Positions 1-64,000 are shown, numbered from the stretch's first letter. The stretch is 64,000 nt of DNA from Salinivirgaceae bacterium (GCA_024405635.1 JAKSOL010000001.1:1-64000); one strand, 5' to 3'. Notes: a model not told the origin generated them from the sequence alone. Numbers and translations: made by a program.

Positions 1-22
1 TTTTTATTCGTTTTATGAATAA

Positions 23-1003
23 CTTTTTTCAATTTTTATTAATGCACAACGGGTAGATCTAATACATTATCTTGGTCCAATCGGCTATAGAGAGCCTGGC
101 TTTTTACACGATCTGGATATTCCTTATATATGGGGCCCTATTGGGGGCTTTGGCATGATTCCCCCGAAGTTATGGAAGGCTGCTTTTTCCGTAAAAGGCG
201 CTATCGCTTTATTACTAAAGGGAGTTTTGAATAAGATACAATCAACTACAAATCTTAGAGTGCACAGAGCCATAAAAGATTCAGATGTTGTCGTATGCGC
301 CACCACAGAGTGGCAGAATTATGTAGAGAAACTTGCAGGCAAAAAACATCACAGCAAGATTCTCTATAGGCCTGAAAACTGTATTAATAGAACGTATCCA
401 ATCAACTACTCTAAATTCAATTCTAAAACAATCGACTTGGTATTCGTAGGCTGGATAGATTCAAGAAAAGCTCTTGTACTGATTTTGGATGCCTTGAAAC
501 GTATGAAAGACACTTCGAAAGTAAGCCTTCACATTCTTGGCGATGGCGACTTGATAGAGAAATATAAAGCTTATACAAGCATAAATGGACTGGATAGTGT
601 TGTCAACTGGCATGGGCGTGTTCCAAGAGAAGAGGTATTTGAGATCATGAACAACTCTCACCTTATGGTTTTACCTTCTCTGATGGATGCCAATACTACA
701 GTAATATGGGAGGCTATGGCAATGGGTATTCCGACTCTTGCACTCGATCACTTCGGATTTCATGACACAATAAAGAATGGCGAAACTGGTTTCCTAATTA
801 AGCCAAACAACTACAGACAGGTTGTAAATGATATTGCAAGTGTTCTTATAAAACTACAGCAATCAAATGGTATGAGTCTGTTGCGGTCTATGGCTGAGAA
901 TGTTTTGGAGAACAGAAAAAAATATCTTTGGGAAGAACGTGAAAAATTCTTTGAGAGTGTTTATACAGAAGCAATTAATAACCATAAGAATAGAGGTAAA
1001 TGA
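23..1003 (+). CDS. GT4 glycosyltransferase, apparently 5'-truncated
   Basis: C-terminal GT4 motifs (FVGWIDSRKA, LPSLMDANTTVIWEAMAMGIP). The frame stays open upstream of ATG155 (DLIHYLGPIGYREPG...YIWGPIGG) back to an in-frame TAA at 20-22. Confidence 0.8.
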   Translation, partial: LFSIFINAQRVDLIHYLGPIGYREPGFLHDLDIPYIWGPIGGFGMIPPKLWKAAFSVKGAIALLLKGVLNKIQSTTNLRVHRAIKDSDVVVCATTEWQNYVEKLAGKKHHSKILYRPENCINRTYPINYSKFNSKTIDLVFVGWIDSRKALVLILDALKRMKDTSKVSLHILGDGDLIEKYKAYTSINGLDSVVNWHGRVPREEVFEIMNNSHLMVLPSLMDANTTVIWEAMAMGIPTLALDHFGFHDTIKNGETGFLIKPNNYRQVVNDIASVLIKLQQSNGMSLLRSMAENVLENRKKYLWEEREKFFESVYTEAINNHKNRGK

Positions 1004-2004
1004 CAAACGGAATAAAGAAAATAAACTGGCTGCTTATCCTTCAGGGATGGGCAATGTTATGGGTAGTAATCGGGCACGCAGGGCCTTGTAATGATCTTGC
1101 AGATTATCCTTCTTATGGTTTAGCACTATATAACTTTGCGTATTCATTTCACATGGCTTTGTTCATGTTTGTGTCAGGATACTTGTTTTACTTTACGAGA
1201 ATAAGCGAAGATGCATCCAAGAAATGGACATACGGCAGGATGATAATGGAGAAACTGGAGCGTTTCGGAATTCCTTTTGTCCTTTTCACACTAATCGGTA
1301 TGGTAATAAAATCGGTTTTTGCGTCACAGGTTGAGAGACCTTCTGAATTGAGTATAATGGAATTTGCTTATGCTATATTATATCCATACAACGGTCCTGT
1401 GCGTGAATTCTGGTTTCTAGGTGCATTGTTCTGGATGTTTGGGTTAGCACCGCTGTGGAAGATCACTTTAAAAAATTAATATATCGCTCTTGCAACATTT
1501 GCTTTCTTGATTAGTTTCTCATTAGTCGATGTTGGGACAGATTTCCTTGCAATAAGAAGTGCATGTTCAAGAATGTGTTACTTTTATGGCGGCATGCTTC
1601 TATCGCAATATGATTTTAGCAATAATGGAGCCAAAGTGAAGATTCCAAACATTGCAATTCTTGTATTGGGGGGGGCAATTTATGTTGTGGCAAGGGTGTT
1701 TGAGCTGCCAATAATAACTCCTTGGTCTGCCATCGTATTCTCAATTGCACTGGCGAAGATACTTGACCAGTATGTGCCTCAAATGTTCTGCGGATTCAGG
1801 AACTACACTATGCAGATTTACCTGATGGGACTATGGGCTCAGATGGTTGTAAAGATGGTTACAATGAGATATGAACTGCCATGGCTGCTAGGATATATAG
1901 TATCAATTGCACTAGGTCTTTATGCGCCTGTCTTAGTTTCAAAGATACTCGAAAAGATAAACTGGAAGCCATTGCTTTTATGCGTAGGATTGAAGAAAAA
2001 ATAA
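1000..2004 (+). pseudogene. Acyltransferase family 3 (O-acetyltransferase) split by an in-frame TAA
   Basis: ORFs 1000-1479 and 1507-2004 share a frame (LKN*YIALATFAFLISF). AT3 motifs LQGWAMLWVVIGH, YSFHMALFMFVSGY, FWFL; multiple TM helices. Confidence 0.8.
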
Positions 2005-2041
2005 AGTAGTATTAATCAAATACCATCATTAAAAGAAGAAA

Positions 2042-2390
2042 GCATCAATAATAGCAAAGTGTATCTATCGTATTTGATGCAAAACGTGTAACATTTAGGA
2101 TAATCTTACCAATCGACAGAAAGAGACCTCTTTTGAGTTTATTAAAGAAATTGCCCCACATGGCGGCAAGTAACAAAACTAGTGTTGAGCATTGTCGATA
2201 GTCAACCTTATCGAGGTGAAGGGCAAAGTTCTGGAAACGAAACAAGATTGTATTATCTACCTATAGTTTTTTTAGCAGCCGTATTATCAATAGGGCAAGG
2301 CTTCCAGTAAAAGGATACTGCATCTCTATTGACGTCATCTAGTAAAAGAAAAATAAGCAGTGTTAGTCAGCATGGTTTTAACAGAGTACA
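2042..2390 (+). pseudogene. Eroded relic of a radical SAM gene paralogous to 3805-4857
   Basis: Colinear similarity by eye: tgatgcaaaacgtgtaacatttaggataat vs cgatgcaaaatgtgtaatatttgggacaac; LLKKLPHMAASN vs LLEKLPHMEACN; ggatactgcatctctattga vs ggataccgtatttctattga. Contains stops and indels. Confidence 0.7.
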
Positions 2391-2588
2391 CATCAACTAT
2401 CTGTAACAATTGTGCATAGGTGTTATATGTCTTAAGCAAGATTGTGAGTAATTAACCTTAAAATATAATATCCCTATAAAATTTAGGTTAAGGTTGTAAA
2501 AAAATAGTTTAAGTTAGGATATTGTTAAGGTTAAATAGTAGTTAACATTATGGTTGTTAAATAGAGTGGATAATGATAACTTTATTAT

Positions 2589-3794
2589 ATGAAAGTACTA
2601 TTAATCAATAATATATTCTACCGTAAGGGCGGAAGTGAAGCTGTGTTTTTTAATACCGCTGAACTACTGAAGAAGCATGGTCATGAGGTGGTATTCTTCA
2701 GTTTTAAGCGAGAGGAGAACATACCGAGTGAGCAGAGTGTGTATTTTCCCAATATAGGAGGTAAATTGAAGCAGATGCGAAACTATTTTTGGAACGCAGA
2801 TGCAGCTCAACAATTGGAGAAACTTATACTAGCAGAAAAGCCAGACATTGCGCATGTGCATCTGTTTTGGGGATTGATGTCGCCAAGTATATTTGGAGTG
2901 CTGAAAAAACATAAAATACCATTGGTACATACTGTTCATGACTACCGAATGGTGTGCCCAGCATATACATTCAAAAATGGAAAAGGAACAATATGCGAGA
3001 AATGTGGAGGAGGTAGTTTCAAAAACTGTTTAATAGGTAAATGTTCAAAGGGTAGTTTGGTACAAAGTGCGCTGATGACGGCTGAAATGATTTATAGAAA
3101 CAAAAAGTACCACCCAGTTGACAATATCTCAGGCTTTATTTTTGTAAGCAACTTTGCAAAGGAAAAACACTTGCAACATGACGACAAGTTTAAAACGGCC
3201 AACAATATAGTGTTGTATAACTATACCACACCCATAATTGAACCTACAACAGAAAAAAAAGATTATTTATTGTATTATGGCCGACTGAGTTATGAAAAAG
3301 GTATTCATACATTGATAGATGCAATGCGTCAACTGCCAAATGTAAAACTAAAGGTTGTAGGTACAGGGCCTATCGATGGAGAATTACAAAAGATTAAGGC
3401 TGAAAAACATATAGAAAATGTTGAGTTTTTAGGATATAAAAGCGGCAAAGAACTATTTGAATTGGTACGTAATGCAAAATATGTTTGTGTACCATCAGAA
3501 TGGTATGAAAACAACCCAATGACCATAATAGAGAGTTATTCATTAGGAACACCTGTAATAGGGGCCAACATTGGTGGAATACCAGAGATTATTAACGAAG
3601 GAAAGACAGGTGTGCTGTTTGAAAGTGGAAACACAAACTCGCTTGTAGAACAGATAGAAAAAGTGGCAGCTATTTCATCAAAAGAATACGAGGCAATGAG
3701 TAACTTTGCATTTAAGTTCTACGAGAAGAATTTTTCAGAAGAACACCACTATCAAGAATTGATAGGTTTTTATTCATCAGTATTAAATAAATAA
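2589..3794 (+). CDS. GT4 glycosyltransferase
   Basis: GGSE N-terminal motif, YYGRLSYEKG, PSEWYENNPMTIIES, GGIPE. Confidence 0.93.
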   Translation: MKVLLINNIFYRKGGSEAVFFNTAELLKKHGHEVVFFSFKREENIPSEQSVYFPNIGGKLKQMRNYFWNADAAQQLEKLILAEKPDIAHVHLFWGLMSPSIFGVLKKHKIPLVHTVHDYRMVCPAYTFKNGKGTICEKCGGGSFKNCLIGKCSKGSLVQSALMTAEMIYRNKKYHPVDNISGFIFVSNFAKEKHLQHDDKFKTANNIVLYNYTTPIIEPTTEKKDYLLYYGRLSYEKGIHTLIDAMRQLPNVKLKVVGTGPIDGELQKIKAEKHIENVEFLGYKSGKELFELVRNAKYVCVPSEWYENNPMTIIESYSLGTPVIGANIGGIPEIINEGKTGVLFESGNTNSLVEQIEKVAAISSKEYEAMSNFAFKFYEKNFSEEHHYQELIGFYSSVLNK

Positions 3795-3804
3795 GAAATA
3801 ACAC

Positions 3805-4857
3805 ATGGATGGATCAATTATAGTAACGTATCGCTGCCCAATGCGATGCAAAATGTGTAATATTTGGGACAACCCAACAAAGGCAAGCGAAGAATTTAAG
3901 CCAGAATTGCTTGAAAAATTGCCACACATGGAAGCTTGTAATATAACAGGAGGAGAACCATTTGTACGCGAGGATATTGAGGAGATAGTAAAAGTATTAG
4001 AAAAGAAAGCCGACCGTATTGTATTTTCTACATCGGGATTCTTCAGCGATCGTATAATTGATATGGCAAAAAAACACCCAAATGTTGGATACCGTATTTC
4101 TATTGAGGGACTTGCATGCAAAAACGATGAGTTGCGAGGTCGTCAGGGAGGTTTTGATAAGGGACTAAAAACATTGTTAGAACTGCGACGTTTGGGTATT
4201 AAGGATATCGGTTTTGGATGTACTGTGTCAAACAACAATTCTGACGATATGTTGAACCTTTATGAGTTGAATCGGAATTTAGGTATGCAGTTTGCTACAG
4301 CTACATTTCATAACTCATTTTACTTCCACAAAACCGACAATGAGGTAACGAATAAAGAGGAAGTTTGTGCCAACTTTGATGAACTTATACAGCGACTTAT
4401 GCGCGAGAATTCACCAAAATCGTGGTTCAGAGCATTCTTCAACTTGGGCCTAATAAACTACATACGCAATGGTCGTCGAATGCTTCCTTGTGAAGCTGGT
4501 AACGAAAACTTTTTTGTTGATCCATTTGGCAACGTGTTACCTTGCAATGGCATGGAAGAGAGTTGCTGGTTCGACACCATGGGTAATTTGAACGAGCAGT
4601 CGTGGGAAGAAATATGGAACGGCGAAAAAGCTAAGCAAGTACGCGAAAAGGTGGCACATTGTCCTAAGAGTTGTTGGATGATAGGTTCGGCAAGCCCTGT
4701 AATGAGAAAGTATATGAGTAAGGTTGCACCATGGGTAATAAAAAACAAGTTGAAAGTACTTACAGGTGGTAAGGTTGATACTCATTGTGTACCATTCTTT
4801 CATGTGGGTAATAACGATTTGCAAGGATTGCGTCCCAATGTGGGAAATTCAGATTAA
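3805..4857 (+). CDS. Radical SAM protein with SPASM/twitch domain
   Basis: CPMRCKMC (CxxxCxxC), TGGEPF, C-terminal CEAG...GNVLPCNG...CPKSCW. Confidence 0.92.
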   Translation: MDGSIIVTYRCPMRCKMCNIWDNPTKASEEFKPELLEKLPHMEACNITGGEPFVREDIEEIVKVLEKKADRIVFSTSGFFSDRIIDMAKKHPNVGYRISIEGLACKNDELRGRQGGFDKGLKTLLELRRLGIKDIGFGCTVSNNNSDDMLNLYELNRNLGMQFATATFHNSFYFHKTDNEVTNKEEVCANFDELIQRLMRENSPKSWFRAFFNLGLINYIRNGRRMLPCEAGNENFFVDPFGNVLPCNGMEESCWFDTMGNLNEQSWEEIWNGEKAKQVREKVAHCPKSCWMIGSASPVMRKYMSKVAPWVIKNKLKVLTGGKVDTHCVPFFHVGNNDLQGLRPNVGNSD

Positions 4858-4922
4858 TGTTGTGGTAATAAATAATCACAAAAGAATAGCCATATAATTC
4901 TTAACTCCACAAACAACAATAA

Positions 4923-6029
4923 ATGAAAATCATATTCATAGGAGGACGAAGCATTCATATTTTGGGAGGCATTGAAAACTATATGTTAAACCTAACACGT
5001 GAACTTGCAAAGTTGGGCCATGAATGTGTGGTTTGGTGTGAAAGCGACCATCGTGAGGTGGAATACTTGGATGGGGTTAAGATTATATATCACCCAGGCC
5101 CCAAAAGCAATTTAATATGCAAACCTTGGTGTGGATTAAAAGCTACAGTGCGCACCCTAATGCATGAAAAAAATGTTGATTTTGTGCATTATAATGCGTG
5201 GCCTGCATCGTTATGGAATTGGCTGCCACGAATGTTTGGAATACAAACTGCCATGGAAGGTCATGGATTAGAATGGCAAAGAAGTAAGTATTCAAAGTTG
5301 TCGCAAACTATAATGAAATACATGGAATGGTTTACGGCTCACATAAATAATCACCTTATTATGTGTAGCGAGAGCCAAGTAAGGTATTTTAAAAAACAGT
5401 ATGGGAAAACCGCGGTTTGTATTCCAGGGGCGGTAGTCTTACCAAATGTATCGGCAACTTGTAATAGTGATATTTTGGAAAAATATAATCTTCAGCCTCA
5501 AAGGTATTTCCTTTTTATGGGAAGGTTGGTTCAAGATAAGAATCCAGATTATTTGATACGAGCGTTTGGCAAGGTAAAAACTTTGGGTTATAAATTAGTT
5601 ATTGCAGGTAGTAATGACACATGTCCTGAATATGTTGAGAAACTAAAGAAAATGGCTAATAATGATGTAGTTTTTACCGGGGCAATATATGGTGAGGATA
5701 AGATGCAGATATTAAAAAACGCATTTTGTTTTTGTTTGCCATCAACCATCGAAGGGTTAAGCATAGTATTAATGGAAGCAACCTCATACAAACTTCCAGT
5801 TATTGCAACAAACATTGAGGCCAACGAAGAGTTTTTAGGAAATGACGCAATTTATGTAACACCTGAAAATGAAATAGAATTGACACAAGCTATAGAGTAT
5901 GCTATAAGTAATCCTCAAAAACTTAAAGAACAAGTAGATGCCAACTATACCAAATTAGTAAGCCACTACACATGGGATAAAATAGCCATAAAGTATGTTG
6001 AATATCTAAATAGTTTGGGAATAAAATAA
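4923..6029 (+). CDS. GT4 glycosyltransferase
   Basis: GGIE, HGLEWQRSK, MGRLVQDKN, PSTIEGLSIVLMEA. Confidence 0.93.
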   Translation: MKIIFIGGRSIHILGGIENYMLNLTRELAKLGHECVVWCESDHREVEYLDGVKIIYHPGPKSNLICKPWCGLKATVRTLMHEKNVDFVHYNAWPASLWNWLPRMFGIQTAMEGHGLEWQRSKYSKLSQTIMKYMEWFTAHINNHLIMCSESQVRYFKKQYGKTAVCIPGAVVLPNVSATCNSDILEKYNLQPQRYFLFMGRLVQDKNPDYLIRAFGKVKTLGYKLVIAGSNDTCPEYVEKLKKMANNDVVFTGAIYGEDKMQILKNAFCFCLPSTIEGLSIVLMEATSYKLPVIATNIEANEEFLGNDAIYVTPENEIELTQAIEYAISNPQKLKEQVDANYTKLVSHYTWDKIAIKYVEYLNSLGIK

Positions 6030-6154
6030 GTTCTTCAATCTGTTTTGTTATAAGAGCATATATCTTCTACCAAAAGAAATTTGATATAGAATAGACCAAC
6101 AATTGCTGCAACTGTGTCGCAGTTACATTTGTGTTTGTACCTAAAATTCAATCT

Positions 6155-6198
6155 TGCCGTAAAAAAATTACGGCAGGGTGTTATTTTTATTACTTTTG
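6155..6198 (+). promoter_or_regulatory. Palindromic operator-like site plus Bacteroidota -7 element
   Basis: TGCCGTAA-N5-TTACGGCA at 6155-6175; TACTTTTG (TAnnTTTG) at 6191-6198, just upstream of ATG 6226. Confidence 0.55.
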
Positions 6199-6225
6199 TA
6201 ATTGCGAACAATATAAAAGACGAAC

Positions 6226-7332
6226 ATGTTAGCCAAGTTTGCAGTTAAAAATTATAGAGGGTTCAAGGAAAAGATAGAGTTGGACTTATCTCATCCAGCC
6301 AATTACGAATTCAATGATTTTGCTATTAAAAATGGCATTGTAAAAAATGGCATTGTATATGGGCCTAATGGTTGTGGAAAGACAAATTTAGGACTTGCTA
6401 TTTTTGATATAGTGAATCACCTTTCGCAAAAGATGCGTCATCCAGACTATTATTCAAAGAATTTCGTATATGCTGGTGCACCAAACTATTTTGTTGATTT
6501 TGAATACACGTTTAAATTTTCTAGTATAGAACTGTTCTATTGTTATTCTAAGGATACAAAAGGAGAGTTAAGAAAGGAGTCTCTTTCTGTAAATGGAATA
6601 GAGTTGTTTCGTCGTGCCGAAAGCAAACTCAGTATAGATTCCAAGACATTTCCAATAGCAAATGACATGAAACGTCAGTTGGAAATTAATGTTAGTAATG
6701 TATCTATACTAGGTTTTATACTCATGTACGTTCCAATAGATGACAAGGATAGTTATCTAATAAAGTTGAAACAATTTGTAGATTCTATGTTGTGGTTCCG
6801 CTCTCTTCGTCAGAATGAGTTTATTGGCTTGGAAACAACACCTACACAACTAGAAGAATTTGTCATTTCAAACAACTACATCAAAGATTTTCAGGATTAT
6901 TTAGAGAAGGTTAGTGGACAAAAATACCATTTCGTTAATCAATCAAACAAAGACAAGCAACTAGTATGTGAAATAGATGGGCATATCGCATTGTTCAGCG
7001 TAGTAATGTCATTGGGAACAGAGGCTTTACTTCTATTGTTTTATTGGACAAAGAAACTTGACTCTGCATCTTTTGTATTCATTGACGAATTTGATGCATT
7101 CTATCATTTTAAATTGTCAACAGAGGTATGCAGACTTCTTTTTCAAAGCAATTGTCAACTATTCTTGTCTTCGCACAATACATATTTAATGGCTAACACA
7201 TTGTTGCGTCCAGATTGTAATTTCATAATCACTGACAATAAAATAAAACCGCTGAACGAATGTACAGACAAGGATTTGCGTTTTGGCCACAATATTGAGA
7301 AACTATATAGAGGCAATATCTTTGCTGTATGA
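6226..7332 (+). CDS. ABC-type ATPase (AAA_21/AAA_15, RloA/AriA-like)
   Basis: Walker A GPNGCGKT, degenerate signature MSLGT, Walker B VFIDEFD, H-loop SSHN; no TM segments. Confidence 0.85.
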   Translation: MLAKFAVKNYRGFKEKIELDLSHPANYEFNDFAIKNGIVKNGIVYGPNGCGKTNLGLAIFDIVNHLSQKMRHPDYYSKNFVYAGAPNYFVDFEYTFKFSSIELFYCYSKDTKGELRKESLSVNGIELFRRAESKLSIDSKTFPIANDMKRQLEINVSNVSILGFILMYVPIDDKDSYLIKLKQFVDSMLWFRSLRQNEFIGLETTPTQLEEFVISNNYIKDFQDYLEKVSGQKYHFVNQSNKDKQLVCEIDGHIALFSVVMSLGTEALLLLFYWTKKLDSASFVFIDEFDAFYHFKLSTEVCRLLFQSNCQLFLSSHNTYLMANTLLRPDCNFIITDNKIKPLNECTDKDLRFGHNIEKLYRGNIFAV

Positions 7333-8138
7333 GATTGTTCATTTTTGAGGGAGAAGCCGAAGAAAGAGTTTTCAAAACACTAAAGCACTTGTTCATGAGC
7401 AACGAGCATGAAATAGTGTGTGTGTTTCGTAGCAACATTTATGCTCTTTATTCAAGACTAAAGAAACATAGTGTGTTTGAGTCGGAAATAGCAAATGAAC
7501 TTGACATTGTTAGTGTACTGAACGAGTTGCTTCTTGAGTCTGGAGATTATACATTGGAGCCTTATGTGAATGAGGTTTTTGCTGAGGTCTTTCTGTTTTT
7601 CGATTATGATTTTCACGATAAGCGTGGTACTCTACAAGAAAATAACAACCATTTACTTGAAATGATGTTGTACTTTTCAGACGAAACTGGGAATGGTAAA
7701 CTCTATATAAATTATCCTATGTTGGAGGCTTATCGTTATATAAAACACATCCCTGATTCTGATTATGTCAATTATCTAGTAGACATAGAAAAGAGTATGA
7801 CATTTAAGAGATTGACATCGGAATTTTCTGCTTATTCAGTGGACCACTTTGCACTTTCTGAAAGTGATTGGGAGTCAAAAAACAAAAGAGATAAAAGATT
7901 GGTTGATGTTAAGAAAAATTGGGTAGGTATCATACCAATGAATGTATCAAAGGCCAACTTTATTTGTACTGAAAGAAATGAGTTGCCATTAAAAAAGGAC
8001 GATGTTTGCCAAATACGTATTTTTAATAATCAACTCACAAAATATGTTGCCCAAGAACCAAGTCGGGTGGCAGTCCTTAGCGCATTTCCTCTATTCTTAT
8101 ATGAATATCTTAAGCCAGAAGTTTTAAGTGTAGGTTAA
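7329..8138 (+). CDS. Hypothetical protein with TOPRIM-like motifs (RloB/AriB-like)
   Basis: IFEGEAE (EGxxE) and FFDYD (DxD), plus NYPMLE. ATGA overlap with the ATPase. Confidence 0.6.
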   Translation: MRLFIFEGEAEERVFKTLKHLFMSNEHEIVCVFRSNIYALYSRLKKHSVFESEIANELDIVSVLNELLLESGDYTLEPYVNEVFAEVFLFFDYDFHDKRGTLQENNNHLLEMMLYFSDETGNGKLYINYPMLEAYRYIKHIPDSDYVNYLVDIEKSMTFKRLTSEFSAYSVDHFALSESDWESKNKRDKRLVDVKKNWVGIIPMNVSKANFICTERNELPLKKDDVCQIRIFNNQLTKYVAQEPSRVAVLSAFPLFLYEYLKPEVLSVG

Positions 8139-8230
8139 ATATTGTAAAAACTCTGTATGTAATATCCTAATCCAAAAACTTGGACCAAAAGGATGCATAA
8201 AAAACAGCACAGTTAACTCGGCTAACATCA

Positions 8231-8299
8231 CTCACAAGTTTGTCAGTTTTCACCTCACAATCTTGTCAATTTTTATCTCACAAGTTTGTCAGTTTTTAG
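8231..8299 (+). repeat. Three tandem 23-bp repeats (CTCACAA[GT/TC]TTGTCA[G/A]TTTTnnn)
   Basis: Units start at 8231, 8254 and 8277, and abut the -7 element TATATTTG at 8300-8307. Confidence 0.95.
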
Positions 8300-8337
8300 T
8301 ATATTTGTGGCGTTAACATTAAGTTTTACAGTTAATT

Positions 8338-9600
8338 ATGGCTAATTACTTAAAACGCTATGCTGAGGCTGAAATAGAACGGGCGCTTGCGTCGTCGGGA
8401 GCGGTGTTGATAGCTGGCCCAAAATTCTGTGGCAAAACAACAACGGCAATGCAATTTGCCAAAAGTGCAATTAGTTTAAATACCGCAGCAACCATCGGAT
8501 TGGCAAAAATGGAGCCTGGCAATATGCTGCAAGGCGATGTGCCTCGTGTAATTGACGAGTGGCAAACTGTGCCCGACATTTGGAACGAAGTACGTGCTAA
8601 AGTTGACCAAGTGGGCAAGTTTGGTCAATTTATACTAACAGGCAGCTCAACTCCTGCCGATAAAACACAGATTCACCATTCAGGAGCAGGTCGCATAACA
8701 ACTGTAAAAATGTTGCCAATGTCGTTGTCGGAGTCGCAAGATTCAAAAAAAACGGTTTCGTTGACGGAGCTTTTTACAAATCAAAACGCTAAGGTATTTG
8801 ATATGAACGAAGGGCATCAATTGTCAGATTCCGCTTTTTTTGTTTGCCGCGGCGGATGGCCATTGTCGTTAAACAGCAATCGCAAGGTGGCCCTTGATGT
8901 TACCAAAAACTACTACAAAGGGTTGTTTAACTTTGAGTATAGCGAGAACGAGAAATTTAGGAACAAAAAGCCTGAGATATTGCAAATGGTGCTTCGTAGT
9001 TATGCACGAAACATATCAACCGAGGCATCGATACAAACAATAATTGCTGATGTTACGGCATCGAACCGTCGCACAATGAGCGCCAATACATTTGAGGACT
9101 ACATGGATGCGTTGCGCGATTTGTTTATTATTGAAGATATTGAGGCTTGGAATCCGAATTTGCGAAGTAAAACCGTTGTTAGAACAACACCAACGCGCCA
9201 TTTTGTTGATCCGTCAATAGCATGTGCAGCGTTGAAAATATCGCCAGCAATGCTTATGCGCGATTTAAATTCGTTTGGTTTGCTTTTTGAAGATATGGTG
9301 GTTAGAGACCTAAAGGCTTACGTTTCAACACTAGGTGGCAGTGTTATGCATTACCGCGATAGTAGAGGGCTGGAGTGCGATGCTGTTGTTGTGCTTGATG
9401 ATGGTAGATGGGCGTTGGTTGAGGTTAAGTTGGGCGGCGATGATTTGGTTAACGAAGGAGCTGCGCATCTTTTGAAAATGCAACGCGACATTGCAGAAGG
9501 TAATGGTCCTGAGTTTATGATGGTTATTACTGCTACAGGTCCAGCATATAGGCGCCCCGATGGTGTTTTGGTGGTTCCGCTTAATTGTTTAACTGCGTAG
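8338..9600 (+). CDS. AAA_14 ATPase with C-terminal DUF4143 (PD-(D/E)XK-like) domain
   Basis: GPKFCGKTT, IDEWQ, LTGS, HSGAGRI, GGWP; C-terminal HYRD...ECDAV...EVKLG. Confidence 0.9.
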   Translation: MANYLKRYAEAEIERALASSGAVLIAGPKFCGKTTTAMQFAKSAISLNTAATIGLAKMEPGNMLQGDVPRVIDEWQTVPDIWNEVRAKVDQVGKFGQFILTGSSTPADKTQIHHSGAGRITTVKMLPMSLSESQDSKKTVSLTELFTNQNAKVFDMNEGHQLSDSAFFVCRGGWPLSLNSNRKVALDVTKNYYKGLFNFEYSENEKFRNKKPEILQMVLRSYARNISTEASIQTIIADVTASNRRTMSANTFEDYMDALRDLFIIEDIEAWNPNLRSKTVVRTTPTRHFVDPSIACAALKISPAMLMRDLNSFGLLFEDMVVRDLKAYVSTLGGSVMHYRDSRGLECDAVVVLDDGRWALVEVKLGGDDLVNEGAAHLLKMQRDIAEGNGPEFMMVITATGPAYRRPDGVLVVPLNCLTA

Positions 9601-9646
9601 TGTGGAGTAAATGGCTGATTTGTAAGCAATTGTTGTTATTAAAAAC

Positions 9647-9810
9647 CTCACAATCTTGTCAATTTTTATCTCACAATCTTGTCAATTTTTATCTCACAAG
9701 TTTGTCAGTTTTTACCTCACAAGTTTGTCAGTTTTTGCCTTGTAAGTTGGTTCATTCAAGCAACTAAGTTAATTGTATCCAGCCAATAGCTATCGCCACT
9801 CACAATCTTG
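9647..9810 (+). repeat. Four tandem 23-bp repeats of the same family, plus a partial copy
   Basis: Units start at 9647, 9670, 9693 and 9716; degenerate unit at 9739; CTCACAATCTTG at 9799-9810. Same orientation as 8231-8299. Confidence 0.95.
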
Positions 9811-9842
9811 CATTGGCAAGCAAAAAACATTGCAAAATGTGT

Positions 9843-10442
9843 TTATTCGTTTATTGTAACGCCCTCAATTGACAATAGTTTGTTGCGCAATGTTTCGCTG
9901 TTCATCTTTCTGATTGACAATGTAATAGAACAAACATTGTCGTATTGTTGGTTGCGTTGTTCGGGCTGTTCGTCTTTAATTACTTTCATCACACTGTTCA
10001 TGGTTTCGTAGCCAAAACTGATGGTGAAGGTGTCCATTTCAAATTGTTCAACAATTTGGTTGTTGGCAATGGCATCGGCTGCAGCGCTGCGATAGGCGTT
10101 TATGAGTCCAGGTACACCAAGTTTAGTGCCGCCAAAGTATCGAACCACCACAATTAGTATGTTAGTTAGGTTGTTTGACTGAATTTGCCCCAAAACAGGA
10201 GGCCCCGAAGAGTTTGAAGGCTCGCCGTCGTCGCTGCATCGGTAGGTTTTCATGTCGCAGCCAAGTCGAAAAGCGTAAACGTGATGTCGGGCATCAAAGT
10301 AAGTCTTTTTAAGTTCCTTAATGAGTTCGCGCACTTCGTCTTCGGTGGTTACAGGGTAGGCAAAGGCCAAAAAACGGCTGCCTTTTTCTTTGTAAACACC
10401 CTCTGATGTTGTGGCAATGGTGAGAAACTTATCGTCGGTCAT
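9843..10442 (-). CDS. yigZ: YigZ/IMPACT family protein
   Basis: EKGSRF, ARHHVYA, SDDGEPS, VVRYFGGTKLGVPGLINAY. Confidence 0.93.
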   Translation of the reverse strand: MTDDKFLTIATTSEGVYKEKGSRFLAFAYPVTTEDEVRELIKELKKTYFDARHHVYAFRLGCDMKTYRCSDDGEPSNSSGPPVLGQIQSNNLTNILIVVVRYFGGTKLGVPGLINAYRSAAADAIANNQIVEQFEMDTFTISFGYETMNSVMKVIKDEQPEQRNQQYDNVCSITLSIRKMNSETLRNKLLSIEGVTINE

Positions 10443-10444
10443 AG

Positions 10445-11110
10445 TTATTTAATAATCAGGGAGTTGGTTATTTCGGCGGAGGCGTATTTTTTTAGCAGCG
10501 AGGTTGCAAAATCAATGGTTTGTTGCAAAGCAATGCCGCCGTCGTAAGCGTTAATCACCATAAGTAAGTGGCAAGTGTTGTCGCACATCGATGTGCGTTC
10601 TTCGTCGCTGGTTGGAGTGCCAAAAGTGCCTTTTGCATCGCGTAGGGCGGGCATGTTTTCAATGTTGATAATGCCACGACCAATGCCGTGGTACTCGTCG
10701 GCTGCTGTGCCAATGCTGGCCAAAACCGATGAGCCTACAATTCGGTCGGCATCAAAACCGCCAATGGAGTAGCCCGATTTAAGCGACACAAGGTTCACCA
10801 AATCGACTAGGGTGTTGATTCGGTAAAGGCTCAATCCTTTTACGGCGCGGCGCATCATTGATTCGGCGCTTGGGCGGTATCTGCTAGGTTCTTTTCCGCA
10901 GGTAACGTACATGGCGCGAGTGGCTGCAATTTGTGGCTGGTCTTTAATGCTTTCAAAAGTCAAGGTGTTGGCAATGTGAGAGCATAGGTTTTCAATTTCG
11001 GTCCACAAATCGTTGCTAGTGGGCGAGTTAGTAACGTTGGCCTCAATAACACCAAGTTGCATGGTTGGGTTCTTGGCTCGCAATTCGTTGCTTATGCTAA
11101 CTTTAATCAT
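10445..11110 (-). CDS. Stand-alone B3/B4 (PheRS beta editing-like) domain protein
   Basis: GKEPSRYRPSAE, INTLVDLVNLVS, SIGGFD, GIGRG, FGTPTSD. Confidence 0.85.
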   Translation of the reverse strand: MIKVSISNELRAKNPTMQLGVIEANVTNSPTSNDLWTEIENLCSHIANTLTFESIKDQPQIAATRAMYVTCGKEPSRYRPSAESMMRRAVKGLSLYRINTLVDLVNLVSLKSGYSIGGFDADRIVGSSVLASIGTAADEYHGIGRGIINIENMPALRDAKGTFGTPTSDEERTSMCDNTCHLLMVINAYDGGIALQQTIDFATSLLKKYASAEITNSLIIK

Positions 11111-11594
11111 CTGAGTTTCGGCTTGTTACAATTAGGTCGTCAACAATACATTCGGCAAAGCTAATAAGGTCGTCGGGAGCAATAATCAGTTGCATTCCGC
11201 GCACACCGGCACTTATGTATATTTGGTCGTAAAGCTGGCAACTTTCGTCAATAAAGGTTGGAAATTTCTTTTTCATGCCAATAGGCGAACAACCACCGCG
11301 AATGTATCCAGTGAGCCCTAAAAGTTCTTTAACGTGAATCATTGCAGCACTTTTGTTGCCCGATACTTTTGCGGCTTTTTTCAAATCGACCTCTTCGGCA
11401 CCAGGAATAACACAAACAAAAATGCCGTTTTTGTCGCCTCTAAGTACCAGTGTTTTAAATACTTGACCAATGTCTTGACCAAGTTGACTGGCAATGTGAA
11501 TGGCACTTAAATCGTTTTCATCAACCTCATATTCAGTAAGTTGATAGTTTATGCCAGCTTTTTCAAGCAATCGAACTGCGTTGGTTTTATTCAT
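11103..11594 (-). CDS. ybaK: Cys-tRNA(Pro) deacylase
   Basis: KTNAVRLL, VFKTLV, TGYIRGGCSPIGMKK, SAGVRG. Start placed at MNKT (11594). Confidence 0.93.
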   Translation of the reverse strand: MNKTNAVRLLEKAGINYQLTEYEVDENDLSAIHIASQLGQDIGQVFKTLVLRGDKNGIFVCVIPGAEEVDLKKAAKVSGNKSAAMIHVKELLGLTGYIRGGCSPIGMKKKFPTFIDESCQLYDQIYISAGVRGMQLIIAPDDLISFAECIVDDLIVTSRNSDD

Positions 11595-11668
11595 AAGTAG
11601 TTGTTTGGTGCAAAAATAAAGCATTTGCGCGCGTCATTTGTGCTAAATCCTTTTTCTTTGCACTCATT

Positions 11669-12460
11669 ATGATTTCGCAGCACAATATAGCAAGTTACGC
11701 GCATTGGATTTGGAATGCCCATAGCAAAAAAGGTCATGGCATTCATTCTCCTTTTCTTTTTAATCTGATAACCAATAGTTTGCACAAACCGCTTGAAGGT
11801 AATGGCTTTGGCGAAATAGAATTGTTGCGAAAACAGCTCGAATGTAACAAAACTGAATTGACAATCAGCGATTTAGGTTCGGGCTCAAAGTTTGCGAAGA
11901 ATGGCCGTAGAACAATTGCATCGGTTGCCAAACATAGCACATCGTCGGTTAGCGACGGGCGTTTGCTTGTAAGGTTGATGCAAACTACCGATGCTTGCAA
12001 TGTGGTTGAGGTTGGTACTTGTATTGGGTTGGGAACCAGTTATTTGGCAATGGCGGCTCGGCAGGGTAGAGTTACTACTATTGAAGGCTCGGCTGAGTTG
12101 GCAAATGTGGCTACCGAAACATTTAAAAAACTGAACATTAGCAATGTAGCTCAGATGGTTGGCGATGCATCGGTAAAACTTAAAGAGTTGGTGGCAAATG
12201 CCGATAAACTTGATTTTGTGTTTTTCGATGCTAATCATCGCAGCCAACCAACCATAGAGTATTTTAAACTGTGTTTGCCGTGTGTGTCAAATAATTCGGT
12301 GTTTGTTTTTGACGATATTCACAAGAATGCCGATATGGAGCAAGCGTGGCTTGAAATAATTGGAAACGAGAGAGTTACTTTGTCGCTCGATTTTTACACA
12401 ATGGGAGCTGTGTTTTTTCGTCGCGAGTTATCAAAGCAAAATATCTTGTTGCGTTATTAG
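11669..12460 (+). CDS. Class I SAM-dependent O-methyltransferase
   Basis: GHGIHSPF, VEVGTCIG, FFDANH, FDDIH. Confidence 0.88.
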   Translation: MISQHNIASYAHWIWNAHSKKGHGIHSPFLFNLITNSLHKPLEGNGFGEIELLRKQLECNKTELTISDLGSGSKFAKNGRRTIASVAKHSTSSVSDGRLLVRLMQTTDACNVVEVGTCIGLGTSYLAMAARQGRVTTIEGSAELANVATETFKKLNISNVAQMVGDASVKLKELVANADKLDFVFFDANHRSQPTIEYFKLCLPCVSNNSVFVFDDIHKNADMEQAWLEIIGNERVTLSLDFYTMGAVFFRRELSKQNILLRY

Positions 12461-14283
12461 TTTTCTCTAAGTTTTCGGAATCGCGAGCGAGCTTCGCGAA
12501 CAAAGATGCTGCTTTCGTATTCGCTCATAATGCGAAGGTAAATATTCATGGCAGCTTGGGTGTTGTTGTTTTGCTCTTCAATTTTAGCAATTTGCATTAG
12601 CGCGTTATCGGCCAGAATTTCGTATTGCCATTTTTGTGAAATTGTTTCAAAAAGACTTTTTGCGTTTGCGGTATCGCCTTGAACCATAATTATTTGAGCT
12701 TTCAAATAAAGCGCTTCGTCGTTTAGTGCATCTTCGGGATAAAGGGTTATTAAACTGTCGAGAGTGGCAAGCGCTTTGGTATTTTGGTGTTGGTAGTGAA
12801 GCAGGTCGGCCGAGGCATATAGTTGCATGGCGTGTTCGGTAGAATCGCCCCAACCGGTGTTTTCTTCAATTAAAAGCGACAAGGCGGCAGCATCGTTTGC
12901 AATGAACTTTTCGGTGCTGGCTTTCAGCGCGTTAAGTTGTGTTTGTGCCCAACCAAAATCGCCAATGTAGTAAGCCAGTTTGGCCTTGCGGAACTTAGCT
13001 TCGGCACCCACATCGTTGTTAGGATTGGCATCGGCAACGTGGGTGTAGGCTATTGTGGCATCAAACATTCGGCCTTGCATAAGGTACACGTCGGCAAGTT
13101 CAATTTCAATTTCTCCGCGGTCGGTTTTTGCAATGTCGCGGCGGTCTTTAATGTCTTCAAGCAGAAATTGTGCGTCGGCAGTTTTGTTTAGGTAAAAGGC
13201 CTTTAGTTTGGCAAGGTTGCGCACCATGTCAATGTTGTCGGCGCTTATTCCTTCTTCGTCAAGAGCTGTGGTAATTGCTTCTTCAAGTCGTTCGTAATCG
13301 GCAATTGAGTTGTCTAATTCAAGTTCGATGCGAGTAAACATTACTTGCAACATTTCGCTACGAGCGGCAAACATAAACTCACGGTTTCTACAATTTTCAA
13401 TAGCGTATTGGTAAGCGGCAATGGCGGTGTTAAAGTCGTTGCCAGTTGTGGCTTGTCGTGCCAGTTCAACCACTCGGCGGCCACCTTCTTCAAGTCGTCG
13501 GTCAAGTGCTTTAACCTGAAAAAGAGCCATTTCGTATTCGCCTTGCTGAACCATAAGCCACACAAGCAGTTCGGCAAACACAGTTCGGTCGGGGTAGATT
13601 TGCGTGTATTTCAGCAGTTTGCTTTTTAGCAAATCGACCAGGCTATTGTCGATGTCGTTGTAAACGGCGGCTTGAAGGTGGTTTTGTACATTTTGCAAAA
13701 AGTCGTCGCTAACGCGCAGTTGTTCAAGATATTCGTCAATCATCTTGCTATAGTTGCGCTGATACATATACACTTGCGCCAATTCGGTGTGAAATGGATA
13801 TGTTGAAACTTTGCGGCCCTCGATGTAAACCTGCTCGGCATATTGGTACAACCCTTTGTTAATGAACCCATTGGCCAAGGTTGTTATTTGCGAGGCATCG
13901 GCTTCAATTTTTTTAATTAACTGATTGTAAAGCTTTTCGGCTTTTTCTTCGCGCTTGGTTTTTGAGTAAACATAGCCCAAGTCTATAACATACTTGGGAT
14001 TTTGCTTTGTGGCTTTAAGTTGCTTGTTTACAAGAACTTCGGCTTCAGAAAAATTACTTGTATGAATAAGGCACGAGTACAAGTATGAGTAATAAACGTC
14101 GCTGCCCGTTTGGTTAAAAAGTTGAGAAAAAATGTCGCCAGCCTTTTGGTAGTCGCCGTTGCGGTAGTATTGCATTGCAAGTTGGTTTGGTGTTAAAGGT
14201 TGCGACTTGGGCTTTTGTTGAGCTGATGCGCCAACGCAAAAGCAAGCAAGCAGCAATGCCACACAAAACCGATGCAATTTCAT
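12457..14283 (-). CDS. Exported TPR protein
   Basis: Signal peptide and repeated TPR-like helices; LKAST...IANDA motif. Confidence 0.82.
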   Translation of the reverse strand: MKLHRFCVALLLACFCVGASAQQKPKSQPLTPNQLAMQYYRNGDYQKAGDIFSQLFNQTGSDVYYSYLYSCLIHTSNFSEAEVLVNKQLKATKQNPKYVIDLGYVYSKTKREEKAEKLYNQLIKKIEADASQITTLANGFINKGLYQYAEQVYIEGRKVSTYPFHTELAQVYMYQRNYSKMIDEYLEQLRVSDDFLQNVQNHLQAAVYNDIDNSLVDLLKSKLLKYTQIYPDRTVFAELLVWLMVQQGEYEMALFQVKALDRRLEEGGRRVVELARQATTGNDFNTAIAAYQYAIENCRNREFMFAARSEMLQVMFTRIELELDNSIADYERLEEAITTALDEEGISADNIDMVRNLAKLKAFYLNKTADAQFLLEDIKDRRDIAKTDRGEIEIELADVYLMQGRMFDATIAYTHVADANPNNDVGAEAKFRKAKLAYYIGDFGWAQTQLNALKASTEKFIANDAAALSLLIEENTGWGDSTEHAMQLYASADLLHYQHQNTKALATLDSLITLYPEDALNDEALYLKAQIIMVQGDTANAKSLFETISQKWQYEILADNALMQIAKIEEQNNNTQAAMNIYLRIMSEYESSIFVREARSRFRKLREN

Positions 14284-14301
14284 ACCGTTCTGCTGTAAAA
14301 A

Positions 14302-14760
14302 TTATCTCAATCGGTCGGCCGATTTTACAAGGTCGTCGTCTTTTTTAATGCCGCGATATGCAAGATATTGCAACACTATCATAATTACAGGAGCCGCTAG
14401 CCACAAGTCTAAACCATTGAAATCGGAATTCAAACTGCTTTTTAATGCGCTAAACGAGCCAATCATGAGTGCAAGTTGTGCAATGCAAAGTACAATGTTG
14501 ATGCGAGTTACAAGCATTTGTTTGGTGCGGTTGCGGAACATAAAAATTGCAATTACAGTAAGCAAAAGTAGCGAGGTTGAAATAGCAGCAAGAGGCACCA
14601 ACTTTGCGTTTAATCCGGCGTTGGGAATGGTGTGGCAAACGGTGGCGGTTATAATGCTATCGGGATTGTTGATGTTAAAAGATGCAAAAGGGTGGCTAAA
14701 AAGAACAGCACAAATTGCAGCCGAAATAATTAGATAAATGGTTTGAATGCGTTGAATCAT
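14302..14760 (-). CDS. DUF4293 family membrane protein
   Basis: MIQRIQTIYL start and LAYRGIKKDDDLVKSADRLR end. Confidence 0.88.
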   Translation of the reverse strand: MIQRIQTIYLIISAAICAVLFSHPFASFNINNPDSIITATVCHTIPNAGLNAKLVPLAAISTSLLLLTVIAIFMFRNRTKQMLVTRINIVLCIAQLALMIGSFSALKSSLNSDFNGLDLWLAAPVIMIVLQYLAYRGIKKDDDLVKSADRLR

Positions 14761-14762
14761 AG

Positions 14763-15299
14763 CTATTTGTTTTTTAGGATTTCACGTTTAATATATTCAT
14801 TGGTAGCTTCCTCGCCGTGTTCGGCAAGATGAGTAAGCAACTGTCGCAAAAGAGCAGCAGTGTCGTCGTGCATCAAATATTTGGGCAATCCACGTTCAAA
14901 ATACTCAAGAGCACTGCGGTTGGTGTATTTTTCTTTTTGATAGGTTTTGCAAGCAGCCACGCGGTCGCAGTACATTTCAACTACGTAGTTTACAGGCATT
15001 TTCAAACCAACCATTTTTTCGCCAGGATTAAAACCAAAGTCAATCCAATATTCAAAATGATGCTTGTTACGCCCTTTGTGATGCAACCAAGATAGCGAGT
15101 AACCTTTTTCAATTCGCTCGGCGGCATTTGGGCTACGGTCGCCTTGAAAATAACGCACACCAGTAAAGAATTCGATTGGCGAAAACTTTGACAAATCGTG
15201 CATTAGGCCTTGCTTGTATAGCCCAACATTAAAGCAACCACGCATTACCAAATGGCGGTGATGCAATATGGTTCGTAAGTGTCCAAAAAATTTGTTCAT
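14763..15299 (-). CDS. DUF5662 family HD-like protein
   Basis: HH...HDLSKFSP.EF, WLHHKGRNKHH, EMYCDR. Confidence 0.75.
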   Translation of the reverse strand: MNKFFGHLRTILHHRHLVMRGCFNVGLYKQGLMHDLSKFSPIEFFTGVRYFQGDRSPNAAERIEKGYSLSWLHHKGRNKHHFEYWIDFGFNPGEKMVGLKMPVNYVVEMYCDRVAACKTYQKEKYTNRSALEYFERGLPKYLMHDDTAALLRQLLTHLAEHGEEATNEYIKREILKNK

Positions 15300-15546
15300 A
15301 GTGCCGCAAATGTAAAGCAATTCTTTGGGGGAGCAACTGCTTGTTATATCGCAATTAAAATGTGTTTATGTAGAGCAATGGTCATACCCAAAAGCAAATG
15401 TTTGATATTTTTGCACACATGCTTTAATTCTTAACAAAATGTTAAACCGTGGTTAAAGTCTGTTAAATATGTTTTGGTGTGCAAATGTTTTTTCAAATTT
15501 GTTGCATCAAATGCTTAAAAAAGTAAACACACATTAAATAAATACT

Positions 15547-16542
15547 ATGAGCGAAATTGTTGATATTAAAGAACTTAACGACCGCATTCAGCGCGAAAGT
15601 TCATTTGTCGACCTTATCACTATGGAAATGAACAAGGTGATTGTTGGTCAAAAACATCTTACCGAAAGTTTGTTGATTGGTCTTTTGAGCGATGGCCACA
15701 TTCTGCTCGAGGGCTTGCCAGGCTTGGCAAAAACATTGGCAATCAATACTTTGGCTAAAATTGTAGATGCAGGATTCAATCGCATTCAGTTTACTCCCGA
15801 CCTTTTGCCTGCCGATGTTATTGGTACAATGATTTACAGCCAAAAGACCGAAGAGTTTCAAGTAAAAAAAGGCCCAATATTCACAAACTTTGTATTGGCC
15901 GACGAGATAAACCGTGCTCCTGCCAAAGTGCAAAGTGCTTTGCTTGAGGCAATGCAAGAAAAGCAAGTTACCATTGGCGACAGCACTTTTAAACTCGAAA
16001 AACCATTCCTTGTAATGGCCACACAAAACCCAATTGAGCAAGAAGGAACCTATCCACTACCAGAGGCTCAAATGGACCGCTTTATGTTGAAGGTTATTAT
16101 TTCGTATCCAAAGAAAGAAGAAGAGCAACTTATTGTGCGTCAAAACATTTCGCGCAATTTCCCAACTCCTAGCAAAATTCTTTCAACCGACGATATTGTA
16201 AAAGCTCGCGACATTGTGAAAGATGTTTACATGGACGAAAAAATAGAGCGCTACATTGTTGATATAGTTTTTGCAACACGTTACCCAAGCGACTATGGTC
16301 TTGATAACCTGAAAGATATGATTGCGTTTGGTGGTTCGCCTCGCGCAAGCATCAACTTGTCAAAAGCAGCAAAGGCCTACGCGTTCATTAAACGCCGAGG
16401 CTACGTTGTTCCTGAAGATGTGCGTGCTGTTTGCCACGATGTACTTCGTCACCGCATTGGTTTAACTTACCAAGCCGAGGCTGAAAACATAACCGCCGAA
16501 GATATTATAAACGAGATTTTGAACAAAGTTGAAGTTCCATAG
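15547..16542 (+). CDS. moxR: MoxR family AAA+ ATPase
   Basis: GLPGLAKT, RIQFTPDLLPAD, DEINRAPAKVQSALLEAM, ATQNPIEQEGTYPLPEAQ. Confidence 0.96.
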   Translation: MSEIVDIKELNDRIQRESSFVDLITMEMNKVIVGQKHLTESLLIGLLSDGHILLEGLPGLAKTLAINTLAKIVDAGFNRIQFTPDLLPADVIGTMIYSQKTEEFQVKKGPIFTNFVLADEINRAPAKVQSALLEAMQEKQVTIGDSTFKLEKPFLVMATQNPIEQEGTYPLPEAQMDRFMLKVIISYPKKEEEQLIVRQNISRNFPTPSKILSTDDIVKARDIVKDVYMDEKIERYIVDIVFATRYPSDYGLDNLKDMIAFGGSPRASINLSKAAKAYAFIKRRGYVVPEDVRAVCHDVLRHRIGLTYQAEAENITAEDIINEILNKVEVP

Positions 16543-16585
16543 TTGGTTTGTGTGTAACTTGTTGTAATTAAATTAGTTGATTATT

Positions 16586-17455
16586 ATGGAAACTTCCGAA
16601 CTGCTGAAAAAAGTACGCCATATTGAAATTAAGACTCGAGGATTGAGCAACCAGATTTTTGCGGGCGAATATCATAGCGCTTTCAAAGGTAAAGGTATGA
16701 CATTCAGCGAGGTGCGCGAGTATCAGTACGGCGATGCTATTCGCGATGTTGACTGGAACGTTACCGCACGATTCAATCACCCATTTATTAAGGTGTTTGA
16801 AGAGGAGCGTGAATTAACAGTAATGTTGTTGATTGATGTGAGTGGTTCGCGCAACTTTGGCACCCGTAGCCAATACAAATCGGAGTTGATGACTGAAATT
16901 GCGGCAGTGTTGTCGTTTTCGGCCATAAACAATAACGATAAAATTGGCGTTATAATGTTTAGCAACAAGGTTGAAAAGTTTATTCCACCGCAAAAAGGTC
17001 GCAAACATATTCTGCGAATTATACAAGAATTGCTTGATTTTGAACCAACTAGCCAAACAACAAACATTTCGGCGGCTCTTGAATTCTTTACCAATGCGGT
17101 AAAAAAACGTTGCATTGCATTTGTGATTTCAGACTTTATCGACACCAATTTTAAAGATGCACTCACCATTGCATCGCGTAAACACGATGTGGTGGCATTG
17201 CGCCTATTTGACCAACGCGAAACAGAGATGCCAAACATTGGCTTGGTGCAAATGGCCGATGCCGAAACCGGTGAAAATCAGTGGGTTGATACGTCAAGCC
17301 GCGCGGTTCGCGAGTCGTATGCCAACTGGTGGCAAAACCATACTGCCGAAGTTGAGCGCACTTTTAAGCGCAGCGGAGTTGATTATGCGTCGGTTGCAAC
17401 TGGCGACGATTATATTAAACCGCTTATGAATTTGTTTAAACATCGCGGTGCATAG
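16586..17455 (+). CDS. DUF58 vWA-like protein
   Basis: GEYHSAFKGKGMTFSEVREY, DWNVTAR, DVSGS. Confidence 0.93.
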   Translation: METSELLKKVRHIEIKTRGLSNQIFAGEYHSAFKGKGMTFSEVREYQYGDAIRDVDWNVTARFNHPFIKVFEEERELTVMLLIDVSGSRNFGTRSQYKSELMTEIAAVLSFSAINNNDKIGVIMFSNKVEKFIPPQKGRKHILRIIQELLDFEPTSQTTNISAALEFFTNAVKKRCIAFVISDFIDTNFKDALTIASRKHDVVALRLFDQRETEMPNIGLVQMADAETGENQWVDTSSRAVRESYANWWQNHTAEVERTFKRSGVDYASVATGDDYIKPLMNLFKHRGA

Positions 17456-17469
17456 TTAATTTGTTAGTA

Positions 17470-18444
17470 ATGAAACGATTACAAAAAATAATTCTGTTCT
17501 TGCTCTTTGGCCTTTCAAGCGTTATGCAAGCCAATGCTCAGGTAAAAATATCAGCATCAATCGATACTGTTATGCTGCTTATTGGCGATCAAACAACGCT
17601 CCGATTATCAGCAACTTACCCCGAAGGTATGGCTGTGCAAATGCCAATTTTAACCGATACCATTATCCGTCAACTTGAAGTGATTGAAGCATCAACCTTC
17701 GACACAACAACTGTTAATGGACAAGTGATTATAAATCAGGCTTATGTGGTTACAAGTTTCGATAGTGGTTATTATCAAATTCCGCAATTTCCATTAGCAA
17801 TTACAATGCCCGATGGCTCGTTTGATACCATTTACTCAAACAACTTGTATTTTGGTGTAATGACAATGCCAATTGATACCACTCAACCTAATGCCATTGC
17901 CGATATTAGGGCGCTTGAAGAAGCTCCTGTTACTTTTAAAGAGGTGTTGCCATGGTTGCTTTACTCGTTGCTAGGCATTCTGATTGTGGCGTTGGTTTAT
18001 CTGCTTGTTCGCAAGTTGGGCGGCAAAGAGTCAATCTTTATGGTTAAAGAGGCTCCAAAAGAACCCGCACACGTTATTGCCTTGCGCGACCTTGATACCC
18101 TAAAAGAGCAAAAGTTGTGGCAACGTGGGTTGACTAAAGAATACTATTCGTCTCTGGTTGACATTCTGCGTGTTTATCTCGACAACCGATTCAACATTCA
18201 GGCAATGGAAAGCACGTCAGAAGAAATATTGCGGGCAGTTGGTCCTTGCTCTGAAATAACCCGAGAACAGAAAGATGAACTGAAACAACTGCTTTATCGT
18301 GCCGACTTTGTAAAGTTTGCAAAGGCATCGGCTTTGGCCAACGAGAACGAGGATAGTTATTGTTTTGTTGAAGGATTTGTGGTTAGCACAAAATTAGTTG
18401 AGCAACTACACGAAGATGCTGATAATAAGCAGAATAAAGAATAA
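17470..18444 (+). CDS. bat-operon membrane-anchored hypothetical protein
   Basis: Signal peptide, one TM, ADFVKFAK motif; lies between DUF58 and batA. Confidence 0.8.
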   Translation: MKRLQKIILFLLFGLSSVMQANAQVKISASIDTVMLLIGDQTTLRLSATYPEGMAVQMPILTDTIIRQLEVIEASTFDTTTVNGQVIINQAYVVTSFDSGYYQIPQFPLAITMPDGSFDTIYSNNLYFGVMTMPIDTTQPNAIADIRALEEAPVTFKEVLPWLLYSLLGILIVALVYLLVRKLGGKESIFMVKEAPKEPAHVIALRDLDTLKEQKLWQRGLTKEYYSSLVDILRVYLDNRFNIQAMESTSEEILRAVGPCSEITREQKDELKQLLYRADFVKFAKASALANENEDSYCFVEGFVVSTKLVEQLHEDADNKQNKE

Positions 18445-18446
18445 TA

Positions 18447-19445
18447 ATGATGGAGAATATAACTTTCAATAATCCAAATTTGCTCTACTTGCTACTGTTG
18501 CTTGTGCCAATGGTGGTGTGGTATGTGTGGCGCAACAAAAATATGAGCGCAACCATTCGCATGTCAACAATGAAAGGTTTGGCATCGGCACCTAAAACTG
18601 CAAGAATATACCTGCGTCATGCTCCATTTACATTGCGAGCATTGGCAATGGCAATGTTTGTAGTAGCCTTGGCTCGTCCACAATCAACCGACAATTGGAG
18701 CAACACCACAACCGAGGGCATCGACATTGTTATTGCACTTGACGTTTCAACTAGTATGTTGGCCGAAGATTTTAAGCCAAACCGACTTGAAGCTGCCAAA
18801 AACGACGCAATAAAGTTTGTTTCGGGTCGTCCAAACGACCGCATCGGTTTAGTTGTTTTTGCTGGCGAAAGTTTTACCCAGTGCCCGCTCACAACCGACC
18901 ATTCGGTGCTTATAAATCTTATTAAAGACGTAAAAAGTGGCCTGATTGAAGATGGCACTGCAATAGGCCATGGTTTGGCAACTTCAACTAGTAGGTTGAA
19001 AGAGTCGGATGCGGTGAGCAAAGTGGTGATACTAATGACCGACGGAGTTAACAATCAAGGCGAAATACCACCGCTTACTGCAGCCGAAGTTGCAAAAGCA
19101 ATGGGTGTGCGCGTTTATACCATTGGCGTTGGCACTCAGGGCGAGGCTCCTTATCCGTTTCGCGACCAATTTGGTAACAAACACTACCAAAATGTTGAGG
19201 TTGAAATTGACGAAGAAGTGCTTAGCCAAATTGCTCAAATAACCGATGGCCAATACTTTAGAGCCACAAACAACAAGCGTTTGCACGAAGTGTATGAGGT
19301 GATTGACCAACTTGAAAAATCGAAAATAGAAACCAAAGAATACAGCAAAAAGAACGAGGAATACTTTGTATGGCTCTTGGCCGGAATAGCTCTTTTTGCT
19401 GCCGAATTGTTATTGCGTAACACCATTTTGCGCAATGTTCCTTAA
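18447..19445 (+). CDS. batA: BatA vWA protein
   Basis: LARPQ, DVSTSM, NRLEAAK, TDGVNN. Confidence 0.92.
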   Translation: MMENITFNNPNLLYLLLLLVPMVVWYVWRNKNMSATIRMSTMKGLASAPKTARIYLRHAPFTLRALAMAMFVVALARPQSTDNWSNTTTEGIDIVIALDVSTSMLAEDFKPNRLEAAKNDAIKFVSGRPNDRIGLVVFAGESFTQCPLTTDHSVLINLIKDVKSGLIEDGTAIGHGLATSTSRLKESDAVSKVVILMTDGVNNQGEIPPLTAAEVAKAMGVRVYTIGVGTQGEAPYPFRDQFGNKHYQNVEVEIDEEVLSQIAQITDGQYFRATNNKRLHEVYEVIDQLEKSKIETKEYSKKNEEYFVWLLAGIALFAAELLLRNTILRNVP

Positions 19446-19457
19446 AACCGAAAAACT

Positions 19458-20522
19458 ATGTTTCAGTTTGCTAATCCACAATATTTAATGCTTCTGGTTT
19501 TGGTGCCAGTTGTACTTGTGCTGTTCATTGCAGGTAGGGTTATTCAAAGTAGAGTAATGTCCAACTTTGGCGAGGCCGATTTGTTGAAACGACTGATGCC
19601 CGACAACTCAAAAGTTCGTCCTTGGGTTAAAATGTCGCTTACGCTAGTGGCGTTGACGTTGCTTATAATTGCGCTTGCTGGCCCACAATTCGGCTCAAAG
19701 TTGCGCGAGGTAAAACGCACTGGCATTGAGTTAGTTGTGGCGCTCGATGTGTCGAATAGTATGATGGCCGAAGATATTACTCCAAACCGATTGGAAAATG
19801 CAAAACGCGCCATATCAAAAATTATTGACGGACTACACGACGACAAACTTGCTCTAATTGTTTTTGCAGGCGATGCTTTTGTTCAACTGCCAATGACAAG
19901 CGACTACACCGCAGCAAAAATGTTTCTAGCTAGCATCACTCCCGAGTTGGTTACCAATCAAGGAACCGCCATTGCTTCGGCTATCGACTTGGCTCTTAAA
20001 TCGTTTTCGCCTAGCGAAGACAAAAACAAAGCCATTGTAATAATAACCGATGGCGAGGATCATGAGGGCGATGCTGTTGGTATGGCAACCAAAGCAGCTG
20101 AGGCTGGAGTAGTGGTTCACATGGTTGGAATGGGACAAGCTCAAGGTTCGCCAATTCCGGTTTACAATAAATATGGCCAACGCGACTATCGCACCGACGG
20201 TCAAGGTAACGTTGTGATTTCAAAACTTGACGAAACAGTGCTAAAACAAGTTGCAGCCGCTGGTGGTGGCAAATACATTAGAGCCAACAACACCAAAAGC
20301 GGATTAAGCGCCTTGTTTGACGAACTTGGCAATATGCAAAAGGTTGAAATGGAAACTAAAATGTATTCGGAATACGAGGAGCAATACCAATATTTTTTAG
20401 GCTTTGCAATGCTTTTGCTATTAGTTGAATTGTTTATTCTTCAACGCCAAAACCGCAAACTCAACTCCATCAATTTGTTTCAAACTTCGTTTCTGAATAA
20501 TAATCAAAACAAAGATGAATAA
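19458..20522 (+). CDS. batB: BatB vWA protein
   Basis: DVSNSM, PNRLENAK, ITDGEDHEG. Confidence 0.92.
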   Translation: MFQFANPQYLMLLVLVPVVLVLFIAGRVIQSRVMSNFGEADLLKRLMPDNSKVRPWVKMSLTLVALTLLIIALAGPQFGSKLREVKRTGIELVVALDVSNSMMAEDITPNRLENAKRAISKIIDGLHDDKLALIVFAGDAFVQLPMTSDYTAAKMFLASITPELVTNQGTAIASAIDLALKSFSPSEDKNKAIVIITDGEDHEGDAVGMATKAAEAGVVVHMVGMGQAQGSPIPVYNKYGQRDYRTDGQGNVVISKLDETVLKQVAAAGGGKYIRANNTKSGLSALFDELGNMQKVEMETKMYSEYEEQYQYFLGFAMLLLLVELFILQRQNRKLNSINLFQTSFLNNNQNKDE

Positions 20523-21336
20523 GGTTAAATTATTGCTAATCAGTTTGTTTGTGCTGGGCTCAATTGCGTCAGTTAATGCGCAAAACGAGCGTAAGTATAT
20601 TCGTAGAGGTAACTCGGCTTACAACAAAGCGGTAATCGATTCGGTTACAGTCGATTCAACTAAATATGCCGATGCCGAAAATTACTATCGCAAAGCTTTG
20701 GAAGAAGATCCAAATAACTGGGACGCTAGTTACAACTTGGCTAATGCTTTGTTTCGTCAAGGTAAACTCGAAGATGCTGCTCGTCAGTATCAAGCTGTGG
20801 CTCAGCGTAATATCGATAGCAAAACAAAACGAGCTAACGCTTATCATAACTTAGGTAACTGCATGCTTATGGGCAACAATCTTCAAGCTGCTATTGAGGC
20901 ATACAAAGAGTCGTTGCGCAACGATCCTACCAATCTTGAAACCAAATACAATCTTGCTTGGGCTCAAAACAAATTGAAGGAGCAACAAGACCAGCAAAAC
21001 GAGCAAAACCAGAACCAAAACCAAAATCAAGATCAGCAGCAAGACCAGCAAAAGCAAGATAATCAACAAGATCAGAATCAAAATCAGGATAACAAGCAAG
21101 ACCAACAAAAACAAGATAGCGACCAAAATCAAGATCAGCAACAAAATCAGCAAAACCAAAATCAGCAAAACCAAAATCAAGACCAGCAACAAGGCGAACA
21201 AAACGAGCACCAAATGTCGAAAGAAGATGCTATGAGGATTCTTGAGGCTCTTGAAAACGACGAAAAAGATGTGCAAGACAAAGTGCAGAAGCAGAAGGCT
21301 AAGCCTGTTCAGCGTCGTACACAAAAAGATTGGTAA
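20515..21336 (+). CDS. batC: BatC TPR protein with Q/N-rich linker
   Basis: TPRs, Q/N/D tract, C-terminal KDW. Confidence 0.9.
   Translation: MNKVKLLLISLFVLGSIASVNAQNERKYIRRGNSAYNKAVIDSVTVDSTKYADAENYYRKALEEDPNNWDASYNLANALFRQGKLEDAARQYQAVAQRNIDSKTKRANAYHNLGNCMLMGNNLQAAIEAYKESLRNDPTNLETKYNLAWAQNKLKEQQDQQNEQNQNQNQNQDQQQDQQKQDNQQDQNQNQDNKQDQQKQDSDQNQDQQQNQQNQNQQNQNQDQQQGEQNEHQMSKEDAMRILEALENDEKDVQDKVQKQKAKPVQRRTQKDW
20983..21210 (+). repeat. Low-complexity coding repeat (Gln/Asn/Asp) in batC
   Basis: CAA/CAG/AAC/AAT-rich run encoding QQDQQNEQNQNQNQ... Confidence 0.85.
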
Positions 21337-21383
21337 TGCTATATTTGCGGTTCTTTTGAGAAACGAAAAAGTGTAAATAGTAT

Positions 21384-23246
21384 ATGATTCAACTAATTGT
21401 AGATAAGATATTTGCGCCAGTAAAAATGTTGTTTGCCACCATCTGCTTTTTTGCAACAACAATGGCTGCTTATGCCGATAATGTAGAGTTTACCGTTAAT
21501 GCACCGCGTGCGGTTGAGGTGGGCGAGCGTTTTCGTATTCAGTTTTCGGTTAATGCAAAGGGTAGCAACTTTGAACTGGGCGAGACAGGTGGATTGTCTA
21601 TTCTTTCGGGACCAAACCAATCTAGCAGTAGTAGCATTCAGGTTATTAATGGCAAAATGTCGAAAAGTGTAGCCACAACCTACACTTGCATAATGGTGGC
21701 TAATTCGGCTGGCATTTACACAATAGCTCCAGCAAGCGTTGTTGTTGATGGCAAGCAATATGTTACACAAGAGTACAAAATAGAGGTTGTAGGTGGTGCC
21801 CAACCATCGGCTCAACAGCAGCAAGGTGCCCCAAGTCAGCAACAAACTTCGCAGCCACAAACTGTTGACGTTGGTGGTCAAAATGCCGATATGTTTACCG
21901 CCGTAACAGTTGACAAAAAAAGCCTTTACCAAGGTCAATATATGGTGGCTACAATTAAAATTTACACTAAAAAGGAAATCTACAATTTCAGCGACATAAA
22001 GTTCCCTGCCTTTAACGGTTTTTGGAGCTACGACCTTGAGTCTCCAACTCAAATATCGCTTCAACGCGAGAATGTTAATGGCCAAATTTATACAACAGGC
22101 CTTATAAAACGAGTTTTGCTTATGCCACAGCGCTCTGGCGAACTCACTATTGAACCATTTGAAATAACTTTAATAAGTCGCAGCCGAGTACGTAGCAACA
22201 ATCCGTTTGACGACTTTTTTGGAGGTTCGTACCAAAATGTTGAAAACAAGGTGGTTAGCAAACCGGTTAAGATAAATGTGTTGCCTTTGCCAGCTGGTAA
22301 ACCGGCCGATTTTTCAGGGGGCGTGGGTGCGCTTAACATGAAAGCATCGGTTGATAAACAGCAAGTTAAGGCTAACGAGGCTGTTACACTTAAAGTTGTA
22401 ATAAGTGGTCAAGGCAACTTAAAATTCATCAACAAACCAAAAATCGATTTTCCACCCGATGTTGATGTTTACGATCCAAAAATTACTCAAAACATCAAGC
22501 ATTCAGAGTCTGGTCAGTCGGGTTCTGTTCAGTTCGATTATTTGTTCATTCCTCGTTACGCAGGTCAGTATCGCATTGCGCCAATAACATTTAGTTATTT
22601 CGACACCAAAACTAAAACTTACAAAACGGTTAATACATCGGAGTTTTTGATTGATGTTGAGCGCGGAAATGCCGAAGAAGAGAATAACTCTGGTGTTGTT
22701 CAGGCACTTACAAAAGAGGATGTTAAGTTTATTGGAAAAGACATACGTTTTATTAAACCAGTTGAAAAACTAACAGCAAAACAACGCGTAATGTACGGCA
22801 CAAGCACCTTTTATGCTTGTTACATTGTTCCATTGCTAATTTTTATTGCAATTGTGTTGTTCCGATTGGCGCAAATAAAACAAAATGCCAACCAAGCTGC
22901 AGTTCGAAACCGAAAAGCCAACAAAGTGTCGAAAAAGCGTTTGCGTGTTGCTGCTAAATACATGAAAGACAACAAGGAAAACGAATTTTACGACGAAATT
23001 TTGCGAGCAATTTGGGGTTATTTGAGCGATAAACTGTCAATTCCATTCGCATCGTTGTCAAAAGATAATGTTTCGGGAATACTAGAAACGCATTCGGTTG
23101 ACTCTCAAACAATTGCCGATTTGATGGAATTGCTTAATGCTTGTGAATTTGCAAAATATGCGCCATCGGCTGTACAAGGAGGAATGAAACAGATTTACCA
23201 AAAGACCGATGACATTATTTCGGTTCTAGACCAGAAGGTTAAATAA
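21384..23246 (+). CDS. batD: BatD protein
   Basis: Repeated beta-sandwich domains, DDFFGG, one TM, CEFAKYAP. Confidence 0.9.
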   Translation: MIQLIVDKIFAPVKMLFATICFFATTMAAYADNVEFTVNAPRAVEVGERFRIQFSVNAKGSNFELGETGGLSILSGPNQSSSSSIQVINGKMSKSVATTYTCIMVANSAGIYTIAPASVVVDGKQYVTQEYKIEVVGGAQPSAQQQQGAPSQQQTSQPQTVDVGGQNADMFTAVTVDKKSLYQGQYMVATIKIYTKKEIYNFSDIKFPAFNGFWSYDLESPTQISLQRENVNGQIYTTGLIKRVLLMPQRSGELTIEPFEITLISRSRVRSNNPFDDFFGGSYQNVENKVVSKPVKINVLPLPAGKPADFSGGVGALNMKASVDKQQVKANEAVTLKVVISGQGNLKFINKPKIDFPPDVDVYDPKITQNIKHSESGQSGSVQFDYLFIPRYAGQYRIAPITFSYFDTKTKTYKTVNTSEFLIDVERGNAEEENNSGVVQALTKEDVKFIGKDIRFIKPVEKLTAKQRVMYGTSTFYACYIVPLLIFIAIVLFRLAQIKQNANQAAVRNRKANKVSKKRLRVAAKYMKDNKENEFYDEILRAIWGYLSDKLSIPFASLSKDNVSGILETHSVDSQTIADLMELLNACEFAKYAPSAVQGGMKQIYQKTDDIISVLDQKVK

Positions 23247-23267
23247 CGCTTAAAATTTGATAATCAG

Positions 23268-24032
23268 ATGAATAAAAAACTAAATATACTTTTTGCGGTT
23301 GCGTTCTGCTTTTTTACAAATGCACTTTCGGCTGCCGATTTTAAAGCTCAACTCGATACGGCTGAACAATGCTACAAATCGGCTCGTTACGAGCAGGCTA
23401 TTGCTACCTATGAGCAGATTGTTGACAATGGATTTGAGTCGGCCGAGCTTTTTTTTAACCTTGGCAATGCTTACTTCAAGTCAAACAAGTTTCCCATGGC
23501 TATAGTTAATTACGAGCGTGCATTGAAACTCAATCCAACCGATGAGGATATTCAGTTTAACTTGCAATTGGCTAATACATACGTAGTTGATAAAATTGAT
23601 GTTTTGCCAGAGTTCTTCCTAAAATCGTGGGGACAGACATTTGTTCAAACCTTTTCAACAAACCAGTGGGCACACATTAGCATTGCTTGTTTTGTGATTG
23701 GATTGACACTTTTGTTGGTTTTCTTTTTGTCGCAAAGCATAGTGCTGCGCAAATGTTCGTTTTGGATTGGAGTGTTGGCAATAATTGTCTCGGTGCTAGG
23801 TTTTAGTTTTTCGGGCAAACAAAAAGATGCCATGGTTAGCACTCCCGATGCTATTGTAGTAGCTCCATCGGTAATAGTAAAAGGCTCGCCCGATGTTAAC
23901 GGTGTTGAACTTTTTGTTGTTCACGAAGGTTTGAAAGTTAAAGTTTCTAAAAACCTTGATGGTTGGTTTGAAATTAAACTTTCTGATGGCAACAAAGGTT
24001 GGGTAAAAACCGAAACTATTGTAATAATTTAG
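23268..24032 (+). CDS. batE: BatE TPR/SH3 protein
   Basis: FNLGNAYFK TPR, two TMs, HEGLKV...GWV SH3-like end. Confidence 0.9.
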   Translation: MNKKLNILFAVAFCFFTNALSAADFKAQLDTAEQCYKSARYEQAIATYEQIVDNGFESAELFFNLGNAYFKSNKFPMAIVNYERALKLNPTDEDIQFNLQLANTYVVDKIDVLPEFFLKSWGQTFVQTFSTNQWAHISIACFVIGLTLLLVFFLSQSIVLRKCSFWIGVLAIIVSVLGFSFSGKQKDAMVSTPDAIVVAPSVIVKGSPDVNGVELFVVHEGLKVKVSKNLDGWFEIKLSDGNKGWVKTETIVII

Positions 24033-24064
24033 TTTTGAACACTGGTCGAAAGAGGTCGGTTCAT

Positions 24065-24859
24065 TTATTCAACAACAGCAGTTTTAGGCTTAGTTTCGCC
24101 GCAAGGAATTGCGTATGCAATGGTGTAGCTTATTCCTGTATTTACACGGTTTTTAGCTTTGCCAAATCCAGGAATAATGTAAGGCGTAAGGTTTCCGCAA
24201 TTGCGGTTAGGCATACATTTTACGCGCACGTTAAGCCCCATAAACAAATTGTGAACCAATTCGCATTTTCCGCCAAACATAACCTCGCCCCAAACTTTGC
24301 TGTGGCTTGTCGATTCAATCTCAGACATTTTTATGCCATGAAAAGTCTCAACTCGTAAGTCGTTGGCTTCGTGCTTAAAATTTGAAATGCCCAACCTAAC
24401 GCCAATAAAAAACGTGTTGCGGTCAAGCCGGTGAGCATATTTAAGAATGTTATAGTCAAATCCAATACGATAATATTGGCCATTCATTTTATAGTTAATT
24501 GTATCAATGCGGTTGTGCTTAACCGATTGTGTGCCAATTTCCAGAGTAGGGAACCATTTGTAAAATAACTCGCCGTCAACATAAAATTCAGTTCCGCTTG
24601 AGCTGATGTCGCCAATAAGAGGAAGCGCAAAACGCGAAAGGTCGCAACCTATTCGCACATAACGTTTACGAGTTGGCATATCAACAATTTTGGCGTTTTT
24701 TTCTTTTTGCTTGTTCAATTGTGTTTCGTCAACAATTTGCAATGAGTTGCGTGGTTGACTTGGCAAAATATTATGTTGCGCCATAGCCAAACTGCTGATA
24801 CTTAGCAGAACAAGTGTGCTAAAAATATATTTCAACATGTGTTGTCTCATCTTGTCCAA
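24065..24859 (-). CDS. Outer-membrane beta-barrel protein (DUF6048-like)
   Basis: RIGCDLSR, GQYYRIGFDYN, YIIPGFGK. Confidence 0.7.
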   Translation of the reverse strand: MDKMRQHMLKYIFSTLVLLSISSLAMAQHNILPSQPRNSLQIVDETQLNKQKEKNAKIVDMPTRKRYVRIGCDLSRFALPLIGDISSSGTEFYVDGELFYKWFPTLEIGTQSVKHNRIDTINYKMNGQYYRIGFDYNILKYAHRLDRNTFFIGVRLGISNFKHEANDLRVETFHGIKMSEIESTSHSKVWGEVMFGGKCELVHNLFMGLNVRVKCMPNRNCGNLTPYIIPGFGKAKNRVNTGISYTIAYAIPCGETKPKTAVVE

Positions 24860-25319
24860 CGTGGCAGTTTATTTTGTGTTTTATTGAGTCGATAGCTGTT
24901 CGTTGCAAACTATCAATCGCACCAAAATGTATTGGCTCGGTTATGTCATATTCGTAAAAAGCACCGCACTCAATGTTGCGCACCATTAATTGGGGCTTTG
25001 CATACACAACCATATAATCGGCATTTACCTCGGTTGTGGTAGTGGTAAATGTAAATGTTTTAATACAAAATTCGGTTGAATCGCTATTTATGTTTAGTGG
25101 CAAATGTAACCCATAAGGAAATCCTTTTTGTGCATAAATCACCTCGTTTGAAGTTCCTAACAAGGTTACGCTTGTTGAATCAAAACTGCCACCAGACTTG
25201 TCGATAAATTTGCAGTTGAGTCCAGGAATGCGGTCGTTGCAGTCAACAATCTCTTGGTTGCAGCCAACAAATGCACTTACAACGCCAATTGCAACCCAAA
25301 GTAAAAAATGCTTTTTCAA
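24819..25319 (-). CDS. Lipoprotein (DUF6452-like)
   Basis: Lipobox FVGC, LPLN, ECG, C-terminal HVEIYF. Confidence 0.65.
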   Translation of the reverse strand: MKKHFLLWVAIGVVSAFVGCNQEIVDCNDRIPGLNCKFIDKSGGSFDSTSVTLLGTSNEVIYAQKGFPYGLHLPLNINSDSTEFCIKTFTFTTTTTEVNADYMVVYAKPQLMVRNIECGAFYEYDITEPIHFGAIDSLQRTAIDSIKHKINCHVGQDETTHVEIYF

Positions 25320-25495
25320 CTTATTTGTGTGTTAAAATCGGGCCAAAGTTATAAAAATGTCGGCACCAACATTTGGTTGCCAATAGTTGAAGAATTTGTT
25401 GTGGCGCACTAGGTTTTTTATTGTCCAAAATAGCTTGCCCCTTGTGTAAAAAGGCATTCAATTTCAGTATCTTTGCACGCTTTATTTTTCTGCTT

Positions 25496-28333
25496 ATGAA
25501 CAAGATAGTTGAGGACGAAAATTTTGTGCGAGTTTATGGTGCTCGCGTACATAATTTGAAGAACATCGACGTTGAAATTCCGCGAAACAAACTCACTGTT
25601 ATTACAGGATTGAGCGGAAGTGGTAAATCGTCGTTAGCTTTCGACACTATTTATGCCGAAGGTCAACGCCGTTACCTTGAAACATTTTCGGCCTATGCTC
25701 GTCAAATGCTTGGCGTAATGGAACGTCCTGATGTTGATAAAATTACAGGATTAAGCCCAGTTATATCTATTGAGCAGAAAACCACAAACAAAAATCCACG
25801 TTCAACTGTTGGAACCACCACAGAGATATACGATTTCTTCCGCTTGCTTTTTGCGCGCGCTGGCGAGGCTTACTCGTACAACACTGGCAAAAAAATGGTA
25901 AAATACACTGAAGAACAGATAGTTGAAGATATAATTACCAAGCTAACTGGGCAAAAAGTGTATATGCTTGCCCCCATTGTAAAAAACCGCAAGGGACATT
26001 ACAAGGCAGAGTTTGAAAAACTAATGTCGCACGGATACCTTACAGCCCGTGTCGATGGCGAAATTGTTGACCTTAGGCCTGGCATGCGGCTCGACCGTTA
26101 CAAAAACCACTCAATTGACGTGGTGATTGATAAACTAAAAATTGACGAAAAAGACCGCAAACGAATTACCGAGTCGCTGCAAGTGGCTATGCGTCAGGGA
26201 CAAGGAACAATTTCTGTTCAACAGATGGAAACCAAGCAAGAGTGGTTCTTTAGTAAACATTTAATGTGCCCCGACACTGGTTTGTCATACAATGAGCCTG
26301 CTCCTCACTCTTTTTCGTTTAACTCGCCATTGGGCGCTTGCCCAACTTGTAAAGGTTTGGGGGTAGTTAATAAAATTGATGTTGATAAAGTTATTCCCAA
26401 CCGAAACCTAAGTATAAAACAAGGCGGCATTGTGCCTTTGGGAAAATATCGAAACGACTTGTTTTTTGCACAAATTGAAGCAGTGTTGGCAAAGTTTCAA
26501 GAAAAAATTGACACCCCCATTGCCGAATTGTCTGACGAGGCTCTTGATGCTGTGCTTAATGGTTACGATCAACCTTTTGCGCTCCTTAAAACTCCAATTG
26601 GCTCGAACTCTGGCTACTATATGAGCTTTCAAGGCGTGTTGATGTATTTGCAAGGCGACATGAACGAAGATGTACGCGAAGACGACGATAAAAAAGTTGG
26701 TTCTTCGTTTGTGAAATTATGTACTTGTCCCGAATGTGGCGGTGCACGTTTGCGAAAAGAATCACTCCACTTCAAAATTGATGGGAAAAACATTGCCGAA
26801 CTTGCCGAAATGGACATCAAATCGTTGTCTGAATGGCTTGTTGGTCTTGAGGATAGATTGAACGATAAGCAAAAAATAATAGCAACCGAAACATTAAAAG
26901 AAATACGCAGCCGACTGCAGTTTCTTGTGAAAGTTGGTCTTGGCTATTTGTCGCTAAACCGTACATCGCGTAGTTTGTCGGGTGGCGAAAGTCAACGCAT
27001 ACGCCTTGCAACTCAAATCGGCTCTCAGTTGGTTAATGTTCTTTACATTCTTGATGAGCCTAGTATAGGTTTGCACCAACGTGACAACACTAAGCTAATC
27101 AATTCGTTACGCGAATTATGCAACGCTGGTAATACTGTGATTGTGGTTGAGCACGACCGCGATATGATGCTAGCTTCCGATTATATAGTTGATATAGGTC
27201 CCTTTGCAGGCCGACGTGGCGGAAATCTTGTGGCACAAGGAACTCCCGAGCAAATTCTGAAAAGCAATTCGTTGACTGCACAATACCTGAATGGCGAAAA
27301 ATCAATAGCAGTGCCAGCTAAACGTCGCGACGGAAATGGTCAATATCTGGTTCTTGAACATGCTGTTGGGCATAACCTTAAAGATGTAACTTTAAAGTTG
27401 CCTCTTGGCTTATTTGTTTGTGTTACAGGTGTTTCTGGAAGCGGAAAGTCATCTCTTATCAACGAAACTTTGCAGCCAATTCTGAACAAATATTTCTACC
27501 ATTCGGTTCAAGAGCCTTTGCCGTATGGTAACATTATTGGCATTGAAAATATCGACAAGATTATTGATGTGAACCAAGAACCTGTAGGCCGCACACCTCG
27601 TTCAAATCCAGCAACTTATTGCGGCTTTTTTGCCGATATACGTATGTTGTTTGAGCGTTTGCCAGAGGCTCAAATTCGAGGTTTCAAGGCAGGTCGTTTT
27701 TCGTTTAATATAAAAGGCGGTCGTTGTGAAACTTGCAAAGGTGCTGGCGTTCAGACAATTGAAATGAACTTTTTGCCCGATGTGTTGGTAAATTGCCCCG
27801 AGTGTAATGGCCAACGCTACAATCGCGAAACTCTTGAAGTACGTTTTAAAGGAAAATCAATCTCTGAGGTGCTTGATATGACTGTAAATCAGGCTGTTGA
27901 GTTCTTTGAAAATGTGCCAAAAATTCTCCAAAAAGTTAAGGCTTTGCAAGATGTAGGTTTGGGTTACATTAAACTTGGTCAACCATCAACCACCTTGAGT
28001 GGAGGCGAAAGTCAACGTATAAAACTTGCAGCAGAACTTGCTAAAAAAGATACAGGCAAAACACTTTACATTCTTGACGAACCAACAACGGGTTTGCATT
28101 TTGAGGACATTAACGTGTTGCTTGGAGTGCTGAATAAATTAGTTGAAAAAGGCAATACAGTTGTTGTTATCGAGCACAATCTTGATGTTATTAAAATGGC
28201 CGATTACATTATTGATATGGGAATGGAAGGTGGTGCAGCTGGTGGCCAAATTGTGTGCGAAGGAACTCCTGAACAAATTGTAAAACAGGGCGTTGGATAT
28301 ACCGTTCAGTACTTAAAAAATGAACTAAAATAA
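25496..28333 (+). CDS. uvrA: Excinuclease ABC subunit A
   Basis: GARVHNLKN, two Walker A ([18 protein letters not shown]), LSGGESQR, Zn fingers. TATCTTTG promoter element upstream. Confidence 0.98.
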
Positions 28334-28436
28334 GATAGTCGACACAATATTGCTAGGCAGTTTGTTTTCGAAAAAACAAAGCAGCACTTTGAAGTAAATT
28401 TTTACCTTTGGTGAGTATCGTTAAAAAATCATAGGT

Positions 28437-30092
28437 ATGATTGAAATTATCTGCAAAAACAACGGAGTGCGCAAACAATTTGAAACACCACTTTCGTTGC
28501 TCCAATTGGCTAAAGATTTAGGAGTTGAACTTAAATACCCAATCTTTGGCGCTTATGTGAATAACAAACTGAAAGAACTTGACTACGTGGTATATAACTC
28601 TCGTACAGTTAAGTTTATCGATATTACCGATGTTAACGGAATGCGCATGTACGTTCGCTCGCTTTGCTTTTTGCTTCAAAAAGCCGTTGGCGATGTTACC
28701 GACGGTCATGTGCGCATCGAACACTCAATATCAAAAGGTTACTATTGCGAATTAGATGGCTTTAACTCCGATTTGACCGATAAAGTGGTTGCTGATATTG
28801 TTACACGCATGCACGAATTGGTTAAACAAGATTTGCCATACGAGCGCAAACACCTTCTGACTGAGGATGTTATAAAAATATTTGAAGATAAAAGTGCTCA
28901 CGAAAAAGCTAAACTCTTACGTACACGCGGTCACTTGTATTCGTCAATCTATCGTTTGGCCGACAAAGAAGATTATTTCTACGGATGCTTGTTGCCATCA
29001 ACTGGTTACCTTTCGGTTTTCGACTTGAAAAAATACAACGATGGAATGCTGCTCATGATTCCTAAAGCATCAGACCCAACTGTAACAGCTGACGTGCTTG
29101 CTCAAGACAAATTGTTTGAAGTGCTACATGAGTTTAAAGGTTGGAACAAAATATTGAACATCAGCTATATAAGTAATATTAACGATAAGGTTGATAGTGG
29201 CCAAGTTGGCGAGTTGATTAAGATATCGGAGGCTTTGCACGAAAAGAAAATGGCCAACATTGCCGATATGATTTGCAACCGCCCAATTCGTCCACGATTG
29301 GTGCTACTTTCTGGCCCATCATCATCGGGAAAAACAACATCGGCTCAACGGCTAGCTGTGCAACTGAAAGTTGTTGGCCTTTCGCCAGTTACCATTTCGC
29401 TCGATAACTATTTTGTTGATCGCGAAAAAACTCCTCTTGACGAAAATGGAGAATACGATTTTGAGTGTATTGAAGCTCTTGATATGCCAAAGTTGAACGA
29501 AGATTTAAACGCTCTTTTGGCAGGTAAAACCATTCAAGTACCAAAATTCTCGTTCATTGAAGGCAAACGATATTACGATGGAGAAACAATGTCTATTGAT
29601 GAAAATACAATCATTCTTGCCGAAGGAATACACGCACTTAATCCTCGTTTAACGTCGCAAGTTGACGATAGTTTGAAGTTTAAGATTTACGCATCGGCGC
29701 TCACAACCGTTTCAATCGACGACCAAAACCGTATTCCGACAACCGATACTCGGCTTATTCGTCGTATAGTTCGCGATTATCGCACGCGAGGCTATAGTGC
29801 TCTTGATACAATTAGTCGTTGGCCAAGCGTTCGTCGCGGTGAGGATAGGCATATTTTCCCATTCCAAGAAGAGGCCGATGTGATGTTTAATACAGCTTTG
29901 CCTTACGAGACAGGCGTACTAAAACGTTATGCCGAACCAATAATCTCGCAAGTGCCACCAAATTCGCCTGCTTATGCTGAGGCAATCCGTTTACTCAAGT
30001 TCTTTAGTTATGTAAAACCAATTCCCGACGACGAGATTCCACCAACGTCAATCTTGCGTGAATTTTTGGGAGGAAGTAGTTTTAAATATTAA
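28437..30092 (+). CDS. Nucleoside/uridine kinase with ThrRS-like N-terminal domains
   Basis: N-terminal TGS/tRNA_SAD-like region; GPSSSGKTT, LDNYF, EGIHALN, RRIVRD. Confidence 0.88.
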   Translation: MIEIICKNNGVRKQFETPLSLLQLAKDLGVELKYPIFGAYVNNKLKELDYVVYNSRTVKFIDITDVNGMRMYVRSLCFLLQKAVGDVTDGHVRIEHSISKGYYCELDGFNSDLTDKVVADIVTRMHELVKQDLPYERKHLLTEDVIKIFEDKSAHEKAKLLRTRGHLYSSIYRLADKEDYFYGCLLPSTGYLSVFDLKKYNDGMLLMIPKASDPTVTADVLAQDKLFEVLHEFKGWNKILNISYISNINDKVDSGQVGELIKISEALHEKKMANIADMICNRPIRPRLVLLSGPSSSGKTTSAQRLAVQLKVVGLSPVTISLDNYFVDREKTPLDENGEYDFECIEALDMPKLNEDLNALLAGKTIQVPKFSFIEGKRYYDGETMSIDENTIILAEGIHALNPRLTSQVDDSLKFKIYASALTTVSIDDQNRIPTTDTRLIRRIVRDYRTRGYSALDTISRWPSVRRGEDRHIFPFQEEADVMFNTALPYETGVLKRYAEPIISQVPPNSPAYAEAIRLLKFFSYVKPIPDDEIPPTSILREFLGGSSFKY

Positions 30093-30104
30093 TTTATTTC
30101 ATGT

Positions 30105-30141
30105 AAAAAGTTGGCAAAAATCATTCTTGTCAACTTTTTTT
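30105..30141 (+). terminator. Intrinsic terminator
   Basis: AAAAAGTTGGCAA...TTGTCAACTTTTTT. Confidence 0.7.
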
Positions 30142-30243
30142 CATTTATGCACAAAAAAAGTTAATACAAAGTGTCTTGTAATCTTGGTGGTATCTTCAAT
30201 TTGAGTACTTTAGCAAATTATTGATTACACTGTTTAACAGTCT

Positions 30244-31722
30244 ATGTTAAAAACGAATTTGATTTTAGGAATTATCAGTTTGTTCACAGTTTTTGGACTG
30301 ATAGGCGAGCCGGTAACCTTATCCTCAAATATGCCAGAAACTGCCGATGCAGGTAGTGAATTTTTGGTTGAAGTAACAATCAAAAAAGGTGATGTTGAAG
30401 GCTTTGCACGTTTTCAGCAAACTTTGCCTGTTGGTTTAACTGCAGTTGCTCGTCAAACAGCAAATGGCGACTTTTCTTTCGTCGATCAAAAGGTTAAAAT
30501 TCAATGGATGCGAGTTCCTTACGATCGCGAGTTTGTTGTTTCATATTCAATTCAAGTCGATCCTTCAATTTCGGGTACTTTTGACATCGATGGAACGTTC
30601 TCATACATTATGGATAATGCAGTGCAAACTGCTAATCTTGAGAGTTCTGCAATTGAAATAGTAAACAAAGATACTGCGGCGGTGGCAATGGTCGATCAGT
30701 TAACATACTCTTACCAAAATGTTAGTATCAAAACGGTTGATTGTATTCGCCAAAAACCATATTTGAACGACGACGACGAGATTATTGTTAATCTAATGGT
30801 CAATAAGGGTGATTTGGATCAGTTTGGAAAAATTCAAGAACAAGTTCCTGTTGGTTATCGTGCAGAGAGTATTCGTTCAAAAAATTCAATTTTTACATTC
30901 AAAAACCACATTGTAAAATTCTTGTGGATGAACATGCCTACTGATGCTCAATTTATTGTTTCATACAAATTGGTGCCAGAAGGTGAAGTTCCTGATCAAG
31001 CTTTTGTTATTACTGGTACTTTTTCGTATGCCGAAAGTGACAGAACAAAAACTTTATCAATAGCTGAACGTAGCGTTGAACTTGAGAACTTTAACGAAGA
31101 AGAATTGGTGGTTGAAGAAAAGAAACCAATTGATGAGGAAGAATCTATTGCCAATCCGTATGCAGCTGCGCTTAATGCGGCTAACATAGCTGCTTCGTTT
31201 GGTGGCAACTACTATTCGGTTCCCGATAATTCGCAAGCAACTCGTCTTGCAAATTCTACAAATAGTGAGTATTATAACGCTTCGTCAAGTGGCGATTCCT
31301 ATAGCAGCTCGTCTTCTTATTCTTCAACAGCAACTTTGGCTGAAAGAACTAGTTCTAGTGTTAATGGTGCATCAACAAGCAAAACTCGTAAAAAACGAGG
31401 TGAGGAAACAATGCAAGTATCAACTCCAGCACCGGAGCGTGGCGTAGCTTATAAAGTGCAAATTGCTGCTGGTCATAAATTAGTTGGCAAAAACTACTTC
31501 AAGCGTCTAAATATTAAAGAAAAAGTTCAAGTTGAGGCGCACAATGGTTGGAACAAGTACACCATTGGTCATTTTAACGAGTACAAAGATGCTCGCGATT
31601 ACAGAGTATATGTTTGGAATAATACTCCAATTCAAGATGCCTTTGTAACTGCATACAACAACGGATTGCGCATCACTGTTCAAGAGGCTTTGATGATATC
31701 AAATCAAAAGTGGTATAAATAG
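30244..31722 (+). CDS. Exported protein with two Ig-like repeats and a SPOR-like C-terminus
   Basis: Internal duplication (KGD...PVG...F.F....K..WM..P...F.VSY...GTFSY twice); YKVQIAAG...DAFVTAY.NG.RIT. Confidence 0.7.
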   Translation: MLKTNLILGIISLFTVFGLIGEPVTLSSNMPETADAGSEFLVEVTIKKGDVEGFARFQQTLPVGLTAVARQTANGDFSFVDQKVKIQWMRVPYDREFVVSYSIQVDPSISGTFDIDGTFSYIMDNAVQTANLESSAIEIVNKDTAAVAMVDQLTYSYQNVSIKTVDCIRQKPYLNDDDEIIVNLMVNKGDLDQFGKIQEQVPVGYRAESIRSKNSIFTFKNHIVKFLWMNMPTDAQFIVSYKLVPEGEVPDQAFVITGTFSYAESDRTKTLSIAERSVELENFNEEELVVEEKKPIDEEESIANPYAAALNAANIAASFGGNYYSVPDNSQATRLANSTNSEYYNASSSGDSYSSSSSYSSTATLAERTSSSVNGASTSKTRKKRGEETMQVSTPAPERGVAYKVQIAAGHKLVGKNYFKRLNIKEKVQVEAHNGWNKYTIGHFNEYKDARDYRVYVWNNTPIQDAFVTAYNNGLRITVQEALMISNQKWYK

Positions 31723-31756
31723 CACTGCGACGAAGGTTGAAAGGAAATATTGAGAA

Positions 31757-33085
31757 ATGAAAAAGGTTGCGGTAATATTATTCAGCTTACTAACATTTAT
31801 CCTCCCATCGGTCAATGCTCAAGACATTGACGAAGATTATTTGTCGGTTTTGCTTGAGGAGGATGAAGAAGATTCAAATCTTGCTTTCAAACCAGTTCTT
31901 GGTTTAGGTGTGGGTTCCTTTTCGTTTTTTGGCGATGTAACCGATTATTTGAGCTCTCCAGCAAACGGCATAACTAGTTATAGATTGGGAATTAGCCGTG
32001 TTATTGGCAAGTGTTTCGATATGGAGTTCCACGGAACAATGGGCTCGGTTGGAGGTAATCAATACAATGGTTCTGCAACCGATACGTTGAATTTCCGTTC
32101 ACAATTGTTTATGGGTGGCGTTTCGGTTTATTACAATTTTAACCATTTGCTTATCCGTAAACGACCTATTCATCCTTATGTGTCGTTGGGTTTGGAGGTC
32201 TTTCAGTTTTCGCCTAAGGGTGATTTGAAAGACAAAAACGGCAACTGCTACAATTATTGGAAAGACGGTTCAATTCGCGACGCTTCTGGTAATGTTATTT
32301 CTCGCGATTACGAATACGAAACTGGATTGCGTGAACTGACTGACCAAAATTACTCAAAAACAACAGTTGCTATTCCTTTCGATTTGGGAGTTAACTTTAC
32401 CATAACTAACCGTGTTACTTGCCGTACAGGTGCTGCAGTTCACGTGCTGATGTCTGATTATGTTGACAATGTTAAAGGTGGCAAGGGTTGGAAAAACGAT
32501 ATTGTGATGAATACATACGTATCCTTGTCGGTTGACTTGTTCTCGTCTGATGAGGAGTTGGTGGCAGTTGAAAACTTCCGTAACTTGAAATTTACCGTAA
32601 CCGACCATATGGACGAAGATGGCGATGGCGTTGATGACTTTAACGATGAGTGTCCAGGTACTCCTGCAAAAGTTAAGGTTTATCCTAATGGTTGCCCTGT
32701 CGATAGCGACCACGATGGCGTTCCAGATTATCTTGACAAGCAAAAAGATACTCCAATTGGAAAAAATGTTGTGGTTGATGCCGATGGTGTAAAAATGTCA
32801 GATTCACAAGTTATTTCATTATTGTATAATCCTGACGCTATTACTCGTAATAAAGTTAAGATATACAATGATGCAGCTGAAGCTGCTGCAACTGACTCAG
32901 AAGAGGAGCAAGATGACGTAAAACAAAAGGGTATTCCTGATAAATTTAAGCATGTTGATATAAATGGAGACCGATATATTTCGCACGAGGAGTTGCAACT
33001 TGCTATTGATGCAATTTTTGAAGGAAAAAGCACACTTACTCCTGCTGATATCAGTGAGTTACAAGACTTCTTCTTTAAACAATAA
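31757..33085 (+). CDS. Outer-membrane beta-barrel with TSP3-like Ca-binding repeats and an EF-hand
   Basis: Signal peptide, amphipathic beta strands, DEDGDGVDDFNDECPGTP, DSDHDGVPDYLD, DINGDRYISHEE. Confidence 0.72.
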   Translation: MKKVAVILFSLLTFILPSVNAQDIDEDYLSVLLEEDEEDSNLAFKPVLGLGVGSFSFFGDVTDYLSSPANGITSYRLGISRVIGKCFDMEFHGTMGSVGGNQYNGSATDTLNFRSQLFMGGVSVYYNFNHLLIRKRPIHPYVSLGLEVFQFSPKGDLKDKNGNCYNYWKDGSIRDASGNVISRDYEYETGLRELTDQNYSKTTVAIPFDLGVNFTITNRVTCRTGAAVHVLMSDYVDNVKGGKGWKNDIVMNTYVSLSVDLFSSDEELVAVENFRNLKFTVTDHMDEDGDGVDDFNDECPGTPAKVKVYPNGCPVDSDHDGVPDYLDKQKDTPIGKNVVVDADGVKMSDSQVISLLYNPDAITRNKVKIYNDAAEAAATDSEEEQDDVKQKGIPDKFKHVDINGDRYISHEELQLAIDAIFEGKSTLTPADISELQDFFFKQ

Positions 33086-33104
33086 TCGGATTTTAACACA
33101 TATA

Positions 33105-33146
33105 AAAAAGCCATCTGAATTTATTTTAGATGGCTTTTGTTTTTTT
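33105..33146. terminator. Bidirectional intrinsic terminator
   Basis: AAAAGCCATCT...AGATGGCTTTT between convergent genes. Confidence 0.8.
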
Positions 33147-33162
33147 TATGTTGTAGTGATGA

Positions 33163-33618
33163 TTATCGTCGTTGTTTGCTAATTCTGTCTAATTCACGTT
33201 TGCTGTCACGTTGTTTAATGTCCTCTCGTTTGTCAAACACTTTCTTACCACGTGCTAGTCCTATCTCAATTTTAACTAGTCCTCGTTCGTTAATAAACAG
33301 CGAAATAGGGACAACAGTGAACCCTTTTTCTTTTATTTTCTTTTCCATTTTGTCCAACTCACGGCGGTTAAGCAATAGTTTTCGTTCGCGACGAGGCTCG
33401 TGGTTTGTGTATCCACCGTGGTCATATTCGGCAATGTACATGTTCTTAATAAACAATTCGCTATTTTGAAAAAAGCAGAATGTTTCAGTTAAACTTGCTT
33501 TGCCTGCCCTAATTGATTTTATTTCAGTTCCAGTGAGTTGCACTCCTGCTACAAACTTTTCAGTAATCTCGTACTGGAAAAATGCTCGTTTGTTGCGTAA
33601 CTTTATATCGTTTGCCAT
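33163..33618 (-). CDS. smpB: SsrA-binding protein
   Basis: NKRA, AGVQLTGTEIKSIR, RKLLL, ARGKK..DKRE. Confidence 0.97.
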   Translation of the reverse strand: MANDIKLRNKRAFFQYEITEKFVAGVQLTGTEIKSIRAGKASLTETFCFFQNSELFIKNMYIAEYDHGGYTNHEPRRERKLLLNRRELDKMEKKIKEKGFTVVPISLFINERGLVKIEIGLARGKKVFDKREDIKQRDSKRELDRISKQRR

Positions 33619-33627
33619 AATGCTTTC

Positions 33628-34191
33628 TTATAATAAGGTTTTGCAGAGGTTGAGTGTCATTGTATAACTCAACAACATTAGTATAAAGGAAAAAACTATT
33701 TTAAAAATGTTGGTTCTGCTTAAGTTTGGTTGTTTACTTTTTATTATTTGCCAAAGAATAAATAGCGAGTATAAACCAAAGCAGGTTATCATTGCTGAAA
33801 GTTGATATAATATGCAAGCCACAATGTTAGTTGTAAACATTGGTAATGATGCGTATTCAACCCAATACAACGATTGTTTATAATTACTATTACCTACTAT
33901 CGATGATAGTAGTTTGTTTAGTATAATGCTACTAATTAATATGGTAGTAAATTGAGCAATTACAATGGGTAATACTTGTGATGTAATTATTGTTAAGTTG
34001 CTTGTGTTGCCAATCTCCCAAATAAATCGGCATAAAAAATTGAATATAAACGAAATGGCAAGCAAAGGCATAATTACTTTAACAAGCATTGCTATGGGTT
34101 GTGGCGATGTGCTTATAAAGTTTGTTACCGAACTTTGCGGCGAGCGAAATTGCTCTATAATGGTTCTATATAATGCTTTCGGATTCATCAA
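33628..34191 (-). CDS. Yip1-like membrane protein
   Basis: About five TM helices; YASLP and GLYSLFILW. Confidence 0.6.
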   Translation of the reverse strand: MMNPKALYRTIIEQFRSPQSSVTNFISTSPQPIAMLVKVIMPLLAISFIFNFLCRFIWEIGNTSNLTIITSQVLPIVIAQFTTILISSIILNKLLSSIVGNSNYKQSLYWVEYASLPMFTTNIVACILYQLSAMITCFGLYSLFILWQIIKSKQPNLSRTNIFKIVFSFILMLLSYTMTLNLCKTLL

Positions 34192-34257
34192 TCTAAAATA
34201 TCACTGCGAAAATAATCTAAATTTGCAACTATTAGGAACAAAGACACTCCTCTCAAT

Positions 34258-35178
34258 ATGAACTATAACGGAAAACTAATTACCATTTTAGGCCCAACGG
34301 CCACAGGTAAAACTGCACTTGCGGCTGCTTTGGCGGCAAAACTCGATGCTGAAATTATCAGTGCAGATTCGCGACAGGTTTACCGATCAATGGATTTAGG
34401 TACAGGAAAGGATTTGGGCGATTATATTGTAGATGGAAAGCATATTCCTTATTATTTAATTGACATTGCAGAGCCAGGTTATAAGTACAATGTATTTGAA
34501 TATCAGCGCGATTTCCATTCTGTTTATGAGTCGATTGTTAGTAGGAGGGTTCAGCCTATTCTTTGTGGAGGTACAGGGTTGTATATTGAAGCTGTGCTGA
34601 AAGGCTATCAAATGACCGATGTGCCTGTAAACCAAAAACTTCGTGATGAACTTGAACAATATAGTTTGGAACAACTTACGCAGATGCTTGGCGAGTTGAA
34701 ACCGTTGCATAACACGTCGGATACCGATACAAAAAAAAGAGCTATACGTGGAATTGAAATTGCAATGTATCAGCGCGATAATAAGGAACAATTGCCCGAT
34801 AGAAAGCCTATTGATAGCGTAATATTTGGCATTAACACACCACGTGAAATAGTTATCGATCGTATTAACAAGCGTCTTGTGCAACGCTTGAACGATGGCA
34901 TGATTGATGAAGTGAAAATGTTGCTTGAAAGAGGTATTGCTCCTCAAGATTTAATTTACTATGGACTTGAGTACAAGTTCGTAACACAGTTCTTAACAGG
35001 CGAAATTTCGTACGATTTTATGGTTGAACATTTGGCTATTGCTATTCGTCAATTTGCTAAACGTCAAATGACTTGGTTTCGCCACATGGAACGTAATGGA
35101 TTTAATATAAATTGGATTGATGGAACCTTGCCTTTAGAGCAAAAGGTTGATGCAGTTTTGCAAGTTTTGAATAAATAG
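34258..35178 (+). CDS. miaA: tRNA dimethylallyltransferase
   Basis: GPTATGKT, SADSRQVY, GGTGLY, FAKRQMTW. Confidence 0.96.
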   Translation: MNYNGKLITILGPTATGKTALAAALAAKLDAEIISADSRQVYRSMDLGTGKDLGDYIVDGKHIPYYLIDIAEPGYKYNVFEYQRDFHSVYESIVSRRVQPILCGGTGLYIEAVLKGYQMTDVPVNQKLRDELEQYSLEQLTQMLGELKPLHNTSDTDTKKRAIRGIEIAMYQRDNKEQLPDRKPIDSVIFGINTPREIVIDRINKRLVQRLNDGMIDEVKMLLERGIAPQDLIYYGLEYKFVTQFLTGEISYDFMVEHLAIAIRQFAKRQMTWFRHMERNGFNINWIDGTLPLEQKVDAVLQVLNK

Positions 35179-35245
35179 TCGTTTCGTATCAAAAATTCAA
35201 TTTTGATTACAAAAATCAGATTTCATTTGTTATTAAATGGTGAGA

Positions 35246-36190
35246 TTAATGTCTTGATCCCCAGTCAAAGGCTATGCCCGTGATAAAGTGAGTAAAACTG
35301 TCGTAACAAACGAATCCTTCAACTCCTACAAAAAAACTGAGTTTGTTTATTCTGTATCCAGCTGATGGTCGTGTATATAATCCTCTACAATCTGTTGAAA
35401 ATATACCGAGTCTCAGTTCCGCAAATGGGCTATTCTTTTCTGCTTTGAACTCATATCGAGTAGTTCCAAAAACTTTGGCTTCTGCTGCATTGTGTACTTC
35501 CATAGCGTACAAAGCAACAAGATTAAAACCAAGACCGGCTCCAATAAATAAATGTGGATTAAATTGGTATCCGTGGGTTATTGATGGTCCTAAGTTTTTT
35601 TCTCCTATTGTTCCTTCTGCAATTCCTCTATATCCTTTATTTGGGTAATTGATGTGTTTGTCAATAATTTCTATATCAACATCATTTGTTGAAGGAGAAT
35701 TATGATATCTCGCTTTCCAGTCAATAGATATGCCCGCAATTAACGAAGGGTTATTTGAGTAAGGACAAAGGGCAAATCCTCCAAAAAAATTAAAATGATT
35801 GACACGAACACCATATACACTCCTAAAATGAGCGGCTCCTCCAAATGTTATGCATCCACCAAGTTGTAAATCGATATATGGTGAAACTTTTTCATTTTTG
35901 AATTCGTACCTAGTATCAACAAATCCTACGATACCAACTAAATCTGCTTCCCATTCTGCTACATAAAAAGGCAATCCGCCGCCCAAACCAACAAACCATT
36001 TGTCGTTTTTCTTCAATTGCCTTCCGTGAATTGTAGTTAATGTGTAGTATAATTCTCCATCAGTGTTTAATGTGAACGATAAGTCGCCAAATGCTCGGTA
36101 TCCGTATCTAAGGTATTTGGTCTCTTCACTTTGTGCGCTAACCGAAATTAAGACAAAACTTGCAAGTAAGAGTAGTAATACGCGTTTCAT
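35246..36190 (-). CDS. Tandem two-unit outer-membrane beta-barrel protein
   Basis: Two similar halves (GYR...T.HG.Q...G.G.G...RYEFK.EK.SP...L.LG...G.R.N...GI..DW). Confidence 0.72.
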   Translation of the reverse strand: MKRVLLLLLASFVLISVSAQSEETKYLRYGYRAFGDLSFTLNTDGELYYTLTTIHGRQLKKNDKWFVGLGGGLPFYVAEWEADLVGIVGFVDTRYEFKNEKVSPYIDLQLGGCITFGGAAHFRSVYGVRVNHFNFFGGFALCPYSNNPSLIAGISIDWKARYHNSPSTNDVDIEIIDKHINYPNKGYRGIAEGTIGEKNLGPSITHGYQFNPHLFIGAGLGFNLVALYAMEVHNAAEAKVFGTTRYEFKAEKNSPFAELRLGIFSTDCRGLYTRPSAGYRINKLSFFVGVEGFVCYDSFTHFITGIAFDWGSRH

Positions 36191-36238
36191 AAATTTTTGT
36201 GGTTAAAAAGGTTGTGGCAATTTATTGATTTTATCAAT

Positions 36239-36278
36239 AAAAAAAGTCGCCCTTTTTGTGAAAAAGAACGACTTTTTT
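36239..36278 (-). terminator. Intrinsic terminator after prfC
   Basis: AAAAAAGTCG...CGACTTTTTT. Confidence 0.65.
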
Positions 36279-36296
36279 GGTTGTTATGTTTTTTTA

Positions 36297-37877
36297 TTAA
36301 AACTCCGAAGTGAAGAAGAATTCAAGTCCTTTGAATTTTTCTTGTGCCATTTGAAGTTCGTAAGCCGATTCGGCCAAATAAACATCGCGGTCGTATTTGT
36401 CTTTAGCAATCGATTTGAATTTACGTTTCTTAAAATCTTCCCATTCGGCTTTGTCGTTTGGACGAACCCAGCAAGCTTTGTATAGGCTAGCAGGCTCGTA
36501 TCGGCATTGTGCTCCGTACTCGTGTAGTAATCGGTATTCAATAACCTCAAATTGTAGTGCTCCAACAGTTCCAATAATCTTGCGGCCGTTCATTGTTAAG
36601 GTAAACAATTGTGCTACACCTTCGTCCATTAGTTGGTCAATGCCTTTGGCTAGTTGTTTGGCTTTCATTGGGTCGCTGTTTTCAATGTAGCGGAACATCT
36701 CTGGCGAAAAACTTGGAAGTCCTTTAAAGTGCATGTTTTCGCCTTCGGTTAAAGTGTCGCCAATTTTAAAGTTTCCAGTGTCGTGCAAACCAATAATGTC
36801 GCCAGCATAAGCTTCTTCAACCACCGATGTTTTTTGTGCCATAAATGCGGTTGGACTCGAGAATTTTAGTTGTCGGCCAAGTTGCACGTGAGTGTAGTTG
36901 GTGTTTCGGTGGAATGTACCTGAGCATATTTTTACAAAAGCAATGCGGTCGCGGTGGTTGGGGTCCATGTTTGCGTGAATTTTGAAAACAAATCCGCTGA
37001 ACTTGTCTTCGTATGGACTAACTTGACGTTCAATAGTTTGCGATGGTTGTGGCGATGGTGCAATGCGAATAAACGATTCAAGCAACTCTTTAACACCAAA
37101 ATTGTAAAGCGCACTACCAAAAAATATTGGAGCAACTTTGGCATCAAGGTATTCTTGGTTGTCAAAAGTTGGATAAACACCGGTAATTAAATCAAGGTCT
37201 TCGCGTAGTTTTTCAGCATTTCGTTCGCCAAGTTTTTTGTCAACCTCAGGAGCGTTAATGTCTTTAAACTCTTGTGGTTCTTCGGCTTTCGTCTTATCAT
37301 CGCCGCTAAAATAGTACATCTTGCGGTCAAGAATATTGTAAACGCCTTGTAAGCGTTGTCCCATTCCAACAGGCCAACTTAAAGGGTGAACATGTATTTC
37401 AAGTTGTTTTTCAATTTCGTCAAGCAAGTCAAAAGGGTCTTTGCCTTCGCGGTCAACTTTGTTTACAAACACAATAACTGGAGTTTTGCGCATTCGGCAA
37501 ACTTTCATCAGTTTTTCAGTTTGTGCCTCAACGCCTTTTGCGGCATCAACCACCACAATTACACTGTCAACTGCAGTTAGCGTGCGGAAAGTGTCCTCGG
37601 CAAAATCTTGGTGACCAGGGGTGTCAAGAATATTGATTTTTACGCCATCGTATTCAAATCCCATAACCGAAGTTGCAACCGAAATACCACGTTGGCGCTC
37701 TATTTCCATAAAGTCCGATGTGGCAGTTTTTTTAATTTTATTCGATTTTACGGCTCCAGCTACGTGAATGGCGCCACCAAATAGCAACAATTTTTCGGTT
37801 AATGTTGTTTTACCTGCATCAGGGTGGCTTACAATTGCAAATGTGCGTCGGCGTTCAATTTCTTCTTTTAAACTCAT
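36297..37877 (-). CDS. prfC: Peptide chain release factor 3
   Basis: RRRTFAIVSHPDAGKTT, DTPGHQDF, ANMDPNHRDR. Confidence 0.97.
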   Translation of the reverse strand: MSLKEEIERRRTFAIVSHPDAGKTTLTEKLLLFGGAIHVAGAVKSNKIKKTATSDFMEIERQRGISVATSVMGFEYDGVKINILDTPGHQDFAEDTFRTLTAVDSVIVVVDAAKGVEAQTEKLMKVCRMRKTPVIVFVNKVDREGKDPFDLLDEIEKQLEIHVHPLSWPVGMGQRLQGVYNILDRKMYYFSGDDKTKAEEPQEFKDINAPEVDKKLGERNAEKLREDLDLITGVYPTFDNQEYLDAKVAPIFFGSALYNFGVKELLESFIRIAPSPQPSQTIERQVSPYEDKFSGFVFKIHANMDPNHRDRIAFVKICSGTFHRNTNYTHVQLGRQLKFSSPTAFMAQKTSVVEEAYAGDIIGLHDTGNFKIGDTLTEGENMHFKGLPSFSPEMFRYIENSDPMKAKQLAKGIDQLMDEGVAQLFTLTMNGRKIIGTVGALQFEVIEYRLLHEYGAQCRYEPASLYKACWVRPNDKAEWEDFKKRKFKSIAKDKYDRDVYLAESAYELQMAQEKFKGLEFFFTSEF

Positions 37878-37883
37878 AATCAA

Positions 37884-38243
37884 TTACTTACTCGGATATA
37901 CATATTTAATGTTGATGCTTCGCTCATTTTCTTCTTCTTCCGAATCGTCAAACTCTTCATCGTCATCAAACTCTTCGTCATCATCATCATCATCTTCTTC
38001 TTGGTCGCGATATATTGATTCTTGTGCGTCATATTCATCGTACATAAAATCAATAGCTTCGCTCACAAGTTCGTCAATCTGTTCTTGGGTTAACTTTGGT
38101 TCGTCAATCCAATAGAGTGTGCAGTCCGATTCAAAATCTTCTTCGTCGCCTTCTAAAACAAATCGTGGAGCTTCATTATGAACTACATATAAGTAGCCGA
38201 TGCGCTCTTGATTGTTCTCGGCAAGCATGAATTTAGGTAGCAT
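37884..38243 (-). CDS. Small acidic hypothetical protein
   Basis: LPKFMLAEN...YVVHNEAPRF; poly-D/E tail; abuts prfC. Confidence 0.7.
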   Translation of the reverse strand: MLPKFMLAENNQERIGYLYVVHNEAPRFVLEGDEEDFESDCTLYWIDEPKLTQEQIDELVSEAIDFMYDEYDAQESIYRDQEEDDDDDDEEFDDDEEFDDSEEEENERSINIKYVYPSK

Positions 38244-38319
38244 CTTTTTTCTGTTTTTTAGCGGCGCAAATATAGTTCATTCCTTATCTCAACCCAATGT
38301 GTGTAGGCTCTTATATGGC

Positions 38320-38355
38320 AAAAAAAAATCCCCGCACCATTTGGTGCGAGGATTT
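38320..38355 (-). terminator. Intrinsic terminator
   Basis: AAAAAAAATCCCGCACCA TT TGGTGCGAGGATTT. Confidence 0.7.
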
Positions 38356-38377
38356 CTATTAGTTGTTATTCAGATTA

Positions 38378-38923
38378 TTAGAATTTGAACGATACACCAA
38401 GATTCATTTGGCTAAGTTCGCAACCCTCAATAATTTCAGCTGAAAGAGCCAATTTGTCGGTAACAAAGAAACGGCAACCTACAATACCTGCACCTTGGAA
38501 TACAACATCGGTGTCATCATCACCGTGAGCTTCGTTTCCGTGCCATTCATATTTCCAAGAGCGGAATGCTATACCTGATGCAGCACCTGCATGAACTTCA
38601 AATTTGTTGGTGATGTTCAAGCCATAAGTTGCGCGAGCCATTACTGCAGTGCTAGACCATTTTTCTTCGTATTTGTAACCCCAACCATTGTAATCTTCAG
38701 TTCTTGTGCTGAAACCTGCCATACCACCAATGGTGAAGTGGCCTTTCCACCATGAGTTAACCAATACATAGTCGCCAGATACGTTAATACCTACACCTGG
38801 TACAAAACCTACAAAAGCGTTCAAGTTGAAGTCGCCTACGTTGTTTGGATTTTCAATTGCAGAAGCATTGAAAGATGCCAAACTCAATACTGCAGCCATT
38901 GCTGCTAAAACAAGTTTTTTCAT
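38378..38923 (-). CDS. Small outer-membrane beta-barrel protein
   Basis: Signal peptide (ASA), amphipathic strands, C-terminal GVSFKF. Confidence 0.82.
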   Translation of the reverse strand: MKKLVLAAMAAVLSLASFNASAIENPNNVGDFNLNAFVGFVPGVGINVSGDYVLVNSWWKGHFTIGGMAGFSTRTEDYNGWGYKYEEKWSSTAVMARATYGLNITNKFEVHAGAASGIAFRSWKYEWHGNEAHGDDDTDVVFQGAGIVGCRFFVTDKLALSAEIIEGCELSQMNLGVSFKF

Positions 38924-39207
38924 TTTTAATAGATTTAAGTAAATGTAAATATTTGATAATTAAATTATTAATCGTTTGCGCGTTTGTTTTGTTATCTTTC
39001 ATCGACTACAAAAGTATTGCAAACTTTAAACTTTCAATAAGCAAAACATGCTTTTTTGACTAATAGCAAAGCAATGTATTTTCGTATATTGATAATAGTC
39101 ATAAAACTTATGTTATTGCTATTTAATAAGAGATTGAGAAAATAATGTTTGGAAAGAATGGAAAATAAAAAAAAGACTCAACCTTGCGGTCAAGTCTTTT
39201 AAAAGTG

Positions 39208-39282
39208 TCGGGGTAGCAGGATTCGAACCTGCGACCTCCTGCTCCCAAAGCAGGCACACTAACCGGGCTGTGCTATGCCCCG
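39208..39282 (-). tRNA. tRNA-Pro(TGG), CCA not encoded
   Basis: Minus strand CGGGGCATAGCACAGCCCGGTTAGTGTGCCTGCTTTGGGAGCAGGAGGTCGCAGGTTCGAATCCTGCTACCCCGA; anticodon TGG, T-loop GTTCGAATC. Confidence 0.96.
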
Positions 39283-39413
39283 CGCTTTTCATTTAAGCGT
39301 TGCAAAAGTAGTGCTTAATTTTATTCGTGCAATAGCTTTTTTAAAAAAGTTGCAAAAATTTTTGCTTTGACATTTTTTTCTGAAACTTTGGCTCGCAAAG
39401 CTTTTTCATAATT

Positions 39414-41258
39414 ATGTGTGGGATTGTTGGTATATATTGCAATAACTCAATTAATTACGAGGTCCAACTTGGACAAATGATGGACTCAATTGTTCATCGT
39501 GGACCTGATGCTGCTGGCCAATATGTTGGTAAAAAAGTGTTGCTGGGGCACCGTAGGTTGAGTATTATCGACCTTTCTGATCGCGCAAATCAGCCGATGT
39601 TTTCTCATTCTGGGCGCACTGTTATGGTTTTTAATGGTGAGGTTTATAATTATCGTGAAATTGCTTCGCAACTCAACATAAGCACAAATACACATTCTGA
39701 TTCAGAGGTCATAGTTGAAGCTTTTGAGCAACTTGGGCCAGATTTTGTAAAAATGCTCAATGGAATGTTTTCAATAGTGTTTTGCGATGTTGAAACCCAA
39801 CGTCTTTTTTTCTTCCGCGATCGTTTGGGTGTAAAACCTCTGTTTTATTATCAGCAAAATGGAGTTTTTGCTTTTGCATCAGAATTGAAGGCGATTGAAA
39901 AATTGTCTGATTTTCAGTGTAATAAATCAATAAACAAATCGGCAGTTGGACAGTTTTTGCACTTGGGTTACATTCCTCAACCTAATACTATATATAATAA
40001 TGTGTATAAGTTTCCACAAGGTTGTTGGGCAGAGTATGATGGCTCCGATTTACATGTACACAACTATTGGTCGCTGAATGATTTTGTTGATAATCCAGTA
40101 TTTACAAGTGAAACGCCAGCGCTTGATTATCTGCAAGAGTTGATTGAGAGTTCGGTGTCATATAGGTTGATTGCTGATGTGCCTTTTGGCACTTTTTTGA
40201 GCGGAGGTATTGACAGTTCTTTGGTGACTGCGGTGGCCAATAAGGTATCTGGTGGTGGGTTGAATACTTTTTCAATAGGTTTTGATGATGCTAAGCACGA
40301 TGAGTCAGAAAAAGCTCGTGCAGTAGCAAAGGCATTGGGTACTAATCATCATGAATATCGAATGACTCGCCATGATGCTATTGATCAAATTGCCGACATG
40401 TTTTCTTATTACGACGAGCCGTATGCCGATTCGTCGGCTTTGCCAAGTATGTTAGTTTCAAAAATGGCTCGTCAACAGGTTACTATGGTTCTTACCGGCG
40501 ATGGTGGCGACGAGTTGTTTATGGGTTATGGCATGTATAATTGGGCTCAAAGGTTGCAAAATCCATTGGCGCGCACTTTAAGAAAACCGATTTATTTGGC
40601 ATCGAAACTATTGAACGATAGGTGGAAACGCATAGGCTTAATGTTTGATTGGCAAAAAGACGATTTTCTTCCGTCGCATATTTTTTCGCAAGAGCAGTAT
40701 TTATTCTCAGCAAACGATTTGCAACGATTTGTTGGCAATAAACCTGATGTGACGGCAATGGTTAAGGGGTTGTCGGAGGTTGATCATTTGACGGCTGCTG
40801 AGCTGCAGTCGGTTTTTGATATGCTATATTATTTGCCAGACGATTTGTTGACAAAAGTAGATAGGGCATCGATGCGTTATTCGCTAGAGTCGAGAGTGCC
40901 GTTGCTTGATTATCGTGTTGTTGAGTTTGCGGCAGGGGTACCGGTTAATATGAAAATACGCAACGGAGAGCAGAAGTATCTTCTTAAACAATTGCTGTAT
41001 AGGTATTTGCCTAAAGAATTGTTTAATGCTCCAAAGTGGGGGTTCAGCGTTCCTTTGGCCGATTGGTTACTTAATGAATTGCTGCCTTTACGTGAAAAGT
41101 ATTTGAATCGAGATTTAGTAGAATCGGCTGGTTTAGTCGATTATAGTAGTGTAGAGGAAATGTGTAGCAGGTTTTATTTCGAAGGACAACGCCATTTGTA
41201 TAATCGCGTTTGGGCGTTGATTTGTTTGCATCAGTGGTATGCAAATAGAATGATGTAG
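39414..41258 (+). CDS. asnB: Asparagine synthase-type glutamine amidotransferase
   Basis: MCGIVG, HRGPD, RLSIID, FNGEVYN, LSGGIDSS, GDGGDELF. Confidence 0.93.
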   Translation: MCGIVGIYCNNSINYEVQLGQMMDSIVHRGPDAAGQYVGKKVLLGHRRLSIIDLSDRANQPMFSHSGRTVMVFNGEVYNYREIASQLNISTNTHSDSEVIVEAFEQLGPDFVKMLNGMFSIVFCDVETQRLFFFRDRLGVKPLFYYQQNGVFAFASELKAIEKLSDFQCNKSINKSAVGQFLHLGYIPQPNTIYNNVYKFPQGCWAEYDGSDLHVHNYWSLNDFVDNPVFTSETPALDYLQELIESSVSYRLIADVPFGTFLSGGIDSSLVTAVANKVSGGGLNTFSIGFDDAKHDESEKARAVAKALGTNHHEYRMTRHDAIDQIADMFSYYDEPYADSSALPSMLVSKMARQQVTMVLTGDGGDELFMGYGMYNWAQRLQNPLARTLRKPIYLASKLLNDRWKRIGLMFDWQKDDFLPSHIFSQEQYLFSANDLQRFVGNKPDVTAMVKGLSEVDHLTAAELQSVFDMLYYLPDDLLTKVDRASMRYSLESRVPLLDYRVVEFAAGVPVNMKIRNGEQKYLLKQLLYRYLPKELFNAPKWGFSVPLADWLLNELLPLREKYLNRDLVESAGLVDYSSVEEMCSRFYFEGQRHLYNRVWALICLHQWYANRMM

Positions 41259-41610
41259 TTTTCATTTTTTTCTTTTCCCCTTTTTTAGTGCGCGCGTAAT
41301 GTGTTGTACTTCAATTATTTGTGCACTATACTTTTCGGTGAGATGCTTTGATTTTGTGGTTTAAAGAGCCGCAAGTGGTGTTTTTGTGTCTGTTTGCGTG
41401 TTAGTAACTTTGTTAATATCGTGTTTATTGTAAGGATTGTCAAACGTTTTATTTGTGTTGAGTTTTTGTTTAGTAATAGTTATGATTTTTGCGCTGATTT
41501 TGTTGCAAATATTCAAGTTCTTGAAAAACAATTACTTTTTTGCTGCGAATGACTTGCATTTTTGATTGATGGCGCATATCTTCGTGCCGTTTTTTCAAAA
41601 CAATTTTTAT

Positions 41611-42324
41611 ATGCCATACAGAAGACTTCCAAATACGGATAGGGCACGTTTGCGTGCTATGAAAACTGCACTTTCAAAATCAGAGCGATTGTTGCCAATG
41701 GATTTGCCATATAGTCCAAATACATTGCAGGATTTGAGGAATTTTGTTCCAGAATTTGAGCAAGCAATGCTTATGCAGCGTGATGTGTTTGAACGTCAAA
41801 CTTCAAAAACACAGAAACATCAAGAAAGTTTTCGTTCTGCTCGTTTGTATGTGTCGCACTTTATTCAAGTGTTGAATATGGCTATTGCGCGTGGTGAAAT
41901 GAAACCTTCAACTCGAAAATTGTTTGGTTTGCCCGAAGATGAGAATAAACTTCCGCAGCTAAATACAGAGCAAGATGTGATAGAGTGGGGCGAAAAAATT
42001 ATTAACGGAGAGCAAAGTCGCACTGCAATGGGTGAGCCGCCTATTACCAATCCAAATATTGCGCGTGTTAAGGTTCATTATGAAAATTTTGTTCGCATTA
42101 ATATTCAGCAAAAAGGTCTGCAAGATTCAAATTCAAAAGCTTTGGCTCGTATTTCTGATTTGCGTAGTAAGGCGGATGGTATTATCCTTACTCTTTGGAA
42201 TGAGATAGAAGAGCATTATTCTGAAAATCTACCTGATACTAAGCGCGAAAAATGTAGTGAATATGGTATTTCGTATGTTTTTCGCAAGTACGAAAAAATG
42301 GAGTTCGCAAATTTGAAGTTGTAA
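41611..42324 (+). CDS. Conserved Bacteroidota hypothetical protein
   Basis: MPYRRLPNTD.AR, ARLYVSHFIQV, LWNEIE...YG..Y. Confidence 0.8.
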   Translation: MPYRRLPNTDRARLRAMKTALSKSERLLPMDLPYSPNTLQDLRNFVPEFEQAMLMQRDVFERQTSKTQKHQESFRSARLYVSHFIQVLNMAIARGEMKPSTRKLFGLPEDENKLPQLNTEQDVIEWGEKIINGEQSRTAMGEPPITNPNIARVKVHYENFVRINIQQKGLQDSNSKALARISDLRSKADGIILTLWNEIEEHYSENLPDTKREKCSEYGISYVFRKYEKMEFANLKL

Positions 42325-42327
42325 TAT

Positions 42328-42355
42328 AAAGCCAACCACAAGGTTGGCTTTTTTT
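42328..42355. terminator. Intrinsic terminator between convergent genes
   Basis: AAAGCCAACC ACAA GGTTGGCTTTTTTT. Confidence 0.85.
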
Positions 42356-42368
42356 GTCTTAAGAGGGG

Positions 42369-43172
42369 TTATTTGACCAGCTCGCTAAGCGCGTCTTTTA
42401 AAAATTTCAACTCAAAACCTTTAGGCTCAATTATTCTTTTAAGTAACGATTGGAAGGTATATGCTACTCCGCCAACAAATCCTAAGTTTGTCGATTTGCT
42501 TTTTAATTCGGCAATGTGGTGGTTGTAGAATAATGTGAAAGAGTTGTATAATAAATCGTTGATAAACTGATTGTTGCAATTTTGCGCCATAAAAGGTACA
42601 AAACTTGCCATATATGCGTTGGGTTGTTGCGCGGCATAAACGTTACGTATTAAATCAGTTGTTGATAAGTTGTATTGTTCAAAAAATAGTTCTGATATTT
42701 CAGTTGGGCATTGTTGTCGAACTATGCTACGTATAAGTTCGCGGCCTAAATATGCGCCACTGCCTTCATCGCCGAGTAAATAGCCAAGAGATGGTGATTG
42801 GTTTTCTATTTCGTTTCCATTGTAAAGTCCTGCTGATGCGCCTGTGCCTAAAATAGCCGCAAGTCCGCTTTGTGTGTTCCAAAGCGCAAATCCCGCAGCT
42901 TCAAGATCGGAGGTGACGCGAATGTTGTTGGTTGTAAAAACAGAAGCAAGTGACTTTTTTACTAATTGTTGGTTTGCGGAGTTGCCGCAGCCAGCCCCAT
43001 AATATATTATTGAGTCGGGCTCGTTGGGCAATTTGTTTTCAACTTCGCGAGCAAGCTTTATAAGATTGTCAATGTGAGCAGTGTTGGGCGAAAATCCTGT
43101 GGTTGTTATTATGTTTTTTTGCGATGTTGCCCATTTGCATTTTGTTCCGCCTGCTTCAATAATAAGTTTCAT
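42369..43172 (-). CDS. BadF/BadG-type sugar kinase (GlcNAc kinase-like)
   Basis: EAGGTK, YYGAGC, ILGTGA, GYLLGDEGSGA. Confidence 0.85.
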   Translation of the reverse strand: MKLIIEAGGTKCKWATSQKNIITTTGFSPNTAHIDNLIKLAREVENKLPNEPDSIIYYGAGCGNSANQQLVKKSLASVFTTNNIRVTSDLEAAGFALWNTQSGLAAILGTGASAGLYNGNEIENQSPSLGYLLGDEGSGAYLGRELIRSIVRQQCPTEISELFFEQYNLSTTDLIRNVYAAQQPNAYMASFVPFMAQNCNNQFINDLLYNSFTLFYNHHIAELKSKSTNLGFVGGVAYTFQSLLKRIIEPKGFELKFLKDALSELVK

Positions 43173-43346
43173 CTCTTTTGCTTTTGGGCAAAGTTATTCA
43201 AAGTCGTTGTTTTGTCTAAACAAATATTTGTTGTTGATGGTGTTAGTGGCTTTTATGATATAAAAGTGTGGTAATCAAATAAAAAGATTAGTAATCAATT
43301 AAATTTGGCGCGATTTTTGCTAAATATTAAAGGTTAAATATTCAAT

Positions 43347-44975
43347 ATGCGAACATTTGTTAATTACATCGAAAGTGCCATTGTAAGTAATTGGGATATT
43401 AATGCTCTATCAAATTATAAAGGAGCAACAATGACCTATGGTCAAGTTGGTGAAACTATTAAAAAGATTCATTCGGCCTTTGAACAACTTGGCATAAAAA
43501 AAGGAGATAAAATTGTAATTATTGGGCGCAATACTTCAAGTTGGGCTTGTTCGTTTTTGAGTGTTGTAACTTTTGGAACTGTTTCTGTTCCAATCTTGCA
43601 AGATTTCTCAATTAAAGATATTGAGAACACAGTAAATCATTCGGATTCGGTTTTAATGTTTGTGTCCGATTATATTTATAAAGATTTGGATATTAGCAAG
43701 TTCCCTAATATTCGAGGCTTTATTTCCCTTGACGATTGGAGGGTTTTGAGCGCAATTGATGAAAATGTTAAAACAGTTTTTGCCGACTTTGAAAGCAAAA
43801 CACTTGGGTTAACAGCAAATACTTTTGAGCTAAAAGATATTGCGCACGATGCGTTAGCTACAATAAGTTATACCTCAGGAACATCGGGCCATTCAAAAGG
43901 TGTGATGCTTACACATGGTAACTATGCAACAAATGTTGAATTTGGTACAGAGATGTTCCATTTTAATCCAGGGGATAACATTGTATCAATGTTGCCAATG
44001 GCTCATGCTTATGGTTTGGCTTTTGAATTCCTTACCGAATTTGTTGAAGGTTGTCACGTTACCTTCCTTGTAAAAACGCCAACTCCGCAACTTATACTTC
44101 AGTCATTTGCAGAACTTCATCCGCGTTTGATTGTTGTTGTTCCGTTAATTTTGGAAAAAGTTTACAAATCGAAGGTTAAACCTGCAATAAGTAGTGGGTT
44201 ACCAAAAATACTATTGGCAATTCCTTTGTTGCGCCAAATAGTTTACAAAAAAGTTCGTCGCCAACTCGAATCGGCGTTTGGCGATAATTTTTTTGAGGTA
44301 ATTGTTGGAGGCGCGGCTTTGAACAAAGAGGTTGAAAGTTTTTTGAATAAGATAAAATTCAGATATACAGTTGGTTATGGCATGACCGAGTGCGCGCCAA
44401 TTATTTGTTATTCGCCTTGGAATAGAGTAAAGAAATTTAGTTGCGGTTATCCTATTCGTCGCTGTACAGTTCGCATCGATAGTCCAGATCCACAAAATGT
44501 TGAGGGCGAAATCTTAGTAAAAGGTAGCCAAGTAATGTTGGGTTATTATAAAAATATTGATGCAACAAACGCAACTTTCGACTCAGAGGGTTGGTTGCGT
44601 ACAGGAGACCTTGGTGTTATGGATGCAAATGGATATGTTACAATTAAAGGGCGTAGCAAGAATATGATTCTAGGAGCATCGGGCCAAAATATTTATCCAG
44701 AAGAAATTGAATCGCAAATAAACAATTTGCCATACGTGGCTGAATCGTTGGTTGTTGAGCGACAAGGTAAGTTGCATGCGCTTATTGTTCCTGATATTGA
44801 AAAGGCTGAGCGCGATGGCCTAGATCGTGAAAAGGTTCAAGTTGCAATTGAGCAAAGCCAAAAAGAACTTAATAAACAAATGCCTAACTACATGTCGATT
44901 GCAAAAATCGAATTGCAGAACGAGGAATTTGTAAAAACTCCAAAGAAAAGTATAAAACGATATTTGTATAATTGA
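43347..44975 (+). CDS. Long-chain fatty acid-CoA ligase
   Basis: YTSGTSGHSKG, GYGMTE, GWLRTGDLG, NIYPEEIE. Confidence 0.92.
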   Translation: MRTFVNYIESAIVSNWDINALSNYKGATMTYGQVGETIKKIHSAFEQLGIKKGDKIVIIGRNTSSWACSFLSVVTFGTVSVPILQDFSIKDIENTVNHSDSVLMFVSDYIYKDLDISKFPNIRGFISLDDWRVLSAIDENVKTVFADFESKTLGLTANTFELKDIAHDALATISYTSGTSGHSKGVMLTHGNYATNVEFGTEMFHFNPGDNIVSMLPMAHAYGLAFEFLTEFVEGCHVTFLVKTPTPQLILQSFAELHPRLIVVVPLILEKVYKSKVKPAISSGLPKILLAIPLLRQIVYKKVRRQLESAFGDNFFEVIVGGAALNKEVESFLNKIKFRYTVGYGMTECAPIICYSPWNRVKKFSCGYPIRRCTVRIDSPDPQNVEGEILVKGSQVMLGYYKNIDATNATFDSEGWLRTGDLGVMDANGYVTIKGRSKNMILGASGQNIYPEEIESQINNLPYVAESLVVERQGKLHALIVPDIEKAERDGLDREKVQVAIEQSQKELNKQMPNYMSIAKIELQNEEFVKTPKKSIKRYLYN

Positions 44976-45000
44976 TTTTAGGGTTTTAACGGTGAACAGG

Positions 45001-45037
45001 AGGCTTGATGTCATACGATGTCAAGCCTTTGTTTTTG
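45001..45037 (+). terminator. Intrinsic terminator
   Basis: AGGCTTGA...TCAAGCCT followed by a T-rich tail. Confidence 0.6.
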
Positions 45038-45070
45038 TTGCTCATTCATTATCTTCGCCAATCAAAAAAA

Positions 45071-46087
45071 ATGACATACAAGATGCGAAAACTGCTGACA
45101 TTTTTGGTAGCCATTATGGCGTTGCAAGTTTCGGCACAAAAAAATTTGACACGTGCCGAGTATATTGAAAAATACAAGCAAATAGCAATTGATGAGATGA
45201 ATAGGACAGGCGTGCCTGCAAGTATCTCGTTGGCGCAAGGAATTCTTGAGTCTGGCGATGGAAATAGTACACTCGCACGCAATGCCAATAATCACTTTGG
45301 TATAAAATGTCACGGGTGGCAAGGAGAAACAATTTACCACGACGATGACCGCCCAAATGAATGTTTTCGCTCGTACAAAAATGCTAACGAATCGTATGTT
45401 GATCATTCTGATTTTTTAACCTCACATCAGCGTTACGCGTTCTTATTTGACTATTCTACAACCGATTATAAAAAATGGGCTAACGGTTTAAAAAAAGCAG
45501 GGTATGCAACAAGTAATACCTACGCAACTATGCTCATTAAGATAATTGAAGAAAATAAATTGTATGAATATGATAAACCCAATAAGGCTTTGGCAAAGGC
45601 TGAAACTGATAAAACGAATGGTGTAAAAGATAAAAATGCGTCAAAAACCGACAAAAAAAGCAAATCTAAACGAGGAAAGAAAAACCAAGAAACTAGTGCT
45701 ATAACATATGCAGAATTAGCTCCCGACGAGGCCGAAGTTGCACCATTTGGCGATGTTAGAACCGAAAATAATGTTGATTATGTGCTTGTGCACCGAGGCG
45801 ATGACATGAAATCGATAAGTGAACATTATGGAATTTTAGCTGCGCAAATTTACCGATACAATGATTTGCCAAAAAATACGCCAATAAACGAAGGTGAGCG
45901 TTTGTATATTCAAGCTAAAAAATCAAAGGCTTCTGCGCAATATAGCACACACACAGTTGCTGAGGGAGAAACAATGCTCTCTATTTCGCAGCGTTATGCT
46001 ATAAAATTAAAGAGCCTATACAAAATGAATGGAATGGAGCAAGGAACTCAGCCAAGCGTGGGCGATGTAATTAAGTTGCGAAAGTGA
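45071..46087 (+). CDS. GH73 glucosaminidase with LysM domains
   Basis: PASISLAQGILESG, NNHFGIKC, GYAT; C-terminal LysM repeats. Confidence 0.92.
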   Translation: MTYKMRKLLTFLVAIMALQVSAQKNLTRAEYIEKYKQIAIDEMNRTGVPASISLAQGILESGDGNSTLARNANNHFGIKCHGWQGETIYHDDDRPNECFRSYKNANESYVDHSDFLTSHQRYAFLFDYSTTDYKKWANGLKKAGYATSNTYATMLIKIIEENKLYEYDKPNKALAKAETDKTNGVKDKNASKTDKKSKSKRGKKNQETSAITYAELAPDEAEVAPFGDVRTENNVDYVLVHRGDDMKSISEHYGILAAQIYRYNDLPKNTPINEGERLYIQAKKSKASAQYSTHTVAEGETMLSISQRYAIKLKSLYKMNGMEQGTQPSVGDVIKLRK

Positions 46088-46181
46088 AAAAACACTTGCA
46101 GCCTAAAACATAAATTGCTTATATTGTGCAATTAAAAAGTGAAATAAAATCCTATTTTTGGAGAATACAAAATAGACGAAT

Positions 46182-48143
46182 ATGAATGCACGGTTAACTA
46201 TTTCAAACAAACTTCTCATTGGTTTTGGATCGTTGGTATTAACGGTGATTATCAATGGTTTGGTAACCTATTCTACATCAAATAGTAACAGAAAACTAAA
46301 CGAGGATATTTTAAATATATACAACCCCTCATTGTCATGCGTGCGCGATTGTTATAACATGGTAAACAACTCGCTGATGCTAATAAAAAGTTGGGTGTAT
46401 ATTGAAAAACAATCGGACACCAAAGATAAACGTGCACTTGTTTCTATGCACGATGTGCAATATCCTTCGTTACAGGCAAACTTAAACGAAGTTTCAAAAA
46501 CTTGGAGCCCAGAAGATAGGGCACAATTGCAGTTGGTGCTTAAAGCCATTGGCGACACCTTGTTTGTCAACCACAAATTCATTATGAATAGTTTGAAAAA
46601 CTTTTCAGATTATGACGACCTTATGGTGACATGGGAAATTACACCAATGGTTGAGCAAGGAGGCGTTGTGGTGGAACAAACCGATAGAATTTTGGCACAA
46701 CTAGAGGCATTAACAGCTTCAATATCAAAAGAAACAGAGACGGCCAACCGCAATATGATGGATTCGTTTTTATGGTTCCAAAACTTTGTGTTTGTGTCGT
46801 TGCTAATAATTGTTGCAGTTATTGTGATTGTAACTGTTTTAACTACACGAAGCATTGTGTTGCCATTGAATACCCTTAAAGATTTCTTGGTGTCGATGAC
46901 AAAAGGTGTGCTGCCAAAAGATAAACTAGTTACCGCAAACGATGAGATTGGTGATATGGGAGATGCCTTGAATGGATTTATTGATTCGTTGCGTCGAACT
47001 TCAGAATTTGCAGTTGAAATAGGTAACGGCAAATTTGATTCGGATTACGAGGCTCTTGGCGAAGAAGATACATTAGGTAATGCATTGCTTGATATGCGCC
47101 GCAATCTTCGTGATGCTGATGTTGAAAACCGCAAGCGCAAAGCTGAAGACGATATTAGAAACTGGGAAACAAAAGGTTTGGCAGACTTTGGCGACATATT
47201 GCGCCAAAATTCTAGCGACATGGATTTGTTGGCTAGTAATTTGATGCGCCATTTGATTGACTACTTGGGTGTTAACCAGGGTGCAATTTATATTTTGAAT
47301 AACGATGACTCAACTCATCCATTCTTTGAAATGAAGAGTGCCGTGGCATATAACCGTGAAAAATATTTGCGAACCAACTTTGAAATTAACGAGGGATTAG
47401 TTGGCCGTTGTGCATTTGAAAAATTGCCAGTTTACCTTAAAGAAATACCTCACGAGTATATTGTTTTAACCTCGGGATTGGGTGGTGCAGAACCAAGCCA
47501 ATTATTACTAACCCCACTTATTAAAGATGATGAAGTGCTTGGCGTTATTGAGGTTGCATCGTTTAACGATATTCCATCGTACCAAATTGATTTTATGAAG
47601 ACTTTGGGCGAAAATGTGGCGCTAACCATTTCAAATGTTCGTACAGCTGAGCAAACCGCTAGATTGTATGAAGAATCGAAGATGAAAGGAGAGGAATTGG
47701 CCTCACAAGAAGAAGAATTGCGCCAAAATATGGAAGAGTTGAAGGCTACACAAGAGGAATCAGCTCGTCGTGAGGCTGAACTTCAACTTAACTTTGATGC
47801 ATTGAACAATTCAGTTGTTTCGGCAACAATTGACTACTCGGGTGTTATTCTTAACATCAATGAAATGATTGAGAGGAAAACCAAAAACAAAGTGGTTGAT
47901 TATGTAGGCAAAACGTTTATTGAACGCTTTGTTGATGAGTCTCAACTTAGTGAATTTGAAAATGTATGGAGTGCTGTTTTATCGGGAAAAACAATTTCAA
48001 TTGAGTTGAAAAATCCATTGAGCATATTTTGGTTGCAGCATACTTTAACACCATTAGTTGATTCTTATGGAAATGTTAACAAGGTGCTTGATATCATGAT
48101 AGATGTAACAGCAGAGCATCGTTTGGCCGATTTAGGGTTATAA
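46182..48143 (+). CDS. Membrane sensor (periplasmic domain, HAMP, GAF, coiled coil, PAS) with no evident output domain
   Basis: Two TMs, DEIGDM HAMP, EGLVGRCA GAF, QEEELRQNMEELKATQEE, C-terminal PAS; no H-box, GGDEF or MCP signature seen. Confidence 0.8.
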   Translation: MNARLTISNKLLIGFGSLVLTVIINGLVTYSTSNSNRKLNEDILNIYNPSLSCVRDCYNMVNNSLMLIKSWVYIEKQSDTKDKRALVSMHDVQYPSLQANLNEVSKTWSPEDRAQLQLVLKAIGDTLFVNHKFIMNSLKNFSDYDDLMVTWEITPMVEQGGVVVEQTDRILAQLEALTASISKETETANRNMMDSFLWFQNFVFVSLLIIVAVIVIVTVLTTRSIVLPLNTLKDFLVSMTKGVLPKDKLVTANDEIGDMGDALNGFIDSLRRTSEFAVEIGNGKFDSDYEALGEEDTLGNALLDMRRNLRDADVENRKRKAEDDIRNWETKGLADFGDILRQNSSDMDLLASNLMRHLIDYLGVNQGAIYILNNDDSTHPFFEMKSAVAYNREKYLRTNFEINEGLVGRCAFEKLPVYLKEIPHEYIVLTSGLGGAEPSQLLLTPLIKDDEVLGVIEVASFNDIPSYQIDFMKTLGENVALTISNVRTAEQTARLYEESKMKGEELASQEEELRQNMEELKATQEESARREAELQLNFDALNNSVVSATIDYSGVILNINEMIERKTKNKVVDYVGKTFIERFVDESQLSEFENVWSAVLSGKTISIELKNPLSIFWLQHTLTPLVDSYGNVNKVLDIMIDVTAEHRLADLGL

Positions 48144-48152
48144 TTTGTAATA

Positions 48153-48434
48153 GTGTTGTTCGTGTATAATTTTGATATACCTTGTTTCTATAAAACTTAT
48201 ATAGGAATTGAATGCCCATGGTGTGGCTTTCAGCGGTCGTTACATAAACTTTTGCAAGGTCAATTGTTGGAGAGTCTTCAATTCTTCCCAGCTTTAATAC
48301 CAGTGTTGCTGATGTTTTTGCTTCTTGTGTTGCATCTTTTTTTCAAATTTAAGCGAGGAACAGAAATTTTAGTGTCACTATTCATTTTGAACGTCGTCAT
48401 TATATCAGTTAATTACATTGTAAAACTGATTTAA
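48153..48434 (+). CDS. DUF2752 family membrane protein
   Basis: PC..K...GIECPWCGFQRS. Confidence 0.82.
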   Translation: MLFVYNFDIPCFYKTYIGIECPWCGFQRSLHKLLQGQLLESLQFFPALIPVLLMFLLLVLHLFFKFKRGTEILVSLFILNVVIISVNYIVKLI

Positions 48435-48445
48435 AACGTACAATT

Positions 48446-48859
48446 ATGGAATCAATAGAAATGAATGATCAAATGTCGAATCAAACAATTGCGCCTCGTG
48501 CTGTAAACAAGTCAAGTGTAGCTTTAGTTTTTGGTATCTTGAGTATAGTTTCGTGTTGCTGTATAGGTTTGTTCATTGTAAGCCTTGTTCTGGCTATTTT
48601 AGCAGTGGTGTGGGGAAATGAAGGAGTGAAAGAATACCAAGCAACCCCTGATTTGTATACGTTAGTTTCGTTTAAAAATGCAAAGGCTGCTAAGGTATGT
48701 GGAATAATAGGCTTGTGCTTGTCGGGCACTGTACTGTTTTTTGTAATTGCAATTGTTGTGTTTGCCTTGTCGGTTGCAAGTATAGCTTTAACTTCGATGT
48801 CAGCTATATTTCCTGAAATTATTAGCGAGATAATAAATGAAATAACATCAGCGCTATAA
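48446..48859 (+). CDS. CCC-motif/DUF4190-like membrane protein
   Basis: LVFGILSIVSCCC...A.VCGIIG. Confidence 0.75.
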   Translation: MESIEMNDQMSNQTIAPRAVNKSSVALVFGILSIVSCCCIGLFIVSLVLAILAVVWGNEGVKEYQATPDLYTLVSFKNAKAAKVCGIIGLCLSGTVLFFVIAIVVFALSVASIALTSMSAIFPEIISEIINEITSAL

Positions 48860-48883
48860 ATTAATTAATCGTTATAGATGTTG

Positions 48884-48917
48884 ACGGAATCGATAACAAT
48901 CGGTTCCGTTTTTTTTG
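48884..48917 (+). terminator. Intrinsic terminator
   Basis: ACGGAATCGA...TCGGTTCCGT followed by a T run. Confidence 0.75.
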
Positions 48918-49010
48918 TTTGATCCAAACTGGCAGTCTAATTTCAGCGGAAAGTTGGGCGCTTGTTTTTTGCCTTTATTTCCTACTTTCGCCATCGGCAA
49001 TAGTTGCGCT

Positions 49011-50990
49011 ATGAAATTATCAGTAATAATCGTTAATTATAATGTGAAGTATTTTTTGGAGCAGTGCCTTCATTCGGTTTTTGCTGCTTCAAAAAACATT
49101 GAAACCGAAGTGTTTGTGGTTGACAATAATTCGGTAGATGGTTCATGTGCAATGGTTGCTGAAAAATTTCCGCAAGTACATCTTATTGAAAATAAGAAGA
49201 ATACAGGTTTTGCGGTTGCGAATAATCAGGCAATTAGAATCTCTACTGGTCAATATGTTTTGCTGCTCAATCCCGATACAATTGTTGAGGAAGATACGTT
49301 TGAGAAAGTCGTTTCTTTTATGGATTCGCATGTCGATGCTGGAGGCTTGGGCGTAAAAATGATTGACGGCAAGGGCAATTATCTGCCTGAGAGCAAGCGC
49401 GGTTTTCCTTCGCCGATGGTGGCATTTTATAAAATGTTTGGTTTGTCGCGATTATTCCCACATTCGCGCAAATTCAACCAATACTATATGGGGCATTTAA
49501 GTGCCGACAAAATAGCAGAGGTTGATGTGCTTGCAGGAGCATTTATGTTGATGCGGCGCGAAACACTTGACAAGGTAGGTTTGCTTGATGAAGATTATTT
49601 TATGTATGGCGAAGACATTGATTTGTCGTATCGTATAATAAAAGGTGGGTACAAAAACTATTATTATCCAGAAACAACCATTATTCACTATAAAGGCGAG
49701 AGTACAAAGAAGGGCAGTGTGAATTATGTGCGAATGTTTTATAATGCCATGATAATATTTGCCCGCAAGCATTTGAGCAAAAAAAATGCAAGTGTTTTTT
49801 CTCTTGCAATAAACATGGCCATATATTTCCGTGGAGCGTTGGCTTTGGTTGGCCGATTTTTGAGCAAGGCTATTGTGCCGTTTGTTGATGCATTGCTAAT
49901 GTATTTGTGCTTATTGTTTTTGGCAATTCGCTGGCCTGTGGCGGCATTTGGTGTTGCTGATTATTTCCCCGATAACTATTATACAGTTGCCTTACCTATA
50001 TATATATTGGTATGGATAGTGTCGGTTTTTTATGCGGGCGGATACGAGTCAAAAGCGAGCCCCATGTCGATTGTAAAAGGAATAGGAGCAGGTGCGCTTG
50101 TTATTTTGGTAGCATATGCGCTATTGCCTGAAGATTTGCGTTTTTCGCGAGCAATAATCATTTTTGGAACAATAGCCAATATGTTCATTGTTAACATTTA
50201 TAGGTTAATGATGCATTGCTTTGTGCCTAATTTGTTTTGTTTCAACTCAAGTAAAAAGACCAATATAGCGGTGGTAGGTTCCCAATCTGAGGCCGATAGA
50301 GTAATTGGAATTTTGAACCAATCGTCGCTGAAATACAATTACGTTGGATTGGTTGATTTACAATCGCAAATGCATGAACGAAAGGCAATTGGCACTATTG
50401 ATCAAATAGCTGATATTGTGAAAGTGAACAAAATTGACGAATTGATCTTTTGTTCAAAAGATATGACAACACAACAGATAATAGGTCTTATGCTTTCACT
50501 CGATAGCAACGAGGTTCATTTTAAAATAGCACCACCAGAAAGCCTTTCAATTATAGGAAGTAATTCGATAGATACGGCTGGCGATCTTTATACGGTTGAT
50601 TTTAACACAATAATAAAACCTCAAAATCGACGCAATAAGCGAACACTAGATGTTATTGTTGCAATACTCTTGCTAGTTTTTTCGCCTTTAATAATATGGT
50701 TTACTAAGCCGGCTAAACAATTGTATATTAATATATTAAATGTGTTTTTGGGAGCAAAAACATGGGTGGGGTTTGACAATAATTGCCCACCGAATCCCTA
50801 TCTTCCAAAACTTAAAAAAGGAGTAATTAGTCAATGCATGGTACAAATTGGCAAAAATGCGACCAACGAACAACGCGAAAAGATAAATTTGTTGTATGCC
50901 AAAGATTACCAAATACAAACCGATATCTATTTGATATTTAAGGGATTTAGATTGTTGGCAACCAGTGAAATAATAAACAAAACTAAATAA
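49011..50990 (+). CDS. GT2 glycosyltransferase fused to TM and WcaJ-like (CoA_binding_3) regions
   Basis: SVIIVNYN, VDNNSVDGS, LLNPDT, YGEDIDL; four TMs, Rossmann-like IAVVG, degenerate KR.LD sugar-transferase tail. Confidence 0.88.
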   Translation: MKLSVIIVNYNVKYFLEQCLHSVFAASKNIETEVFVVDNNSVDGSCAMVAEKFPQVHLIENKKNTGFAVANNQAIRISTGQYVLLLNPDTIVEEDTFEKVVSFMDSHVDAGGLGVKMIDGKGNYLPESKRGFPSPMVAFYKMFGLSRLFPHSRKFNQYYMGHLSADKIAEVDVLAGAFMLMRRETLDKVGLLDEDYFMYGEDIDLSYRIIKGGYKNYYYPETTIIHYKGESTKKGSVNYVRMFYNAMIIFARKHLSKKNASVFSLAINMAIYFRGALALVGRFLSKAIVPFVDALLMYLCLLFLAIRWPVAAFGVADYFPDNYYTVALPIYILVWIVSVFYAGGYESKASPMSIVKGIGAGALVILVAYALLPEDLRFSRAIIIFGTIANMFIVNIYRLMMHCFVPNLFCFNSSKKTNIAVVGSQSEADRVIGILNQSSLKYNYVGLVDLQSQMHERKAIGTIDQIADIVKVNKIDELIFCSKDMTTQQIIGLMLSLDSNEVHFKIAPPESLSIIGSNSIDTAGDLYTVDFNTIIKPQNRRNKRTLDVIVAILLLVFSPLIIWFTKPAKQLYINILNVFLGAKTWVGFDNNCPPNPYLPKLKKGVISQCMVQIGKNATNEQREKINLLYAKDYQIQTDIYLIFKGFRLLATSEIINKTK

Positions 50991-50991
50991 T

Positions 50992-51870
50992 ATGCTACTA
51001 TCGATGACAGGCTTTGGAAAAGCCGTATGTGAATTAGAAAATAAAAATCTTGTAATTGAAATCAAGAGTTTGAATAGTAAACAATTGGATTTGAATTGCC
51101 GCATGCCGTCGTTTTATCGTGAAAAAGAATTTGAAGTTCGCAACATGGTGAACAACAGTATGATACGCGGAAAGGTTGATTTTGTGATGTACTCAGAAAT
51201 GAGCAACTTAGAAACTGTTTCAACTATAAACGCGGAAACCGTTAAAGTTTACTATGAGCAACTTGTTTCGGTGTCGCAACAATTAGGAGTTGATAGTTCA
51301 AGTGCTCAAATGTTTGAAATGGCCATGCGTATGCCCGACGTATTGAAAACTGAGCACGAAGATTTAACCGAGGATGAATGGAGCATTGTTGCAAAATCAG
51401 TTCAACAAGCAATAGATGCGTTAGTTGCATTCCGCACACAAGAAGGTGCAGCATTGGAAAAAGATTTAACAAAACGCATTAACTTGATACAGAGTTTACT
51501 AGCAAAAGTTCCAGAGTACGAACGTCCTCGCATCGACCGCATAAAAGAGCGAATTAAAGGCGACATTGCAGAGTTGGTAGGTTTAGAAAATCTTGATAAA
51601 AATCGACTTGAGCAAGAACTGATTTTCTATATTGAAAAACTTGATATTACTGAAGAAAAAGTACGTTTGGCGAATCACTGCGATTACTTCTTGAAAACTA
51701 TGCAGCAAGGTGGTCCTGTTGGACGTCAATTGGGTTTTGTTGCTCAAGAAATTGGACGCGAAATAAACACCTTGGGTTCAAAAGCTAACGACTCCGATTT
51801 GCAAATAATTGTTGTAGCAATGAAAGATGAGTTGGAGAAAATTAAAGAGCAGATTCTTAACGTGTTGTAA
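50992..51870 (+). CDS. yicC: YicC/YloC family endoribonuclease
   Basis: SMTGFG, RGKVD, KLDITEE, QEIGREINTLGSKAN. Confidence 0.93.
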   Translation: MLLSMTGFGKAVCELENKNLVIEIKSLNSKQLDLNCRMPSFYREKEFEVRNMVNNSMIRGKVDFVMYSEMSNLETVSTINAETVKVYYEQLVSVSQQLGVDSSSAQMFEMAMRMPDVLKTEHEDLTEDEWSIVAKSVQQAIDALVAFRTQEGAALEKDLTKRINLIQSLLAKVPEYERPRIDRIKERIKGDIAELVGLENLDKNRLEQELIFYIEKLDITEEKVRLANHCDYFLKTMQQGGPVGRQLGFVAQEIGREINTLGSKANDSDLQIIVVAMKDELEKIKEQILNVL

Positions 51871-51888
51871 ATAATTTTGCGATTAATT

Positions 51889-52452
51889 ATGAATAAAAAA
51901 GTTGTAATATTTTCTGCTCCATCAGGTTCTGGAAAAACAACAATAGTAAAGTATTTGTTGTCGAAAGGTTTGAATATGGAGTTCTCAATTTCGGCAACAA
52001 GCCGACCATTGCGCGGACAAGAGCAACATGGTAAGGATTATTATTTTATGAGCGCAGAAGAATTTCGCAAACATATTGATAACGACGATTTTGTTGAATG
52101 GGAAGAAGTGTATGCCGGTCGTTATTATGGAACGTTGAAATCGGAATTGGAGCGCATTTGGGGTAAAGGCAACTTTGTTCTTTTTGATGTTGATGTAAAA
52201 GGAGGAGTAAACATAAAGCGCATTTTTGGCGACAACGCACTATCGGTGTTTGTTATGCCTCCGTCAATCGACGAGTTGCGTAAACGTTTGGTTGGGCGAG
52301 CAACAGACTCGGCTGAAGATATTGAAAAACGCTTGGCAAAGGCTGCTGAAGAAATAACATACGCACCGCAGTTTGATGTTACAGTTGTAAACGACAACCT
52401 TGACGAAGCATGTCAAAAAGCTTTTGATGTAATATCTAACTTTTTGAAATAA
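51889..52452 (+). CDS. gmk: Guanylate kinase
   Basis: APSGSGKTT, SATSR, YYGT, DVDVKG. Confidence 0.96.
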   Translation: MNKKVVIFSAPSGSGKTTIVKYLLSKGLNMEFSISATSRPLRGQEQHGKDYYFMSAEEFRKHIDNDDFVEWEEVYAGRYYGTLKSELERIWGKGNFVLFDVDVKGGVNIKRIFGDNALSVFVMPPSIDELRKRLVGRATDSAEDIEKRLAKAAEEITYAPQFDVTVVNDNLDEACQKAFDVISNFLK

Positions 52453-52454
52453 AG

Positions 52455-53033
52455 ATGCTTACAGGCCTTTATTTTGGATCTTTTAATCCCATACACATTG
52501 GACATTTGGCGTTGGCAAACTATATAACAGCCTACACCGATGTTGACGAAGTATGGTTTGTAGTGAGTCCGCAAAACCCATTTAAGCAGCGCGAACAATT
52601 GCTTGATGACCAGCAACGTTTGCATTTGGTGAACATTGCTTTGCGAGATTTTCCAAAGTTTCGCTCATCAAACATTGAGTTCTCGATGCCAAAACCTTCG
52701 TACACCATTGATACACTGGCATACCTGCGTGAAAAATTCCCAACACATGATTTTACTTTAATTATGGGTGAAGATAATCTTGTCAATTTTCACAAATGGA
52801 AAAATGCTGATTTGATTTTGAAAGATTATTCTTTGACTGTTTATCCGCGTCCAAATTGTACAAAAACCGAAATGCACAATCATCCAAAAGTAAAATTGAT
52901 TGATGCTCCAAAAATTGAAATATCATCGAGTTTTATTCGTCAAAGCATAGCAGAAGGACGCAATGTGCAATTCTTTGTACCAGAGGCAGTTTGGAAATAT
53001 ATCGATGAGATGAATTTTTATAAGAAACGTTGA
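52455..53033 (+). CDS. nadD: Nicotinate-nucleotide adenylyltransferase
   Basis: GSFNPIHIGH, SYTIDTL, ISSSFIR. Confidence 0.96.
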   Translation: MLTGLYFGSFNPIHIGHLALANYITAYTDVDEVWFVVSPQNPFKQREQLLDDQQRLHLVNIALRDFPKFRSSNIEFSMPKPSYTIDTLAYLREKFPTHDFTLIMGEDNLVNFHKWKNADLILKDYSLTVYPRPNCTKTEMHNHPKVKLIDAPKIEISSSFIRQSIAEGRNVQFFVPEAVWKYIDEMNFYKKR

Positions 53034-54040
53034 ATATGAAAAAGGCTTGGATACTTTCAATATTTCTGTTTTTACTAGTTTGTGGATGCTCAAAAAATCG
53101 TTGGGATATAAAAATCGATGTCAATAACGAGTTGGAAATCAATCGTTTTGAACAAGATTTGTTTTCGGTTAATCCCGATAGCGTATGGCAGTCGGTTCCA
53201 AAGCTTGAGCAAAAATATGGAGCATTTTTCGACCTTTTTAACGAGCAAATTATACGCATCGGTGGTACAAACCAAATGGATTATGATAGCCGTCTATCTG
53301 GTTTTTTGACCGATATGGATATCACTGGAATGTTAGCTGAAGTTAACCGAGTGTTTGGTACAGGCAAACTGCCATTTTCTAATGAATTAACTGAAGCTTG
53401 GTCTCGTTTTAATTTCTATTTTCCTGAGATACAGGCTCCTAATGTGCAAACACATCTTTCAGGGCTTAATCAAAGTATGGTTGTCGATTCGGGATTAATA
53501 AGTGTTAGTCTTGACAAATATTTGGGAGCTAACAACAAATATTACCAAATGTTGCGGTTGCCCCAATATCAGCAAAAGAATATGCATCCGCAAAAAATAG
53601 CAACCGATGTGGTGTTGGCGCTTGGCACATCAGAGTTTGAGTTTAACCCAATAACCGACAATATGTTGTCTAATATGCTGTATTACGGTAAATTACACGT
53701 ACTTATTGATGCGTTGTTGCCTAATGTTGACGAAACTTTAAAGTGGGGTTATACCGAACAACAACTTGAGTGGTGTCGTAAAAACGAGCAATCGATGTGG
53801 TTATCAATTGTTGACAAAAAGGCATTGTTTAGCACTTCGGGGCGAGAAATAAGTCGAATGGTAGGCGAAGGTCCGTTTACAGCATCGTTTTCGCAAAAAT
53901 CGCCAGGTGGAGTTGGTCAATGGATTGGCTATCAGATAGTAATGTCATATCTCGATCATAATTCGCAAGTTACACTTCAGCAACTGATGCGCGAAAACGA
54001 TTATCAAAAAATTTTGAACGAGTCGCATTATAGACCATAA
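53030..54040 (+). CDS. gldB: GldB-like lipoprotein
   Basis: Lipobox VCGC, RFEQDLF, SLDKYLG, YYGK, SPG.VG.WIG.QIV.SY. Confidence 0.8.
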   Translation: MNMKKAWILSIFLFLLVCGCSKNRWDIKIDVNNELEINRFEQDLFSVNPDSVWQSVPKLEQKYGAFFDLFNEQIIRIGGTNQMDYDSRLSGFLTDMDITGMLAEVNRVFGTGKLPFSNELTEAWSRFNFYFPEIQAPNVQTHLSGLNQSMVVDSGLISVSLDKYLGANNKYYQMLRLPQYQQKNMHPQKIATDVVLALGTSEFEFNPITDNMLSNMLYYGKLHVLIDALLPNVDETLKWGYTEQQLEWCRKNEQSMWLSIVDKKALFSTSGREISRMVGEGPFTASFSQKSPGGVGQWIGYQIVMSYLDHNSQVTLQQLMRENDYQKILNESHYRP

Positions 54041-54141
54041 AAATTGGGTGGTAAAGCGATTGTGTAAACTCAAAATATAGGTGTAAATACGTATTTGCTT
54101 TTGCATAGCAGTTGGCATTTTTGCGCTAAATACGTATAAAT

Positions 54142-55437
54142 ATGAGCGAAACATTCAAACCTACTGAGTATAAATTAGTTAACGTGGCCGATGGTCGCGA
54201 ATTAGAAGATACAGGCTGGACATTAGCCGATCCACAATCGGAAAAACCTTCGTTGGTTAGAGCCGTTTATGCAAACAAAAAGTTTGAGCCACGTGAAGAT
54301 CTTGACGGTTTTTATCGTTATGCCAATTGGTTGCCAATAAAACGTACTCTTAGCAACTCGCATGCTCCTGTTACTTTTAAGAGCGAAGGCTTAGCTAAAT
54401 ATTTAGGCTTGAATAACTTGTATATCACATTTTCGGGTTATTTTCCAAAACGAGGAGCTTTGCTCGAAACATGCTCATTTAAAGAAACTGAAGCTTATTC
54501 GGTTTGTGCGCGTTTGCCAAAAGACAACAACAAAATTCTAGTTGTAGCATCGGCAGGAAACACAGCCCGCGCTTTTGCCAAAGTTTGTTCCGACAACAAC
54601 ATTCCATTATTGCTTTCGGTTCCAGAAGACAACATGTCGGCACTTTGGTTCAAAAAACCACTCAACGATTGTGTTAAGATAATAGCAGCGCCAAAGGGCT
54701 CTGATTATTTTGATGCTATAGCGCTAGGCGATGCGGCTTGCAAGTCGCCAATGTTTATGGCTGAGGGCGGTGCAAAAAATATAGCTCGTCGCGACGGAAT
54801 GGGAACAACTTTGTTGTCGGCTGTTGAAAAAATTGGTCGTATTCCTGATGCATATTTCCAAGCCGTAGGTTCAGGTACAGGCGCAATTGCTGCTTGGGAA
54901 AACAGCCTACGTTTAATAGAAGATGGTCGATTTGGAAGCAAAAAGATGAAACTATTTCCATCACAAAACGATCCATTTACCATTATGTACGATTCGTGGA
55001 AACTAAATCAACGTCAATTGGTTGATTTGTCGCCAGAGGATGCTCGCTCACAAGCAGCAATAATTCACGCAAAAGTATTGTCAAACCGCAAACCTCCATA
55101 TTCGTTGGCCGGTGGTTTGTTTGATGCAATTAAAGATGCTGGTGGCGATATGTATAAAATTAGCAATTCCGAAATTGAAAAATGGCAAGCAATCTTCAAA
55201 AAAGAAGAAGGAATTGACATTTATTCGGCCGCAGCAGTAGCCACAGCAAGTTTGCAGCATGCTATTGAAGACAAAGCAATTAGTGCCGACGATGTGGTTA
55301 TGCTAAACATTACAGGTGGCGGCGAAGAATTAGCAAAATCAGAAGGCAATGTTATTTATGCAAAACCACATTTGGTTCTAGATCCATCGTTGCCAGAAAG
55401 CGAAATAATACAAAAAGTTGAAGCTCTTTTTAAATAG
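54142..55437 (+). CDS. Cysteate synthase (threonine synthase-like PLP enzyme, methanogen type)
   Basis: TCSFKETEA (PLP lysine), ASAGNTARAF, EGGAKNIARRDGMGT, QAVGSGTG, VLSNRKPPY, LNITGGG. Confidence 0.85.
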   Translation: MSETFKPTEYKLVNVADGRELEDTGWTLADPQSEKPSLVRAVYANKKFEPREDLDGFYRYANWLPIKRTLSNSHAPVTFKSEGLAKYLGLNNLYITFSGYFPKRGALLETCSFKETEAYSVCARLPKDNNKILVVASAGNTARAFAKVCSDNNIPLLLSVPEDNMSALWFKKPLNDCVKIIAAPKGSDYFDAIALGDAACKSPMFMAEGGAKNIARRDGMGTTLLSAVEKIGRIPDAYFQAVGSGTGAIAAWENSLRLIEDGRFGSKKMKLFPSQNDPFTIMYDSWKLNQRQLVDLSPEDARSQAAIIHAKVLSNRKPPYSLAGGLFDAIKDAGGDMYKISNSEIEKWQAIFKKEEGIDIYSAAAVATASLQHAIEDKAISADDVVMLNITGGGEELAKSEGNVIYAKPHLVLDPSLPESEIIQKVEALFK

Positions 55438-55458
55438 TAGATAATCAATGTTTTGATA

Positions 55459-55489
55459 AAAAGCCGTGCCTTAAAGCGCGGCTTTTTTT
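55459..55489 (+). terminator. Intrinsic terminator
   Basis: AAAAGCCGTGC...GCGCGGCTTTTTTT. Confidence 0.8.
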
Positions 55490-55788
55490 GTTTTGTTATG
55501 GTTTAAAAAAGATTTGAAATTTTAATTAGAACCGATTGCCCATCAAGCCTAATTTTTTTTTGATAAAGTTGACTTCCTAAAAAAGCCAAGGTCCTTTATA
55601 TGATGCGGTTTAGATGGTAATTTTAGGTTGTTGATTCTGTTTGATAAAAAAAGACGTTAACGTTAACGAATGGCGCAATAGCTTTTTATATTTGCGAATT
55701 AGCATACACATTTTATGTGGTATGATTTTTGAGAAAGATAAGAGATAAAACGAAACATCTAATAGTTTGAATTTTAAATATTTATAAA

Positions 55789-58700
55789 ATGGCAAAAGAG
55801 AAAAAATTCATCACATGTGATGGAAACCAAGCCGCAGCTCATGTGGCCTACATGTTCTCCGAGGTTGCAGCCATCTACCCAATTACTCCGTCATCAACCA
55901 TGGCAGAGTATGTTGACGAGTGGGCAGCACAAGGACGCAAGAATATTTTTGGTGAAACAGTGTTAGTGCAAGAAATGCAAAGCGAGGGTGGAGCAGCAGG
56001 AGCTGTTCACGGTTCATTGCAAGCAGGAGCTCTAACAACCACTTTCACAGCATCGCAAGGTTTGTTGCTGATGATTCCAAATATGTACAAAATTGCAGGT
56101 GAATTTTTGCCAAGCGTGTTCCATGTTTCAGCACGTACATTGGCTTCTCACTCGCTATGTATTTTTGGTGACCATCAAGACGTTATGGCTTGCCGTCAAA
56201 CCGGTTTTGCAATGTTGGCTGAGGGTTCAGTACAAGAGGTTATGGACCTTGCAGGTGTTGCTCACCTTTCAACCATCAAAAGCCGTGTGCCTTTCTTGAA
56301 CTTCTTTGATGGTTTCCGTACTTCACACGAGATTCAAAAGATTGAAATGCTTGAGAACGATGACCTAGCTGGTCTTATCGATCAAAAAGCATTGGCTGAA
56401 TTCCGTAGCCGTGCTCTTACTCCTGAGCATCCAGTTGCTCGTGGTATGGCAGAAAACCCTGATACATTCTTTACACATCGTGAGAGCTGCAACCCATATT
56501 ACGAAGCAGTTCCTGCAATTGTTGAGGAATACATGAACAAAGTGAGCGAAATAACAGGTCGTTCATATCATTTGTTCGATTATTATGGTGCTGCTGATGC
56601 AGAGCGTGTGATTGTAGCAATGGGTTCGGTAACCGAGTGCATTCGCGAAACAATTGACTATCTTGCTGCAAAAGGTGAGAAAGTTGGTTTGGTTGCAGTT
56701 CACTTGTATCGCCCATTCTCAGTTAAACACTTGTTGGCTGCAGTTCCAAAATCGTGCAAAGTTCTTACTGTACTTGACCGCACTAAAGAACCAGGAGCAA
56801 ATGGCGAACCATTATTGCTTGACGTTAAAGACGCATTTTATGGCGTTGAGGGCGCTCCAGTAATTGTTGGAGGTCGTTATGGTTTGGGTTCAAACGATAC
56901 CACACCTGCTCAAATTATTGCTGTTTACAAAAACATGGCTCTACCAACACCAAAAGATCACTTTACCGTTGGTATTGTTGACGATGTTACATTTACTAGC
57001 CTTCCAAAAGAAGAGGAAGTTGCAGTTGGTGGACAAGGCATGTTTGAGGGTAAATTCTATGGCTTGGGTGCTGATGGTACTGTTGGTGCAAACAAAAACT
57101 CAATCAAGATTATTGGTGAAACAACTGATAAACGTTGCCAAGCTTACTTCTCATACGACTCTAAAAAATCGGGAGGTTTCACTTGCTCGCACTTGCGTTT
57201 TGGCGACAGCCCAATCCGTTCAACATACTTGGTAAACACACCAAACTTTGTTGCATGCCACGTGCAAGCTTACTTGCACATGTACGACGTGACCAAAGGT
57301 TTGCAAAAGAATGGTTCGTTCTTGTTGAACACCATTTGGGACGGCGAAGAATTGGCAAATAACTTGCCAAACAAAGTGAAAGCTTACTTTGCTAAAAACA
57401 ACATTAAAGTTTACTATATCAACGCAACCAAAATTGCACAAGAGATTGGTCTAGGTAACCGTACCAACACTATTCTTCAATCGGCATTCTTCCGCATTAC
57501 TGGTGTTATTCCAGTTGAGAAAGCAGTTGAGGAGATGAAACACTTTATTGTAAAATCGTACGGCAAAAAAGGCGAAGACGTTGTAAACAAAAACTATGCA
57601 GCTGTTGACCGAGGTGGCGAGTACAAAGAGTTGGCAGTTGATCCAGCTTGGGCAAACTTGGCCGAGGACAAAAAAGCAGCAAACAACGATCCTGATTTCA
57701 TCAACAACGTAGTTCGTGTAATCAACGCACAAGATGGCGATACACTTCCAACTTCGGCATTTAAAGGCATTGAGGATGGTACATGGCCACAAGGTACTGC
57801 AGCATACGAAAAACGTGGTGTATCGGCATTCGTTCCACAATGGAATGCTGCAGATTGTACAGAGTGTAACCGTTGCGCATTTGTTTGTCCTCACGCTTGC
57901 ATCCGCCCATTGGTAATGGATGCTGAAGAGGCTAAAGGCATTAAAGGTGAGGTTCGCGAAATGAAAGCTCCAGCTACAATGAAGGGCATGATGTTCCGTA
58001 TGCAAGTTGGTGTAATGGACTGCTTGGGTTGCGGCAACTGTATTGATGTTTGCTTGGGCAACAACGAGGAGAAAGGCAAAAATGCTCTTAAAATGGTTCC
58101 ATTTGATCCAGAATCAGAGTCAGCTAAAGTTGAGGCTGCTAACTGGGAGTATGGCGTTAAGAACGTTACCAGCAAACAAGATTTGGTTGACATTACCGCA
58201 AACGCTAAAAACTCACAATTTGCACAACCATTGTTTGAGTTCTCGGGTGCATGCTCTGGTTGCGGTGAAACACCATACGTTAAACTTGTAAGCCAATTGT
58301 TTGGCGACCGCCAAATGGTTGCAAATGCTACAGGTTGCTCGTCAATCTATTCAGGTTCAATTCCTTCAACTCCTTACACAACCAACGCTAAAGGTCAAGG
58401 TCCAGCTTGGGCAAACTCATTGTTTGAGGACTTCTGCGAGTTTGGTCTTGGTATGGATTTGGCAAACGAGAAGATGCGCAAACGCATCGAGTCTTTGTTG
58501 AACAAAATGATTGAAAGCGACAAATCGTCAGAGGGTTACAAAGAGGCAGCAAAAGAGTGGATTGCAAACAAAGATACCGCGTCAGGTAGCCGCGCTGCAG
58601 CTGAAAAGTTGATTCCATTTATTAAAGAGAGTGCTGCAGCTGGTTGCCCAGTTTGCAAACAACTTGACGAAATGAGCCACTTCCTTGTAAAACGTTCGCA

Positions 58701-59349
58701 ATGGATTATTGGTGGTGACGGTGCTTCATACGATATCGGTTACGGAGGTCTTGACCATGTTATTGCATCTGGTCGCGACGTAAATATCTTGGTTCTTGAT
58801 ACCGAGGTTTACTCAAACACCGGTGGCCAATCGTCAAAAGCAACACCTCTTGGTGCTATTGCAAAATTTGCTGCATCGGGTAAACGTGTTCGCAAAAAAG
58901 ACCTTGGTATGATTGCTACAACTTATGGTTATGTTTATGTAGCTCAAGTTGCAATGGGCGCTGACCAAGCACAAACACTTAAAGCTTTGAAAGAGGCTGA
59001 AGCTTATCCAGGTCCTTCAATCGTTATTGCATACGCTCCATGTATCAACCACGGTTTGAAGAAAGGTATGGGTCACGCACAAGCTGAGGAAGCTGCAGCT
59101 GTAAAATGCGGTTACTGGCACTTGTGGCGCTTCAACCCAGCACTTGAGGCTGAAGGTAAAAACCCATTCACTCTTGACTCAAAAGAGCCAGATTGGAGCG
59201 GATTCCAAACATTCCTTGAGGGTGAGGTTCGCTTTGCATCAGTTAAGAAACAATTCCCAACTGAGGCAGCTGAACTTTACGCAGCATGCGAGGAAATGGC
59301 TAAAAAACGCTATCAATCGTACATTCGCATGACCAAGATGGAATACTAA
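55789..59349 (+). CDS. nifJ: Pyruvate:ferredoxin (flavodoxin) oxidoreductase
   Basis: YPITPSS, EMQSEGGAAG, two ferredoxin CxxCxxCxxxC motifs, GACSGCGE, GGDG TPP motif; strong codon bias. Confidence 0.97.
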   Translation: MAKEKKFITCDGNQAAAHVAYMFSEVAAIYPITPSSTMAEYVDEWAAQGRKNIFGETVLVQEMQSEGGAAGAVHGSLQAGALTTTFTASQGLLLMIPNMYKIAGEFLPSVFHVSARTLASHSLCIFGDHQDVMACRQTGFAMLAEGSVQEVMDLAGVAHLSTIKSRVPFLNFFDGFRTSHEIQKIEMLENDDLAGLIDQKALAEFRSRALTPEHPVARGMAENPDTFFTHRESCNPYYEAVPAIVEEYMNKVSEITGRSYHLFDYYGAADAERVIVAMGSVTECIRETIDYLAAKGEKVGLVAVHLYRPFSVKHLLAAVPKSCKVLTVLDRTKEPGANGEPLLLDVKDAFYGVEGAPVIVGGRYGLGSNDTTPAQIIAVYKNMALPTPKDHFTVGIVDDVTFTSLPKEEEVAVGGQGMFEGKFYGLGADGTVGANKNSIKIIGETTDKRCQAYFSYDSKKSGGFTCSHLRFGDSPIRSTYLVNTPNFVACHVQAYLHMYDVTKGLQKNGSFLLNTIWDGEELANNLPNKVKAYFAKNNIKVYYINATKIAQEIGLGNRTNTILQSAFFRITGVIPVEKAVEEMKHFIVKSYGKKGEDVVNKNYAAVDRGGEYKELAVDPAWANLAEDKKAANNDPDFINNVVRVINAQDGDTLPTSAFKGIEDGTWPQGTAAYEKRGVSAFVPQWNAADCTECNRCAFVCPHACIRPLVMDAEEAKGIKGEVREMKAPATMKGMMFRMQVGVMDCLGCGNCIDVCLGNNEEKGKNALKMVPFDPESESAKVEAANWEYGVKNVTSKQDLVDITANAKNSQFAQPLFEFSGACSGCGETPYVKLVSQLFGDRQMVANATGCSSIYSGSIPSTPYTTNAKGQGPAWANSLFEDFCEFGLGMDLANEKMRKRIESLLNKMIESDKSSEGYKEAAKEWIANKDTASGSRAAAEKLIPFIKESAAAGCPVCKQLDEMSHFLVKRSQWIIGGDGASYDIGYGGLDHVIASGRDVNILVLDTEVYSNTGGQSSKATPLGAIAKFAASGKRVRKKDLGMIATTYGYVYVAQVAMGADQAQTLKALKEAEAYPGPSIVIAYAPCINHGLKKGMGHAQAEEAAAVKCGYWHLWRFNPALEAEGKNPFTLDSKEPDWSGFQTFLEGEVRFASVKKQFPTEAAELYAACEEMAKKRYQSYIRMTKMEY

Positions 59350-59371
59350 TCCATCTTTGCCATAAAAATTG

Positions 59372-59409
59372 AACCGCCCTTGTGCCATTAGGTGCAAGGG
59401 CGGTTTTTT
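59372..59409 (+). terminator. Intrinsic terminator
   Basis: AACCGCCCTTGTGCC ATTA GGTGCAAGGGCGGTTTTTT. Confidence 0.88.
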
Positions 59410-59721
59410 AATGAAAATTGTAATATGGGCTAATTATTAAAAAGACATTATAGTATTTAATGCACATTTTAAAGTACGAGAGTGCTTGTTGTTTTTTTTA
59501 GATCATAGGATGTAATGCATGCCGTGATTGTGGTATATAATTTCATGAATATATTTTGGTTATGGCGTCAGATTCATTGAGTTTTTCAATTTCTTTTTGT
59601 CTTCATATAATATTATCATTTGCGTCAACTTGCAAAATGTACAGAAAATGCAAAAGTTAATTTTGTCAAATTTGTAGCACAGAAACGTATTCTTTGCCAA
59701 AAAAATCGTTTATTTGCCATA

Positions 59722-60088
59722 ACACACACGCTGAGGGCTCCAAACAATAGAGTGCGGGCGTGTATGTGAACATATACAAGACTGGCGTTTATTTTCGCCT
59801 TGTCAGTTGACTATTCGAAACTACCACTTTTGAATTTACAGCCAATGACATGGTAAGAGGTAGATGCCACGGGGTGGTATATTCACTCCGTAGTGTGCTG
59901 TGAGCAATGCTCATAGTACACTTATGGGGTCATATATATCCAACAGCGTGGGTGTCTCTCTTTCTGTCTAGCTGTAAAGGCTGTGGTAGGCCTCGGATAG
60001 TGGACAGACGGAGTAAGACTTCCACGTTTTTGTTTTGTATATGGGGAGAATAGTACATATAGGAAACTAGTCATCGGGAGTCTGACTA
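59722..60088 (+). ncRNA. Large multi-stem structured RNA (ncRNA or 5' leader), family unassigned
   Basis: Nested helices: 59771-82/60032-43 (12 bp), 59810-18/59993-60001, 59821-27/59983-89, 59835-42/59971-78. Hairpins at 59722-67, 59870-90, 59892-922 (14 bp) and 60068-88. Many G-U pairs. Confidence 0.75.
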
Positions 60089-60105
60089 TAGGAAAGGCAC
60101 AAAGC

Positions 60106-61566
60106 ATGTCTAACATTATAGCAAATAACCCATATCGATTCCTTGGTATATATTCCAATTCATCCATCAAGGATCGTGTCGCCAATGCAAATAAAATAAA
60201 GGCATACTCTAAAGTTGGCAAAAACATAGAATTCCCTTCGGATTTAAACCACATGCTTCCTGCCGTCCATCGTGATATGGACGAATTAGAAAAAGCATCT
60301 GCCAGTTTGAATATGCCAATAGACCAGCTTAAGAATGCCTTTTTCTGGTTTGTTAATGCCACATCGATGGATGGCATTGCATTGGGACATTTGCAATCTG
60401 GTGATACAGATAAAGCTATTGACATCTTCGGCAAAAAGGAAACCTTCTCATCTCTTCTTAATCTAGCCGTAATTGCTTCTATACAAGGTGACAAAAAAAG
60501 GTACGTTACAAATCTTATTAAGATTATCCATGACGAAACATACCGCACAGGCCTCATCTGTGCCGTTTGTGGAGATACATTTCATATTGATGAAGATGAA
60601 TTAATCCATCTTTTCATAGACGAACTGGCGAAAGTTGCCAATGCATCCGAGCTGCCATCATTGTTCGAAAATCCACATTCAACAAGTGAAGACAAAAACT
60701 ATGTCGCAAAGCTATCCATTGGTGAACCTATCTCTGCAATAAACAATGCTATTGCGACAGCAAAAGACGCGAACAACGATGCAGAATCCCAGTTTAATGC
60801 AGGATTACTACTCATGACTTCAACAAAGAAGCATCTTGATGTAGTTAAATCCACATTGGGGACTGACGACTTGCAATATCAAATGCTGGCAGACAAGTTG
60901 GCACAGACCATCCTTCAATGCGGCATCAACTATTACAACAAAACAGACGAAGATGACTACATCTCCATTGATAAAGCATACAAATTGCAGCACTATGCAG
61001 AAACTGTTGCTGTCGGTTCGATGCTAAAAAGCAGATGCAAAGAGAATGTGGATATTCTAAATAAGAAAAAGAAAGATTTACCTCCCAAGGAAGTAGCTTC
61101 TGAAGTTAAATACATAACCAACGAGTTAGTCAAATTCTGTAAGTTGCCTGACAAAATATGTCATGCCAAGGATTTGCTTAACAACACAAAGCCTCATCTA
61201 CAAAGCATGAAGGCTAAATTAGGAACATACAACGATTACTACTTAAAAATATCTACAGGCATCGTCAGCAAGGCACTTCAAAATATTATTGAGGAAGTTA
61301 ATGCCGTGCAAAATCTAGACTACTTAGCCATACCAGAAGTCTTTAAATCAGCATGGGAAGCCACTTTGTTAATGGATAAATTTGATATGGAAAGTGACTT
61401 CAAGTCTAGTCGCTATAACATGAATCGCACCACACTAAAAAAAATGTGCGATGAACTAGGCATAAAAACAAGCACTAGCATTTTCAACAACAGTGACGAA
61501 AACTGGGGGTGTTGGATAGTCGCAGCAATCGTTTTTATAATCATCTGTATCTCACAATGTCATTAA
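60106..61566 (+). CDS. Helical protein with J-domain-like start (no HPD) and C-terminal TM anchor
   Basis: NPYRFLGI..NSS resembles J-domain helix I; TPR-like helices; tail WGCWIVAAIVFIIICI. Confidence 0.6.
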   Translation: MSNIIANNPYRFLGIYSNSSIKDRVANANKIKAYSKVGKNIEFPSDLNHMLPAVHRDMDELEKASASLNMPIDQLKNAFFWFVNATSMDGIALGHLQSGDTDKAIDIFGKKETFSSLLNLAVIASIQGDKKRYVTNLIKIIHDETYRTGLICAVCGDTFHIDEDELIHLFIDELAKVANASELPSLFENPHSTSEDKNYVAKLSIGEPISAINNAIATAKDANNDAESQFNAGLLLMTSTKKHLDVVKSTLGTDDLQYQMLADKLAQTILQCGINYYNKTDEDDYISIDKAYKLQHYAETVAVGSMLKSRCKENVDILNKKKKDLPPKEVASEVKYITNELVKFCKLPDKICHAKDLLNNTKPHLQSMKAKLGTYNDYYLKISTGIVSKALQNIIEEVNAVQNLDYLAIPEVFKSAWEATLLMDKFDMESDFKSSRYNMNRTTLKKMCDELGIKTSTSIFNNSDENWGCWIVAAIVFIIICISQCH

Positions 61567-61570
61567 AAAT

Positions 61571-62518
61571 ATGAAAGTACTAAAACATCTAATCATTATC
61601 GGAATGTGCGTTACACCTGCACTTGTTTACGCACAAATCGACAGCACTGCTTTCGATAAGCAGCAGATAATAACTATTGAACAGAAATTAAACGTTCAAC
61701 AAGAAAGGTTGTCAGAATTGGACAAAATGATTAATGAGAAAGCTTCTATAAGCCAAATTAATTCTGTTCAAGCGAACTTGACAAACCTCAAATCGGCTAT
61801 AGAAGAGCAAAAAGTTTCTGTTGAGAACCTTATGTCTATGATTGAGCAGAATAAGCAAAATATTAAGAAAACTGCTGATCAACTTGGCGTTGAAATTGAC
61901 AAAACAAAAGTTTCTCTCAACGCAAAAGCCAACAACGACGATTTGCAAAACAAATCAATCATAGGCTTTATATTACTGACTTTGCTTGCTGTTATCCTTG
62001 CAGTTATCGCGTTCGTATTTGGCAAACGCATAAGCAAGAGTCATACAGATGTTGACGAGCTAAAACAGAAAGCAGAAAAAATCAATGAAGACATCCTCAA
62101 CAAGTTCTCTGTTGAAATGAACGAAATGCAGAAGATTTCTGCATCGCTTAGTGCACTATCCGACGTGCAGAAGTCTAACGGCAATGCAGAACAAGACCAC
62201 TCGCTCATCAAGACACTTGCCGACCGCATTACATTTATGGAAATGACACTCTATAAAATGGACAAAGACGTAAGGGGCTACAAGCAATTGTCTAAATCTA
62301 TAGCACAGATGAAAGATAATTTGCTGGCTAATGGCTACGAGCTTGTAGATATGTTAGGTAAAGAGTATAATGAAGGAATGAGGGCAACTGCTAATTTTAT
62401 TGATGACGATTCAATAGAACTAGGCAAACAAATCATCACAGCAATCATCAAGCCTCAGATCAACTACAAAGGTGTAATGATACAAGCAGCACAAATAACA
62501 GTAAGTCAAAACAACTAA
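61571..62518 (+). CDS. Transmembrane coiled-coil protein with GrpE-like C-terminal domain
   Basis: Signal peptide (VYA|Q), heptad coiled coil, TM IIGFILLTLLAVILAVIAFVFG, then G..Y...IITAIIKPQINYKGVMIQAAQITVS, resembling the GrpE beta head. Confidence 0.65.
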   Translation: MKVLKHLIIIGMCVTPALVYAQIDSTAFDKQQIITIEQKLNVQQERLSELDKMINEKASISQINSVQANLTNLKSAIEEQKVSVENLMSMIEQNKQNIKKTADQLGVEIDKTKVSLNAKANNDDLQNKSIIGFILLTLLAVILAVIAFVFGKRISKSHTDVDELKQKAEKINEDILNKFSVEMNEMQKISASLSALSDVQKSNGNAEQDHSLIKTLADRITFMEMTLYKMDKDVRGYKQLSKSIAQMKDNLLANGYELVDMLGKEYNEGMRATANFIDDDSIELGKQIITAIIKPQINYKGVMIQAAQITVSQNN

Positions 62519-62523
62519 ATACA

Positions 62524-64000
62524 ATGGCACAAGTAAAAATGAAATACGGAATTGACTTGGGAACAACCAATTCCGCAATATGCAAAATGGAGAATGGCGA
62601 ACCATCCATTAAGAAAACTGATACACTTAAAGATACTCTGCCTTCATGTGTGTCGTTCACAAAAAAGCAAGTTATTAAAGTAGGTGATAGCGCATACAAC
62701 GATTTACGCCAAGATAAATCAAGAGCAACTAAAACCCTGGCAAAAGGTAAAGAAAATGTCTTTATTGAATTCAAACGCACAATGGGCCTTGACACTCCAC
62801 ACGAGAGTTCAAACATGGGGCGGTCGTATTCGTCAGAAGAACTGTCGTCAGAAGTTCTGAAGGCATTAAAGTCGTTTGTTTCTGAAGACGCAATAAATGC
62901 TGCCGTAATCACTATACCGGCAAAATTCAAGGCCGACCAAATTGCTGCAACAAAAAGAGCAGCGACAATGGCCGGCATTGACCATTGCGAACTCCTGCAA
63001 GAACCTATTGCTGCATCTATGGCTTATGGACTTAGTTCGGCACAAAAGAATGGCACGTGGTTGGTTTTTGACTTTGGTGGTGGCACGTTCGATGCTGCAC
63101 TTTTGAGAGTAGAAGATGGTATTATGCAAGTGAAAGATACTGAGGGGGACAATTATCTCGGTGGCAAGAACTTGGATTATGCAATAGTGGATGGTGTTAT
63201 CATACCATACTTGAAAGAAAACTATAAAATTGACGGCATATTGTCAGATGACACCAAAAGAGAAATTCTTCGCGATGCCATGAAGTTCTATGCCGAACAG
63301 GCAAAGAATCAATTGTCTTTCAAAGAAAAATGTGACATCACTTCGCAACTGGATGAATTTGGAGAAGATGATGAAGGCAATGAGATAGAACTTGATATGG
63401 TTGTAACTCAGAGCCAAATAGCATCCGTAGTTGCTCCTGTATTCCAAAAGGCAATAGATATATGTAAGGACTTGTTGCAGCGAAACAACTTGTCTGGCAA
63501 CAATCTTGACTCGCTGATACTTGTTGGTGGACCGACATATTCACCAGTGCTACGTCAGATGCTAAAAGAGCAAATAACGTCCGGTGTTGATACAAGTATC
63601 GATCCAATGACAGCTGTTGCAAAAGGTGCTGCGCTTTATGCTTCAAGTATTGACAGCGAAGCCAAAGAAGAGATAAAAGCTGGGACTATCGCGTTGGATC
63701 TTTCGTATGAATCGAGCTCTGTCGAACAAGTTGAGTTTGTATCGGTAAAACTACTGCGAAATGAATGTACGGGTAATGTGCCGTCACAACTATTCGTAGA
63801 ACTCACACGCAATGACAAAGGCTGGTCGAGCGGAAAAGTTTCCATTAATGAGATAGGAGATGTCATTGAATGTCAGCTCATGGAAGGTAAGGCAAATTCG
63901 TTTGCTATTGTAGCATACGACGAAAAAGGCACGGTACTCCCATGCTTCCCGAACGAAGTAAATATCATGCAAGGCCTTGTCGTAGGCAATGCTGTATTAC
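62524..64000 (+). CDS. Specialised Hsp70 (DnaK-like) protein, 3' end outside the window
   Basis: Absent from the ORF track because no stop lies in the window. GIDLGTTNS, AVITIPA, QEPIAA, FDFGGGTFD, LGGKNLD, LVGGPT, AVAKGAA. Confidence 0.93.
   Translation, partial: MAQVKMKYGIDLGTTNSAICKMENGEPSIKKTDTLKDTLPSCVSFTKKQVIKVGDSAYNDLRQDKSRATKTLAKGKENVFIEFKRTMGLDTPHESSNMGRSYSSEELSSEVLKALKSFVSEDAINAAVITIPAKFKADQIAATKRAATMAGIDHCELLQEPIAASMAYGLSSAQKNGTWLVFDFGGGTFDAALLRVEDGIMQVKDTEGDNYLGGKNLDYAIVDGVIIPYLKENYKIDGILSDDTKREILRDAMKFYAEQAKNQLSFKEKCDITSQLDEFGEDDEGNEIELDMVVTQSQIASVVAPVFQKAIDICKDLLQRNNLSGNNLDSLILVGGPTYSPVLRQMLKEQITSGVDTSIDPMTAVAKGAALYASSIDSEAKEEIKAGTIALDLSYESSSVEQVEFVSVKLLRNECTGNVPSQLFVELTRNDKGWSSGKVSINEIGDVIECQLMEGKANSFAIVAYDEKGTVLPCFPNEVNIMQGLVVGNAVL

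Follow-up and report, generated by a model that had tools for sequence, protein, structure and literature searches.

Transcription attenuators of the trp type, T-box leaders, TRAP/PyrR attenuators and transcriptional riboswitches are 5' leaders that can form mutually exclusive hairpins, one of them at a U tract, with a shared strand as the pivot. The 5' untranslated region of the MS2 maturation gene and the hok mRNA control translation, and there, owing to the order of synthesis, a metastable local fold forms in preference to the equilibrium fold with its long-range pairs. Processive antitermination RNAs, such as HK022 put, the Bacillus EAR element, LoaP leaders, RfaH ops/JUMPstart and, in the available part of PMC11685472, Bacteroides UpxY opsX, lie just past the promoter and serve polysaccharide or horizontally acquired operons; the same part of that source has Bacteroides capsule leaders recruiting UpxY at ops pause sites. 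The leader described here resembles the first of these groups in its position, its exclusive hairpins and its U tract, the shared strand being the 3' strand of a long arm. Unlike the terminator/antiterminator leaders, it has no leader peptide, tRNA-binding features, recognizable aptamer or Rfam match; its antiterminator would be a rod of ~100 bp and not a short helix; and it would exchange four segments, pairing either a:b plus a':b' or a:b' plus b:a'.

The leader lies in the genome of a Salinivirgaceae bacterium, within a stretch of 64,000 nucleotides that we analyzed as a whole (the window; coordinates are on its + strand unless stated). A 750-nt spacer between the pyruvate:ferredoxin oxidoreductase gene (55789-59349, with its own terminator near 59375-59405) and the ORF at 60106 holds a strongly folding region, 59722-60105. 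Its minimum free energy (MFE) on the + strand is -147.8 kcal/mol, as against -107.4 +/- 6.0 kcal/mol in 100 dinucleotide shuffles (z -6.78; 0/100 as good). The - strand reaches just -116.1 kcal/mol, leaving the + strand of the RNA 32 kcal/mol more stable. An earlier note on this DNA had proposed a folded RNA at 59722..60088, richer in GC than its flanks, and had taken the G-U pairs as a sign of selection at the RNA level. These views held up: the region beats its shuffles and its homologs covary (see below); its GC content is 0.42-0.48, whereas the spacer ahead of it has 0.25-0.31 and the ORF start 0.34-0.37; and, in addition to the better folding of the + strand, the arms of 32 homologs contain 236 G-U as against 102 A-C oppositions. 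The region is a real, strongly conserved folded RNA.

At the gathering threshold of Rfam 15, a tRNA (39208-39282, - strand) was the sole match in the whole 64-kb window. When E values up to 10 were allowed, the leader region gave 18 chance-level matches, all far under gathering; 20 homologous leader loci gave no match, and with E values up to 1 allowed, the leader of locus L025 gave a single microRNA-like match. The leader RNA is matched by no family of Rfam 15, with Bacteroidales-1, Bacteroidales-2, 6S, EAR and the riboswitches all among those compared, so the suggestion of Bacteroidales-2 or another orphan motif had to be dropped. The literature that we consulted, including the available parts of PMC5737381, PMC8040213, 10.1101/2024.04.05.588293 and PMC11685472, offered no counterpart, with the reservation that supplementary lists may hold fragments. 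The family, of ~400 bases, is apparently uncatalogued so far.

We then looked for relatives of this RNA. Blastn with the window RNA against 40 relatives gave no match outside the window's own genome, and nhmmer against the loci of protein homologs gave none either, missing the true homolog at L013 too. An exact two-motif pattern, which was too strict, recovered the two known copies only (33 own-family genomes and a 301-genome sample of the other genus, each set counting the genome it was drawn around, and viral contigs). A second sequence pattern found nothing in viral contigs, nor did blastn with a typical leader member in phage and plasmid collections. The spacer at L013, from a Prevotella sp. 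MAG, has short motifs in common with the window (72% column identity) and folds to the window's architecture with other stem sequences (z -8.4). Since RNAalifold on the MAFFT alignment of this pair returned a scrambled structure, we used a covariance model instead, R1, built from the window's arm alone (232 positions, 86 pairs), which matches L013 at 49 bits. R1 found matches in 37/151 genomes sampled among the relatives of that of L013 (a single genome holding as many as five copies, with scores reaching 110 bits), in 40/151 genomes of a second sample from that genome's family, and in 14/32 other genomes of the window's own family, where one genus accounted for all of them (14/16, with 0/16 in six other genera). 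There was no match in 150 other genomes drawn evenly across the order. We collected 70 copies, and the same parts are common to all. The leader is thus a member of a large family that precedes restriction, defense and cell-surface genes in Prevotella-like gut bacteria.

The window's own genome has one copy of the leader; elsewhere genomes often carry 2-5 copies, and these are diverged, with scores from 110 to 51 bits in genome G491. The top scores of the window copy fall in the other family (110, 106 and 97 bits), with at most 72 bits in its own, which fits transfer of the leader and operon as a unit; on these scores, the unit may have been acquired in this way. On the opposite strand of the arm in the window (59776-60011, -), R1 still reaches 43.8 bits because the arm is near-palindromic, and reverse-strand matches of the family are to be discounted. 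On one contig, G921:C17, two copies face each other ~18 kb apart (14219-14459, +, and 32686-32924, -), as if two leader-driven units converged within one island.

Analysis of the collected copies gave the architecture of the leader. The -7-like TTTATTTG singled out in the earlier note (59709-59716, +), an imperfect TAnnTTTG, lies 91 nt ahead of the core. An exact TAnnTTTG occurs 50 to 150 nt ahead of the core in 55/70 copies, compared with 68/1560 control windows; the modal position is -87 to -105. The -91 position of TTTATTTG fits this placement, and it is a putative Bacteroidetes -7 promoter box of the leader. The 5' hairpin, P0 (59722-59767), is present in the MFE folds, and L013 has a hairpin at the corresponding position; the P0 sequence is variable among family members. 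The core is closed by P1, in which CATATACAAGAC (59771-59782) pairs with GTTTTGTATATG (60032-60043), the latter strand starting at the U tract. The two P1 strands of one copy pair better with each other than with those of other copies (-13.25 versus -11.03 kcal/mol, n=68; 0/2000 permutations, a count that, here and below, overstates independence, homologous copies being related). A small hairpin, P2 (GGCG...CGCC, 59784-59799), was predicted by RNAalifold from the MAFFT alignment of the 70 copies, with 6 pairs (one being, for example, GC:51 GU:15 AU:1), and its 3' strand opens the repeat 'a'.

Most of the core is the long arm, or rod, P3 (59800-60011), with a 5' strand at 59800-59905, an apical loop at 59906-59908 and a 3' strand at 59909-60011. 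Over its ~100 bp, 89.1% of the cells in 33 aligned rows are paired, as against 66.1% in shuffles (0/500) and 31-44% with slid partners, the alignment (A5) being fitted to the model and the slid control retaining that bias. Both sides change in 80/86 pairs; in helices 3, 4 and 6 the paired share is 97-99.6%, and a single position can show as many as four Watson-Crick pair types. Covariation supports the arm helices that the earlier note had drawn, ACTATTCGA/TCGGATAGT, CTACCAC/GTGGTAG, TTTACAGC/GCTGTAAA, GACA/TGTC and the apical AGTGTGCTGTGAGC/GCTCATAGTACACT, which are helices 3, 4, 6, 7 and 14 of the model (85-99.6% of cells paired). The proposed capping hairpin CGGGGTG/CACTCCG found no support: those bases sit in the continuous arm in both the MFE fold and the family model.

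Past the arm, the segment J (AGACTTCC, 60016-60023) pairs as a pseudoknot with the loop (60076-60083) of the last hairpin, P5 (TAGTCA, loop TCGGGAGTC, TGACTA; 60068-60088). J binds the downstream sequence of its own copy at -12.56 kcal/mol and that of other copies at -9.50 kcal/mol (0/2000 permutations, n=68), and the two partners covary, as in CACCC/GGGTG, GATACCC/GGGTATC, AAACATCC/GGATGTTT and GGTTCCC/GGGAACC, among others. Such comparisons of own and foreign strands bear out both the closing helix and the last hairpin as first drawn, the latter ending, as had been said, 17 nt ahead of the ATG at 60106.

The two strands of the arm also have other partners. The 5' strand alone can form the hairpin H1 (59783-59869), in which repeat 'a' pairs with repeat 'b', that is, the conserved base of the arm (GCUUUGUUUUUGG-type) with the middle of the same strand (CCAAGAACAAUGC-type). 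H1 is present in the MFE fold of a window transcript ending before the U tract, the 5' half alone folds to it in 65/70 copies, and its duplex is stronger within copies than between them (-17.49 versus -15.11 kcal/mol; 0/2000 permutations). RNAalifold on the 5' halves recovered P2 but not H1, so the assignment of H1 relies on the duplex and MFE tests.

The 3' strand can instead form a hairpin, T (59947-60026), between CGTGGGTGTCT..TCTGTC and ..GACAGA..AGACTTCCACG (60002-60026). T is a predicted alternative terminator hairpin: directly 3' of it lies the U tract (60027-60031, TTTTT, then GTTTTG), which also opens the 3' strand of P1. CG followed by YTTTT is nearly invariant in 65 aligned copies, which is in itself no proof of termination because P1 needs the U tract too. 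Folded alone, the 100 nt before the U tract form a long two-part hairpin in nearly every copy, the outer part pairing CGUGGGUGUUU with AAGCACCCACG and the inner part CUGUCUGUUU with AACAGGCAG. A stem of at least 6 contiguous bp ends at most 2 nt from the U tract in 44/65 copies, the other 21 falling below this threshold, and the mean energy of the 3'-half fold is -37.3 kcal/mol, compared with -25.5 kcal/mol in shuffles. At ~35 nt, including a mini-hairpin, the apical part of T is unusually large. In a MAFFT alignment that had not been fitted to this hairpin, 87.3% of the cells of T are paired, as against 79.1% in shuffles (0/500) and 42-48% with slid partners, and both sides change in 19/22 pairs.

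Arm and T have 59947-60011 in common. J, besides pairing with the P5 loop, is complementary over up to 11-12 bp to the arm 3' strand, and here again pairs better with its own copy (-15.2 versus -12.3; 0/2000 permutations; 38/68 copies with the segment located by pattern). When transcripts stop short of the U tract, the terminator fold is less stable than the best fold without T by a median of 4.8 kcal/mol (range -8.1 to +24.4; totals of about -100 to -130 kcal/mol in the four copies shown). It is the lower of the two in 13/65 copies, including that of the window, where it is the MFE fold at -126.2 kcal/mol, and the rod is thermodynamically favored in 52/65.

The leader thus has a putative promoter before it and the first ORF after it, in one orientation, and it contains a hairpin with a U tract and a structure that competes with this hairpin. 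Two mutually exclusive folds that both covary, with a hairpin at a U tract between promoter and ORF, are the signature of an attenuator. We therefore consider it somewhat more probable than improbable that these leaders are a family of transcription attenuators switching between a rod and a branched fold, each of ~400 nt, with its own Bacteroidetes promoter and ending shortly ahead of the start codon of an accessory gene or operon. Against this reading we count the lower energy of the rod in 52/65 copies, the large apical part of T, the 21/65 copies below the stem threshold and the lack of a conserved leader peptide. The earlier note had inferred a cis-regulatory leader of the antitermination or thermosensing kind. 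The RNA is indeed one of the + strand and a leader encoded in cis, and the antitermination type fits best, given the covarying hairpin at the U tract that competes with the arm; thermosensing has found no specific support.

Four segments of the RNA resemble each other in pairs, a~a' and b~b', and allow two global folds of similar energy. In the rod, b:a' and a:b' together build the ~100-bp arm, the P5 loop takes J into the pseudoknot and the closing helix takes the U tract; this would be the antiterminator state. In the branched fold, a:b forms H1, the tip is still a hairpin, and a':b' makes the predicted terminator hairpin against the U tract. We propose that, because a and b are synthesized first, the nascent chain would default to the branched, terminating fold, and that a shift to the rod would let RNA polymerase read into the gene; once it had passed, the P5 loop would hold J in place, and P1 the U tract. 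From this model we infer that termination at the U tract is probably real and that the choice between the folds is probably regulated. The proposed order of events recalls the MS2 maturation-gene leader and hok, in which a metastable local fold likewise precedes the long-range equilibrium fold by order of synthesis; unlike in these translational controls, the metastable fold would here contain the predicted terminator.

What might trigger the shift? A host factor, a ligand, pausing and the rate of elongation all come into question. As the window's genome has a single copy of the leader, we would favor a general factor or parameter of the host (pausing, NusA/NusG or elongation rate) over a dedicated regulator; factors specific to leader subtypes are possible. 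The leader has conserved unpaired bases and a platform-like switch. We recognized no aptamer-like junction in it, and an ORF of at least 8 codons starting with ATG occurs in at most 32/70 copies in any 15-nt bin, with no majority for a leader peptide. Contigs of one RNA library, from ~90% identical relatives, cover parts of the leader (leaving out 59388-59739 and 59828-59959), and one of them extends from 60011 to 60217, inside the ORF. Such libraries can contain DNA, so the evidence is weak; the contig that reaches the ORF is compatible with read-through.

We next analyzed the genes that follow the leader. In the window, the first is an ORF of 486 aa (60106-61566, +) of a hypothetical family confined to Bacteroidota, whose start codon lies 17 nt past P5. 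The downstream unit, seen in the window at 60106-64000 and in L012 at 1107-10014 (G000:C1:60106-69013), encodes, in order, this protein, a 315-aa coiled-coil protein, an 833-aa Hsp70-type ATPase (an Hsp70 ATPase domain followed by 430 C-terminal residues of no known family) and proteins of 206 and 284 aa. Beyond these five ORFs lie a fusion of a Ser/Thr kinase with an AAA+ domain, with weak NCBIfam matches to the antiphage models IteA and MADS6, and a 163-aa ORF. The Hsp70-type unit and its neighbors look like a defense-type island, for which PADLOC has no model. The 486-aa protein had no sequence match in Pfam, NCBIfam or PDB; it appeared J-domain-like by eye, and, with no match in those three databases, we do not claim a J domain. 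It is rare (8/401 genomes of the order), with one relative in the genome collection (L013, 40% identity) and six in metagenomes.

The earlier note had also raised the possibility of an RNA component of the downstream system, and the leader indeed adjoins an Hsp70-type operon in the window and in L013. These are the only such cases among the 65 copies with a downstream ORF, the RNA precedes dozens of unrelated genes, and at the four loci with 40-45% identical homologs of the 486-aa protein for which upstream DNA was available (L003 and L016-L018) another gene abuts upstream and R1 finds no match. This distribution refutes the idea of an RNA that serves the Hsp70-type system as its own subunit or guide, to which we assign practically no probability.

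In 65/70 copies, the leader is followed in its own orientation by an ORF of at least 80 aa. The five exceptions are two loci that end at most 50 nt past the core, L022 (686 nt of downstream sequence without an 80-aa ORF), L070 (a long ORF begins 6 nt past the core) and L032 (ORFs on the opposite strand only). We scanned 73 downstream ORFs, the first or second ORF of the 65 loci, with Pfam. DNA methyltransferases are the largest group of this cargo (20 loci), next to nucleases (TdeIII-type, MutH-like and PD-(D/E)XK), an AbiC-like protein, SF1 and SNF2 helicases, TerD, SPFH and DUF2971. The envelope-related cargo comprises BspA-type LRR proteins, GT2, acyltransferase_3, MBOAT, hexapeptide transferases, GtrA, a priming sugar transferase, CotH and DUF4595 lipoproteins, along with a NusG-like gene. 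The 51 upstream neighbors that we scanned are a mixture of housekeeping and defense genes, with no integrase or transposase. One of them (L062:1896-3227:-) matches RVT_1 (E 5e-13), the sole such case. We had considered a retron, as the msr-msd RNA likewise has a closing helix around a short hairpin and one long hairpin, and rejected it: no reverse-transcriptase domain was found in the 73 downstream ORFs, and RVT_1 in just that 1/51 upstream neighbors.

The multiple copies and the long inverted symmetry of the arm raise the question of a feature of the DNA without RNA function, be it a palindromic repeat, a MITE or an invertible promoter region. R1 scores the reverse strand too, at 43.8 bits, and restriction-modification, capsule and surface genes, the same classes as the leader's cargo, are those under promoter inversion in Bacteroides, which we counted in favor of this explanation. 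Unlike the Bacteroides invertons, the leader is an RNA in fixed orientation with no sign of inversion: both orientations would be expected of an inverton, but 65/70 copies point to the downstream gene. A MITE or palindromic repeat would be expected in near-identical copies without bias, but those within one genome are diverged (110 to 51 bits in G491) and show both the orientation bias and a strand bias in the excess of G-U over A-C (236 to 102). The 32 kcal/mol by which the + strand is more stable, the covariation of the pseudoknot and of the alternative folds, and the lack of integrases and transposases among the 51 upstream neighbors speak against it as well, and we consider a DNA-level feature very improbable.

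Three sequence variants of the helix-4 3' strand (59983-59989 in the window, and the matching place in L013 and others), GUGGUAG, UGCGAAG and UCCUAAG, track the class of the cargo. GUGGUAG precedes 21 defense or DNA genes and 3 surface genes, as against 2 defense and 12 surface genes for UGCGAAG, a correlation that we treat as a lead only, because we labeled the classes manually and because the copies are related to one another. The variant position is also the apex of the terminator hairpin. UGCGAAG has 7 bases in common with the Bacteroides fragilis PSE ops in the available part of PMC11685472, a likeness without statistical weight. In six copies of a methylase-linked subgroup (L023, L025, L027, L030, L034 and L035), an extra conserved block of ~120 nt, lacking in the window, lies about 92-128 nt past the core and contains TCTTTGACA. 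This motif matches one in the 16S-23S spacer that is boxA-like, GATCTTTGACAT, and is similar to the boxA of rRNA leaders, GTTCTTTGAAA (references from three leader-carrying genomes, the 16S rRNA being unassembled in the window's genome). The block may be a candidate site for Nus factors. The rRNA-type boxA motif has a shared position in the 6 copies of this one subgroup and occurs anywhere in 8/70 leaders.

These subtypes bear on a second explanation, in which the leader would be a platform for processive antitermination that loads a NusG-type paralog or modifies RNA polymerase for read-through of horizontally acquired operons, in the manner of put, EAR, the LoaP leaders and ops/UpxY; the hairpin at the U tract would then be the first terminator to overcome. 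The leader lies at a fixed distance past its promoter, as those RNAs do, its cargo includes genes for capsule, EPS and LPS modification, and the helix-4 subtypes track the cargo class. NusG-like first genes are found at L050 and possibly at L039 (from its N terminus by eye, with no Pfam match), and the TCTTTGACA of the methylase-linked subgroup resembles the rRNA spacer boxA. Unlike the known processive antitermination RNAs, the leader is much larger, has no sequence or model similarity to them (EAR and the other antitermination RNAs of Rfam gave no match) and is also found before what seem to be single short genes, often so among its cargo units; the likeness of helix 4 to ops is the 7-base match mentioned above. 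Such a platform would also leave the covariation of two exclusive folds unexplained, and we hold it possible but doubtful.

The distance to the start codon is relevant to a further explanation, an element of translation or mRNA stability, in which the pseudoknotted 3' domain, 10-30 nt ahead of the start codon, would set ribosome access without a Shine-Dalgarno sequence, or in which the 5' hairpin and the rod would protect the mRNA. The start codon is located 50-120 nt past the core in 39/65 copies, with an A-rich stretch between, and the pseudoknot covaries. According to the available part of 10.1101/2024.04.05.588293, the 5' UTRs of Segatella copri average about 70 nt and have no consensus ribosome-binding site, so that a leader of 400 nt is exceptional. 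In 25/65 copies, however, the gap exceeds 120 nt; the 20 nt immediately ahead of the ATG are not conserved apart from their A-richness; and the terminator-like fold would be left unexplained. Overall, a translational or stability element appears unlikely to us.

Could the RNA act on its own? It would then be a trans-acting RNA of ~310 nt ending at the U tract, for instance a protein sponge, with the downstream genes expressed by leakage. Its 3' end would have the hairpin plus U tract, and the long rod with conserved internal loops is reminiscent of protein-binding RNAs. Such an RNA would, however, not readily explain the strict co-orientation with the downstream gene or the 39/65 ORFs beginning 50-120 nt past the core. 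Furthermore, the pseudoknot and the closing helix, which both covary, use sequence past the U tract, and the copies within a genome are diverged (110 to 51 bits in G491). We regard a stand-alone RNA as quite unlikely.

Returning to the attenuator, which is the reading that we prefer, the leader could more specifically be a switch at the RNA level that turns mobile "contingency" cargo ON or OFF, with rod or cloverleaf chosen during transcription, either stochastically or by subtype-specific factors that read helix 4. This extension is speculative, and we would rather bet against it than for it. If it were true, each cell would choose whether to express a restriction, defense or surface-variation cassette, an RNA counterpart of the DNA invertons of Bacteroides, and newly acquired genes would be controllable in a new host because they bring their promoter and leader along.

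Prevotella and its relatives are dominant bacteria of the gut and rumen with few genetic tools, and to our knowledge almost no RNA regulation has been characterized in them. The leader is a new, widespread and unusually large element, probably of the attenuator type, with a distinctive four-segment rod/branched design and a striking cargo spectrum. Being large, rich in covariation and endowed with two selectable folds, it offers a tractable system in which to study folding switches during transcription. Other uses could be as a marker of accessory-gene cassettes and as a portable expression element where tools based on the Shine-Dalgarno sequence are lacking. The presence of one leader before restriction-modification, abortive-infection, helicase, capsule, LPS-modification and surface genes points to a shared control layer, which would join phage defense and surface variation in these bacteria.
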